A stretch of DNA of 64,000 nt from Rhodosorus marinus CCMP1338 (GCA_029953675.1 JAMWBK010000001.1:2232001-2296000), one strand, 5' to 3'. Positions 1-64,000 are shown, numbered from the stretch's first letter. Translations and numbers: made by a program. The notes: generated by a model not told the origin, from the sequence alone.

Positions 1-12
1 TGGTTCAGCGTT

Positions 13-1082
13 CTATTTTTTCGCCGGTACGCCCGGACCTCTACCTGTCACGATTTGGAACGGTTGGAGTTTTGATCTTACCTTCCAGAATACTTGCTGT
101 CTAGCGTGATCGTACTTTAGAATATCTACCAACATGGTTAGGTCGGTCGCTCGTAAAAGAAGAGTCTCATACATATGCGTTATCTTCGTGGGAAGGTCTA
201 GATCTGTATCTCCGACAAAGTTTGCAAGCTGCTTGAGGTCCATTGTAGGTGCTTTCAGCACGACGGGTTCCACCTGGAAGCAGACAGGAAGAATTAGGAC
301 CAGTCCATACCTTGGAAGGACTTGTGAAAAGCTTCCTTGTTGATAGAAACATACCTTTTCAATCTGCTTCCATTGTTCAAGCTCTTTGATGTGGCTGGTC
401 TTGATAGAATCTACGCGCGTCAGTTCCCCTTGTAGAGCAGCGACTGTCCGCTCCTCGGCCACAGCATCAGCCAAGTTCTTGTCATCAGAGAAGGAGCGCA
501 CTTCGGTTTGAAACTCAGTAGAAATTTCCTGTAGTTTGGAGGTTAGCTCCAGGTTCGACTCTCCGGAGAGCCCTCTGTTCGAATACAAAACAACATCATA
601 TGATGTTATCTTCTTGCCGCTTTTCCGGTATGCTTCTGCTTTTTGCACTTATCTCACCTCAGCGATTCTTCCGCTGCTTCGCTTATGAGTCGAGCAAGAA
701 TTCTCCCGAGCGGGGTGGCTTTCGGTGTTTCGCAAGGCTTCGGAGTTTCCCGCTTGAATTTACTTGTACCTACAGTCGGAGGTTTCAGCTTGCTGCTGGA
801 CATGTCAGGCACACCGCTTGGTTGCTGAGGAGCGATCCTCCCGCAGGGAAGGCTTTCTTTCACCGCGGAGTTCTGAGCCACTAGCTCCTCAGCCTCGACA
901 GCGGCTGGAGCAATCACTGGGGCGGTGCTTTCATCAGTTTTTTTCGCCTCGCCTTTCCTAGCCCTCTTCCGGAAACGAAACCCATCTACATCCTTCGTAA
1001 TCGGCTCTTCCTTTTGTACCTCAGTTTCTGATTCAGCGAACAGAGATCTCCTCCGACTCAGTCTACGACTTCGCCGGTCCAT
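13..1082 (-). CDS. Spliced hypothetical protein with a basic/low-complexity N-terminus and helical C-terminus; weak resemblance to kinetochore Dsn1/Mis13
   Basis: ORFs 654-1127 and 13-648 join through a GT-AG intron (CTG AG|GTGAGA...AACAG|A, ~658-574). A second intron is at ~357-273. 'RRRSL' and 'DGFRFRKR' recall Dsn1 N-terminal motifs (weak, by eye). Confidence 0.5.
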
Positions 1083-1599
1083 CTCACATCGAAATTCCTC
1101 CCCAACGCTAAAACGCCAAACACCCAAACAACATAACCCTTTCCGCCCTTACCATCTCCATCACCTCTCAGCCTAAACCTCCCATCACGTTTGCACATGC
1201 ATCGCTGCAAACAGTCTCCCTGACTTTTCCATCAAGCCAAACCATGCACCCAACCCAAACCCCAACCCCCTCCTCCATCCGGCACCCCATCCCTCTTCCA
1301 AAACTCTTCGCAAAATAGAAAAACAGTAGAAATTTATTCGATATTTAAAAAGAATTGAAAAGTAACGGCTAATTTTTTTCTCCGACAGCGAGGACAGCTG
1401 GCATCAATCATTTTGGTGAAACGATTGATTGCTGGTATTGGCGGTGAAGTTATGGACGACGGCCGCTGCGCCCTCCGGCCGAGCGACAATCTCCACCTGT
1501 GCAATGTTTCACTCCAAGCGGTTCATATTCTGTTCGTTGCTACGTTTGGAAGTCCCCCACCCTCCAGTGTTACAAACAAACACAACCAACAACCTGAGA

Positions 1600-1900
1600 C
1601 TGGAAGTGTGTTGGGGTTGTCTATATTCAGGACGTGGTCGATGCTCTAGTGGTGAAGTTTGCTTGCAACTGATCGTAGCTGCTGACTAGAACCGTGGATG
1701 GATCTCCCTAGATGTATCCTCAGATGATAAGTTCCGACTGAATTTTCTTGTGCAATGGAGAGCGGAGCACTGCGTCTTCTAGTAGGACCCGATGTCTGTT
1801 TTAGGTAGCGAGCGTGAGAATTCTTCGCAGCCCCAACGTCCCTGGGATACTAGGCCCTGAGAGGAATCGTGGAAGCTTGCTCATTGAAGGAATCTACACT
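1600..1900 (+). mobile_element. Possible decayed CRE-like non-LTR retrotransposon fragment (post-RT region)
   Basis: Broken frames give 'RGWISL' and 'ALRLLVGP', resembling the AWL / ALRLRLGLP motifs. Short DNA matches to ~2980-3042. Confidence 0.25.
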
Positions 1901-2019
1901 GAATTCTCGGTTTTGGCCTGAGAGCTGTTTATTCTGAAGTACTCTCAAACGAAACGTACGAATGACCGAATAGTTGTTTTATTTTATCTATGAACACATG
2001 TAGATATTAAGTTACGTCC

Positions 2020-2637
2020 CTAATTGGTTGCCATTCCCACAGAGTGACTACACGAGCAACTCTGGTGAAGACATTGATGAGAAGTCGGGGTACTTGAGGC
2101 ATCAGAAAACCATGGTGCATCTGATGCCCGTGATACCACCTTATGAAGTTTCACAGCCTCTGATTCTGCGTAGGCTCTCTCCTCAGACCATCGTTCCTCA
2201 GCCTCCACCCCTTGCATCTGCATAGTTCTCTCCTCCAGCCATCTCATACGCTCCTGGTTTAAGGCCCGCACATGCGCCATTCGGTCCGCATGCACAGCCT
2301 TCATGTTGCTCCAAAGAGCTCTGAATCCAGTTCCATTCCTACCTTGCTGCCTTACTGGACCATTCCCACCATGATGACTGTGACCTCGGCCTCCACACGA
2401 ACACGTTCCCATCGCACTGGTACTCATCTTCAGTGTCTCTACAAGACAACACACAAGCATCCTCTCACCAACGTCCTTAGCCCTCCCACCTCTCACCAAT
2501 ACCATCTTACCTTCGTCAGAATGCTTTTCAACCCTCATTCCCTTGCTGCACAAACCTGTCCAGTGCCCCAAGAGCCTGCCTAGCACATCCAATCTCACCC
2601 TAAGTACACAGTAACTACTAAACCCCATCCGTCCCAA
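2020..2637 (-). CDS. Hypothetical protein (possibly spliced) with a coiled-coil-like segment
   Basis: 205-aa ORF with a charged helical stretch (ERMRWLEERTMQMQGVEAEERW). No family recognised. Confidence 0.3.
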   Translation of the reverse strand: MGRMGFSSYCVLRVRLDVLGRLLGHWTGLCSKGMRVEKHSDEGKMVLVRGGRAKDVGERMLVCCLVETLKMSTSAMGTCSCGGRGHSHHGGNGPVRQQGRNGTGFRALWSNMKAVHADRMAHVRALNQERMRWLEERTMQMQGVEAEERWSEERAYAESEAVKLHKVVSRASDAPWFSDASSTPTSHQCLHQSCSCSHSVGMATN

Positions 2638-3331
2638 AACTCTAAATAAAACTCATGTCTGGGGCAAATTAACGTATGCATGATCATTTATTTATGAAAA
2701 CAAGACTTTTTAGTCCTAACAAGGAATACTAGATCCATATTTATAGACCACAGTTTCTACTTCTCGAGGTGTCAGGAGCTCGGGATCAATATTTGGATAA
2801 AATTTACATTGTTTTCCCGGGGGTGTCAGGAGAACACGGATATTTTTCCGTAAAAACTTACGATCTAGTAGAATTCTCTCTTGCCCCACTTTTTTGTGCA
2901 TTTCCTGCATCCAATTTCTACGTTAAAAAAAGAAAACGTTCAGACATTGAGGTTTTTTAGGTTGTTTTAATCGGTTGAGAGTTGCTGGTATTGACGGTGT
3001 CCATTAGTAAGAGGCTCATTCAGGACATGGTGAGCGTTCTAGACTTTAACTGATTCCGTGAGGTTCCCTCTGGGTGTATGTCAGCCGAAAAGCCTCGGGG
3101 ATTGCCCCGAAAGTGTTTGCGACCTCATTGGATGTGGACCAGCTTTGCGGGATATGGCATGGTCCTTTGCGTTAGAGTTTTTACGCTAGCTAATGTTTAC
3201 TGCCATATTCAGCGTCTTTTGGTTTGGTTTACTTGCTGAGTTTCGTTTCGCTCGCAGCTTTCGACTTCGAAACCATCGTCGAGGCTCTTTGATTGTGAGC
3301 GTAGCTCGCCCCGATTGTGACAGGTTGAAGA

Positions 3332-3823
3332 ATGCGGGAAATATTCGCCTGGCTAAAGCCTGATCGGGGGACCGAAAGTTTCGCTCTGAAACTAATCGTT
3401 TACGCTCGTGAATACGATCAGTATAACTTTGGTCTCGGCCGGAATGGGTTGGGTGATTTTCTTTTGCTTTCTCTAGTCCTGGAGAAGCTGATTCAACTTT
3501 TGGCTGGATGCGCTCTGGATCAACCGGAACTACCGCAGCAGGAATCGAAAATTTCAGTGATCGTAGAACTGCTCTCGAAGGACATATACTCTGATGCCAT
3601 ACTACGTGACTTGGAAAATGTCGTATTCCAACCCCGGCTCCAGCTTCTAGTCCCCGGTGAGAGTATTCCAGAGGGACTGTACCAACGCGTTTGCGACAAG
3701 GTGTTAAATTCCGTTCTGGACACACTCACTTCCGACTGTGTTGTTAAATTGCAGGCGAAACGTACACGAGCCATGGGTGAGAGTACGTCCAACCGTCTCG
3801 ACGATTGTGCTGTCCTCAGTTAA
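3332..3823 (+). CDS. Hypothetical helical protein exon (gene probably extends to ~4560 through further exons)
   Basis: 163-aa Leu-rich ORF with protein-like composition. Candidate donors at ~3777 (G|GTGAG) and 4555 (GTAAGT). Exon chain not resolved. Confidence 0.4.
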   Translation: MREIFAWLKPDRGTESFALKLIVYAREYDQYNFGLGRNGLGDFLLLSLVLEKLIQLLAGCALDQPELPQQESKISVIVELLSKDIYSDAILRDLENVVFQPRLQLLVPGESIPEGLYQRVCDKVLNSVLDTLTSDCVVKLQAKRTRAMGESTSNRLDDCAVLS

Positions 3824-4665
3824 CCTGCGTTTTGCGAAGCGTGGATGTGGATCGGCAGAAGTTGAATCGCGATCCTTAAAAAGCTGGGGATTCTAGCGAA
3901 TTCATCTAAAGAGTTCGTGAGCAAAGCGCGAGTTCGCAACTGCCTCGCCCCGGCGCACGGATTCGTTCGATCGTCTTGTCAATGACAAAGCTGCTGGGGA
4001 GTGTTGGTCACTATGCCGTTACGGCGTTTGATCCCTTTTTATCGTGAAAGTGTGTAAAAACTCTCCCTCTAAGTTCGTCCACTTCTACACGATCTTCGGT
4101 TAACCATAGTCTCATTATTCCCGCACCGACGAATGGCAAACTTCCGTTCGCCATCAGGTGAACCTAACTAATCGGGCGCCGATGGAAGGACATCTTCTAA
4201 ATCTGGTCTTTCTCAAGCGCCGTTTGGTTATTCCTGCCTAAATAGAACATCCCCCCGCAGTTCTTCCTCACTTGGTTACTCTTACAGTCCGCTCACTATC
4301 ATTCTTCTCGCGATGAAACTCCGGCAAGTCCAACTGCAGAGCTTGAAATGTTACAGACTAGGCATTAAGGAAAGCCAAGAGTGTCAATGACTGCGCAACA
4401 GTATCCCCACATATTCAGCAGGATGGTTTGAAGAACAATTTCGAAAGTCTCTCTGGCCAATTTCTCCAAGATGAAACGATAAAAGTCCTGGCCTGGTCTT
4501 ATCAGCAAAGTGCGTTCCTTCCTTCAACGCCGGACCGCCTCTGGCGGACTTGAGGTAAGTATACATCGACATCGGGAATACCGTCGCTACGGACTTGAGC
4601 GACGAGTGTTGCTCCGAGGAAAGCCTTAACGTAAAGGCTTAAGGGCGGATGACATCCAGGAGGTG

Positions 4666-5467
4666 ATGATTCCAAAGCGAATCCGGTCAGTACTGTCATG
4701 GGCTCCAGTGTTTGTTGCGGTGTGCGACTTTGGCTCGATCAGGAAGGTATCTGGATATTCCATGCAGCCGACGCTCAATGGAGATCTTGGGTAAGGAATC
4801 GAGTATGCCAGGAGAGCCCAGGAACGATCAAGAGATCGGGTCTTGTTTTGCTGACCCCTTTGGATGACCCCACAGGAATGGAGCAGATTTTGTGGCGCTG
4901 GAAAAGCTGTCCGGGAGGTTTGGTTGGAGGGATCCAGAACGTGGTGATGTTTTTACTCTGCGGTAATCACCCCCCTTCAGCTCTTCTGCTGCTGAGGATG
5001 AGGTCTTCAATGAATGTCTGAAAGAATGAAATTCTTTGCCGTGTTCTTGCCCTGTTTCCTAAGACATCCGAGGGATCCAAAGAAGATTATTGTGAAGCGA
5101 TTGATCGCGATCCAAGGCGACATCGTTCAGGGTGTAGATTCTGCTGAAGCTCATCGGATTCCAGAAGGTCATGGCTGGTTTGAGGGTGACAATCTCAGGA
5201 AGAGCTCGGATTCCAACTCATTCGGTCCGGTACTGTTGCTTACTAATCCGATCCTTGGCTTAACTGTTTCAACAAGATCTGTCGCAACTGAATAGTCAGT
5301 ACTGCCCCGTGCCAGTACAGGTTTCTCTCGGGCTGGTAGAGGGTAGGGTCTTGGCGATCGTGTGGCCATGGCATCGTGCAACCGGGCTTGGGAATGAGGA
5401 GAATCCTGCCTATGAGGATCGCATCATATATCGTTGTAGAAAGAATTCGAAAGCATCGAAAGGATAG
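4666..5467 (+). CDS. IMP2: Mitochondrial inner membrane protease subunit 2 (S26 signal peptidase family), spliced
   Basis: Exons give 'VSGYSMQPTLN' (catalytic Ser), 'RHPRDPKKIIVKRLIA' (catalytic Lys), 'IPEGHGWFEGDN...SSDSNSFGP' and 'VSLGLVEGRVLAIVWP'. TAG at 5465-5467. Confidence 0.92.
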
Positions 5468-5566
5468 GGGCGCTGACATAGTCAAGGGGCTTCGAAGGGG
5501 AATCAAATGCAAAGCAGGAACTCTCGGGAGGAAGGTTTTCTGGTCGGAAGATGAATCGATTCTTCA

Positions 5567-6291
5567 TCACTGGGAATCTTGGTCGTACTCTGCAGCTCTA
5601 CTATCGGTTCTCACGTGTTGAACCTTTTCATTCAGGCCGGTCGCGGGACCCAATACATTATCCCTTACGACCATTTGAATCAACCTACAACTTCGTGCAA
5701 GGATTCGACCAGACGAAACGGGGGGTTGGATTGGGACCGCACGACCCGGCACTGACGTCTTGGCTTGAACGATTCGTCCCTGAAAAGTAGATTAGCGGCA
5801 CAACTCAAGCTTCGCGCGGTGTTTCTAACACCTTCTCTGAAGTACCTGATCAACATATCGTCATCCCAGAATCCCAAAAACGTAATATGGACCCTTCACA
5901 CATTCCGTCACTCGTTCTCTTGAGCGAGGTTGTACTACGGTCCACCGTGTCATCTTCACCCGATACAGTGAACACCGAGACAAACAGATAACAAGAATTC
6001 AAACCGGACGCTTCCAAAGTAGACGCGCAAACGCCCCAGAAGAAAGTAAACCCGAACGGGTAGACCATTCAACTGGGTGGTAAAGTGCACAATCAAACAG
6101 AGGCTCCAGCTTCCTCTCAGAACAAACTTCCAAGAAAATAAAAGACAAAAAAGCAACCAGCAGTCCACCTTAGAAATCTCGTTCTGGTTCCACAGGCATT
6201 CAACATCATCGTCAGATAAGATCAATGTGTGTTCGTTAACTTCCTCCTTCCCACCCCCCAATCCTGACCGACCCAACACGGACAGTGGCAC
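5567..6291 (-). CDS. Spliced hypothetical protein
   Basis: Several protein-like ORF pieces (5956-6291, 5850-6068, 5680-5877, 5567-5752) can be linked by plausible GT-AG introns. No family recognised. Confidence 0.35.
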
Positions 6292-7477
6292 TTATAGTAA
6301 GACCTCCCCTGTCTAGGGGGTGAAGGCGATTGCCATGATTTGCCTAAAGGGGATACTTTTCATATGAACAGATTTAGTTTTCTGAATCTTCTACGGTAGT
6401 GGAAGATCGTCCAGAAGCTCTAAACAACTCCCGCAGCCATCCGACCACCCGCAAGACTCCCAACCAAACCAACATCAGCGTTGCTCAATAATTATTTTCA
6501 CTATTCTATAATTAAGATAGACTTTATTGGCTACATTCAGAAATAAGAAGTATTCATTTGTTAAATTATTCCTGTTATTCTAAATATAAACATCTATTCT
6601 ATCAAAATTACCCCATTTCGATTTTTCACTGGCTAAAAGCTCCTCCATTCGCAGAACAGTCTGTGTGCTTTATTCTATCTCACCCGCTCAGAAAAATAGC
6701 TTAAAATAAAAATAAAATATTATTTGTATGCCCCAGATCTAGATATATTAAAGAAAAATGTGTTCTTAATCTTGAACAATCATTCTAAAAATCTCCCACA
6801 ACCTCAGAGTACTATCATAGCCGTCATCATGTATCAATCTATTTAGAAGCTGAAGGAGCTCATAAATATATTAATTCAATTTAAATCAGTCCATATTGAA
6901 AAATTTGTTTGGATTTGTAGGTGACGATTACATATATTTTAGTCGTGCGCCTCTGCGGTGATGAGGACAAAGTCAATTCGCTGCTGTTCCTAACGAGCGA
7001 AGATGATGACAAGATGAAGCTGGGAGGGGGTTGAAAGAGGAGACAAAAGGGCTGTTCTACTTGGATTGGCGTGAGAAAGAAGAGGATCGTTGTATGCTAG
7101 GGAGAATTTGAGAGAGCTTGAGCGGTTTCCTAGTTTCTGGGTTTGTGGAAAGCATGTTTGTGGCCTGCTGACTGAATTTTTTTTTTTGGGCGGGGGAGGA
7201 GCGGGGAGGGAGGGTGAAAAGGTTGTTTTAGGAAGGAGCTGAGAACTTGCTTGGAGGCGTTCTTTTGTTTTTGAAAGGGTTGAGTCTAGCCGTGGAGGGA
7301 AGGCGGGACCCCGACGTTGATGAGTAGTTAAGGACGCCGCTATTTTTTTTCTGTTTTCTCGATGTAATGACTCGGCTTTGCATGGTTTCGAATTTACGGA
7401 CGGAGAAGAATTAGAGCTTACTTTGATTCTGGTGAGGAGTTCTTAGACGAATTTGAGGGCTTGTGAGCTCCGATGCG

Positions 7478-10923
<3,446 letters not shown>

Positions 10924-11449
10924 GCTTCACTTGCAACCGAGCGCTCTCCTGAGATGTGCTTGTTCATAGGCATTGTTTTTGTAGATCTCCCCGTAACCCC
11001 AGTCCGCTGTACATCACCCATGAGGTCAACCATTCTCTAGTTAGGTGGCGTAGTCGACGACCATTGAAACTCTTGGAGATGTGTATAAAGAAGAAGAAGA
11101 CAGGAGAATGAAGCACACAGAGAGATGCTTGGGGTAGTAGTAGAACATGCTCGCCGCTCACAGCTCAACAAACAACCAGTCCGAGTTCGATATTAGGTGT
11201 TCCACAGCTCAGCAGGCCAGTTGGGACTCAAACCGACGACCACGGTGGAGACTAGTTTCCCAGTTCCAATCTCCTAGTCGGTTCTCTGTCCAACACCCAC
11301 TATGAAGTTGGTCTCAAGTGTATCTCAGATCTTAGCAGCTCTGGCTACAACCAAGTTTGCAGCGGTGGACGTCCTCATGTTCCTTTGAGCAGATCGACCA
11401 AGATGATCAGTCCATATTCTGACACAGATCTCTTATATCATCTACATGA

Positions 11450-12200
11450 AAATAACCCTAGACTGAAAAGACAGTGCCTTTACCAGCGTATCGTCGTTCA
11501 ATGCCTCCAAAGATATTCGAAATGAACTTGAGCTCATTGATCTGAGTCCTTCCTCCAAGCCCATCGCGATGAAGGAATCCGGTGGTGGGACAGTCTCGAA
11601 GTCGGCTTCGGTCAACGCTTCCGTCTTGACTCAATTCCTGGTGAGGCACTCCTCACAAGACCAATCCATCCCGACAAAGGGTCTCCGGTGCAGGTGCAGT
11701 GGAGATAGCCTCTTTATCGCCCGAGACTCTACGCAGATAAGGCTCTGATCATGTTTGGAGTAAAACGAATCCTTTATGGTGATCGGCTTGCTTCTTCCCA
11801 CAACATCTCGTTCAGTCATCGCGAAAGCACGTCCAAATCCTCTCCAGGCGATGACGAGGGACCGAGGAGAAAACGAATAGGATTCGGTCCAATTTTGAGA
11901 TACTTCCCAAAACATTTTCATACCAAATCTTGAGACGAGAGAGGTGAGACCATCTTCATGACGGTCGTTGTTAGATAGGTGAGCGAGTATCAGGCAGAGA
12001 AAGCTTTGCGTGAACTTCCTAAACAGATCAAGAATCATTGCAAACGCACTTCCGAACTCTCCAAGTGGGACAAAAGGCTGAGCTTAGATACGATTTCGAT
12101 CCAAATTCAGATGCTCAGACTCGTCTGGAAGGTGAAGAGCTGTGGTGATCGTCTTCTTCGTGACGGAATGTGTTTGGGTGGACACTTTCTCTTCGTTTAG
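11450..12200 (-). mobile_element. Decayed CRE-like non-LTR retrotransposon relic (late RT/thumb region)
   Basis: Frame-broken 'RFLLGPSS' and 'GFLHRDGLGGR' resemble the LLGxP and LPxRxGGLG motifs, in the expected order. Confidence 0.3.
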
Positions 12201-12349
12201 TGAGTAAGGGCGTGCGAACCAAGTAGATTTCTCGTGTGAGGAGGAAGAACTCGTTAGAAGCAGGGGGTTGGAAGGTTACCAGTGTGTGGCACTACAATCT
12301 CGTCTAATTTGGTTTGGAGCGATCAGGGCATTTTTTTTTAAGTACAGAG

Positions 12350-12826
12350 ATGACGGACTTTGATGTTGATCCGCCGTTTGATCCTCAAGTGATTCCAGGG
12401 GGAAAATCGGTGATTACGAGGTTTTGCGAGAATCCGTTGACTGGTAGGGTGGAGTGGCTGGAAGCGAAGGTGACGCCTGAGTTTCTTCAGACTGGATCTG
12501 CGGTTTCGAAGGAGGTGGAGGAGTATGTTTTTGAAGGGGATACGAGGAAGGGTGATTCGGTGCAGATGATAGTCGCTCAGTCGCTTGGTGGAGATGGTGA
12601 TGCGACGTACAACGTGTTTCCAATGGGCCGGTCGTTCGATCGAGGGACCTTTCAGAACGAAACGGAGTCAATGGTGTATCACTTCGTGAAGGATTCTGGA
12701 ACGAGCGCCCTGCTCAGGATTAAACTTCTGTACAAGAACGCCGATACGGTTCGACCGTACAAACTACTGTACGTTGTGGAGCTTGAGAATGGAGATACTA
12801 TCGAGAACGAGCTAATGAACGTCTAG
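12350..12826 (+). CDS. Single-exon 158-aa protein of unknown function (beta-rich)
   Basis: Clean ORF with ATG at 12350 just after a polypyrimidine/AG acceptor-like sequence. Globular composition; no family recognised. Confidence 0.75.
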   Translation: MTDFDVDPPFDPQVIPGGKSVITRFCENPLTGRVEWLEAKVTPEFLQTGSAVSKEVEEYVFEGDTRKGDSVQMIVAQSLGGDGDATYNVFPMGRSFDRGTFQNETESMVYHFVKDSGTSALLRIKLLYKNADTVRPYKLLYVVELENGDTIENELMNV

Positions 12827-13340
12827 AGGAAGATTCAAACCTTCGGAAATTTGGCTTGAATCGACCTTCTCGAAGCCTCTGGGAGGAAACAGCTTGTACT
12901 TGGCCAGACTATCCTAAGATGCATTAGACGCTCTACTCATTGTCTTTTCGGGGTTTTGGAAGTTGCCTTGGGGCACTGGTAAGGACTCCTATCGAGTAGT
13001 CAACGTATCAACGACGCCACCTCGTCAACTTGTAAAGCAGACCTGTTCTGTTGACGGGCTGTGCAGCCAAAATGTCTCCAAGTCGAGTCAAATTCGCTGA
13101 ACGGTATTCGAGCGGCATGGAACATGTTTTTCCTCAGCACGTCTGACTTGTTCATCATTCTGGAACACGAAGAGTAAAAGAAATACATTTACAAACAAAA
13201 CCGAGCAGAGCTTGCTGCTGCTTGAGGGGAGACGCCAGGAATCCACGAGTCGATTTGAAATCTCATGCAGCTGGGTACACCCTTCCCTCTCCTAGAGCAA
13301 CCCAAGAATCGGCTTCGATTGTCCTACTAAAATGAAGTAG

Positions 13341-14738
13341 CTACCTCTCCTTCTTCTCCGGATTCCGATCCTTTTTCAGCTTCCAATAGTCTCCAGCAAG
13401 TCCGATACCTGCAGCGGCGATATCTGCGAACAGATTCAGATCTAGAACCTTGAGAAGGAGCCTCGCTCCCACTGTAAAGTAGCCTTGGTCTTTGATCACT
13501 GTCCGACCCTGCGGTTCAAGCAAAAAAGGTTCCGTGAATTCGTTATTTCAAACGTTTCCGCAGAGTCTTCGAGGGCAAACAGCTGCCACCACCAGCGGCT
13601 GCGTGACTTACCACTGAGGAAAGGATGGACTTGGCGACGGTCTCAGCTGATACGGCCGTCTTCCTCGCACTTTCCATAGCGCCCAAGCCTCTCGTATCGC
13701 TGTAAAAGTTGGAATTGACTGGAGAAGGATGAATGACCTGTAGCAACGGAAATCGACAGACGAGAAAAGGCGTTCGCCTGAGGAGTTTGATCTTGGCATA
13801 ATGCAGACCGAGACTCTTGGGTCCATGTTGTTAAACCCGCTGTTTAAGCAAGATAGGCCTTGCCCGGAGCTTGGAATGCTCATTCATTTGGCGCTCACTA
13901 AAGCTTACCAAGACTTGTATACCGCTCGGCCTTACTTCAGCAGCGAGCGAGGTAGCGAAGTGGGTAAGGAAAGCCTTTGTAGCACCGTACATAGCGCTCA
14001 TCGGACACGGTATGAAACATGAAGAACTCGATGTAAAACCGATGACTCCCTTCTCGCCTCGATCAAGTAGCCTGTTTGCAAATAGATGGGTTATCCTGGC
14101 GGGAAGGACGTAACCGATCCTTTAGAGAGCGCCCCGTGAGACGGAGATTTCGATTTGAGACACGGGCGGAACTACCTCAAGGATGAAGTGACGTTGACTT
14201 CCATGTTGTGAAGAGCTGCATCTACAGGGTCGTCTGGAAATAGCCCAACCCTAATGTAACCAGCGTTGTTGAAGATAAGGTTGATTCTAAGATTTTTTGT
14301 CTGCTTCTCGATTTTCGATAAGTATCCGCCATTCCGATCTCCGAGATCAACTCCTAGGGCGCGTATGTCCCGATCTGGGTATTTCTGTGCGCATGGGAGG
14401 AAAGCAAGTCAATTAGCTTCGGAGAAACCAGGACCTTCCAATACAAATGCCAAAAGCACTCTCACCTTCTTCAGCTCTTTCGTTGATTGCCCGATGAGAG
14501 GATCATCTTTTGCAACGATGAAAACGTTGATTCCTTGAGAGCACAGAATATCACAAAGTGCGAGCCCAATACCCGAGGATCCTCCAGTTACCAGCGCCCA
14601 CTCCGCGTCGTACAACTTCTTCAGGTCGCGCGGGGTCGGCGTCACCCACGCGTGGAAGAAGTAGTGAAGACTATACGATATCCAGGAGATCAGAAACAGA
14701 ACTCCGCAGACAGATAATGCTAGTGGCACTGGATCCAT
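13341..14738 (-). CDS. Short-chain dehydrogenase/reductase, very-long-chain 3-oxoacyl-CoA reductase (KCR/17beta-HSD12)-like, spliced
   Basis: N-terminal TM helix, 'WALVTGGSSGIG' Rossmann motif, and catalytic 'YGATK' (~14000). C-terminal exon 'DQGYFTVGARLLLKVLDLN' ends at TAG 13341. Confidence 0.88.
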
Positions 14739-15029
14739 TCTTCCACAGTCTTCAGTCCCTAACAAAGGCCTCTCTAATACATCTCTTTCCTGGTCGCCCA
14801 GCTCGGAAGCGTTGGGTCTTCCCGCTCAAGTACAGACTCAATGAAAAGGTATACGTTCGCCCTGACTGCGGAGGTGGCGGGCAAGTATCGGTGGCCTTGT
14901 CTACCGAAGGCCAGGCTCGAGAGTGAAGGTGCTGTGGATAGAGGACAGAAAGCCAAGCATTCAGGAGCGGGGCTATTGCTACTGCTACTACCACCACTGC
15001 TAGTCCTATTCCATGATCCATTGAGTGGG

Positions 15030-15330
15030 TTAAGAAAGAGCGACGATGTACTTCTCCAGAGGCTGTACTTGAGAGCCAGAAGTGCGGTGGGGCATCGCGA
15101 ACTGACCTCGGTCGGATGCCTTAAGGCACCGCACCTTAAGGTCCTCTCACCCGTCCATAGCGTTTCGATCGCGTTGGGACAGAAGTTATCGGGATCCGCA
15201 AAGGCACCGTACTCCTTATGAAGATTCGTGGCACAGGATTTAGCATTTCGACCCCATTCTTAGAGTGCGGTACTTCTCGCCAGCCGAACTCGACCCCCCG
15301 AAGAGACGGGTTGCCGTTATAGCTCGAACT
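15030..15330 (-). mobile_element. RLE (restriction-like endonuclease) C-terminal relic of a CRE-like non-LTR element
   Basis: Translation 'LHKEYGAFADPDNFCPNAIETLWTGE' fits K..KY...F.P.A.ET.G.WG. It is followed by 'LKYSLWRSTS', resembling the LS.A..R.NA motif. Confidence 0.55.
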
Positions 15331-16072
15331 CCTTTGAGACTGGATTGAGGACCTTCTCGGCTCTCAAACCAGAGTTCTGGACGGCTTAAAGACCTGCGAG
15401 CTTGCTTCTCGTTTAACCTAAAGCTTGTCCATTTCCACGATCCACACCGCCACAGTTACTTCTCCAATTCGAACCGTAAAAAAAATATAAAAAAACACTC
15501 CCGCTGCGACACGGTTGACCTACCCTGAAGCACAAGCGTTCCTCTTCACGACAGTACACTCGAACCGCCGTTTTCCCAGCAAAAAGCCAGAAATAAGCGA
15601 TACAGAATTTCCCAAAAAAATGCCCAGCCCGACCTTTGCAACGAGTGATACATCCTGACACAGTACGAAATGTATTTCATTTCATGTTTTTCATTTATGT
15701 ATCCAGAAGCTTCCCTAGGAAGGCTTTTTGGGGGGGGGGGGGAAATGGGGAGGAAGAGAAGGTGAATTTCTGAATTTTTTAAGGCGGCACAGGAGCTTCC
15801 AAATTGTTGGGATTGGGGCCAATGTTACATGCGCTGTCCTTCTTGCTATCTTCTGTTTGTGTACATAAGAGGAGAATTGGTTTGGGTCTTCTTGGGGGAG
15901 GACTGGGGTGAGGTTGGAGAGGGAGAGGGAGGGTGTATGTGTAGTTGCCTTTGGCAGGTAGGAATTGGAAGGTCTTAGAAGGAGTAGAGGAGGTCTGGGG
16001 ATTTTCTGTGTCCTTTTTTTGGGTTTTTTTTTCTTGTGGCTTGAGGAAACTTACTCTTTGTGGGAGAAGGAT

Positions 16073-17019
16073 ATGGAGTTTGATGACATTGGAGGTCACT
16101 GCACGGTGAAGGACTGCCGAGTGCACGACTACTTACCGGTGAGCTGTAATGCTTGTCGCAAAGTGTTTTGTGGGGAGCATTTTTCGTACGCTGCCCATGG
16201 GTGCGTGAAAGGTGAAAACCGGAGGAAGGGCCTCGCCAATTCCACTTTGGAGTGTACGTTGTGCCTGAAGGTGGTGGTTGTGAGGAAGGGAGAGGACCCG
16301 GATGCGGAGTTGGCGCGTCACATTGCGAGGGGTTGTGGCTCGCAGAAGAAGAACCAAATTTGTAATGTTACTGGTTGCAAGACAAGGGAAATTGTGCCAA
16401 TCCAATGCAAACGATGCTTGAAGCAATACTGCTTTTCCCACCGAATAGAGTTGGATCATGAGTGTAGCGGACCCCCAGCGAGCTCCTCAAAATTATGGGA
16501 GGCGAGGCAGAAGCCAAAGGTTCCAGCCAAAAAGGCCTCAAAAGCCTCTGCCAACAAGGTTCTTGGAAACCAGCAACTTGCGAAAAATCAAAGGCAAAAT
16601 CTTCTCGTTGCTTCTCCACGTAAGTCTAGATAACGCCTTGCAACTTTTTCTTTGATGATCAATATTGGGAGCTGGTACTGATTGGCCGAGTCTCTGTTCC
16701 CACAGTGCTCGGTGATACGAATACTATTGATATGTTCTTCAATCGCAACTTCACTGTGGGAAAGATGATGGATGAAGCCACGGGTCTCATTCGACTCGGC
16801 GAGCTGAAGGAAGTGCGTTTGTACGCTTTCAGAGTAACTCCCAGCGGAAGCGCACTGCCCCTAGGAAGACTGCAGAAGCTCTCAGAGTGCACGCGGCAGA
16901 ATGATATTGTCATCATCGACATTGCAGAGAACGCAGACCTCGAGTTTGTCTCCGGATTGTCTAGGCTGAATACGAGGAACCCGAAGATTTCCCCGAGAAT
17001 GATTCGGGTGAACTCCTGA
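16073..17019 (+). CDS. AN1-type zinc finger protein (ZFAND1-like; two AN1 fingers plus a C-terminal domain), 2 exons
   Basis: 'GGHCTVKDCRVHDYLPVSCNACRKVFCGEHFSYAAHGC' and 'CNVTGCKTREIVPIQCKRCLKQYCFSHRIELDHEC'. Intron 16621-~16705 joins the ORF ending at 17019. Confidence 0.88.
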
Positions 17020-17272
17020 GGGTCTCAGCAGCGTGGCTCCTCACGCTCTCTTACTAAGTAGAACAACATCCCACAGCCCATCCCCGACTTTTTCTCACGC
17101 ATTCAGCTAGCGGGGGACGTCTTCGGCGTTGATAACAAAGCATTTTAGAGGCTTCATTAGCTCGAGGATCTCTATGTCCACTGAGCTTTTACAGCTCGCC
17201 TCAACTGCAAGTGCGATACTGAACCGTCGAAGATGACGTAGGCCAGTTCTCCGGGTTGTGTAGTCCCCGCTC

Positions 17273-17485
17273 CACATCCAGAACTGAGAATTTGTTCTTC
17301 TAAAGAATAAAATTATCTATTACACGAACACATCAGTTATAATACAACAAAGATACATCCGAGTAGATATTGATTACCGCACACATCCAGAACTGAGAAT
17401 TTGTTCTTCTAAAGAATAAAATTATCTATTACACGAACACATCAGTTATAATACAACAAAGATACATCCGAGTAGATATTGATTA
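17273..17485. repeat. Tandem duplication of a 104-bp AT-rich segment
   Basis: 17273-17376 matches 17382-17485 (no mismatch seen by eye), with a 5-bp spacer ccgca. Confidence 0.95.
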
Positions 17486-18458
17486 TTGTTATAAATTAGA
17501 CTACATTGAATTAATTGTCCAATATGCATTTAGATGCTTATGTTTTGATTATGTTTTAACTGATAGATGTACATGAAGAGCGCAACAAAAAGTTGAGAGG
17601 CCTGGTACAGGGTGCTGCTTCGAGGTTGTGTCAAGGTCAGTGCGTCTATCCGAGACCAGCTACTATTCTGCGAGCATTAAACTAAGGAAGACGCCTGCTA
17701 CGAGCTTCAAACGACAATGTGTGTCGACCATTTGTACAAAACAGGGGATCAATCAGGTCGGTGAAGATGCTCAAAACAGCGTAAACAGCACTTGAAGATG
17801 AGCACCTCTTCTCACGAGCGGCAAGGCCTGGGGGGAACCGGGCAAGGACAACAGTAGAATCTCATCTGCTTTCGGGGAGTCCTCCGAGGACCTTTCAATC
17901 CGAATTTCACACGCGCAAGGTGTGTGCTCTAATTAATATCAGAATTCATTTTCGGCGTTCGAACTTCCCCCCTGGCCCCACAAATAGATTTGGACAATCA
18001 CAAAACTAGACCTGTCACAGAATGTCCGATTAAAAAGCGAAGGTTGGACTATACAAAACAAACGAAGAAAATTCCACTATCGGCATTGAAAATCTTTGAA
18101 AATACCTGTCTAAATATAAAACCGATCGTCGGACTTTTTTATAAGAACTATCTCAAATATACTTTCATATTTATTTGTTTATTTAATAGTACATGTACTA
18201 TTGTATGTACTAATTTAGTTTTCGGACGAAACATGACAAAAACCTAAATATACCTATTATATGATTGAATAGGGAGGTGACTCCTATATATAGATATATA
18301 CATATCGAATGGATGGCAGAGCAGAGATGGATTGGACTTGTATTGGCGTGGGGGGGGGAAGGGGGAGGATGGACAGTAGGACTGGTCGGTAGGGGCGGGA
18401 GGGAGAATTGTGGAAGGTTAGGAGAGTGCTCTCGTTGGTTGATTGAATGTGAAGAACT

Positions 18459-20305
18459 ATGGGAGCGAACGGGAAGGATGTGAAAGGGGCAGATGAAGAC
18501 ATACCGGTTGAATTTGGGGGTCCTTGGGGTATGTCAGCGATCATGGTGTTCTCCCACGTTATTCCGTACTACCTCTGGATGTGCGTGCGGTTCAGCGCTG
18601 GCGCGCTGATCGTGCCGAGTTACGATACGCTTGTGCTCTTGAAGGAGCATGCTTCTCCTACGCTGGCGGCTTTCCAGATCTACATCGGGTTCCTGCTGCA
18701 TCAGGCGGTCTTGGCGGTGACCATGCCGGGGATGAGAATTGAGGGACTTCCAGTGCCGTCGGAGGGGAATAAGAAGCTAACCTATGTGTGCAATGGGATT
18801 TCTTCCTGGTATGTAACCCTTCTGACGGCTGCGGTCCTGCACTATACCGGAGTATTCCCGTTGAGCATTGTGATCGAGAGATTCGGAGAGATCTTGACAG
18901 TCACCATAATCACTTCAAACGTGACCTCAGTTCTGGCCTACGTCTCCGCGATTTGGCTCGGGAAAGCCCACAGAATGACTGGAAACGCGCTGATGGACTT
19001 TTTCATGGGCGCCTGGCTGAATCCACGCATCGGGACCTTTGACCTTAAGTTTTGGGGTGAAACGCGTGTTGCTTGGATCACTCTGTTCCTTCTAACTGCC
19101 TCATGTGCTGTGAAGCAGTACGAACGTAAGATAAGCACCATAAAATTGGTGGATGCTGAGGATAGACCTCCGAAACATGTTTCATCTCAAAGTGAACCCC
19201 TCCGACCCCATACTTTGATCAACAGAACTAGGCTACATGAGCGGAGGTATGTGGTTCATTTCTACAGCGCAGTGGCTCTACTCAAACGCGGTGATGAAAG
19301 GAGAAGAATGCATTCCCTCAACCTGGGATATATTTTATGAAAAGGTAGGTTTTTGAGAAAATCTTCGAACGAAGGCTCGAGCAACTCCTTCTATACAATG
19401 TAAGGTTGATGGAATGCTGCCATGGCATCCGAGTCGATCCCCGCCAATCGCTCAAACCTCAGCCAGCCCCAACACCGCTAACCGATTTGACTCCCTGGTT
19501 AACAGTGGGGATGGATGCTAATCTACTGGAACTTTGCTGGAGTTCCTTTCGTTTACTGCATGCCATCATTCTATATGTATCAACAAGGACCGATAGAGAT
19601 TCCAAGGTAAGCTCACGCAGCGCTCCGTGGCACCTGCCGGTGTTGCTCACTTCGATACCGTTTGTGGTTTCAAAGGTTTCTGTTGATAGGCCTGTTCATA
19701 GCTTTGTTTGGAGCGTATTACATTTGGGATACGAGCCAGAGCCAGAGGACGAGATTCCGCTTGCAGCAGGTTGGAGCTTACAAACCTAGGTTCACGTTCC
19801 CACAGCTTCCGTGGGGCACGCTCAAAGATCCCAAGTACTTGACGACGGAAACCGGATCGAAGCTACTGATCAGTGGCTGGTGGAAATACGCGAGGAAGGT
19901 AAGGAGGAAGTTGAAAACAGAACAGGAGAAAACAGATCAAAGTACTCAGAAAGAAATGAACCCGGGACGCCACTCTTTGTATCCTCGTTTAGATCCATTA
20001 CACAGCTGACATTATCATGGCGAGCAGTTGGGCTCTTTGCTGTGGATTTGGCAGCTTTGTACCGTACTTTTATCCGATCTTCTTCTTCGGAATGATCGTC
20101 CACAGGTACCAGCGCGACCAGGAAAGGTGTAAAGCCAAGTATGGCAAAGATTGGGATAAGTAAGTATCTTCGTCACGGAAGCTTGACCCACACGACGTTC
20201 TGCTCTGCTCAGGGTCACCTCAACTTCCGATCTTGTTTGTTTTTCCGCTTGTTGCACAGGTACGAGAAGATAGTGCCTTATGTCTTCATTCCTGGGATCA
20301 TCTAA
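18459..20305 (+). CDS. ERG4: Delta(24(24(1)))-sterol reductase (ERG4/ERG24 family), spliced
   Basis: 'EFGGPWG', 'YVCNG', '[20 protein letters not shown]', '[12 protein letters not shown]' and terminal '[10 protein letters not shown]'. Multiple GT-AG introns. Confidence 0.9.
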
Positions 20306-20504
20306 TGAAGTGGTCACGGCTATCCACACCTGTTTTCGAGGGGTTTGGCTGACTGTACGGTACAAGTACAATAAAAAGATAGTGTGCTTTACAACTACAA
20401 CCACTCGAAAGGATTTAGACTTTAGGGGCCATCTCTGGCACAGAAAAGAGCCCGTGCGATACCAAAAACGCACCAAATGAGGCCTGTAAGAGAATCACCG
20501 ATCG

Positions 20505-20921
20505 TCAGGGCGCCCATTGCTTCGCTTTCTCACCCTCGTAGGCAGCGGCCCCGAGGGCGATGAACGAGATGATCGCACCGGGAGTGATTCTGCCAGCACG
20601 CGCTGCGCGTGGCGCCATCGCAGCAATTAGAACGCACGAACAACCTAAAAGAACAAAAGCAGCTTGAGAAAAAGGGGATCAAAGGTCATTCTTGTGCGCA
20701 GTCGTGGAATCGGATGGCGCAGCTGTAGGCCTACCAAAAGCACCCAAATGTCCCTCGTACTCATGCCCGTTATTAATCGCATAGGCGGATGCCAGAAACC
20801 CTAATCCTATAGGAAGACTACCAGCCAGTGAAGGAATCGATCGTTTCCTGGCGTAGGCAATACAACCACCCAAAATTGTTATCGCTCCCATCGTATTAGC
20901 AATATGGCCCTCCCCTCCCAT
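20505..20921 (-). CDS. TMEM14 / FAX family small membrane protein, 2 exons
   Basis: 'GGCIAYARKRSIPSLAGSL' Tmemb_14 signature. Intron ~20733-20646; exon 2 'GCSCVLIAAMAPRAARAGRITPG...WAP*'. Confidence 0.85.
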
Positions 20922-20999
20922 GGCGTTTATATTGATCAACAACTTCACTACTTCACCAAGCACGCAACGGATCTGTTTTACAGGCTCTTAGCTATGATC

Positions 21000-21964
21000 T
21001 AACCATTCAGAGCTGATCTTTGCGTGCTCCTCACTCCTTTGAAGGGATCGGAACATTTCTTCGACGACCAACGCCACCCCAGCTGGCTGTGACATGGAAA
21101 GCAGTAACGCAAGGGACTGTTCAGCGCGGTAGGGGAGATTCCGAAATCCCCGATCCTAAGGATCCGAATCCAAACCATAGGGCGTATGACCAGTCCGTTA
21201 CGAGCAACACGAAGATGAAGCTTCGCTTCCATCTAAGCGGTGAATGGACGGATTTTACAAACAGCGACCTCGCCATCGCGATTAGATGAACTGTGGATCT
21301 TATCACTGCGTATACGGGCTGGTGGTTCTTGATCCTCCTAGACCAAAAGGGAAAGGGTGTGTTATGTTGTGTTCCCCTGATATGCTGTGCGTTCCTGTAG
21401 CTAGGTACCTCTGGGTCCCGTCGGGATCTCGAATCGACGCTACTTGAGTAAGCTCATGTCGAACGGAACCGCCAAACTCCGCGATGATAGGCTTTGGGTC
21501 TCCTAAAAAATAACGACGTTGGAGAATACTAGAGCCCCTCGCTCTGAAATCGTAACCTGGTTACCCAGACGAAGGTCTTCAGATAGTATTGTGCATCATC
21601 CGAACGTGACGTTCAACTTCTGATCGACCTTGAGCCGCTCAGACGCCGCTTACGTATCCATCACAACATTCAGAAAAGAGAAGGAAGAAAACAATACTGT
21701 CTTTAATATAGCCGCCGGATTCCTACTCTCAAACTGGGTCGATTAAGACCTTGTTAATACAACTCTGGGTTTACTACGCCCGGTACGACCCCAGCCTCTG
21801 CTTGGGACAAGTCCCCACCCGCCGTGATCCAGACTTCATCGCGTTTGCTACTTAGAGAGGGATGGTCAGGGAGCAGCCCGATCTTCGAACAGACGAGTCA
21901 GAAAGCTCGTCTGGTCTAAGCGAAGGGTCATGTTGGACTCACCCACGAACCCCTCCATCAACGC
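21000..21964 (-). mobile_element. Decayed CRE-like RT relic, 5'-truncated or interrupted at the 12-bp array
   Basis: Ordered degenerate motifs on the minus strand: 'TLRLDQTSF' (KLDFxNAF), 'AEAGVVPGVVNPELY' (GVQQGDPLGPLLF), 'VIFLGDP' (LLGxP) and 'LRIGDFGI' (RxGGLGI). Confidence 0.5.
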
Positions 21965-22666
21965 AACATTCGTTGGAACGTTGACACAGTCAACGTAACA
22001 TTCGGCGTAACATTCGCTGTAACATTCGTTGTAACATTGGTTGTAACATTCGCTGTAACATTCGTTGTAACATTCGTTGTAACATTCGTTGTAACATTCG
22101 TTGTATCATTCGTTGGAACATTCGTTGGAACATTCGTTGGAACATTCGTTGGAACATTCGTTGGACAAGTCCCCACCCGCCGTGATCCAGACTTCATCGC
22201 GTTTGCTACTTAGAGAGGGATGGTCAGGGAGCAGCCCGATCTTCGAACAGACGAGTCAGAAAGCTCGTCTGGTCTAAGCGAAGGGTCATGTTGGACTCAC
22301 CCACGAACCCCTCCATCAACGCAACATTCGTTGGAACGTTGACACAGTCAACGTAACATTCGGCGTAACATTCGCTGTAACATTCGTTGTAACATTGGTT
22401 GTAACATTCGCTGTAACATTCGTTGTAACATTCGCTGTAACATTCGTTGTAACATTCGTTGTAACATTCGTTGTAACATTCGTTGTATCATTCGTTGGAA
22501 CATTCGTTGGAACATTCGTTGGAACATTCGTTGGAACATTCGTTGGAACATTCGTTGGAACATTCGTTGGAGCATTCGTTGGAACATTCGTTGGAACATT
22601 CATTAGAACATTCGTTGGGACATTCGTTGGGACATTCATTGGGACATTCGTCGTAACATTCGTCGA
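21805..22666. repeat. 358-bp-offset tandem duplication containing two 12-bp minisatellite arrays (AACATTCGTTG[G/T])
   Basis: 21805-21996 is repeated at 22163-22354. Arrays are 21997-22164 (14 units) and 22355-22666 (26 units). Minus strand reads (T/A/M)NV(P/T). Confidence 0.97.
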
Positions 22667-22735
22667 GCCAGAGCATTGCCGAGCGGGTAGGTAGAAATCC
22701 CAGTTCGACAAAGAAGGTTGAACGCCGTGGTATGC

Positions 22736-23809
22736 TTAGAACCTACCCTCTCGCACTTGCGAAATTCTGAGTATCGGCTTTTCGGGTTCGATCTTTAGGC
22801 TCAACCCTTCGCCATCATACATCAGGTCCTTCGCCAGCAAGTACTCTTTGGTCTTGAGGTCTTCAAGATCGATGAAGACCGCGTCTGGGGGTTTTGCGTA
22901 GGGCTCAAGGATCGCCTGGGTTTTTGAAACACGGGCTGCGGATTTAGTTCGAGGTACAAGCTCAGATTTCGGCAGCTCGCGAGTGGAAGAGAAAAAGCTC
23001 ATACCGGTACAACACGAGTAAGGTGATTGATATAGCCCTTTCTGAGACCAGGGGCTTTGTCAACATTGAGAACAACCACTTGAAGAGCGAACTGACAAGG
23101 CTGAGAAATGGGTCTTCTCACTAGCGTGAACGACTGTGGAGTATCCCGTATAGGATCAAGCCAGAATCTGACAAGCCAGCATCTTTCTTCTTCAACGATT
23201 TTCTCGTTCTCGTAGACTTTGACGTGGTAGAGAGGGCCCCAGTAATGTCTTTGTGCAATTGGTAGTGGGGGCAAGTGGATCATTCCTGGACAAAAACATG
23301 TCCAGTTTTTCCCCGATCAGCGATGCGCCCCACGCACAGAAAGTCTGCGTTTCAGTTTCTGGTGAACTCAGCTTACCTCGTTGAAAATGGTCCTCAAACA
23401 GCGAGATTTCGCCGGTTAGGAAGCGCATCGATTCCCTGTTTTCATCTGGATCGATTAAAGTACCTGGAATACTGTCCAGTATTACAAACATACAGCCGTT
23501 TATTTTCAGTTTCAAACCTCTTGGCCACCCAGTTACCCTGGCAATCGGAAACCAATCCACTTACAATTTTTTCTCCCGCCTTAACTGCTTAAGATGAGCT
23601 ATTTTCATCGTGCGCCGAACCACAGTCGTCATTTCCTGCTGGCAGTACGATCGAAGGTCCCGCTGCGACCTTTCTGCAGCCTCTGAGGCACTCTCCGGGA
23701 CACTCGAAAACCGGCATAACCCGAAGACACCATTTCGATCGACAATCGGTACGCCCTTCAAGCGTCCTGATCTACTGATCAGAGGTCCTAATCCACTCCG
23801 TCCAAGCAT
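22736..23809 (-). CDS. rplY: Organellar (probably mitochondrial) ribosomal protein bL25/TL5 (CTC type), spliced
   Basis: C-domain 'VVVLNVDKAPGLRKGYINHLTRVVPV...PPDAVFIDLEDLK...LLAKDL' fits Ribosomal_TL5_C. N-terminal presequence and 'QLRREKK' start of the L25 domain. Confidence 0.75.
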
Positions 23810-24299
23810 TTTGGAATAAAATCACGGGCCCATTTGCTCATGTTTCTTGTCAACTTGAGCTCCTTTCAATCCCCACTATCATCACCCGTGCGACTCTTAA
23901 ACGGCCTAGCCAGGACAATCACAATCCGTTCAGAGCAAAAGCTCCCGCGACGAATTGATTTAGTAAATTTCACTGATCGTACTAATTGCATTTTCAATGT
24001 TGATGGTATTACTAATATATACGATTTGGTTGGCCGATAAATTTCACGAGTACACTATTGAATAAATGTAATAATTTAGCACATATCTGATTAAAATTCT
24101 TCAAAAACACGAGTCCGATTGGTGATCCGATAAACGTTGGATAACGGTCAGAGAAAAAGTTCGATATTCAATCAATATTGGACTACTAATCAATCATCTC
24201 AGTTCCAGATATTGAATCATGATTACTTCTTGGTGTGACAAGCTGTCACAGTCATGCATTGAACGGGCCTTGGACAGGACGTTCCAGCCTGAAAGCCTA

Positions 24300-24560
24300 G
24301 AAGCTGCTTTCCAGCTTAGAACACAAGTCGCTTACTTTGATGGAGAAGCTGTAGCCGATGCCTCGATGGTTGGAGGTGCATAAACTGCCCCAGACTACTA
24401 GTACGAAGACGCGGATTCGATTCTACACGAATTTTCATTGCGCTGGCGAGTCTGCTCGACCCCGCGCTTCTGCTTCTGTGGGAGGCATGTCGCGTTCCAG
24501 CCTTCCAGCAGTTCGGCCTTTCAGCAATGTCCGGCTAAGCCAAATTAAGCTTGAGCTGTG
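24300..24560 (+). mobile_element. CRE-like relic (zinc-knuckle region)
   Basis: 'ILHEFSLRWRVCSTPRFCFCGRHVAFQPSSSSAFQQCP' resembles EF..A.RLRLG...C.CG...H...C. Upstream 'PRWLEV' resembles the AWL motif. Confidence 0.4.
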
Positions 24561-24590
24561 GCAGAATCTCTGGAGGGGGTGCGGCTACTA

Positions 24591-24748
24591 CTAATTGCCA
24601 CTAAAATTCACCCAAGTCAAGGCCGACGATCGTCGTTCTACATAGTCACAGCTACTTAAGTAACTACAATGTATCCTTAAGCGTGATTCAAATCTAGTAA
24701 CGGCTATTGCTAATGGCCACTAAAATTCACCGTAGTCAAGGCTGACGA
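24591..24748. repeat. 39-bp direct repeat, period 119 bp
   Basis: 24591-24629 vs 24710-24748, 4 mismatches by eye. Confidence 0.85.
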
Positions 24749-24939
24749 CAGACAAATAAACTGACAGTCGATCCGATCCTACCCCTGGCTATCCCAAAGG
24801 TAAGCCTAGGATCCCAACAATGTTCAATACAACTAAGTCTCAAACATGGTAGTTGTAACTATGCTAGAATCGCGCGGAAGATTATGTTAGATGTCTAAAG
24901 GCCGAACTTGGGCAGGTAGAAGAAGAGTAAAGTAACGAA

Positions 24940-25236
24940 TTCTGGCTACACGTGATGTCAGGCTTGATTAGGTTTGTTCAGGGGGTGATCGACTCTCATC
25001 CGCGATTTACTTCAAACTAGCCTGATCATCTATACTTTGTTGTCTTGAACTTTGATAGTCTCGGGTTCAGCAAATCCGCGACGTATTGTATTTGCATCAC
25101 TTTTTCCTACCGACGAGAACGAGAGCGATGGGGTGAATTCACTAAATTTAGAACCTATGTCCCAACCAACGAGCAAGTGGCTGACATAACTACAAATCCG
25201 GTAACGCGAGAACATTTCCACAAGACAACAGCATAG
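24940..25236 (+). mobile_element. Ty1/copia LTR-retrotransposon RNase H C-terminal relic
   Basis: 'YVPTNEQVADITTNPVTREHF' matches the copia terminal motif YV.T..Q.ADI.TK.L....F. The upstream KHID..HF region is degenerate. Confidence 0.75.
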
Positions 25237-25365
25237 AGAGAGAAGAGCAACTACGCTAAGGCATCGAAGATACACTAAGACATCTTTAGATTATGTCGGT
25301 CCAATTTCTCAGAATCGGAGATGGTTCCGACCTGGATCACGCATTGCTGAAGTATTCGATGTGAG

Positions 25366-25720
25366 GTGCAACCCATCTGCGTTGTTGTGCTCGAGCTAAC
25401 AGTCGTTTGTCCGGATCTTCTCGGCTGCAGGATAAAATTGTCGTTGAAGAGCTGTCTCAAACTCGACGAATGTCGTCGGCTTTTTATCAGCTGGCAGCAA
25501 GGAATACCAGTACGAGGCGTCACCCGTAAGGTATCCTTCCGCAAAGAGTATTTTGTAGACGTCGTCGTCTTTGCCAAGTCCCGCCAGTTTGAAGTAATGC
25601 TGTTGAGCCAAGTATTGATAAGGCAGAGAGAGCATCGCGCTTTTACCGTCATGAAAGCCCTGGGTTTCAGCTCGGCTACTCCAAAATTCAAGATCCTAGT
25701 CCTAACAAATCGCCAATTAG
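25366..25720 (-). mobile_element. Ty3/gypsy-type gag (Retrotrans_gag) relic, copy 1
   Basis: 'LKPRAF..DGK' then 'AQQHYFKL...LFAEGYLTGDASYWYSLLPADKKPTTFVEFETALQRQF' matches the gag core. Frameshifted. Confidence 0.7.
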
Positions 25721-26130
25721 GTAATATGTCCCAAATCTAACTTCTCTGTTCTAACTCTGGTTCCCCAACCTTGCCAAAACGTCTTAGTTTCCATCAGTTC
25801 AAAGCTTTCGAAATAAACGCAATTCAATATTTCAACCTGCCTTTTGCGACTGCCACTGGCTGCGAATTTCCACGGATTCTAAGAGGGGGGATATTTGTCC
25901 GCTTCGAAGGATTAAAAAATAAATTTGATACAAGTTAATTAGACCAATTATGGTGCTATTTATTTTGGTCTTAACCAATTAAAATCTATTTATCTTACTA
26001 TTAAAAAATGTTTTGATTGTTTGATTTTTATTTTCTGAAAAAGTAGTTGTAATAATAATAATAAATGAAAAGGAGGAACAGAAATTTTTTTCGAGTGTGG
26101 CTCGGAAAAGGAAAGTTGGGAGATAAGACG

Positions 26131-26197
26131 AGCGCCCAACACTTGGCTGGTTTCAGCGCCCAACACTTGGCTGGTTTCAGCGCCCAACACTTGGCTG
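26131..26197. repeat. 24-bp tandem repeat x2.8 (AGCGCCCAACACTTGGCTGGTTTC) in an AT-rich block
   Basis: Units start at 26131, 26155 and 26179. Confidence 0.92.
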
Positions 26198-26345
26198 ATT
26201 TTACTTATATTTAGAAGGTTACAAAGTACATCTATAATTAAGAATAAAATATTTTCAAATTTGGGCGTCTCAAATGAAAACTGAACTTTATTTCAATATT
26301 AGTACTGGACAAATGTTGTCTTCATATAGTCATAAGTCCATCTGG

Positions 26346-26600
26346 CTAAAGTTGTTCAAACCAGCTATGTCGTTTCCAAAAATAAGATCGATGGCTAGTG
26401 TCCAAGCCCGCTTTAACTAGTTTTTCTAACAACAAAACTGAATTTAAGCTGAGAAACGGCATGGCCGATTCGTGGTCGGCGGGAGCCGCCCAGCAGGCCG
26501 CTCTCTCTTCATGACGCAGCGTACGTAGTGCAATCAAGGAGAAATAGCAAGTGCGTGCAGTTTTAATCGCATCAAACGGCGCTTCCCTCGTCTAGCCAAT
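26346..26600 (-). mobile_element. Possible CRE-like relic (AWL region)
   Basis: 'RAACWAAPADHESAMPFLSLNSVLL' resembles AGAWL.A.P...M....F..A.RL. Confidence 0.3.
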
Positions 26601-26667
26601 TAACATCTAGATGCAGGGAGAATTTGAAAACAACGCATGGAAAACTCCGGTATCACTGACCACCTAT

Positions 26668-26970
26668 TCACCAGTACGCGGCGTCACCCGCAAGGTCTCC
26701 TTCCGCAAAGAGCATTTTGTCGACGTCGTCGTCTTCGCCAAGTCCCGCCAGTTTGAAGTAATGTTGTTGAGCCAAGTGTTGATAAGGTAGAGAGAGCATC
26801 GCGCTTTCCGTCATGAGGCCCTTTGGTCTAAAAACCTTGAAAGCCGAGTGACTGAGAGGCAAAGCGCAGACCAATGCACGCAGGTGGTTGAAGAGAACAC
26901 TTTCAGAGAATGAAACAGGTTTAAAAACCAGTTCTACCGAATGCGAGTTGTTCTTTTTCCCACGCAAAGG
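26668..26970 (-). mobile_element. Ty3/gypsy-type gag relic, copy 2
   Basis: ~26672-26822 is highly similar at DNA level to ~25506-25660. 'DGKRDAL...AQQHYFKLAGLGEDDDVDKMLFAEGDLAGDAAYW'. Confidence 0.7.
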
Positions 26971-27089
26971 CGCGGCTCGACGAAGAATCTTTAGTATGTT
27001 GGGGGTCCTGCAAAGTCGGAAGCTACATTAACTTGCTTCCGACTAGTTGATCTACAGAGATAATATGCTCTGATTTAGAGCGAAATAGG

Positions 27090-28023
27090 CTACGTCACGT
27101 AGCTAGATACGAAAGCAACAGTGTTGTAAGCGCAGCTGAGAATGGATGCGATCACGATCCCCCCTACAGGGTAGAAGGTCATAAGCCTCAATGCCTTCGG
27201 TCCCATGCGTCTCACAACGGCGAATGCGATTGTGGTGCACAGGGCGTGCCCTACTCTCGGTGCTTTACCGGACCGTATGAGCCAGGATGAGACAATCATC
27301 AACGTGCCAATGACCATTCCGCTGCTTAACGCTGCTTGGGACCCTTGCCTTATATATCCAGCAATCCCGAGGGTAGCAAACCCTACTCCTACTAAAGCAG
27401 AGAAGAGGGATCCTGCCCTCCATCCGGGGTCAATCGCAGCAGACCATGTCTCGAATTCCTCCTCATCACCTAGAAGCACCCTTGAATCATACACACATCA
27501 GAAGAACTCCTCTAAGACAGTGATAAAAGCGACGAGTTTCCCGGGCAAGTCTATCTTACGTTAGAACCTTCAGGTTTCCGGGATCCCGTACAATTTCCAG
27601 TACTGTTGCTGGTTCAAATTCTCTTCCCGTAATTGTACTTCTCGAAACTCTCCTTACTTCATCCGCATCCTTGATGACATCCTGAAGGTTGTCCAGAAGG
27701 TGGTTATCCTTCTCATTGGAGACCTACAAGTACCAGAGCAAATAAAACAAAACCGAGGACGTCACGTTTTCAGAACCACGCAAGAAGAGAAAAAAGGGGG
27801 AAGGTCTGCTCAACCATCACCTTCAGAACCACAGTCACCCACGGAGACACCTCAAAATCCCTCCTCGACATTCTTCTAGAGCCAGCAGTCGCGAAGAGAG
27901 ACCAAACCACACCCACCTCTTCAAGACATCAGCCTCAATATGAAACGCTTTCCCCACACCTCCCTTCCTCTCCTCGTCGAACATGCCTGTACTTATGTCC
28001 GCATCGAACAAAGAGCGTCCCAT
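27090..28023 (-). CDS. TMEM14/FAX (fatty acid export)-family protein with an N-terminal soluble extension, spliced
   Basis: Last exon has the Tmemb_14 pattern 'GFATLGIAGYIRQGSQAALSSG...FYPVG'. Upstream exons join (AC|GTAAGA...TCAAG|G) through 'DNHLLDNLQDVIKDADEV'. Confidence 0.75.
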
Positions 28024-28169
28024 TAATTTTTTCTCCAAGCCCTTTTCAAGTGACTACAAACTTCCCAATAAATCTCAAAAATACGATTCAGCCGCCGATC
28101 TAACGTCACTGCTGCAAAGCTAAACTACTGTACAGAATGTGGAGAACATCAATTTTCTAGCAGTTCTGG

Positions 28170-28460
28170 GGTATACAAAGCCGAGAGGTTTAAAGAGTCC
28201 AAATGCCGAGATGCGATCGGAGCTCGCTATGACAACACTTTCATCCTACCAAACGCCTCCACGCAGAAGGAGGCGTTTGGTAGGATGGGTAGGCAAGCTG
28301 ATGAATTCTTGAAAGAGGTGACTGTGCACTTGCAGAACGCATCGACATAAGTCAGCGAAGCACGGGCGACACTCAACCGGTCCTTAGGGTAAGGGAATGC
28401 ACTACTGATCACGAGGCGCGCCGAATTGACGAAGGGAACTATGAGATCATCCTTGTAGTA
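28170..28460 (+). mobile_element. RLE C-terminal relic of a CRE-like element, carrying a perfect hairpin
   Basis: 'AERFKESKC...FIL...EAFGRMGRQADEFLKEV...LNRSLG*GNALLI' matches AE..K..KY / E.FG..G..A..FL..L / QRGNA. Confidence 0.6.
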
Positions 28461-28575
28461 GAACGTAGCCACACAACCCGTTAGGCGGTTTTTAACGCAT
28501 AGACAGACTCCTTATCCTACTGCCCGCTCCAATAGGGAGTCCTTTAGTCAAGCGTTCACGGTTACGCACGGTACG

Positions 28576-29900
28576 GATTACTTCTGAACTCGACAGGTGT
28601 CATGAGCAAGCAAAATCCACCTTTTGTGATCCCACCGAAAAAGGTAACGATTATTGATTCCTCGGCGTCAATACATTGATGAATGAAACCGCTGCCGCGT
28701 AAAACTTTACTGGGTCACTGCCCAGTAAAGTTTACTGGTACGTTAGTCTGGGGTTACGTAAGTTCAATGCCCGAACGCTTAAAAGCTCATCAAAAATAAT
28801 TTATTCTCTTTTCCAATTGTTTTTGGTTGGGGGGTTTGTAGTCACTTAGAATTTTGTCATAGTTTATTGCGTTGCGATGGGCCGTCCGAAGTTTTTCGAA
28901 GTGATAGACTATTGAAAATCAGTATAAAATTACTAGGTGTCAGTTGCAATTCTTGCACCAAACAGGTCCGATTGCCGGGTCCGGTGGACGGGTCGGTATT
29001 TAACCACCCAATATTCGATCATCTCCAGTCCAGGCATTGAACCATGATTACTTCTTGGTATGAAGCATATCATGAATCATGATTACTTCTGAACTCGACA
29101 GGCTGCCATAGCATTGGTTGAGCAAGCAAAATCCACCTTTTGCAATCCCACCGATCAAAGGTAATGGTTCCACGGCGTATTGATGAAAATGAAACCCTTG
29201 TCGCGTCGGCAAACACGACCATGCACCTAAAAAGATGAAAAATCATTGCAAACATATCTAGTAAAGTCAAGTCAAGATATCGGACCCATCGATTTTTTTG
29301 TACCGGACCGAGATGACACGCCTAGTATATCACCGTAAAAGCCAGTATATCACCGTTGGTTCTCGTTGGAAGTGTTCCGCGAAACGCCCTGACCCGTCTG
29401 TCGTCGTCGTTTTAGTTTCTTGCCGTGGCGTATGAACGCTGCTTTGATGTTGGAGTCGCGGCGATCTTCGCCGCGTTAAGTCTTCACTTTTTTCCTCTGA
29501 GGGGTTTTTCTCCAGTCTCCGATTAAACAAAATTCGTTCAGTAAAAATCAAAAAGGTTTGCATTAGGGGGCGGACCCTTATGATATACGGTAATTTATTA
29601 TTTTTATAATATAATCTTGTCCCGGTGGATCTTGTTTTGTTTTATTTTATGACACCTACGGCGGGTTCACCAAAAACACTTCGAAGGGGGGTCGGATCGA
29701 CTTTAGATCAAATGAGAGCTAAATGATTAGTAGTATGTAATTTGCTAGAATTTTGTTTTTTGCAACAATGTCCAACCCCCTAAAATCTCCCCATCAACAA
29801 AATCCCCGCACAAAATCCCCACCTTTTGTGATTATCCCACCTAAAAAGGTAATCATTCCTGGGCGTGTTGATGAAAATGAAACCCTTGTCGCGCCGGCAA
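28576..29900 (+). repeat. Three diverged copies of a ~90-130-bp non-coding repeat
   Basis: Copies at ~28576-28699, ~29081-29212 and ~29811-29900 share CAAAATCC(CC)ACCTTTTG...AAAGGTAA...TTGATGAA(AA)TGAAACC. A related flank occurs at 24194-24234 and 29018-29059. Confidence 0.85.
29353..29540 (+). repeat. ~190-bp dispersed non-coding element, copy A
   Basis: Aligns with the reverse complement of 54435-54632, including the shared exact core AGTTTCTTGCCGTGGCGTATGAACGCTGCTTTGATGTTGGAG. Confidence 0.9.
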
Positions 29901-30621
29901 GATCAAAGAACTAGACATACATAATTTATTTTCGTTTCAGATTTTTGTTGCCCCAATGTCCTGTTTAGGACAGGTTATGTTTATCTTGAGGATCATAGAA
30001 GCCTAGATTAAGACTTGGGAGATAATTTTGTTGTTGTTGTAGATTACTCCCAAAAAAGTCGAAGCTCTTTCTTGCAAGAATTACGTTCTATGACTGTGTG
30101 GGTAATTTGGTTAGGACTTATAATAATTTATTGTTTTTATAAGATACTCTACCCCTCCAACACGAGTCTTGTTTTGTTTTATTTTATGCACGGTAAATCC
30201 GATTTTGGCAAAAAAAACGCACGCCGCGTTCGCGAGTCTCTTGTTCATTGCCTAGAAGGGTCGACTACTGCAGGGTAGGGTCCGCGGTTGAGTTCGGGGT
30301 GGTAGGCTCTTTGTTTTACCAGAAAACAAACAGTCGGGGGGTGGGTATCCGACAAGTGGTGGTTGGGGAAGAGAGTCACAGGCGTATGACTACTGCTTGG
30401 CCTGTTGAGTGACTCGTGTCGTCGCGATGAGGCTTGGCGTTTTTCCTCGTTTCGCGCGGTATAGAAGGTATTTTTGTTTTCGTGGCCCGTTCCCTCAGGG
30501 TTCCGCCCAGGTGGTTTCTCCTCTCAGGGTCGGGGGTGTGTCTGGATAAGCGATTGGATCATACTTGTTTAAGGGATTTTGGGAATGCGGAGAAGAGTGG
30601 GCGGACTTTGGTGCGGCCTCC

Positions 30622-31420
30622 GCAAATTGGAGAACCATCTTTCGACTCTGAGGAGACGGGGGAACACTATTCTATGTGGCCCCTGGGCTAAAAATGTGGC
30701 TCCAAGATCCTTGGGGGTTGCCGAAACAAGTCGCAACGGGCTGACCGCGTCCACAATTGAGCCACAGTAGGAGTGTAGTAGAATTAAAGGCATTTTTGGG
30801 TTTCGGGAGGGACTAATCGGGAACCGGCAAATTGGAGAACGATTCTTGCCGTTCTGTAGAAATCAGGGAACCACAGCTCAGGCTAGCTCCTGGGCAAAAA
30901 ATGCGGCACCAAGATTTGGCGGCACCAAATTTTCGGGGTGTGCAAAGCAAGTCGCAGACGGCGACCATGTCAGGAAAGGAGCCACAGCAGTGCTGTAGTA
31001 GAATCATAGGCATTTTTGTTGCGCGCCCACTATTTCCACTCCGAAATTTTGTCCAGTTCTACTTCGAACTACCCCAAACAGCCAAGCCTGCTAGGGAGGG
31101 TTTGATAGGGTGTAACAAGTACTTGCGGACGCATACTCAAGAGGTAATAATGTGGGAAATACAACTAGTTATCACTACTTTCGATCCTTTCTTGACGTGC
31201 TCAGCTCTTCAAAGCTCTTTTCTCAGCTTGGTCGATCGTTCACGACCTCATTCTGCCCACCAGAGGCTGCTGCGCCATATTTCTGGCCGGGGAGCCCTCC
31301 TGAGATCTGCTCCCTGCTTTCCTTCAAGTGGGAAGATGACACTCTCCAGTTTGCTGGTTCGCAACGCATTCTGGGGTTTGGGAGGGCCTTGCTGCGACCG
31401 GCAAATTGGAAAATGATCTT
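30622..31420 (+). repeat. Diverged ~205-bp tandem repeat (2 copies plus a partial third)
   Basis: GCAAATTGGAGAAC at 30622 and 30827, GCAAATTGGAAAAT at 31401. Shared internal blocks CCTGGGC.AAAAATG.GGC.CCAAGAT, CAAGTCGCA, GAGCCACAG and TGTAGTAGAAT...GGCATTTTT. Confidence 0.85.
31152..31370 (+). mobile_element. Possible decayed tyrosine recombinase C-terminus (DIRS/Ngaro/Crypton-like)
   Basis: 'SYHYFRSFL...FTTSFCPPEAAA...GSPPEICSLLSFKWEDDTLQF' parallels 'Y..F...L...FT.HSFRRGAA...G.P.E.I..LG.W.S....Y' with catalytic residues lost. Confidence 0.35.
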
Positions 31421-31649
31421 CCCACTCTCAAGAAACCACAGAACAACATTTAGAGTAACCCCTCGGCTAAAACGCTCTGGCTCCGAGGCCCTATGGGGAC
31501 CAACAGAAAGAGACCAAGGTGAACAAAAGGCCTTGAACGGCTGACCAAGTTAAGAAAGGAGCAAGGGTAGCGCTGACCAGTCGCATTTTCCGCGTATTGA
31601 CCTCTTGTTTGTGTTTCCATAGCTGTTGGCAAATGGGACGTGTATGATC

Positions 31650-32000
31650 CTGCATAGCAGGCTCGCCTGTTTTGGGGTAGTTCGAAGCAGGGTAAGGGCC
31701 GAATTTCCGCGTGGAAAAGTCAAGGCACAGCAGAAAACGGATTTGTTCACGTTTGCTAAAGCTTTCTCCGGGGTGACCCGCTTAGGAGGAAGGGAGGTGG
31801 GTATGGGACATCGGTATGTTACAAAGAAAATTGATATGGGGGTCTTTCTGGAGGTTCTGAGGGGGGTGTCGCCCGGACGTTGAGAGAACTGTATGGAGCG
31901 TCCCATGACTCTTCTAGCGACATGCAACGTGTGCAGGCCGGAAGTGAGAGGATGTCTAGGATGCAGGTGGAGTCTCATTCGGATGCCGGGGATGGGCATG
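31650..32000 (-). mobile_element. Possible CRE-like relic (knuckle to RLE)
   Basis: 'GLHTLHVARRVMGR...RPGD...PISIFFVTYRCP' follows the expected order G.H...C / RPGD / A.DVT...P. Confidence 0.35.
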
Positions 32001-33182
32001 TTAGGCCCGTATCCCAAGTGTTACGCAAGGAATGGCTGGGACGCAATTAGGGGCTCAGTCGGACCCCGAATGGAAGGTGATCCCATAATATACTCCATCG
32101 TTTAGACCATTCTCCCTGAAATGCTCTAGATCTCATCATATCCTTTCAAGTCCAGGATGATTATCATCTTGAGGACGCTAATTTACACCCATCCGCCTCT
32201 TCCGTTGCTAAGAACCTGCGCGAAGAGGTTTCAGAAACGTATGTCTAGCAAAGTGTTTTTAGGGATTACAAGCTCGTACCATATATGAGTGCGCCTGACC
32301 CTGTGCACGGTGCCTTCATCTGGAACTCAACACCCCCAAATCTCGCCAATATCTACCATTACACAGGGCCTATACAGCTCCCATGCAAAGAAGCCCCACG
32401 ACATATGAGAATATCGTATTGCCTACCCTCCCGTCAAGTTCAGCATTCTGTCCAAACTGTCCCAAACTGTCCCACAAAAGTATTAAAATGACTAACTCAG
32501 TCGTTTTATTTCCTAATAACTTCTGTCCCAGTCGAAGTGTATAGCTGCCACCTTTCTCTACCCCTTTCTGCAAAAACTACTCCATCTACAGTCATCAAAA
32601 TTTCTTCCAATACTGAAAAATCTTTTTCTTCGGCAAATGTCCACAGGGGGCTGGCGGCCGGCAGGGTGCGAACGTCCAATAATAGCAAATCGCGATCCCA
32701 ATCTGTGCTTTATCTAGACATTTCTAAGACTCCAACCTATCCTAGAGCCTCAAATTATAACCCAGCAAACATTTCGAATTTTATCGTATTAAAGAAAACA
32801 TCGCCCAAATCTCTTCCAGGTCCAAAATTTTAGAATATCTCCATTTCGGCGGATTTTATGTATCTTTGTTTTCAAAACATTTGATAAACAACGGACTGTC
32901 CTAATCAGGAGTTTAGTAGACCCCATGGCTCCCCCTAAAATTCTCTAAATATGGAAACTCTGGGGGATTCTATACCTTTTTGGGGGAGGGAGGGAGGAGG
33001 GGAAGTTGGTGTCTTGGGTGGTGGTACCTTTTTGTCAGTTCAAGATGAGTCTGGCGAGGGTGGGCAGGGTTTTGTATGGATTGATGAGCTGGCCTGGGAT
33101 AGTGGCGTAGGTGAGTGATGGGAGGCAATGCGTGTGTGTGTATGTATGTGTCTATGTATAGAGATATATAGACTTTTGGAAT

Positions 33183-34110
33183 ATGGATGTGGTTGATTAT
33201 GTAGGAGTGGTTGCGTTTTTCTATTGGATAGCAGGGTTGATTTTGGTGGGATGCAGCTTGGTATTGGGTAAGGTCAGGGCGATTGTATCGTACGGGAAAC
33301 ATGCGAGAGGATGGGTGGCATCGAAGCAGCCTCCTGCGATCGTACACTCGTTGTTGATCAGAGGCACAGTCCCGAATAAGGTGGCCTGGACCAGCTTTTA
33401 TGCGATTGGGCTCGTGATCAATTCCGTTCTGATCAGGGAGTATTTCTACTTGAAGGACATGAACCTGAGGAGCCTGTCAACTTCTATCATGTTCGAAATT
33501 CATGTGGCGAGGAGATTGATAGAATGTATCTATGTTCATGTGTTCACCCCACGATATTTGCCGCTGTTTCATTACGCCGCAGCAGTTTCTTTTTATTTCT
33601 TCGCCCCGTTGACCCCGTTCCTAGATGCGCTTCTATACCCGGCTGTTCCTTCACCATCCCAAGTGGCTGCAGCTGCGATACTCTTCTCGGCAGCCTCGCT
33701 GATGCAGTGCTTCGTTCACATCCGCCTCGCCGAGTCAAGAGCACTCGGTGGTTCCAAATACGGCGTACCTCGGGGAGGCCTATTCGAACTTGTCGCCTCA
33801 CCTCACTATACCGCCGAGATCGTTATGTACACTGCATTTGTAAGCCACTCCTTCCAAAAAACGATTGCTAAACCCGTCCTCCACTACATCTTTTTTTGTA
33901 AGCTAACATACTCTCTGAACGGTTCATACTTCAATCCAACGCCAGCTGATTGCTTCAAACGGATTAGGTTTCTTCGCGTTTCTCAACTGGCTCTGGGTGT
34001 TCGGAAATCTCGCCCAGTCCGCTCTTGAAACCAACGCTTGGTACAAGCGTACGTTTGTAAAGTCCATGCTCCCGCCGAGAAGAAAGGCACTCATACCTCA
34101 CATTTTGTAA
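33183..34110 (+). CDS. Polyprenol reductase (SRD5A3/DFG10; steroid 5-alpha-reductase family), 2 exons
   Basis: 'YGK', 'VPNKVAWTSFY', 'EIHVARRLIECIY', 'KYGVPRGGLFELVASPHYTAEIVMY'. Last exon 'NLAQSALETNAWY...RRKALIPHIL*'. Confidence 0.9.
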
Positions 34111-34299
34111 ATAAATTAATTCGGAGAGTCCTTCCAATGGAGCATAGCATCACCGAGCAGCAACGATCCAGCGGGGAAGAGAACCCCTCCGGTAGGGCCT
34201 TAGCACTCGTATTGAACGCGAAAGGGGAGGGGGTTCGTAGTTCATTGTTCGATAGGAGCGACAAGGCAGGTGATCTCCAAGGGTCCAAGGGTCATCCAG

Positions 34300-34600
34300 A
34301 AGCTACGAGAGACGCTCAGAATCGCTCCGGGCGCAGGAAAAGCCTCCTGCCCGCTAGGGATGAAAACTGGATCGCTTGTGAGCAGTGCTCGCTGGAGAGT
34401 TTTCGGGAGGGAACGTTTGTAAGAGCATTCGCTGGAACATTCGAAGGAGTCTCGCTTGAGAACTGATTCATGTCGAGTGACAGCTTCGCAGTGAGCAACC
34501 TTCCGTGACAAGCTGCTAAGCGCTCTTCGGCAACAGCGACAGCCTCCCTCTCCTCCAGTGCAGAGCTCAACAGGTTCGATTAGGGCTCCGGGTTTGACTT
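34300..34600 (-). mobile_element. CRE-like zinc-knuckle relic followed by three degenerate NVP 12-mers
   Basis: 'CRCCRRALSSLSRKVAHCEAVTRHESV' resembles C..C....D..G.H...C....RH..V. ~34405-34447 reads PSNVPANALTNVPS in another frame. Confidence 0.4.
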
Positions 34601-34610
34601 GGAAACGACA

Positions 34611-35195
34611 TTAGCTGTGTGTGGTGCCTCGACGACTCTCGACTTCATCATTTGGGTCTTCCCGTGCCAAGCTGACGTCGTCTCTCAAGTGGTCGCATAC
34701 CCTCAGTTTCGCCTGGCACTCGAGGACAGCAGCTTTCCGGTGGATTCTGACGGTATCAGATTCGGCAGGAATGGAGTCGAGCGACTCCAGGCACTGGCGC
34801 AGTCCCTCTTCACAAGATTTTAGCTTCTTCTCGAGAGTATCAAGGACGTCTGCGGTTTCCTCTTTGTCCAAGAATCCTCGCGAGATCTCGTGAAGTGTAG
34901 CGGATAGCTCCTCACGAGTTACGTCCAGCTCCCCCACTCGCTTCTCAACCTTTCGAATCTTAGCCATGGCGTCAGTCTCCTTGCGGCTCTCAGCGGTAGA
35001 TCCCAGCAGCATCACCTTGGAACCTAATTTGACTACAATCTCGTCGTCCGTCAAACTTTTCCCCCTCATTATCAGCTTCTGCGCAGCCGCAGGAACTCCC
35101 GTCCGATCCTCAAGTTGCTTCCGCAGCTCAGCAACGCTGAGCTCATCACTGAACGCGAGCCTGTTCGCTCCGTGAACTACAACGATTTCACCCAT
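34611..35195 (-). CDS. BAG-family co-chaperone (ubiquitin-like domain plus BAG domain; BAG1-like)
   Basis: UBL 'LSVAELRKQLEDRTGVPAAAQKLIMRGKSL...GSKVMLLG'. BAG helices 'EEGLRQCLESLDSI...RIHRKAAVLECQAKL'. Confidence 0.88.
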   Translation of the reverse strand: MGEIVVVHGANRLAFSDELSVAELRKQLEDRTGVPAAAQKLIMRGKSLTDDEIVVKLGSKVMLLGSTAESRKETDAMAKIRKVEKRVGELDVTREELSATLHEISRGFLDKEETADVLDTLEKKLKSCEEGLRQCLESLDSIPAESDTVRIHRKAAVLECQAKLRVCDHLRDDVSLAREDPNDEVESRRGTTHS

Positions 35196-35493
35196 TAATT
35201 AACAGCTCATGAAAGAATGTCCTACAAAACAATAAGAAAAAGAAAGAAAGACACCACACCAAACCCTAGAAACTCCCAATCCTCCCCTCCCACTCTGCGC
35301 GCCCCAACACCCCGAACCCTTCTAACAACCCCTGGCGAGGGGAAGGAATACCTACCAGTGGACCTGACTCATACAAGGGTCCCATTTTGCGTCTCAGTAT
35401 CTGTCTGCAGCTTCACTCTGTCTGGAGTGGTGCTTGCAAAGATACGATGCGTAGGCATAAGGAATCAGTGTATACGGAGGCTCTAACCAACGC

Positions 35494-36600
35494 TTAGGCT
35501 TTTGCAATCTGCCCCTTGCTCACCAGGCTTGTCCCAGCCGTTATGGGACATCTCTTCGGATTCCGATACTGGGGGTGTTTTTCGTTTGCTTGAGCGTTAC
35601 AGTGACCGCCCTGATGCTCTTTCTGAAGCGTATGCTTCCTTTTGAGAGTGAATCTCTGGGGCTGTAACGCTGCCTTAGTTTTGGAGGCGCCCTTCCTAGC
35701 TTGCCACAGTGGGGACCTTGGCCTGCGCATAAAACCGATCTGTCTGTCGACCGCCCAGGATGTGGTATAGGATCAGGCTTAGCAGATAGCACGCCAATGA
35801 TGAGGGGAAAGAGTTGTACAAACAGGCAGCGGTAGTTAGAATCAATCAGATCGACAAGCAGTATGACCGGTTGGCGGTCGTGAGGACTGTAGAATGAAGT
35901 CCAGCGTGTAAGCTCTGCACATGCGATGCTGGGTTTCGCGGATCGAGGAATAGTTGATGCGGAAGTCAAGTTACATAACCGCGAGATTGTCACTTGGGAG
36001 TTAAAAAGCCATATACAAGTTTCCAGATAACCTTCTTGCGGCCTGCGTCGTCAGGTTTTCCCGCAACGTTTCAAACATTGTCGGTCGCACGATCAAGCTG
36101 TGCCATAATCCTCACGATGCTCTGAGAATGTATTCACTGAGTACAGGCGGGCGCCTATAGCACACTTGCGGAAACACCCTCAGTGTGTAGACAGCGCACG
36201 GAGCGTTCACATCGCTTCTCCTTGGACAAGACTCGGAGTAGCACCAGGATATCGTATTAGACGTTATCAACTATGGAGACTGTATTTGTCTGAAGAACCC
36301 TCGGATTGGCTCCACTTGCCAAATGAACCTGCGTGGACGCAGTGAGCTGATTTTCCGGTGCAGACATTCCACAGGAGGGCTCTGGGGGATGGACTAAGTG
36401 ACTGGCTAGTCCGATTGCGAGTGGGCTGGTTGTCGCTGACTGCCGTTCTGTTTGAACGTTGTCGGGCACGCGTTCGTGCTGCACAACAAGTTCTGCTTGA
36501 CAAGATCTGTCCGAGATCGAGTGGGTTGATCTTGTGGTTCCTGAAGGTGGACAAGCTGATGTTCGGATGTTTCATCTTCATGAGGTTGGCTAGATATTAT
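35494..36600 (-). mobile_element. Decayed CRE-like relic (post-RT to RLE)
   Basis: Weak ordered motifs 'YDILVLLR', 'VQSLHAGL' and 'EKHPQY' across several broken frames. Confidence 0.3.
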
Positions 36601-36683
36601 CAGAGATCCAGTTCTTTTCCGATGAAGAGAAGCGAATTCTCTCCGCTGAAGTCGTCTTCGTCGAGGATGGTCGCGGGCGCCTT

Positions 36684-37348
36684 TTAAGCGACGTTCACGA
36701 AGATGGAACCGTCCTCAACCTTCGTTGGATAGACTTTCAGGGGGTTCTCTTCCTTCATCTTGCCAACGAATGGGAGCTTCGGCATGCCAGGGCACCATTC
36801 GCCAACGACATCGCCGGTCTTCATGTTGAAGGCCTAATGAACAGAATTAGGATATCGGGCTTTGAGCTTTCGAAACGGTGCAGGTGAAAATGAAACGCGC
36901 TCATAGTCTAAGGTGTTCGCTTACCGTCTTGTGAGCGCTACAGACGATCGATCCTGTGCTTGTATAGTCTGCTTTCAGGATTTTTCCCTAAATGGGTTTT
37001 GCACAAAAAAAGAACAGGAACAGGGGGAACAAAACAAGAAGGCGATACATGATTAGTCGTCCCGCACAATCATTGCTACAGTTCTTGTGTAATTTCCAGC
37101 ACCTCCAGGGGCAAATTCAGATGTGGACAGCTGTTAGACATTGCGAAGACATCCCCTGCGAACTCCTTAATGAGAACCTTTCCAGAATCGATCTTGACCA
37201 CCTTCTTCCCTCCTTCTGCGTTGAGCTCCTCCACAGTCCCAACAGGAGTCCACTCCTCAGCCATGGCTCGTACAGCCGATCGACCGCACACCGCCCGATC
37301 CACACCACGAACCTTCCCATACATAAACCCGCCGCTCACGAAACCCAT
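36684..37348 (-). CDS. Plastid-targeted Rieske [2Fe-2S] ferredoxin, 3 exons (37348-37103, 36987-36925, 36833-36684), 152 aa
   Basis: Ligand boxes 'SCPHL' and 'CSAHK..F...TG'. MGFV-type transit peptide. Exons join in frame at GT-AG sites. Confidence 0.92.
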
Positions 37349-38579
37349 TTTCAGCAAGAGGATTTAAAAAAAACACACACGCACACGCACTCTCTCTATC
37401 TATCTAAAAACTCTTCTAACGTTCTTCCAATAACCCTCAAAACAAACAAAAGCAAATCCAAACATTCCCCCCCCCCCCCTTCCGCCTGCCACCCGCTCCC
37501 ACCACACCCACCCAAAAGGGCTCATTTGGATCCCTTTCACCCTTCTCAATCCCCAAAATCATATTGTATGTACTCAAAATCTCAGCATTTCCCCACACCA
37601 GCTAAAAAAAAATCCACATCTAGAAAACATCCCAAAAAACCAAGTTCTCAATATCTCAATTAAAAACAATCTAAATATCAGTCAATATGGAAGATTTATT
37701 AATGAAATTCTTTCTGAGTATGCTTTATATTGATTGAAATGTGATTGGAGGTTACGTTAGTCTGGGGTTAACAGGAGGGAGGAAGAAGATGTTGTGGACG
37801 GGGGGCAATGCGGATTGATCCTGGGTTCATGTTATGCAGAAGTAGATGGCTTTCACGTTTGATCCGCGCTTTTATGTATTTGGAAGATCTGATCTGGGCG
37901 GTGAAGGGTTTTTTTGTTTGTTGTTTTTGCCAGTGGGGGAGGGATGGAGAGAAATCGTATGGATTTTTTTTGGTTTGGTCCTGGATAGGCGCTTGTCCTT
38001 GTTCAGCGCGAGTAAAGGAACGGTATTTCGTTGGCGGGGTGTTCAGTACAACTGTGGTAGCGATGAAACGGAAAGCGAATGTCGTACACGTGGAGTGGAA
38101 ATCAGTGTCTTGGAAGAATTTGATAGGTGGGTAGCACCAACCGTAGAGGGTGATCGGCATGACCCGCTTAATTCATAGCGCAGCTTCCCAAAGGAAACAA
38201 CTTAGTTGTGGTAGGATTTTCGATTTCTCTCAACGTGCGAAGTAGAACACTGGCCGTCCTACTAAAGCGAAGACCAACCGCTGCGGTGTTCGACATGTAC
38301 CCTGGAGAAGTGGGCTCCTGTCCGCGCAATTTCGTTGTATTATTGAAAATGTTAGTCGGATTTTTTACTTTTCTGATGAGGATTGGATTGTGATGATTAT
38401 GAAATGGTTTTATTTATTAATAATCTTGATAAACGGGAGGTCTTAATTGGTATGAATTTTATAAACGTATTCTTGATTGGATACTAGTATTTTGTTTCCA
38501 AATTATTTTTGGATGATACTTTTGTTTTCCTGAGTATTTTATTTAGTTTTTCAGGAGGCGAGCCGTATGTTTGTGCTTT

Positions 38580-38900
38580 GTTGTTTAGCCGACGCGATGG
38601 GGGCCGGGGCTTGTGAGGTTGGATTTGGACTTGCTTTGGTTCGATACTCGGGATAAAAACGCCTCCGAATTCGACAGAACCTTTGGTAAAATGCCAAACA
38701 GCTTCTCGGTCAGAACCGTACATGGCATGTTGGCCTCCCAGTCAGTTCTTTTGAGACGGCGGTTGTCCTAATGATGTCTCCGTTTTTGCAAGAGTCGTGA
38801 CCTGCACAGAAAGAGCCTTAGCGAGTCAACCGAAAACTGTGGTTCTGGATTTTGCTTTGGGTAATTTATAGAGCGTAGACGCAAGCATCCCTTTCCGCTG
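38580..38900 (+). mobile_element. CRE-like RT N-terminal relic
   Basis: One frame reads 'PSQFF*DGGCPNDVSVFARV...KTVVLDFALGNL*SVD', matching Q.GVG..GG.E...HA.R and LD..NAFNS.. . Upstream 'RRDGG' resembles KKDGG. Confidence 0.5.
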
Positions 38901-39004
38901 AGGTTAAGTACAAACGCCTCCGGGGCCGGCGGATGGAGACGAAACCGTGACAGTACGATTCAATTACATCTGGATGGTAAAAGTTTGAAGACGCAAAGCG
39001 TAGG

Positions 39005-39896
39005 ATGAAGTTTGGTGTGCTCTCTACGCCTCCAAGTCTCGGGGAGCTTCGACGATTCCTCGGTCTTCAGAGTGTTGATTTGCCACTTCAACGGCCGTAC
39101 GTTTGGACGACGTCGGTCACCTCCATCGACGGGCGGACGAGCACACAAGAACCTGACGCTGAGGGTGGACATGCAATTGCCACTGCGGGCGGGAAGTATA
39201 ATGGCCTCGTGGACAGAAAGATCCTTGAGCATGGATGGAAAACCGCGGATGCGATCCTCACGACCGGAGAAATTCTGAGATCTGAACCCACGGTTACGTA
39301 TCGACCATCCGGAGCGCGCCGAAAACCGCTCTGCATTATCCTTACGGCATCTGGAATGATCGACCTGGATCATCCAGTGTTTCGTAGGAATCGGACGCTC
39401 ACTGTAACAACGAAGGAGGGACTTCGCCGCCTCAAAGGCTTTCGGAAGTCTGCCGGCCGGGATATGATTGTTTCGGACTCCAACGAGTCTAAAATTAGCC
39501 TCACGTGGCTCCTCAGCTACCTTCGCAAAGAGAAAAACGTTCTGTTTCTTGACGTCAACGCTGGTGGAAGGACGATATCAGATTTCCTAAGTCATGGGCT
39601 TGTGGATGAGATGAGGATAAGCTTGGTGGGAACGGTGCGCCCTGATCTTTCCGTTGACTCCATTTTCATTAGCTTTTTACAAAGAGACTTATTTACAAAG
39701 CAGCGAATCCACGGCTTCCTGAACCCAGATCCTAGGCAGATGGAGTTCTCAAGGCCAGGAGAGGTCGTGCCTCATTGACAACCCTACTGAGACTTGCTAC
39801 GACCTCCGCAATCTACCACTACTATCTTTCAACGAGATTAGAACGACGACCGATGCAAGTCACGTCTTCCTACGACTCAGAACTTCCGGATCATGA
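39005..39896 (+). CDS. Stand-alone RibD C-terminal-domain reductase (pyrimidine reductase/DHFR fold), 2 exons
   Basis: 'RPYVWTTSVTSIDGR', 'ADAILTTGEILRSEP', 'KPLCIILTASG' and 'VNAGGRTISDFLSHGLVDEMRI'. Exon 2 from ~39730 ends 'SHVFLRLRTSGS*'. Confidence 0.85.
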
Positions 39897-40076
39897 ACTT
39901 GTTGCGGCGGGTCAGGTGAGCAGCATTGGACCAGGGTCTGTCAAACAGAATCGCTTCAGAATGTTCTCGGAGGATTATATTGATCCACATCCTCTCTTCC
40001 AATCATTGCACTTATTTTCGTGCCCATGCTTCATATGCAGCTTCCTTCCTTGAAAGCTCGCTTCACCATGACCAGT

Positions 40077-40424
40077 ACATTGACCGGAACATTGGCATGG
40101 GATTGGCCACAACCTTTGCCGGAGCATTGACCGGAACATTGGCATGGGCATTGGCCAGAATATTTGCCGGAGCATTGACCGGAACATTAGCATGGGCATT
40201 TGCCTGAACATTGGCCGGAACATTGGCCGGAACATTGGCCGGAACATTGGCTGGAACATTGGCCGGAACATTGGCTGGAACATTGGCCGGAACATTGGCC
40301 GGAACATTGGCCGGAACATTGGCCGGAACATTGGCCGGAACATTGGCCGGAACATTGGCCGGAACATTGGCAGGAAAATTGGCAAGGAAAATTGGCTGGA
40401 AGATTCGCTGGGACATTGGCCGGA
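40077..40424. repeat. 12-bp minisatellite AACATTGGCCGG (14 near-pure units at 40207-40374) with a 48-bp higher-order block on the left and degenerate units on the right
   Basis: Directly visible. Minus strand reads ANVP repeats and (ANAH ANVP VNAP ANIL)-type tetramers. Confidence 0.97.
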
Positions 40425-40459
40425 GCAAGTGGTCATACATTTTTCGCAGACGTAACGAG

Positions 40460-41602
40460 TCAAACTTTCCGGATCTTCAGCTTCCCATCCTCTGTCAGGT
40501 AAGTCTCTAGTCCCGCTGTTCTCAACAGTTCGCTCTGTTGCGCTTCCTTAATCTCATACGATTCGATTTCCTTCTGAACCTCCTCATTCCCCGCGCACAG
40601 GTTCCTAATACACATAACCGACCATTCTCTCATCATAGGATTCTCGTCATCTACCCCCATGGACGATAAAACCAGCGGAATACCACCCAGGTGTAGCACC
40701 AGATTCTGTGCATCACGACCGCCAAGGTGCACGGAGAACATCAAGAGGCGAAGTGCAGAAGACCTGGAGGAAGTTAAGTTTCCATCGACGGCAGATTGAA
40801 GTCCGCAGATTGATACCTCAACGGCGTTTTCGACGAGATTTCCGGTGGAAGCAGCGGTTCCCAGGAGGGTTAGCGCGCTGGCCTTCCCTTCTTTGGCGAG
40901 CGTGGAGAGTATCCCGACAAGCGACCCAGGATCAAGTTTGATCTTCAGATGGACGTTATCGGTAGACAAGAGCTCGTCTACGGCGTAGATGAACGTGTCC
41001 AAGCACAAGGAACCCTCTTCTGATTCTTGTAGAGTGCCAAGACTTGAATTGAAAAGCTTTGGACTCTGTGCGAGTTTCCTCGTAATGATTAAGGACCACT
41101 GAGCGATGTCTTCGTCCTCGGAAGAAAGGCACCTGGCCGAGGAACTTAAGAGCTTTTCGTCCATGGAAAGCGCCAACGCCGCGGCCTCATCGGCGTTGAT
41201 ACAGGCGTTCAACAACGCGAGAGTAGGAACGTCGTCATGGGAGAGAATGTCCAGATTCGATTCGAAGATCTCCTTCCATATGCAAGGAGCCAGGTCTTGA
41301 GATCCACAAACCACGTTGTTCAGCAGCTTGATCGCTTCAGACCTCGCCTCATCGCGATCGCCTTCAGCTCTTTTCAAGCTCGCCACAGCACAAGCACTCA
41401 CATCGGTAGGGACAAGAGCCTGCCGAAAAGCCGGCCCCTTGGCCATTGCGTTCCTCAAGAACCGCAAACAACGAACTTCACCGAGCTCAGCTTCTTCCAA
41501 AACCCTGCCAGCGAGTCCCTTGAGCTCATCAAGGTTGATCCCTTCTTCCAGAAACTTCTCCAACTCCTCAAACTCTGATTCCGTTCCCTCAGAGGCAGCC
41601 AT
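40460..41602 (-). CDS. ATXN10: Ataxin-10 homolog (ARM repeats plus C-terminal Atx10 domain)
   Basis: C-terminal 'AQNLVLHLGGIPLVLSSMGVDDENPMMREWSVMCIRNLCAGNEEVQKEI' is the ataxin-10 signature. Confidence 0.9.
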   Translation of the reverse strand: MAASEGTESEFEELEKFLEEGINLDELKGLAGRVLEEAELGEVRCLRFLRNAMAKGPAFRQALVPTDVSACAVASLKRAEGDRDEARSEAIKLLNNVVCGSQDLAPCIWKEIFESNLDILSHDDVPTLALLNACINADEAAALALSMDEKLLSSSARCLSSEDEDIAQWSLIITRKLAQSPKLFNSSLGTLQESEEGSLCLDTFIYAVDELLSTDNVHLKIKLDPGSLVGILSTLAKEGKASALTLLGTAASTGNLVENAVEVSICGLQSAVDGNLTSSRSSALRLLMFSVHLGGRDAQNLVLHLGGIPLVLSSMGVDDENPMMREWSVMCIRNLCAGNEEVQKEIESYEIKEAQQSELLRTAGLETYLTEDGKLKIRKV

Positions 41603-42388
41603 GACCTGCGAAAGCCCCTCCTTTCTATACCATCAGCACCCTCAATGGAAACCACCACGAAAGATAAAAACCATCACCCTTTCCCCTCTTTCTACTACGT
41701 CGAGTCTCTAGGTGCGCGTTGTGATCGCGGCTACAAAGAAGCTTGGTCCACCCACACGGTCTCATCGCCGTCGCGAAGCGCCGCGAATCCATTTGAAAAT
41801 CAACAAAATCTCAGAAATGAGGCATGGAAAACGAACACGAAAGATATGTCGCCGTTATCTTTCCCGCGTTGACTCTGGCAAGTCTTCAAAGTCTCCTAGC
41901 GGAGGCCGATAACGAGGAAGGCCAAGTTCACGATACAGGCTCCGCGAATGTGTTGTGGATACCAACGTAAATAGGAGCTGAGCAAAACTGACTACGTGGT
42001 CGTGGTGAGGGAGTCAGTGTAGCCCCATCTCAACACACAGTTTCCATGGAGGAGCTTTCGGGAACGAAGTGAATGCGTTTGGGGTAAGAAATAGTCCTCT
42101 CTTTTGCGATCTCAAAAGGTGTCAACGTTCTGTCCATTTCCATCTTGAACTTGACCGAAAAGAATCCTTTCTTTGCCGCCGTCGCGTGCGCGGCTACGAC
42201 CTGCTCAGCAACTGGTGGGGTAGGGAAGGTGACAATTTGACTAGGCCTGAGCTTCTCAACCGAGGAGTTCTGCTCCTGGTCGTCGGAATTGCTCGTTTCG
42301 ACCTAGAACTAGAGCTGGGATAGGTTTGGAAAGGCCAGACGTAACTGCAGTCCCCTTCAAAGCTTTTGTTGATGTTCTTTCCCAGCGA

Positions 42389-43738
42389 ATGGAAGTAGGC
42401 TGCGGAGGACGAACGAAGGAGCATGAGGTCTTGTCAGCGCTGCATCGGTGGGCTGTCCAGCCCTATCACCGTCTTCGATCGATCGAGTTGGATGTTCGAT
42501 CAGTCTTTGAGATAGCGGAGGCGGTAGAGGCGCCGGTCATTGCCAATCTCCGATGCGGTCTTTGGTACGTTCCTCCCCGATATCGGGCCGGCGTATCGCA
42601 CTTCAAGTCTGGCGATGGCCACTACGGTCAATGGAGTTTCTCAATGAGGAGGCTCAACGTTCACCTGCTCCAGATTTTAGCGTCCAAATGGAAAGCTCTC
42701 GTTGTGGACGCGACTCGTACTGGAAAGAGGTTTCCAGATTCTCTCTCCAAAACGTTGCCGATATGGACTTGCGTCGTTAACCGAGCGGTTCTTGGCTTCA
42801 CTGACGAGCCTCTGGTCTTACCGCCTTGGATTCCGAAGCAGGAACAGGTGAGGATAGAGGGTATGATCCCGGAGTGGGTCAGGCGATGCAGATCAGCCCT
42901 TGGACAGATGAACTTGCCGAAACCTGAGAAGAAGCTGGGAATCATTTGGCTACGTCCAGAATCCACCATTCTGGAGTCTTACTCCCATGTTGACTTTTGT
43001 CCGATCTTCGCTCTGAGCGCCTCTCGGGTTGTCGAGGAAGGCACCCGTGCTGATATGAACGGCTTCCACTACATCCCTGGAGCGGGTGATGACGAGGAGA
43101 GCTGGGCGCTCGGACTCGGTGCAGACAGTTTCCATGAAAACGTCCAGGCGATCTTAGGAGACGGCCCCGATGGATGTGAGCAGCGAATGCAGTCGTTTGC
43201 GTGCAGCAAAGTAGAGAACGTTTCGAACTCCATTGGAGATCGGCGGTTCCCGCTTTGGGATACCGGTGTACAGATCGGTGCGATGGAATGCCTCGACGAC
43301 CCGGGCGTGTGGAAAAAGTTCGGGAAAGTACTGGTTTTGAATCATTCAGACGATCTCCTGGCGAAAGTCGGCAGTGCAGATCTCGACAAGCTGGTTCACC
43401 TCACGATGATGAGCAAGAAAGGTAAACCAGATCGACGCTACGGACTCCAGCGCGCTCTCCCACGTGTACTTGGGATACTCCAGGAGACCAGCTCGGTTCT
43501 CTTGGTTTCGGACTCCGACATGGAGTACTCCGTTGCTGCTTCGATAGCATTTCTCGCCTCTTCCTGTGAGAGGGATGCCCTCGGATGCTACTACAGGACC
43601 GAGGGATATCTTGTTCCTGACAAGGAGTCGTTTAGCCTCGCTCTTGCTTCTCTCGGCACGGAAGTACCACACCCAATAACACCCTCGAGAACCGTGTTGA
43701 AACAAGTTCATCGGTACTTCATGAGTTCTCCACCATAG
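42389..43738 (+). CDS. RIT1: tRNA A64-2'-O-ribosylphosphate transferase (initiator tRNA phosphoribosyl transferase)
   Basis: 'HRLRSIELD', 'ANLRCGLWY', 'FKSGDGHYGQWSFSMRRLN', 'VVDATRTGKRFPDSLSKTLPIW..V.NRA' and 'YIPGAGDDEESWALGL'. Confidence 0.93.
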   Translation: MEVGCGGRTKEHEVLSALHRWAVQPYHRLRSIELDVRSVFEIAEAVEAPVIANLRCGLWYVPPRYRAGVSHFKSGDGHYGQWSFSMRRLNVHLLQILASKWKALVVDATRTGKRFPDSLSKTLPIWTCVVNRAVLGFTDEPLVLPPWIPKQEQVRIEGMIPEWVRRCRSALGQMNLPKPEKKLGIIWLRPESTILESYSHVDFCPIFALSASRVVEEGTRADMNGFHYIPGAGDDEESWALGLGADSFHENVQAILGDGPDGCEQRMQSFACSKVENVSNSIGDRRFPLWDTGVQIGAMECLDDPGVWKKFGKVLVLNHSDDLLAKVGSADLDKLVHLTMMSKKGKPDRRYGLQRALPRVLGILQETSSVLLVSDSDMEYSVAASIAFLASSCERDALGCYYRTEGYLVPDKESFSLALASLGTEVPHPITPSRTVLKQVHRYFMSSPP

Positions 43739-44198
43739 CGCGATTCGTTCAAACTGGACGAGTTGGGTTTGAAGTGGTGCGAAGCGGGTTTGGAGAGATA
43801 GTCAATAGCTTCTTCCGATTGCTGAGAATAAATTAAGCATATGAAAGCAGAGGGAGAACACTGGGAGTGCAGAAGAACCGGTGTTAGTGAGCTTCGTGCC
43901 CTGCGTGATCCCTTTTCGCCGCAGTGAGAAACGGACACGGACAGACGTTGCATAGCTTCTTCTGATTTGTTGAGAATGGGTAGCGGTGTGAAAGCAGAGA
44001 GAGTACAACGCGGGTGGAGACGCACTGGCTCTCGGGATGGTGTCGATGGTTTCGGCAGTGAATGGTGCAGTTGTAGGTATTTGAGTTGAGCACGTGTTAT
44101 TATATTGTATGAACAGGCATAATAGTTCAGGCGACATATGTGTACGTATCATAATAATTAAGAGAATACTAGAAAACGGTTATCATTAGGCTCGCCCC

Positions 44199-44744
44199 TT
44201 ATGTGTCGACTGGGACAGCCTCATTGACAATCTTCGCTTTCTGTTCCTCGTCTATCATGGAGACCGTTATGGGGAGCATCACCGAGACTATTGTCGAGTA
44301 GAGGTGTACCCACGATGTCTGCACCTCGCCCTCAAATTTCTCTCCCAACTCGGTCTGAAGCGCGCCCACTAGCGCAAGTCCTACCGCGCAATAATGCTCG
44401 GGACGAACACCGTAGTTGTGATGTCGCCTCGCCAAGGCCTGCAAGGTGGCCACCAGCCCGTCCACATCCTCGTCGAGAATTCTAACCGCAGTTGAAAGCA
44501 GAAGCCCGAGTTTACTCGCCTGTCCCCTGATATCGGCCTTGAACAGAGGCCTCACCGCGGGGGCCAACTCGAACAGCTTGCCGTAGAAGCTCTCAGCAAA
44601 CGACTGCAGCTGAGCCTCCCTGTCGCCTTCAGCAAAAATTCTCTCCCAGCTGCTCTTCACCAAAGCCACCCTGTCTGCAGTCATCTCCGGCGAAGCAACG
44701 CAGAACTCCGGGACATAAGATTCCCATGACGATGCGACCGTCAT
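44199..44744 (-). CDS. Single-domain 3/3 globin (flavohaemoglobin-related), 181 aa
   Basis: 'VKSSWERI', B-helix 'FYGKLFELAPAVRPLF' (TyrB10, PheCD1), E7 Gln 'GQASKL', proximal His 'LARRHHNYGVRPEHY' and 'W..LY'. Confidence 0.92.
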   Translation of the reverse strand: MTVASSWESYVPEFCVASPEMTADRVALVKSSWERIFAEGDREAQLQSFAESFYGKLFELAPAVRPLFKADIRGQASKLGLLLSTAVRILDEDVDGLVATLQALARRHHNYGVRPEHYCAVGLALVGALQTELGEKFEGEVQTSWVHLYSTIVSVMLPITVSMIDEEQKAKIVNEAVPVDT

Positions 44745-47449
44745 TCCTCCTCCCACCTTCAATACAACCCTCAGATGAGATTGCCCACGTATCCTACTAC
44801 AAGTTCTTCTCCCTCCTCCCCCCCCCCCAAACACTCAAACTTCTCCACGATCAACTAGCCAAAGTACCTAGCATATCCTCCCCCGGCCGTCCCACCGCTT
44901 GTACATTCAGCAAAGAGCTCGCCCCTTTATATACTCCCCAACCGAAAGTATCCCGTCAACCCCAGGGTTTGTTGGGGCGTCATCCTATGATGACGCCCAA
45001 CAAACCCTCGAAATATTTAAAACAATCGAAATTATTTTGCAGATACGGAATTTTTTTCTCTGTTTTTCGTAGCAAAAGTAGCAGAGAGGAGTAAGTAACC
45101 AGTCGACTCCAGTTTGACGTAAGAACACCAAAACTCAAAAGAATGAAAAATAAAATAATTTCACTATACTCGTCGAAAGTTGGCCTGGTGACTAGTGATT
45201 TGTCGATTTGTGACAAAAATGAATGTTTCTATATCAACTTAAAAAATAAAAAAAAAAGGTCTCCAGTTGACCAAAAAAAGCTCTGACGGGAAACGCTTAG
45301 AGGATGTGTGATTGCGCGGAAGTTAGACATGTTGAGTTGACGGGTGACGCAGATGAGTCTCTTGTGAGAAAAAAAAGAAGAAATTGTTTTGATGAACACT
45401 TGAAAAAAGAATTGGTTTTTATGGATTTAATTGGATGGCGTATCCTGTCAGTGTGGGGAGGTAGCCCTAAACCTATTTCAAGAATTAAAAAATGAATGTT
45501 TTTGATGGCAGCGCGTCTTGTGCTTGAAATAATTGCCAATATATTTTGGGGGGGGGGGAGTGGCGCAGGGTTTGATAGGGGACGCGATTCAGGTGAATTT
45601 GTTGTGTTTTACGAGAAGGAAGACATGAAGCGAATGTATAGTCGTGGAGACGTGGAGCTGATGGCAATGGTGTGTAACAGGTCGGTTGGAGAGATGGGGG
45701 TGCACACCTTTTTAACGGATTCGTGAAAGCTTTGCGAAAGTCTTCTAGTTGTTGAAGGAGTTCTTTACCGAAGAATCCGTATTGAACAAGACCGGAACGC
45801 TGTGGAGTGTTGGTCGAACGACGTAGACACTCAGTGAAGCGAGGAAGGAGCGACGCGTCATCGCGGTTGCGAAAATAGTTACGAAGAGAAGCGGATTTAC
45901 AGATCCGATGACCTGGTAAAACTGGGTACGTCTAACATAAGTATGCAAAGCCGAGCATACGCGACTGGATCGTTCGGGTGGGGGGGGGGTAGTACATTGG
46001 TGAAGCGCCATCCCAAAATCGGCTAAGCTTTGGGATGGATTTGTGCTGCACTAGCCCGCCAAAGTAGAATAACCTTCCTACGCGTGATAAAATTCCGCGC
46101 CCAACTTTCTCTCAAGCCAAACGACTCTAGTCGTCCCCACGAGCCCAAAAAACTATACTACTACACTGACCCATCGCCCCCGTTCTTACTGTCGTCTCGG
46201 CGTTACTTCTTACTGAATATCTCTCGAAGGAAATTACCCATCCACCCGATCTGCCCCGTACCACCGAATTCCAAAGCACACATTTCTTTACATACTGTGA
46301 TCTCTGACGAAAGAAGCACTCCCTGCCAATGGCAAATCTGTCTAAGGTCTGCTGTACATGGACGGTGGCATAGCGAAGCTAAGGGACCACGACTGGAGTG
46401 AGCGACTTGATCAGATCCTTGCTGATATTTAGCATTTTTCGCAATCTTGTAGGCCAAATCCAAGAGCGCGACCCCCACCAGGGGATCTACTTATGACAAC
46501 GTTCTTATCAATCCAACGAGGTCAATTGAGGACTGGGAATCGTTTTTCCATAGAAAAAATTTGATTTTTTGGTCCATCCCAACATCGCGCAATCAGTTGC
46601 GTCAGCCGATTTACGAGCTTCTTCTTCGTCTAGGGATTACTGGAAAACTATCGACCTCGTGTTGATGTTTCTAGGCCACGGAATATGGAAGTCACAAAGC
46701 TCGTGAGTGTAGTGTCCCCTTTTCCATCAATAGTTTTATGGAAGTTTTTCAGTTTACGTGGGGAATATTCTAAAAGTCTTTGCTCCCCTCTCATCATGTC
46801 GCAGCTTCCTGGTGAGCTTTCGTGCAGAAGGTTCTAACAGCCGCGTTCTTGCTAAACGAATTCCAGTGAGCGCAGGCATGAAGGCGGCGTCGGCGTAGGA
46901 TCAGGGTAGAATTTAGTCGTCCATGCCTCGAGAAAAACAACTCCTCGTGGGGTGGTGACTAGCGCTGTCCACGTTTATTCTCGATGAGTTGAGGCAGTAT
47001 TGCTGTGGCGGCAAAGCTACGTGCGCGGGGGTTGCATGCATACCAAATTGTACTGACTATATTGGGAGAGTTGTTTTTGTCTGGTGGTTGTTGCCGGATC
47101 CATTTTTTGAATTCCAAAGTATAGCAAGCAACTGGACATTACGAAAACTTTCGATCTGCTCTTGCAGAATTTTTTGGTATGAGCATGAACTGGTTCAAGT
47201 GGCCTACGTTAAGACAGCCTACGGCTTGCTTTCAAAAGCTCCTCGAGGTCCATGACAAACAAGTTACTACTTCAATGCAGGCTCATCGTAACGCTTTGCT
47301 TGAGGGGCACCGCATAGACCTGGCCTCTCAGGTTGGAAACTCTCAAGGTCCAGTATAATGCGTGCCGTGTTTTTTTTCTATCGGTTGCCGAGGTGCAGCC
47401 GACAAACTTTTTCAGATGGATCGACTAGCATCTGCCTCCTTGGCTGTGA

Positions 47450-48140
47450 TTTTGCTGGTACCCAATGCGTTGATCATCGTCTTTTGCAGTTCGTTTTCCT
47501 CTTGAATGACCACCTGGCGCTACCGTCGTGACGTGGTGATAAACAATTTTTCCAGCAGCCCCAAGGCTGTGGTAAGCGCAGCACATCTGTTCGAGCCGCC
47601 TCTGAGTGACCACTTGCTCGAGTATGAGACCGACGAGTAGCCGGACGCAGCCACTTTTCCTTCTACGAGGTGAGATTGATAGCGTTGTGTCTCAGTTGTC
47701 CCCTTATGGTATGACACCTTTTGCGCGATTCGATGGTTGTAGTAGACTGCACCCTACTCAGCAAGCGGGGTAATTGAGCCCACTCAAGCCGCGGTCACTT
47801 GACTGACGAGTCTCTCGTACTGCCGGAGTCCAGATCGAGCCTTCAGCCTTGCGATGAGGCGTATTCGCTATTAGGTCTTCTCCTAACGACGATAACTGCG
47901 AAAAGAGATGCTTCGAAGCTCTTCAAAGAATGTATTCCGCTCTCACCATTGCTCAGCTCCGAGAATGAGATCTTTTCAAACCAAGGACGAAGCAGGGCAG
48001 ATGAGAATCGTTACTGCTCACAGTCTGCTGATCATCGACAAAGAGTTCGTTCGTCTGGCAGTATGGCTGGATCGCTGAAACAGTTTGGCGTAATAGTACG
48101 TTAACCCAGCTGCAGCTTTGCATCTGTTGAGGTTTAAGCT
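47450..48140 (-). mobile_element. Decayed CRE-like RT relic (N-terminal half)
   Basis: 'LRPWFEKISFSELSNGESGIHSL' (region of GA.L.AL.K..GG.RPI), 'QLRHNAIN' (NAFN), 'ALGLLEKLF' and 'KDDD'. Exact 18-bp match 48061-48078 = 53421-53438. Confidence 0.45.
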
Positions 48141-48559
48141 TTGTTGGCGAAGGTGGTTCGTCCTGCGGTGTTCGAAAGTCTGCACCATGTTTTGCTTACT
48201 ATCGGCTGTGGGCTAAGCACTCCACTTACGTGAAGGTTTTTGATGAATCCGAGCGAAGCTTTCGAAGCTTGATCAGGTTCCCCGAATAAGACATGGCAGA
48301 GGTTAAGAGTTTGGTGCCAACTGTAGCCCCTTGCAATGCAAGTGTGTCTTCCCCAAGCCCGAAACCCCAAACCTTACGAATACGCCCAGTACGTCGCTTG
48401 ATCAGTTTGCGGGGTGAAAGGAGGCACAAATGTAGGGGGTTGATGTCAACAGTAGCCGCTTGAATAACCTAGGGAAAGGAACGCGTCTTCCTCAAGCCCC
48501 GAAACTTGCGGATTCGCACACTCTATACTTTGAGAGCACTGCGAATAGCCTTGTCTTCC

Positions 48560-49140
48560 CGATTTTAGTTCAACAGCAGTGGTGTACGATTCCACGAGGT
48601 CCGTTTTCGGATGAAATCTCTCATACTCTCTAGTACTGCTCGGGCTCTAGCGAACCTCGTCCGTGAACTGCTTGGAGTGATATCACTCTCTAGTACTGCT
48701 CGGACACTAGCGAACCTCGTCCGTGAACTGCTTGGAGTGATATCAGAGGCATCGTCCAACCCGTTTGGACACTGGTCTACAAGTCGTCATCATCAGCATC
48801 GTCTAGTCTACAAGTACTGCAACAATTCACAAAGGGCGATGACCTGTGTGCGGAATGCCCAGGTGAACAAAACCCTCGTTCTTCCAAATATCCCTGAATG
48901 ACGCCAGGACCTGCTGCGCGTAAGCAGCCACACGCTCGTAGTAAGAGGATCTGCGGTGATTCACATCTAGATCGACGAGGGAAGCCATCCGAGCGACAAC
49001 GACTATACACCGCCGCAAGAGCGTCTGGGGGTCCAAGGAGGCACACGTCGTCATTGTACCCCACCGTACGAACCTGAGGGAGGAACTCAGATCGGTATGA
49101 ATCTCCGAACGAAGAAGGACAGACAGTAACTCGCAACCAC
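48560..49140 (-). mobile_element. Decayed CRE-like RT relic with the catalytic motif
   Basis: 'RTVGYNDDVCLLGPPDALAAVY' is a YxDD box typical of this clade (Y.DD..L.GPP..V). 'TPLLLN' lies downstream. Confidence 0.6.
48625..48744. repeat. 60-bp tandem duplication
   Basis: 48625-48684 vs 48685-48744, 2 mismatches. Confidence 0.95.
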
Positions 49141-49969
49141 CAAGATAGCCCTTGAACCTGAGGGAATTCATATCAGAGACGAAGCGACCCCACGGGCGTG
49201 CCAAAAAAGGGGCGTTTCTTCGGGCCCGCGCAGTTCGACGCTTACTATCGTGGTGGTTGCGAACTATTGTGTGTGGCCTTCTATCGTTCGGGGATGGCAG
49301 ATCGGGGGGTTTTCCTTTTGAACCATACAGCATCCCCACCCAATGCGGCCAAGTCCGGTCATATTTCCATCTTAGCTACCCCCCATATCAACTGAACAAC
49401 CGTCCAGAAATACATTTAAACAATGTCGGCCATCACAGCCCCAAACCCATCTTCCGACCCAGATGCCTTGACACCGCGTTTCACTTTTGGATAGCAAACT
49501 CCGCACCGTCCACACCCTCCATTTTTCAATAAAACCTGTACTCACCCCCTGCACACAAGCAGTAGATCCTTAACAATAATACTATATACATACATCTTAA
49601 TGTTCATAAATAAATTGAATTAAAATTATTTATTGAAGATATTACTGGGATTTAGTAGTATATACGGACGTATAGTAAATGGAGGACCGGGAGGGGGGGG
49701 GGGGTTGAATACTGTCGATTTGGCCGAGATTGTGAATGTGGAGTAATCCGTCACATCTAGATGTTCAACGCGATTTGTGTCGTATATAAGCTGAGCTGGG
49801 TTGGGTTTTGAAGGGGCTTTGGGGTGGGTGGGAGGGCTGAAAGAGTTGAGGAGAGGGTTCTTGGGGGTGTTTGAGAGTAAGAGAGTGCTTTTTGAGAGCT
49901 TCTTAAAGATTTGTATTCTTCTGTAGGAATTGTTTGTTTTTGTTTTTTTGTGTTTTTTTCTGGTTGGGT

Positions 49970-51543
49970 ATGGGTTTCGTTGGGTTGAACGTATTAACGA
50001 CGAGAAGGGATCCTGGGAGGACTAGTGGGAGTGGCTCGAGATGTAGAAGGAGTAGTGTTGTATGTAGTGTGTCAAATGTTGATAGTGCGCTTGTGAGCAA
50101 GGCTGGGAAGGCGGATCTGAAGTGGGATGAGCTGGGTTTCGCATATGTGAACACCAAGTGTTTTGTTAAGTGCGTTTACAAGGATGGCCAGTGGGGTGAG
50201 ATGACGATCGAGACAGATCCGTATGTTAAGGTTCACATCGGAGCTACTGCGCTGCATTATGGGCAGTCGTGCTTTGAAGGGATGAAAGCTTTCACTGGTA
50301 AGGATGGGAAAGTCAGACTTTTCCGCGTCGATGAGAACGCCAAGAGATTGCAAACGAGTACGGAGCGAATGGTTATGCCCGAGGTGCGGTCTGGAAATTT
50401 CTGTTCATTTACAACAGTAGATTGGCTTGCAAAGTTTCTTTCTTACCCTGGATATGGATTGGTGGTCGCTACTTAGGTCCCTAGCAACATGTTCATAGAA
50501 GCTTGCAAGCTTGCTGTCCGCGAAAACATCGAATACGCTCCTCCATATGGATTTGGGGGTTCGCTGTATGTCAGGCCCTTGATGTTCGGCTCGGGAGCTC
50601 GCGTCGGGCTGCAACCAGCTGACGAATACACTTTTGTGGTTAGTTTTTGATGCCCCCGATTCCCTCGGGAGCTCCTCCGTGCACCCTGCGTCTCACACCT
50701 GTTCACCACAATTGGCTTGTGCCTTGGGTAGGTCCTCGTGACTCCTGTAGGTGACTACTACAAGGGAGGCCTCTCGCCAGTTACAGCCTTTGTGCAGACA
50801 AAATATGATCGGGCTGCTCCCCAAGGGATTGGAAACGTTAAAGTCGGTGCCAACTACGCGGCCGACATTCTTCCCTTCCAGATATGCAAGAGCAAAGGTT
50901 ATCCGATCAACCTTTATTTGCACCCGAAGACAGGGAAGACAGTTGAGGTGGGTATTTCGCTGTTCCGCATTTGTACCCTGGCCGCGTTGCCGCTAGATTT
51001 CCACCACCCGGTGTAGAGGTCATTTGAAGACCTTGAGAATTCCTGACAACCTCACACGCTCTTCTTCTGTTCAGGAGTTTGGAACGAGCAATTTCATCGC
51101 CCTAAAGGGAGACTCGTATGTTACCCCGGACTCTCCGTCGGTGCTTCCCAGTATTACAAACAAGACCTTGATGCACCTCGCCTCAGAGATGGGCATGCAA
51201 GTGGAGAGGAGACCTGTGACCGTAGAGGAGATCGCCGATTTCGATGAGGTTGCAGCGTGTGGAACCGCTGTAGTCATTACCCCGGTAACAAGACTCGTCC
51301 ATAACGATGAGGTCCGTTCCGTTGCAAGCTTAACTTTAGCCAACAGCGCCAACCCCCTTTCATTCTAAAAAGCAACGCCCCCCTGCCCACCTTGATCTAA
51401 TTGTCCTATGCTAGGTTATCAAGCTCGGGAACTATGACGACCAAGTAGGCCCTCGGTTCAATGAACTGTACCAAAACGTACGCGCAATCCAAAACGCGGA
51501 GGTAGAAGATCGATATGGGTGGACCTTCGACGTGATGGAATAG
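49970..51543 (+). CDS. BCAT: Plastid-targeted branched-chain amino acid aminotransferase (class IV PLP), spliced
   Basis: MGFV transit peptide; 'LHYGQSCFEGMKAF', 'GSLYVRPLMFG', 'KVGANYA' (PLP Lys), 'EFGTSNF', 'VLPSITNKTL' and 'ACGTAVVITP'. TAG at 51541-51543. Confidence 0.96.
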
Positions 51544-51649
51544 GTAGCGGCCTCCTCAAACGACCTGTACAACGGAAGCAACTTTGAATCTTTTTCTAAA
51601 TATAGACCAGCGGGGAAAAACCTGCCGCGCGTTCAGCGAATTTCGAGGG

Positions 51650-54600
51650 AGCTGATGGAACGTACTCGAAACAACACGGACAAACATGAAAGACGGCATA
51701 TATGGTACTGGCGCACAGCCAAGAGACGGTCAACTATGCAGGTTTTCGATAGAGAAGCTCTCGCCTGCCGCTTTTGATTCTCTGATTGTTTGCAGGTTCT
51801 CTTAGCCTGTTCCTGCTCCCACCACACCTCAAGAAATCTGAGCTATTCCACCTAAAGGGCGTTAAGAGCCTCAAGCCTCGAGTGATGCTTCGACAACCAA
51901 CGGCACCAGCCCAATCGAAATTCATCAGGAACTTGTAAACACCGGATAGAGGGTTTTGATTGGTTTGGACGCCTTTGACCCCCTCTGGCGCTTGAGTAGT
52001 TCGTTCGGGCACATGTTCACTCTCCCGTGGCGCTCCCGAATTGCGGCGCAAACATCCCTGAGTGCTTGGATGGAGAAAGGCAACATTGCCACCCTATAGC
52101 CTTTATTCGGCAGGTACCTACGGGTGTCATCTAAAACCTAGCCAGCGGAAATATCGGGTGCTCGGCTCGATCCGTCTCGGTCGTGTGGGGGACTGACCGG
52201 GCATTGCGCTGCCACAGAATCCGGTTTAAGTGACTTCTAGCAGAGGATAGGTGTGTCTCACGGTCGTGCAGGTGTGAGCTAGCGGCTCGGAGGAACTCCG
52301 AGCCTGCGTGGCAGTAAGATGGCATCTCCTCGTTCCGCCGCAATCGCCTCCTTGTAGTGCACAGTTTTCCCTTGTTCGGCTGTCTCCGCAGCATATTCAG
52401 CTGGTGTGCCTTAAACGATGCCGATGGAGCGATCACGCCGCCATCACGTCCCACACGTACATGTGTCCGCTCGTCGGGTGCCTCGTTACTATGTCACGGA
52501 GAATCCCTGACCCAGAAAAGAACTGCTGAGGCTCTACTGGGACCTCCATGAAATTCCACAGATGCAGCCATCAATTCAGTTCCACTTTCTAGCTCGTCGT
52601 GTCGCTTCGGGCGTAGGCGGAGGAAGTCCGACGGTGGTGGCAGGCCCTGAATGCCTCCGACATCGTGACCCTGATCGCAAATAGTGCACACGTACGATAC
52701 GTCTTCCGAGCTAGCCCCAGTAGAAGTAGATACCCCAGGCTTGGAAGCATGCACCTCGTAGCAAACGATCTGTTCAGATATCTGTTCAGATCGTTTGCTA
52801 GCTCATCTACGCTCGCCTTGAGCGCGAGTCAGGTCGCACCTCTCCAGGGGTACCGAGGTTCTCGCAGCTTGTGACATCGAGTTGGGACGTCGTTGGACGC
52901 TTTCTATTTCCACTGTTCGTTCACCATATGATTCGATTACTAGCCAGAGTTTGGTTTTTGTCTCATGCGTGAGTGCTGGATTGTCTTCGTAGCTTCTCTG
53001 GACCACTTTGGCATTCGACTATGTACGTAGACTGCTCTATTCCCATCGTCTGACGAAGGTGCTGTTCAGAGATGAGGAGAATGTTGTCGATGAGGACAGA
53101 ACCTCCTCGTCCTCATATCTGAACGTTCACTTGGTCAGACGACATATGACTTCTTGCCACGATTTAACGTGTATCGCCCAACATCTACATCCGTTCTGAG
53201 CATCCAATCTAGGGCACTCCAGATGTACCTACAATATCAACAGATCACCTGCCTGACCCTCCGTTCCGACCAACCAATATCGCAATGCGACTCTTCCGCA
53301 CCTCACCGTGAGCTGAGCTCAGAACCTGTTACCTTGAATAGAAGTTGATGGACCTCTTTCCCCTCTTCATTCCAAACCATTACCAAATTGTCGTTGACAA
53401 GGAGGCTCGTTCATGTGGCGGTATGGCTGGATCGCTGAGGCAAGCAGCCCACAGCTCTGGAGCTTCGTTGTTGCAAGGGAATGTCCCAACCTCAATTCAG
53501 CCCAGTGAGGTCTATTGTAGGAATCCTTTGGAAGCCGCTTCTCAACAGCGAAAGACGCAGCTCTTTCGCGCCCGATTTTCTTTCCCAACGTTTTGGACAC
53601 AGGCAGGGCACAAGAACATGTCAGCTGAAACCGGGACCATTCTATTCGATGTAGAAAATAAGAGCAGGCGAATATTCGAGGCTAAACTGGAGTGGTAGCG
53701 AAACAAGCATCAAGAATTTGTTACGGACTTGGGCCCCTTAAACGGGCGTGTCCATACTCTCTCCACTCTGTGACCGGTGAGCAGGATCTGCCCATTGCGA
53801 GAGCCACAAGCTCAGCAGATAAACGAAACTCTTAGCTTTTTCGGACGTAACCGGGTCTATCAGGCTTGAAGAATTGTTTCGGCGACTAGTAAGAACCCAT
53901 TCCAGTATTTCGATGTTGGCAAACCTGAGGCGTCGTAAAACTGCGAGCAGGAAAGTTGCTCCCGTACACGAGATTTCGGGCTGGCTGCCATCCTCCAGGA
54001 GGCACGTTATCGATCGGTATCCGAGGCTGCGAGGCGGGGTTGTTGAAAACCGCTTCTGCCAAAAGCGGAAACGTGCTCTTCTCCCAAGCCAAAGATTCTC
54101 AAACTTGGAAGCTCTCCGCAACCTATCGCTGAACTTTTTACGAAGAGATTCGTCTCTTGCGGGTGTCGATTGAAATACGTTCTCAAGGAGATTTCTTGGA
54201 AATTGGACAATACCAACGTCCTACCTACCAATTTCAGTTTTGGGAAACCGGACGAGATCAACGTCCAGCAGACCTCGTCGGTGGTTTGGACACTCCACCC
54301 CATTATCACAAGCTCTTTTTCTCAGCGTCGATTTGAAGGGAGGGTATAAAACTTCTTTTTTATTATTTAAATATTTGTAAAAACTTAAACTATTCACAAG
54401 AAATATACCCAACATAGATAATTGTACCCCTTGATGAACGAATTTTGTTTAATTGGAGGCTGAAAGAAAAAACCGCAAGGGGGAAAAAAACAAGACTAAG
54501 CGCGGCGGGGATCGTGCGCCTCCAACATCAAAGCAGCGTTCATACGCCACGGCAAGAAACTTAAACGGGTAAACGAGGACAGACGGTCAGGGCGTTCGCG

Positions 54601-55000
54601 GAACAATTCCCGAAGCCACCGAGAACCAACGGAATCCTTAAACCCAAAGCACTCAGTGACTAGAGGTACTAGGCGATGAGCTAGAGCCGAAGTACCAATG
54701 CCTGGGGAAGACAAAGCCACCCCTTGATAGGGTCGTCTATATGACGAGCAGAAGTTGATGACAAGCATCTGCCCCTCAACGTTTGGATTCTTGACTAGGT
54801 CAACGTTTGCTTACTGAAGGCCAGTCTCCCGAGTGGAAGGGAAGTGAGCTATGACTACTCCTACTCCGCGATTACTTCGAATGTGAAGGAGCTCGGCGTA
54901 CTTCCAGAGGCGATTTGTTGTGAACCTCTGGCGAATGGGGCATTGGGAGCTGCCCTTTGTGGATATGCCCGGGTCGGACAGCGAAGGCACTGCATCTTGC
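51650..55000 (-). mobile_element. Largest decayed CRE-like non-LTR element (N-terminal Zn-finger-like, RT, knuckle), interrupted by a non-coding insertion at ~54300-54640
   Basis: Ordered remnants: 'CLRCPTRAY' (~54970), 'LPKDSYNRPH' (~53530), 'SRIAI' (~53280), 'VLIDN' (~53095), 'ESVQRR' (~52900), 'AGAV' and 'GLRLLTPF...RCGG' (~51850). No intact ORF. Confidence 0.45.
54435..54632 (-). repeat. ~190-bp dispersed non-coding element, copy B (inverted relative to 29353-29540)
   Basis: Its reverse complement aligns with copy A over the whole length, with scattered substitutions and small indels. Confidence 0.9.
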
Positions 55001-56699
55001 GCTTTTTTACTGGTCCATAGAATTTGGTTGCGATCCGACAACTGAGCAAGGTCACTATGGCCTAGTCCACAACGTTTTGTTGGAGGGGAGAAGACCCAGA
55101 CTTGTACAGCGTACCAAACGGACAAAGTATTGGAGTGAAGTACAGCCGGTGTTGGGTTGCGGAGAGGCGGGAATAGAAAACCCAGAAACCGCGAGGAACA
55201 GGGAAAGAGAGGGCGCATCGGGAGGGGAGACAGGGACGGGGAGACAGTGATGGGCAAACAACGGTCTTGCGTTTTTCGCGCGAAAGGGCTTCTGGATCGT
55301 ATCAAAACTCTGGCTGATCGTGGAGTCCCCGGTGCAGCAATGGCCCCAAGCTCTTCCAGGTTTACCGAAGAGCACTTGCAGGATTCTCGAGAGGGTGCTG
55401 TTCTTTAGTCATTGACTACGGGTTGGCCCGATGGCTTTATCAGCTCCTTAACCACCCCCTTTGTCCGTCACGTTCCTCATCATCATTTATTCAGAGACAA
55501 AAACCCTGAGAAGAAGGAAACTAGCTCACAAACATAGAATCATGCGCGCCTTAACTCGTGGTAGAGTGAGCCAATGGATTAGTAAAAACAAAAAACACAC
55601 CTACGAGTCGAGCGGGTTCGATCACGTCGTAGTAACTTTTGTTTATCCATCACTACCAGTGTCTAGCTGTTCTCCCCTTCTCCCCCCACCTCTCCCCCCT
55701 CCCCCTTGTCCTTCCCAAGTCACCGCCACAAACTCCAGGAGAAAAAGAAAAAAAAAAGGCAATAGAGAACAAATTACAAGAAAAGCCCGGTTTGCCGGTA
55801 AATACCCGCAACCTTCCCCCAACCCAATCACAAATGTTTTTTTAACCCAAAACAAAAAACAAACAAACACTGGCTAAATAGGATCGGGCTATCCCCTGCC
55901 GAAATACGTGCGCAAGAATATACTTTTCGTTTGCCTCGGGCTAATTTACTCTGCACCCCTTCATTTTTTTGTGAGATCACAAATCATAAAAAAGTGTTGT
56001 ATTTTGATATTTTAAAGACCTACTATCCGAGGAGAGAAATAAAAGTATAAAACTCTTTTCTTCTTACCCCCCCTCGCGCCCTTCTCTTCCTCTTCCTCTT
56101 CCTCAGCTCCTCCTTTTTGACGCACTGCTTACATCGCCCGAAAATGTCGAGGTATGAACAGTTGAATTTCTAAAGAATTACCAGCGGACGTGCAACAAGC
56201 GGAGGAGATAGAAAAAAACCGGATTTGTAGGATATGGATATTTATTTTTGGAAATTGATAATGGTTTGGGGCCGGGGAGTGTGGGTTTCCAAAAAAAGGA
56301 ATTTTTTGCTCGTTTTTGATTTTACGAAGAAAAGAGATGAGTGGCGGTTTATGGCGATTGGCTTACAAAATGTTCTGCATCGGGAAAACTTCATCGTTTG
56401 GAGGTTATAGTTGAGGTACTTACAGAATAGGAGTTTCAAGCGTGTTTGGGGGGGGGGGAGAGAGGTGTTCGCGTGTATTTAGTGGATGGGGATCGGGGGA
56501 CGTTGTTGTCGCTGTGGTAGCATCCTCTGTGGAACTTGGTAGAGGTGTGTAGCGACATATACTTGTGTAGGTGGTGCTTGTCATGTCTTGTCATCATTGC
56601 AGCTAGTTTGGAAGGCGGGAGGGCGGACAGTCAGTAGCTGGTGGCAACTGAAGGGTCGATGAACAACTACAAGGCGCGGCTTATGGTTTTGCATGCATC

Positions 56700-56990
56700 G
56701 GCGAAGAAAGGGGACGGCAACGCAACGAACGAGGTTCTCGAGCCGCACGCAATCTTGCACACGTTCGCTGTCGAAAATTGCATTCGCCTAAATATTTAGT
56801 CCCCAATGCAACCGGGGACAATGGCTTCCAGAGAAGTTTTGCTGGCTCAGTTTCTTTGAGAACGGGGGAGGGGCCAGATGTTCTTAAGGAAACAAAAAGA
56901 AGCACCAGATTCATGTCCGTAAACTTCCTTCTTCATCGCCGGGTGGCTACCGCATCCATTCCCATGTTGCATGGCCTCTCATACCCACAG
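56700..56990 (-). mobile_element. RLE C-terminal relic of a CRE-like element
   Basis: 'AVATRR*RRKFTDMNLVLLFVSLRTSGP' resembles AE..K..KY...F.P.A.ET.G. 'FRRMQFSTAN...CGS' resembles FQRLS.A.QR.NA. Confidence 0.5.
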
Positions 56991-59419
56991 GTTCAATCAA
57001 CGACAACATAAACGCCCTTCCTAGAAAACGTGGTCCCTCCCATTGTCGAACCTAGTCAAATCTACCCCACCCCTACTCTCGTCACCTCGAAATCAAAGGC
57101 GTCCGATAATTTTCATTCAAAGACAAAACTACACACAACTTGAAACCCTTCAATCACCCCCCTCCATCCCCATTCCCATCGCCCACTTTTCCCCCCTTTT
57201 TCACTCGACAATTGCTGTTCGACTTTCAGGGGAGACAAAAGAAATGCCATATTGTTTTGCCGTTTTCGATGTGGTACGTACAGGCAGACCAGAGTCTTCC
57301 CGGCCAACAGCTTCACACGCTAAACGGGTTTCTCACCTCAATCCAAAACAATAAAATAAAATAATAATTAAAAAACACCTACCGGCTATCGAAGTGGAGG
57401 CAACTTTCCTAAGTTTTCAATAAAACTACTACAACCAACACTTCGTGGCTGGTTTTTTCTTCAATAAAACTAAATCCTGGGAAGACCGATCTTTGCACAA
57501 GGAAAAAAAAGTTTTGAAAATTGAGCTTTACAAAACTTATAGATAAAAAAAGAAGAAGAAAAGCCGTCGATTTTCGTCGATTTAAAGAATTTCCGAGGGG
57601 TGGGGAGAAAACACCTTCTGGCATAGAAGAATGTCATCCAGAATTGAATGAGGAGGGAAAAATATTATTAGGGTGGTGACGATGTACCCCCGTCCCTCCC
57701 TCTCAACTCAAAAGGAGATGGAAAAATGCTCGAATTGCGACATGATGTGTTTTATATGTATATATTCTTATTCTGTTTTTTGTTGGTTGATTTATTGTGA
57801 AATTCATTGTTCGGTAGATATGGGAATGATTGCGCTTTTTTGTGCACAGGCTTGTTGCGAATCCAATGAATGATCCCATCACCACCCTCCCCCCTCCCCC
57901 ATTTCGGTTTTTCCTTGAGCTTTTGAGGGGCCCGGGGTTTGGGGGGCGGAAGGTACGAGGGAGTGTGAAGTATCTGGTTTGGGGTAAGGATGGTTGCATC
58001 GACCGGCAGGAGGTTGTTGGAGGTTTTAAGTTTGTTTTTTGTGTACGGTTTTGCGGTGGTTTTTTCTTTTTTTGGGGGGGTTGTATTGACTTTTCGATGG
58101 AGGTGCGGTGCAACTCCGGGACGTGCTTTGTTGGCGGTACCCCCCGCAAAATGGATGCATGAGTCTAGTCCTGCCCTTCTTCTTTTTAGCACTCTTCTCC
58201 TTTGCTGACGGCGACGAAAGGGAAATTGTCACAACCACAAGCTAAAGTCTTGTGTGTGCTGCGCAAAAATCTGGTCAAGTACTCCTAAAAGGATACACCC
58301 CCTAGTGGAGCCGCTAGAGGATTGAGAAGAAGGCTATCAATGCCTTACTGAGGCAACCCCGTGCAAATGAGAGGATCCTTGACACCAATCCTTGCCGCTC
58401 TAACGCTTGTCTAAGGCACGGCATACGAGAGATTCCAAAGCACATCTGACGTCTCACTTTCATCGTACAAAAACAGCATCGTTTCCTACCCCCCCATCGA
58501 CTTTTCTCCTCTTCCCTCCGCCTCCCACCCCCACCCCAAGGGTCCAATCTCCAATTCCTATGCAATCCTCGAACTCAATCAACCAAGGCAGGAAGGGGGG
58601 GGGGTTAAGTAATCTGTATCCACAAAACAAAACTAAACAAAAGCAAATTCTTGCCCAACCCAATCTTTCCCCTTTTTAATGTTTTGCAGAAACAATCAAA
58701 CCCTGCAAACAAAAAAAATGTGCACGAACAAACCCCTCCCAAAATCTTCCCAAACACTCCAAAGAAAGAAATCATCTATGCAAACTCAAAGTTCACCCCC
58801 TGCCCCGCTCCACTCCCTCTCTCTTTCTCTCCCCCACCACCCCTTCCCTCATGTCCCGCCAGAAAAAACAGGATATAGTTAAAAATATGGAAACTTAATA
58901 CGAAAAACTTAGAAAGAAACCAGAGTGAATCTCGTAAGTTTTTTGGTTTTACTGCGATAAGGAAAAGGCCTTTGGAATTGGAGACTAGAGACAGGGTCTG
59001 TTGGTGGGGTGTGTATGTGTAAGCGACCGAAGGGACAGAACGGAAGAGAGAAATGTTGAGGTTGGGACTTTTTGGAGAGGGGGGATGTTGAAAAGTTGTC
59101 AAGACGGTTAGTATTTTGTTTACCGAGTAGAAGTGAATGAGGTTGTGTGAATGGGATTAAAGGAGTTAATAAGGACTGATATAGAGAGAGGGAGGAGAAG
59201 GACGTTTGTGGTGCAGTTGAAGCGGTGGAGAGGAGTTGGTAGGAAGGGGGGGTGGGGATGAGGGCGGAGGAAGGTGGTGTGGGTGGCGATGTGGGGCACA
59301 TGAGGAATTGGGAGAGTTTGGTGAAAATTTTGTGAAGGCTTTTTTTGGCGGGGGTGGGGGTTGGTTTTGAGTGAGTGGATGGATTTTGGAGTGGGAAGAA
59401 GGGGATTTTGGGATTGTGG

Positions 59420-59785
59420 ATGGACGTTAAGGAATTGTTGGTGAAGGAGGAGGATGAGGGGTCGGCAGGAGAGGATCAGTATCCGTGTGGGATCTGTACG
59501 ATGGTTTTGGAGTCGAGAGATGCGAAGCTGTCTCATGTACGGAGCGTGCACGAGGGGCTCAGGGTTGTGAGGCCTGCAGAAAACTTGGAAACCAGGAAGA
59601 CAGTTCGCAAGTACCCCTGTGAGGTCTGCGGGAAGACCTTTGGCTCGTCTTCTGTGACCAACCGACATCGGAGAATGGTGCATCTCAAGGAGCGACCTTT
59701 CAGCTGCTCCATTTGTAACAAGAGTTTTGCCACTAGAGTATGTGTGAAACGGCACGAGAGGAAAACTCACGCCAGAAGACTCTAG
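59420..59785 (+). CDS. C2H2 zinc-finger protein (3 fingers), 121 aa
   Basis: 'YPCGICTMVLESRDAKLSHVRSVH', 'YPCEVCGKTFGSSSVTNRHRRMVH', 'ERPFSCSICNKSFATRVCVKRHERKTH'. Confidence 0.93.
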   Translation: MDVKELLVKEEDEGSAGEDQYPCGICTMVLESRDAKLSHVRSVHEGLRVVRPAENLETRKTVRKYPCEVCGKTFGSSSVTNRHRRMVHLKERPFSCSICNKSFATRVCVKRHERKTHARRL

Positions 59786-60446
59786 TGGTGAGAGGCGCCA
59801 ACCTTGCCCCCGCTCCAGGGACGAGATATTTTGGCAAAAGACCCTCCTGTTTTTATTGTACAGACGAATCCTTGATCACGCCAAGAGACTGCACTAAGCA
59901 AAAAAAGATAAAATGCGCCAAACTTCCTTCAACGGGAAAGCTTTGGAAGGCAGGCAAGACCCAGCTCTTGGCCCCCATTGTAAAGTTTGACCCCGCCTAC
60001 CCAGCCTCCTGCTTTCACTTCCGAGAAGCCCCAGGTTTTTGGCAAAGCGTATTCCCTCTTCGTACCCTTATAATATCCGGGTACCATAAGGGGATGAAAA
60101 AGCGTTTTGCTTTTCTTTCTTTCAGTAAAGTAACTATCTTCACTACACTGTCGTTAAATATTCTGTAGGGCAATCAACCCTCCCCACCCGCTGCCGCGGG
60201 GGTAGGGGGGAGGTACTCAGCAGATAGCCCACGGAAATTCTCCACATGATAGGTGGACGCTGACTCACTGAAGACGGCGTTTTCCCTCTTGACGGTTCAG
60301 CATCTGTCCTTGGAACTTTCGGGGGCTGCCTAGAACGATATCCTATGGGGAATCCGATACCCGGATCGATCAGCTTCAACCCTCCCGCGCCAGATAGATA
60401 CCACTACCATCGATGAACTCCATGTTACGCATGTCCACGGCGATGC

Positions 60447-62373
60447 TCATTCCTTGGCGACAGTTTCCACCGTGTTGGAGATGCGGCTCTGTGCGACCTT
60501 CTCCGCCAGAGAATCGCTGAACGTCTTCATGATGTTCAGCTTGCCAAGGGCTGCACTATTTGCTTCCTCGCACATTTCCCTAGAGCGATGAAAATTGAAA
60601 ATCGAGCCTGTTAGTGCTGACTGCGCGCCTGCAGTTCGATTCAGGATAGCTTCTAATTCCCCACAGCGCCTTGCCATGTTCACCAAGTGCGTGCGCAGAC
60701 AAGCGAGAGCTTATGGAAGCACAATCCACCGCTGGGGCTCTTGTAAAATGACTACTTACAAAAGTTCCTGTGTCACAATGAGCGGATTTCTTCCTCTGTC
60801 GATGGCTTCCAAAACCTGAAACGGTACATTCGTATTCACAGTGCCTGCCCTCATATCAAGCTCCCTCAGGTCTACGGTCAGTTGATTCCTGTCGATGCAA
60901 AGAGAACAACACGAGTAAGTAAGTGATGAGGTCAGCCGTAAGCAAGAGGAAACCCCGTTGCTGGGACAGTCGGACGGCGTGCCGATCGTCGTGATCGAAA
61001 GCTTACACTTTCGCGAAGAGGTTATTCTGATCGTCATTGGAGAAGTTGGTGACCATGACCGCGATTTGATTCAAAGTCTCCGCGGTGTTCTCGAGAGCCC
61101 GCTCTAGTTCGATGAGCTCCGGAGATGTCTGTAGTTCCATACCGTCGCCCTGCGACATCTGCAGCGGGGTCATTCCGCCCGTTGGCGGAGATGCGGAAGG
61201 AGCTGAAGATTCCGATTCCATACCAGCAGATTCCGCAGCAGAATCTGCTCCAGTAACGGATGGAGCTCTATCAGGAGCAACTGCTGGTGGGGCTTTCGCT
61301 TTCGGGGGTGGTTCGCCGGCTAACAGGGGGGCCTGGGGTGGAAGAGCCCCTGAAGGCGGACTCGCAAGCGGTACCGCCGGAGCTGCCGGTTTCGTTCGAG
61401 TCTCTCCTTTCCCGTCTTTTCCCTCGTCGCCTTGTTTCTCCACTTTCGGTCCCTCCTCAGGTTGGCTTCCATTGACTGGGTTCTGGTTCTCCTCGGTCCT
61501 TTTCTTGTCCGCCTGTTCAGTCGCTTCCTGCGTGGCACTCGCGCTATCGAGCTTGGCCGGATCGCTCCCGGCTCCATTCGTTTCCTCTACTGTCCCTTTT
61601 ACCTCCGAAGCAGCTGGCGCGGATGTGCCTAGGGGTTCACTCTGTTGAGGTACAACGGGCTGCAGAGGCAAGCTCCCATCGCCGCCGGCGCGCTCTGTTC
61701 TCATCACCGGTTCCTTCTGCACCTCTGATATCTGAGCCTCGGCTCCCTCCGGCTGGGGCTCTTCGTTGTCCGCGGGAGGCTCCTCGGGGTTGGGCTCAGC
61801 AAATCCACTGTCTTGGGGCTTCGGTTGATCCTCGGGAGCTGCCTTCTCAGTGGTAGATTCTTCCGCATCACCTGCAGCGGCCTCTTCAGGCGCACCCCCG
61901 GGCTCCCATAGATCGGCTTGTGGCTTTCCTATTTCTTGCACAAAGTTCGAAGAGTCCCATTGTTGCGCCTCGTCCTTGGAACCGTCCAGTTTATCTTCAC
62001 CAGTTACAGCATCGTCTGCACAAATGACAACGAAAAACCATCAATTCGCAAAATATCTACCCTCATTTCTCACAAGAAAAGCAGAAAAAAAGCAGTCGTC
62101 TTCCCAAATTTTTTGTTCGGTGTATTTACCTTCAATATCCACCATTTCTATAGGCGGCTCCTTGCCCCCCTCTGCGTCTCGTGGCACAAGCTCAGCAACA
62201 GCTGCATCAAGGATATCCGCATTTTCCGATATGACGGGGTTCGGCACTTTCGAAGCTTCAGGTCCACCTTCCTCCATAGCCACCAAATCTCCCTGTACCG
62301 CGTCATCCACATCATCGTTTATCATCACGGTATCACCGTTAACGTCCTTCTCGACGCCAGTCTCTTCCGTCAT
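60447..62373 (-). CDS. MED10: Mediator subunit MED10 with a ~350-aa acidic/Pro-rich N-terminal extension; 4 exons (62373-62130, 61928-61007, 60888-60760, 60579-60447), 475 aa
   Basis: C-terminal 'LENTAETLNQIAVMVTNFSNDDQNNLFAKVNQL...VPFQVLEAIDRGRNP...ELLEMCEEANSAALGKLNIMKTFSDSL' matches Med10. All three junctions are GT-AG and in phase. Confidence 0.88.
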
Positions 62374-64000
62374 TATGCCAACTTCTGGAACAAAGAAACC
62401 TCAAAACTTCCGCACAAGGCAGCGCCACCACCTCTCAACCACTCAAACTAAACAAAATCTGACCTGCTGTTGCCTTCGCTGTTCTCTCGTAAGTATCGAT
62501 CACATCTCCTCAATCCCTTCCGAACCATCCAAAACTGCGATACGAACGTTTTGATGCTCAAGAAAACACAGAAATTCTCAAACTAAGCAAAAGCTTGACC
62601 TCTTTCATTCACATTTCTATCTCCAAAATTAACCAAACCATCCTCAGCCTCGAAAATCCAAACTCCAACAACCACCCTCCCCCGCCCCCCCGAACAAAAC
62701 CGAGAGATTCACAGCGAGAAAGCAAAGTACCGATTCTCAACGAAAACGCAGAACAACCCACAAAAAGCAGAGCCTAATCCGCTCTTCTGCTAATCAAACC
62801 CAATACCGTGCTCAATCCCTCTCCTCCCCCCCAAAAAGGTCCCCCCTCCACACTTATCACCATGCAAAACCGCCAAATCTAAAAAAAACAGCAGGATGAG
62901 GAACGATACAATGATCAGTTCCCCTCCTCCCCCCTCACCCCCCGACAAATTACAAACTTTAAAACAGCATAACGTCAAATCTTAACCCTTCAATTCTACA
63001 TTCTCCCTCTAAACAAAAAAAAGGCTCCATCTAGATCTCCCAATCTCTCCTCCCCAAGTCCCTCTTCCCCTTCAACCCTAAAACCCCAAATTGACCCGCG
63101 CCCATCCCCATCCTCAACAAATTCCCCTCCGAACTCTCCAAAAATCTATCCTCACACTCGGGTACAGAACTTCGAAAATTCCTGCTTGGCCAAGATCCGT
63201 TGCCCATTGATACTGGGACATTCTCTTTTTCACGAGAGGCAATCATTGAGACTTATTTTGATTGAATATAGTCAATATTATGCTTAGGTTGACTGATGGC
63301 GGGAAGAAGGTTGGAGGAGAGGTTGACGAGTACAGGTTGAGTTTTGTGGATGTTTGGTTCGACTGGGGGTTGTTTCGTTTGTTTGTTTTTGCTTTACTTT
63401 GATTACCTGGGAATAAAAACACAGGAAGCTGCTCATTGTCCCCCCATCCCCCTCCCGGGGCCTTCAAGAGGCTGACCCCCTTTTTTGTTGAGGAACAGGC
63501 TGTAAGCGTGGTCACCGGGTGGAGTATGCGGAAGCCGCAGTGGAAACTGAAAGCTTTGGCCTCGCATACGAAAGGATTTTACCGACCAAACTTGCGGCTA
63601 TTTAACCGTTGGAATAGCGCGACGGTGGCACTACCGCTGAAGGGGCGACTTTCCTCTGTTTCATACCCTCTTCGCTCGTCGCTTAGTACTTGTCGGCTCT
63701 TGCTACCTCAAACATACCTTCCATGCCCTAGGTTGTTCGCGCCCGTTTCAGGCCCTGTGATAGTGGACCACAGCCAGCGCAGTAGAGTGCGGGGTCCACC
63801 AGCTCGCAGAGGAACATGTTTGTATCGAAGTGTTCGTACGGATCGGTTTATAAAAAAAAAAGAAACAGTGTTTTTGTTTTGTTGGTCGACAGGGTCACTC
63901 GGATTTTTCCAAGAAACTTCACTGCTTTTGCGATAATGCTCGTCCGCCTCCTCTGTCCAGCCAACTCGCCTTGGTCTCGTCGCGTTCCCTCAGACAAGTA

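Follow-up and report, generated by a model that had tools for sequence, protein, structure and literature searches.

Three 12-bp minisatellite arrays, probably related, in spacers downstream of genes in the red alga Rhodosorus marinus

Known tandem-repeat systems and the Rhodosorus arrays

The closest described counterparts of the repeats reported here are the intergenic and 3'-UTR minisatellites (VNTR) of eukaryotes, in which head-to-tail units are present in tens of copies at non-coding locations, variant units are grouped in blocks, a homogeneous core is bordered by degenerate edges, and higher-order periods occur. Short tandem repeats also form the 3' tails of some stringent-type LINEs, which terminate in a stem-loop that is followed by the repeats; the eel element UnaL2, for example, has a stem-loop and then a short repeat tail. 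LINEs of the CRE/SLACS clade encode a restriction-like endonuclease and insert site-specifically into repeated sequences such as spliced-leader genes and telomeric repeats. Finally, satellite families that spread by reinsertion, as described by the extrachromosomal circular DNA model, form related but separate arrays that have unrelated flanks and lack transposon hallmarks.

The arrays described here lie in a 64-kb window of the nuclear contig JAMWBK010000001.1 of Rhodosorus marinus CCMP1338 (bases 2,232,001-2,296,000; GCA_029953675.1), and all coordinates refer to this window. They share with eukaryotic minisatellites each of the features listed above, including a head-to-tail unit, here of 12 bp, but differ from them in that three loci with one core and one orientation occur within 18 kb. 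This arrangement points to a small dispersed family and not to unrelated arrays, where the word 'family' denotes three loci in one 64-kb window and thus rests on small numbers. We consider it probable that the three loci are non-coding minisatellites that derive from one ancestral 12-bp unit and sit in short intergenic stretches just past gene ends, in a compact nuclear genome. As it stands, a small related minisatellite family in a red-algal genome matters little.

Architecture and relatedness of the three arrays

At period 12, Tandem Repeats Finder (TRF) delineates 21995-22163 (14.1 copies, 93% matches), 22355-22663 (25.8 copies, 91% matches) and 40077-40424 (29 copies, 80% matches), and therefore the many head-to-tail copies of a 10-100-bp unit that characterize a minisatellite are present (Table 1). 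The first-pass annotation had described three loci with a 12-bp period and an AACATT core, and this holds: the pattern AACATT-N6, repeated three times, matches the window 46 times as compared to 0.00 expected. Array A1 is divided by a tandem duplication at 21805-22523 (TRF period 358, 2.0 copies, 98%), whose copies are 98.6% identical over 361 bp when the window is aligned to itself with blastn. Identity at lag 12 reaches 0.92-0.96 in the array cores (96% in the core of A2), whereas in the left part of A2 it is higher at lag 48 (0.73) than at lag 12 (0.61). Units of the GT and GG subtypes are grouped in blocks, and the array edges are degenerate. These features are signs of replication slippage and unequal exchange, by which the arrays would expand, contract and homogenize locally; the two processes would account for the subtype blocks, for the homogeneous cores with degenerate edges, for the 48-bp period of A2, and for the 358-bp duplication in A1, a recent event that took unique flanking sequence along.

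Table 1. Repeat arrays, their subdivisions and neighboring genes in the 64-kb window
Feature	Position	Strand	Description
A1	21997-22666	+	14 + 26 units of AACATTCGTTG[G/T]; array split by 358-bp duplication
U1	21805-21996	+	192-bp non-repetitive segment; first half of 358-bp higher-order unit
A1a	21997-22164	+	14 12-bp units; AACATTCGTTGT-type at left, AACATTCGTTGG-type at right
U2	22163-22354	+	second copy of 192-bp segment, from 358-bp tandem duplication
A1b	22355-22666	+	26 units; first 14 repeat A1a, then GG-type, then degenerate GGGACATTC at right edge
A3	34412-34459	+	degenerate remnant of 3-4 units: AACGTTTGTAAG AGCATTCGCTGG AACATTCGAAGG
A2	40077-40424	+	29 units of AACATTGGCCGG
A2, left part	40077-40206	+	old diverged units in 48-bp (4-unit) higher-order repeat
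A2, core and right edge	40207-40424	+	~15 near-identical AACATTGGCCGG units, then degenerate units including AAGATTCGCTGG at 40400
Probable TL5/bL25-like ribosomal protein gene	22736-23283	-	stop 70 bp from A1; ~65-bp intron
Steroid_dh, steroid 5-alpha-reductase-like gene	33183-34110	+	convergent with BAG gene; end ~300 bp before A3
BAG / ubiquitin-like gene	34611-35195	-	stop ~152-164 bp from A3
RibD_C gene	39005-39896	+	convergent with Atx10; end 180 bp before A2
125-aa PANV-repeat ORF	40063-40440	-	gene in deposited BRAKER annotation; no Pfam match
Ataxin-10-homology (Atx10) gene, 380 aa	40460-41602	-	PF09759; exact gene product on record; stop 36 bp from A2

The remnant A3 was recovered with a degenerate three-unit pattern that matches at 34412-34441 and nowhere else outside the arrays (expected 0.02), and in a position-weight scan it scores 31 bits as compared to a null maximum of 16. 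A profile scan of the 64 kb detects three loci only, all of which read AACATT on the + strand, with the signal reaching 22678 in A1b and 40435 in A2. The loci have the same period, and their units resemble each other more than chance would predict: the unit consensuses are identical at 9 of 12 bases (P = 0.011 for a random 12-mer of the window in any rotation and on either strand), which makes common descent likely. Variants that carry the CG of A1-type units bridge the loci, as AAGATTCGCTGG is found at the edge of A2 and AGCATTCGCTGG in A3 (34424). Judged from these comparisons, A1, A2 and A3 likely constitute a related, same-strand 12-bp repeat family of common descent, in keeping with the earlier proposal. 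It is quite improbable that the arrays arose separately and are alike by chance or mutational bias; AACATT....GG repeats of 12 bp with all kinds of middle sequence occur in >120 unrelated metagenome contigs, which makes the motif on its own non-diagnostic, and the flanks of the arrays have nothing in common, but an independent origin is at odds with the consensus identity, the low expectation for a third locus, the shared strand and period, and the bridging variants. A separate consideration is that the hexamer AACATT (AATGTT on the minus strand) is invariant in both large arrays while the other six bases drift, and this conservation might stem from a sequence-dependent role, for instance in the binding of a factor, instead of shared ancestry and homogenization.

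If the arrays descend from one unit, it would have closely resembled AACATTCGCTGG (+ strand; minus strand, CCAGCGAATGTT). Its spread over distances of 6-12 kb may have involved DNA-level reinsertion of a piece of the repeat, either in gap repair or from a circle of repeat sequence, or a former carrier that can no longer be recognized, and we think that either route is more likely than retrotransposition to have dispersed the copies. Separate but related arrays whose flanks are unrelated and that bear no hallmark of a transposon are also what the extrachromosomal circular DNA model describes, although its application to R. marinus is something that we purely infer.

Reading frames across the arrays

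Translation of the minus strand yields PTNV/TTNV in A1, PANV in A2 and SNVP-ANAL-TNVP in A3, which agrees with the xNVP readings noted previously. In this frame A1 can be read through for 131 aa and A2 for 125 aa; the latter ORF has an ATG and was called as a gene by BRAKER, an annotation under which the arrays would be exonic or relic parts of a gene whose protein has (P/T)(T/A)NV repeats. In addition, the A1 ORF exceeds the threshold of the Pfam 'PT repeat' family (PF04886, 30.2 bits). We find a coding origin scarcely plausible, and a relic coding (T/A)NVP repeat is not supported because there is no excess of synonymous changes, the hexamer is fixed, several frames are open and homologous proteins are lacking. 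Stop-free 12-mer repeats are open in several frames, and the FRPM frame of A2 is in fact longer (162 aa) than the xNVP frame, whereas the A1 ORF has no ATG. The synonymous N and P codon differences between loci, which the first-pass annotation had read as conservation of N-V-P, amount to two of only three consensus differences, and there is no third-position excess within the arrays: variation at codon positions 1, 2 and 3 of A1 is 8/5/7, synonymous and non-synonymous codon changes number 4 and 13 in A1 and 6 and 30 in A2, and the codons AAT and GTT never vary, even at their third positions.

Protein comparisons lead to the same result. A profile of both array translations matched only unrelated low-complexity proteins, and the A1 ORF belongs to no protein family beyond the low-complexity 'PT repeat', a compositional family whose match to this one-frame translation is likewise compositional. 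The 125-aa ORF is absent from a collection of 15 billion proteins and no homologues of it were found. Moreover, its ATG lies 20 bp past the Atx10 stop, leaving no space for a promoter. The ORF is therefore most likely a spurious gene call on top of a minisatellite, and a probable error in the deposited annotation is thereby flagged.

Flanking sequence, transposon signatures and neighboring genes

CRE-like relics had been reported at two of the arrays in the first-pass annotation, and none could be confirmed. Pfam searches gave no match to RT, zinc knuckle or RLE in the six frames of 20.4-22.0, 33.0-34.6 and 39.8-40.1 kb (the A2 flank), nor in the ORFs of 24.3-32.5 and 35.2-39.0 kb. For RT or RLE matches beside the arrays, a search of the PDB, which includes R2 structures, was empty, and HMMER found none among 1.84 billion proteins; F/YADD-type motifs are also missing near the arrays. 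The sole CCHC/RLE candidate, an 'RRDPDF' ORF at 21712-21852, has three matches among the 1.84 billion proteins, all of them tandem-repeat artefacts, and it was discarded as an RLE relic since no RLE or RT relatives were among them. The sequences upstream of and flanking the three arrays are unrelated (Smith-Waterman z < 3 for all flank pairs; no blastn match), the flanks carry no terminal repeats, and the search for target-site duplications returned just chance-level matches of 8-9 bp, with a single 9-mer located inside two coding regions.

These results bear on the possibility that the arrays are sites at which CRE-like non-LTR elements preferentially insert, or 3' tails that these elements produce by template slippage, such that the 192-bp segment U and the repeat that follows it represent a 5'-truncated element end. 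A1 resembles the tails of stringent-type elements and their SINE partners in that a stem-loop segment precedes a tandem repeat on the + strand: U1 contains a hairpin with an 8-bp stem (CAGACGAG-N8-CTCGTCTG, within 15-nt arms at 21883-21897 and 21906-21920) ~75 nt ahead of the array, and another small palindrome, ACGTTGAC-ACA-GTCAACGT, is positioned at the junction to the array. The preference of the CRE clade for repeated targets and the stem-loop and tandem-repeat ends of some LINEs are compatible with this reading, which is nevertheless improbable. The R. marinus arrays differ from such tails in having no RT body, no common 3' region and no target-site duplication, and with a 12-bp unit and lengths of 350-670 bp they are much longer than is typical; U occurs in the window solely as two tandem copies. 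Were the arrays tied genome-wide to abundant, recently active CRE-like LINEs, they would be of greater importance because, to our knowledge, little has been learned about the targets that this clade chooses in hosts other than trypanosomatids and fungi. According to the tables of the paper describing the R. marinus genome, CRE/SLACS LINEs, the dominant transposons of the host, make up 9.04% of it in 4036 copies, with families at ~1% divergence. However, no CRE coding relic is located at or near the arrays and no array is broken by an insertion. Non-coding CRE fragments could lie in the flanks, and a link between the arrays and CRE-like LINEs has a low probability. It is very improbable that the AACATT-core arrays are landing pads or slippage-made 3' tails of these LINEs that persist as empty or decayed sites; were this the case, red algae would harbor a site-specific retrotransposon clade whose target or tail specificity is new.

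The distances from stop codon to array given in the first-pass annotation are correct (70 bp from 22736, 36 bp from 40460 and ~164 bp from 34611), whereas its generalization that the repeats lie 3' of minus-strand genes stands only as coordinates: A2 and A3 each occupy a spacer of ~500 bp that is flanked by convergent genes, RibD_C(+)/Atx10(-) for A2 and Steroid_dh(+)/BAG(-) for A3, and are thus 3' of genes on both strands, so that position and strand carry no statistical weight at n=3. The neighbor of A1, named bL25 previously, is identified solely by a sub-threshold Pfam match to Ribosomal_TL5_C (E = 0.018), with its splice sites taken from the sequence and no homologue found by word-indexed search. 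The protein clusters of the array-neighboring genes have one member each. Transcript contigs for Atx10, BAG or the 125-aa ORF were absent from the collections searched; RNA-seq data are included in the genome paper.

An arrangement of this type raises the question of whether the arrays have a cis-acting role in the termination or 3'-UTR zone, at either the DNA or the RNA level. They might serve as a pause or insulator where convergent genes meet, or offer multivalent binding to a factor that recognizes AACATT/AAUGUU. Each of the three loci shares its spacer with a gene 3' end, and for two of them the flanking genes converge; the hexamer is fixed while the remaining six bases drift, and A2, which starts 36 bp past the Atx10 stop, would almost certainly be transcribed. 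Yet in a compact genome some three quarters of all spacers would contain a 3' end, making three of three unremarkable, and the repeat is absent from the other annotated gene ends of the window (globin, Rit1_C, Rieske and others). Solitary units are not enriched at these ends, and their number in the window is that expected by chance (four on the + strand and one on the - strand, as compared to ~2.9 expected per strand). A3 has decayed to three units and hence was not maintained, and neither Rfam families nor tRNAs were matched at the arrays. We regard a functional 3'-end element as improbable; the arrays would gain importance if they affected how the 3' ends of convergent genes are formed in a compact genome. 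In the common-descent reading, the arrays are probably transcribed passively, within the 3' UTR or termination zone of their neighbors.

A nuclear copy of the tandem repeats in mitochondrial minicircle constant regions is a very improbable source of the arrays. The genome paper reports tandem repeats in nearly all of these constant regions and an unusual abundance of nuclear mitochondrial DNA in R. marinus, but nothing else mitochondrial is visible beside the arrays, whose flanks are ordinary nuclear genes. Simple repeats are frequent in R. marinus according to the same paper, which tabulates 3167 loci with a mean length of ~41 bp, a length that A1 and A2 (350-670 bp) far exceed.

A probable small family of 12-bp repeats

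The 12-bp tandem repeat with an AACATT core is real and is present at three loci, the arrays A1 and A2 and the short remnant A3 (Table). Tandem Repeats Finder (TRF) returned period-12 arrays in both A1 and A2, and three consecutive units of the pattern AACATT-N6 match the window 46 times as compared to 0.00 expected; a degenerate three-unit pattern adds one site (34412-34441; 0.02 expected). Across the 64 kb, a position-weight profile derived from both arrays picks out three loci and no others, each of them on the plus strand. Read on the minus strand, A1 gives PTNV/TTNV, A3 gives SNVP-ANAL-TNVP and A2 gives PANV, and the first-pass annotation's description of the three loci and of these readings agrees with TRF, the sequence itself, and the pattern and profile scans. 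A small non-coding minisatellite family would account for the arrays most economically.

A1 is not a single array. It comprises two copies of a 358-bp unit that are 98.6% identical, each consisting of a 192-bp unique segment (U) and 14 repeat units, and the second copy extends by 12 further units. Its unit subtypes are arranged in blocks, passing from AACATTCGTTGT to AACATTCGTTGG and then to degenerate GGGACATTC units. The left third of A2 is old, with its units grouped by four into a higher-order repeat of 48 bp (identity is 0.73 at lag 48 and 0.61 at lag 12), its core contains ~15 near-identical units (identity 0.96), and its right edge is degenerate. The anatomy of A1 and A2 is the usual picture for arrays evolving by slippage and unequal exchange, and the arrays would evolve by these two processes. 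A3 is decayed.

Features of the repeat loci, their surroundings and the rest of the window (coordinates count from base 2,232,001 of contig JAMWBK010000001.1, strand identical)
Feature	Coordinates	Strand	Description
A1	21985-22678	+	Position-weight profile
A3	34412-34459	+	Position-weight profile; 31 bits versus null maximum of 16
A2	40064-40435	+	Position-weight profile
Period-12 arrays	21995-22163; 22355-22663; 40077-40424		TRF; 14, 26 and 29 copies
A1 duplication	21805-22523		Two copies of 358-bp unit
U hairpin	21883-21920; 22241-22278		Perfect 8-bp stem CAGACGAG / CTCGTCTG, 8-nt loop
U palindrome	21978-21996		ACGTTGAC-ACA-GTCAACGT, at repeat junction
A1 surroundings			Tmemb_14 gene (-, ORF 20679-20963) / minus-strand gene (stop 22736); gene calls, Pfam
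A3 spacer (500 bp)			Convergent Steroid_dh (+, ends 34110) / BAG/ubiquitin-like (-, stop 34611); gene calls, Pfam
A2 spacer (564 bp)			Convergent RibD_C (+, ends 39896) / Atx10-homology (-, stop 40460); gene calls, Pfam
PANV ORF, 125 aa	40063-40440	-	Nearly all PANV repeats over A2; starts 20 bp past Atx10 stop
Inverted repeat, 13 nt	22680-22692 / 22741-22753		92% complementary; 48 nt between arms
Tandem duplication	17273-17485		109-bp unit, perfect (100%); spacer of zf-AN1 and ERG4/ERG24 genes
Tmemb_14 (TMEM14-family) paralogues	20679-20963; 27093-27497	-	6 kb apart
Gag-like ORF fragments	25399-25695; 26671-27027	-	~92% DNA identity across 156 bp (25506-25661 / 26670-26822)
Tandem repeat	26131-26201		24 bp x 3, 97%
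Inverted dispersed repeat	29368-29540 / 54435-54610		~180 bp, 83% identity
Tandem repeat	48625-48745		60 bp x 2, 96%
GC skew	62001-64000		Strongly negative (-0.26)

Compared in one register and on one strand, the consensus units agree at 9 of 12 positions, and a random 12-mer from the window matches the A1 consensus at 9 or more of 12 positions (any rotation, either strand) with P = 0.011. Bridging variants are present at the edge of A2 (AAGATTCGCTGG, position 40400) and in A3 (AGCATTCGCTGG, position 34424); both contain the CG of A1-type units, pointing jointly to an ancestral unit close to AACATTCGCTGG. The motif alone is not diagnostic of kinship, as three copies of AACATT-N4-GG match more than 120 unrelated metagenome contigs, whose middle sequences and 12-bp repeats are of all sorts. 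This metagenome scan, useful only as a control, revealed no flanks common to the window and the contigs, the similarity being confined to the repeats themselves. The three loci, which the first-pass annotation had treated as one family, are thus probably related: common descent is likely, not proven, given that period, core, strand and bridging variants coincide locally. Separately, AACATTGGTGGG forms long arrays on many metagenome contigs (WNFY.../WNGH... and others; loci L009, L011, L040, L043, L085, L100, L110, L121 and L122), a single contig frequently having them on both strands; this abundant 12-bp satellite of another organism shows no relation to the window beyond the repeat itself.

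Coding potential and CRE-like LINEs

The first-pass annotation had also proposed a coding relic in which N-V-P was retained through synonymous divergence. Since a 12-mer repeat without stops leaves several frames open, open frames are expected here; the PANV frame of A2 (125 aa) is exceeded in length by the FRPM frame of the same array (162 aa), and the ORF of A1 has no ATG. Among the distinct units of A1, variation over codon positions 1, 2 and 3 is 8, 5 and 7, respectively, giving no third-position excess, and codon changes are mostly non-synonymous (synonymous versus non-synonymous, 4/13 in A1 and 6/30 in A2). The AAT and GTT codons are invariant, third positions included, so it is a DNA hexamer that is kept and not an amino-acid pattern. 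Moreover, because the A1 and A2 consensuses differ at only three bases, the 'two synonymous differences' between them are without statistical force. A profile of both xNVP translations (the minus-strand readings) retrieved unrelated low-complexity proteins only, no homologous protein, and also missed the window's own ORF, as compositional correction renders protein searches useless for detecting more arrays. Protein coding is therefore not supported. The 125-aa BRAKER model on A2 is most likely a false gene call.

A link of the arrays to the dominant CRE-like LINEs, relics of which were said to adjoin or contain two of the loci, is the one reading that would make the finding interesting, if true. 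Rhodosorus marinus CCMP1338 is a unicellular red alga whose nuclear genome (assembly GCA_029953675.1) spans 31.2 Mb, with 8392 gene models from BRAKER and a total of 24,821 introns (PMC10250338). The supplementary RepeatMasker tables list 4036 copies of CRE/SLACS LINEs, 9.04% of the genome, including two families that are only ~1% diverged and therefore recently active, and report no SINEs, L1 or RTE elements (PMC10250338). This abundance and low divergence make the prior for CRE-like relics near the arrays high. Six-frame Pfam searches of both strands at 20.4-22.0 kb and 33.0-34.6 kb returned no match. The A2 left flank and all ORFs of at least 55-60 aa from 24.3-32.5 kb and 35.2-39.0 kb yielded no Pfam match to reverse transcriptase, zinc-knuckle or endonuclease domains, the sole returns being a weak LTR-type gag relic and the second Tmemb_14 gene. 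Sequence searching of the PDB gave no match, and motif searches detected no F/YADD box near the arrays. The sole RLE-like string near them, RRDPDFIAF in U, lies inside a 47-aa ORF, for which a search of 1.84 billion proteins gave three tandem-repeat proteins, all unrelated, and not one retroelement. The three loci share no flanks by blastn or Smith-Waterman, and neither target-site duplications nor terminal inverted repeats were found at the arrays. Non-coding CRE fragments may be present nearby; a link of the arrays to CRE relics is not supported.

Gene context and 3' ends

The arrays had been placed 3' of minus-strand genes, and the distances of 70, 36 and ~165 bp for A1, A2 and A3, respectively, are correct, but A2 and A3 each lie downstream of a plus-strand as well as a minus-strand gene. 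As the genome is compact and most spacers contain a gene end, we infer that with three loci neither position nor shared strand (chance 0.25) carries weight. For a putative role of the arrays at gene 3' ends the one test was negative: solitary units are as frequent in the window as expected by chance, and its other annotated gene ends have none. The idea of a seed motif common to 3' ends was discarded here. Rfam and tRNA scans returned no family or tRNA. Part of A2 is almost certainly transcribed, as the array starts 36 bp past a stop codon, which is passive evidence. A resemblance of the units to the CCAAT box and Myb core was judged by eye and dropped as coincidence.

The 'bL25' identity of the minus-strand gene with its stop at 22736, next to A1, corresponds to a sub-threshold Pfam match only (Ribosomal_TL5_C, E = 0.018). 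Word-indexed searches gave no match for its last exon, nor for a five-protein chimeric neighbour query aimed at orthologues or transcripts of other Rhodosorus strains. Look-ups of Atx10, BAG and the 125-aa ORF for transcript or other-strain contigs gave the NCBI genome contig alone; the 90% protein clusters of Atx10, BAG and globin have one member each, and the 125-aa ORF is absent from that collection. The two arms of the 13-nt inverted repeat flank the stop of the TL5/bL25-like gene, and on the mRNA they would form a predicted hairpin enclosing it.

Other features of the window

The 24-30 kb interval is gene-poor and repeat-rich, with several short dispersed repeats, and holds both gag-like ORF fragments, which carry a weak LTR-retrotransposon signature (Retrotrans_gag, E = 0.012). 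The inverted dispersed repeat is probably an unclassified interspersed element, and the 24-bp and 60-bp tandem repeats have no relation to the AACATT family. The region of negative GC skew contains C-rich and pyrimidine-rich low-complexity runs close to the window's right end.
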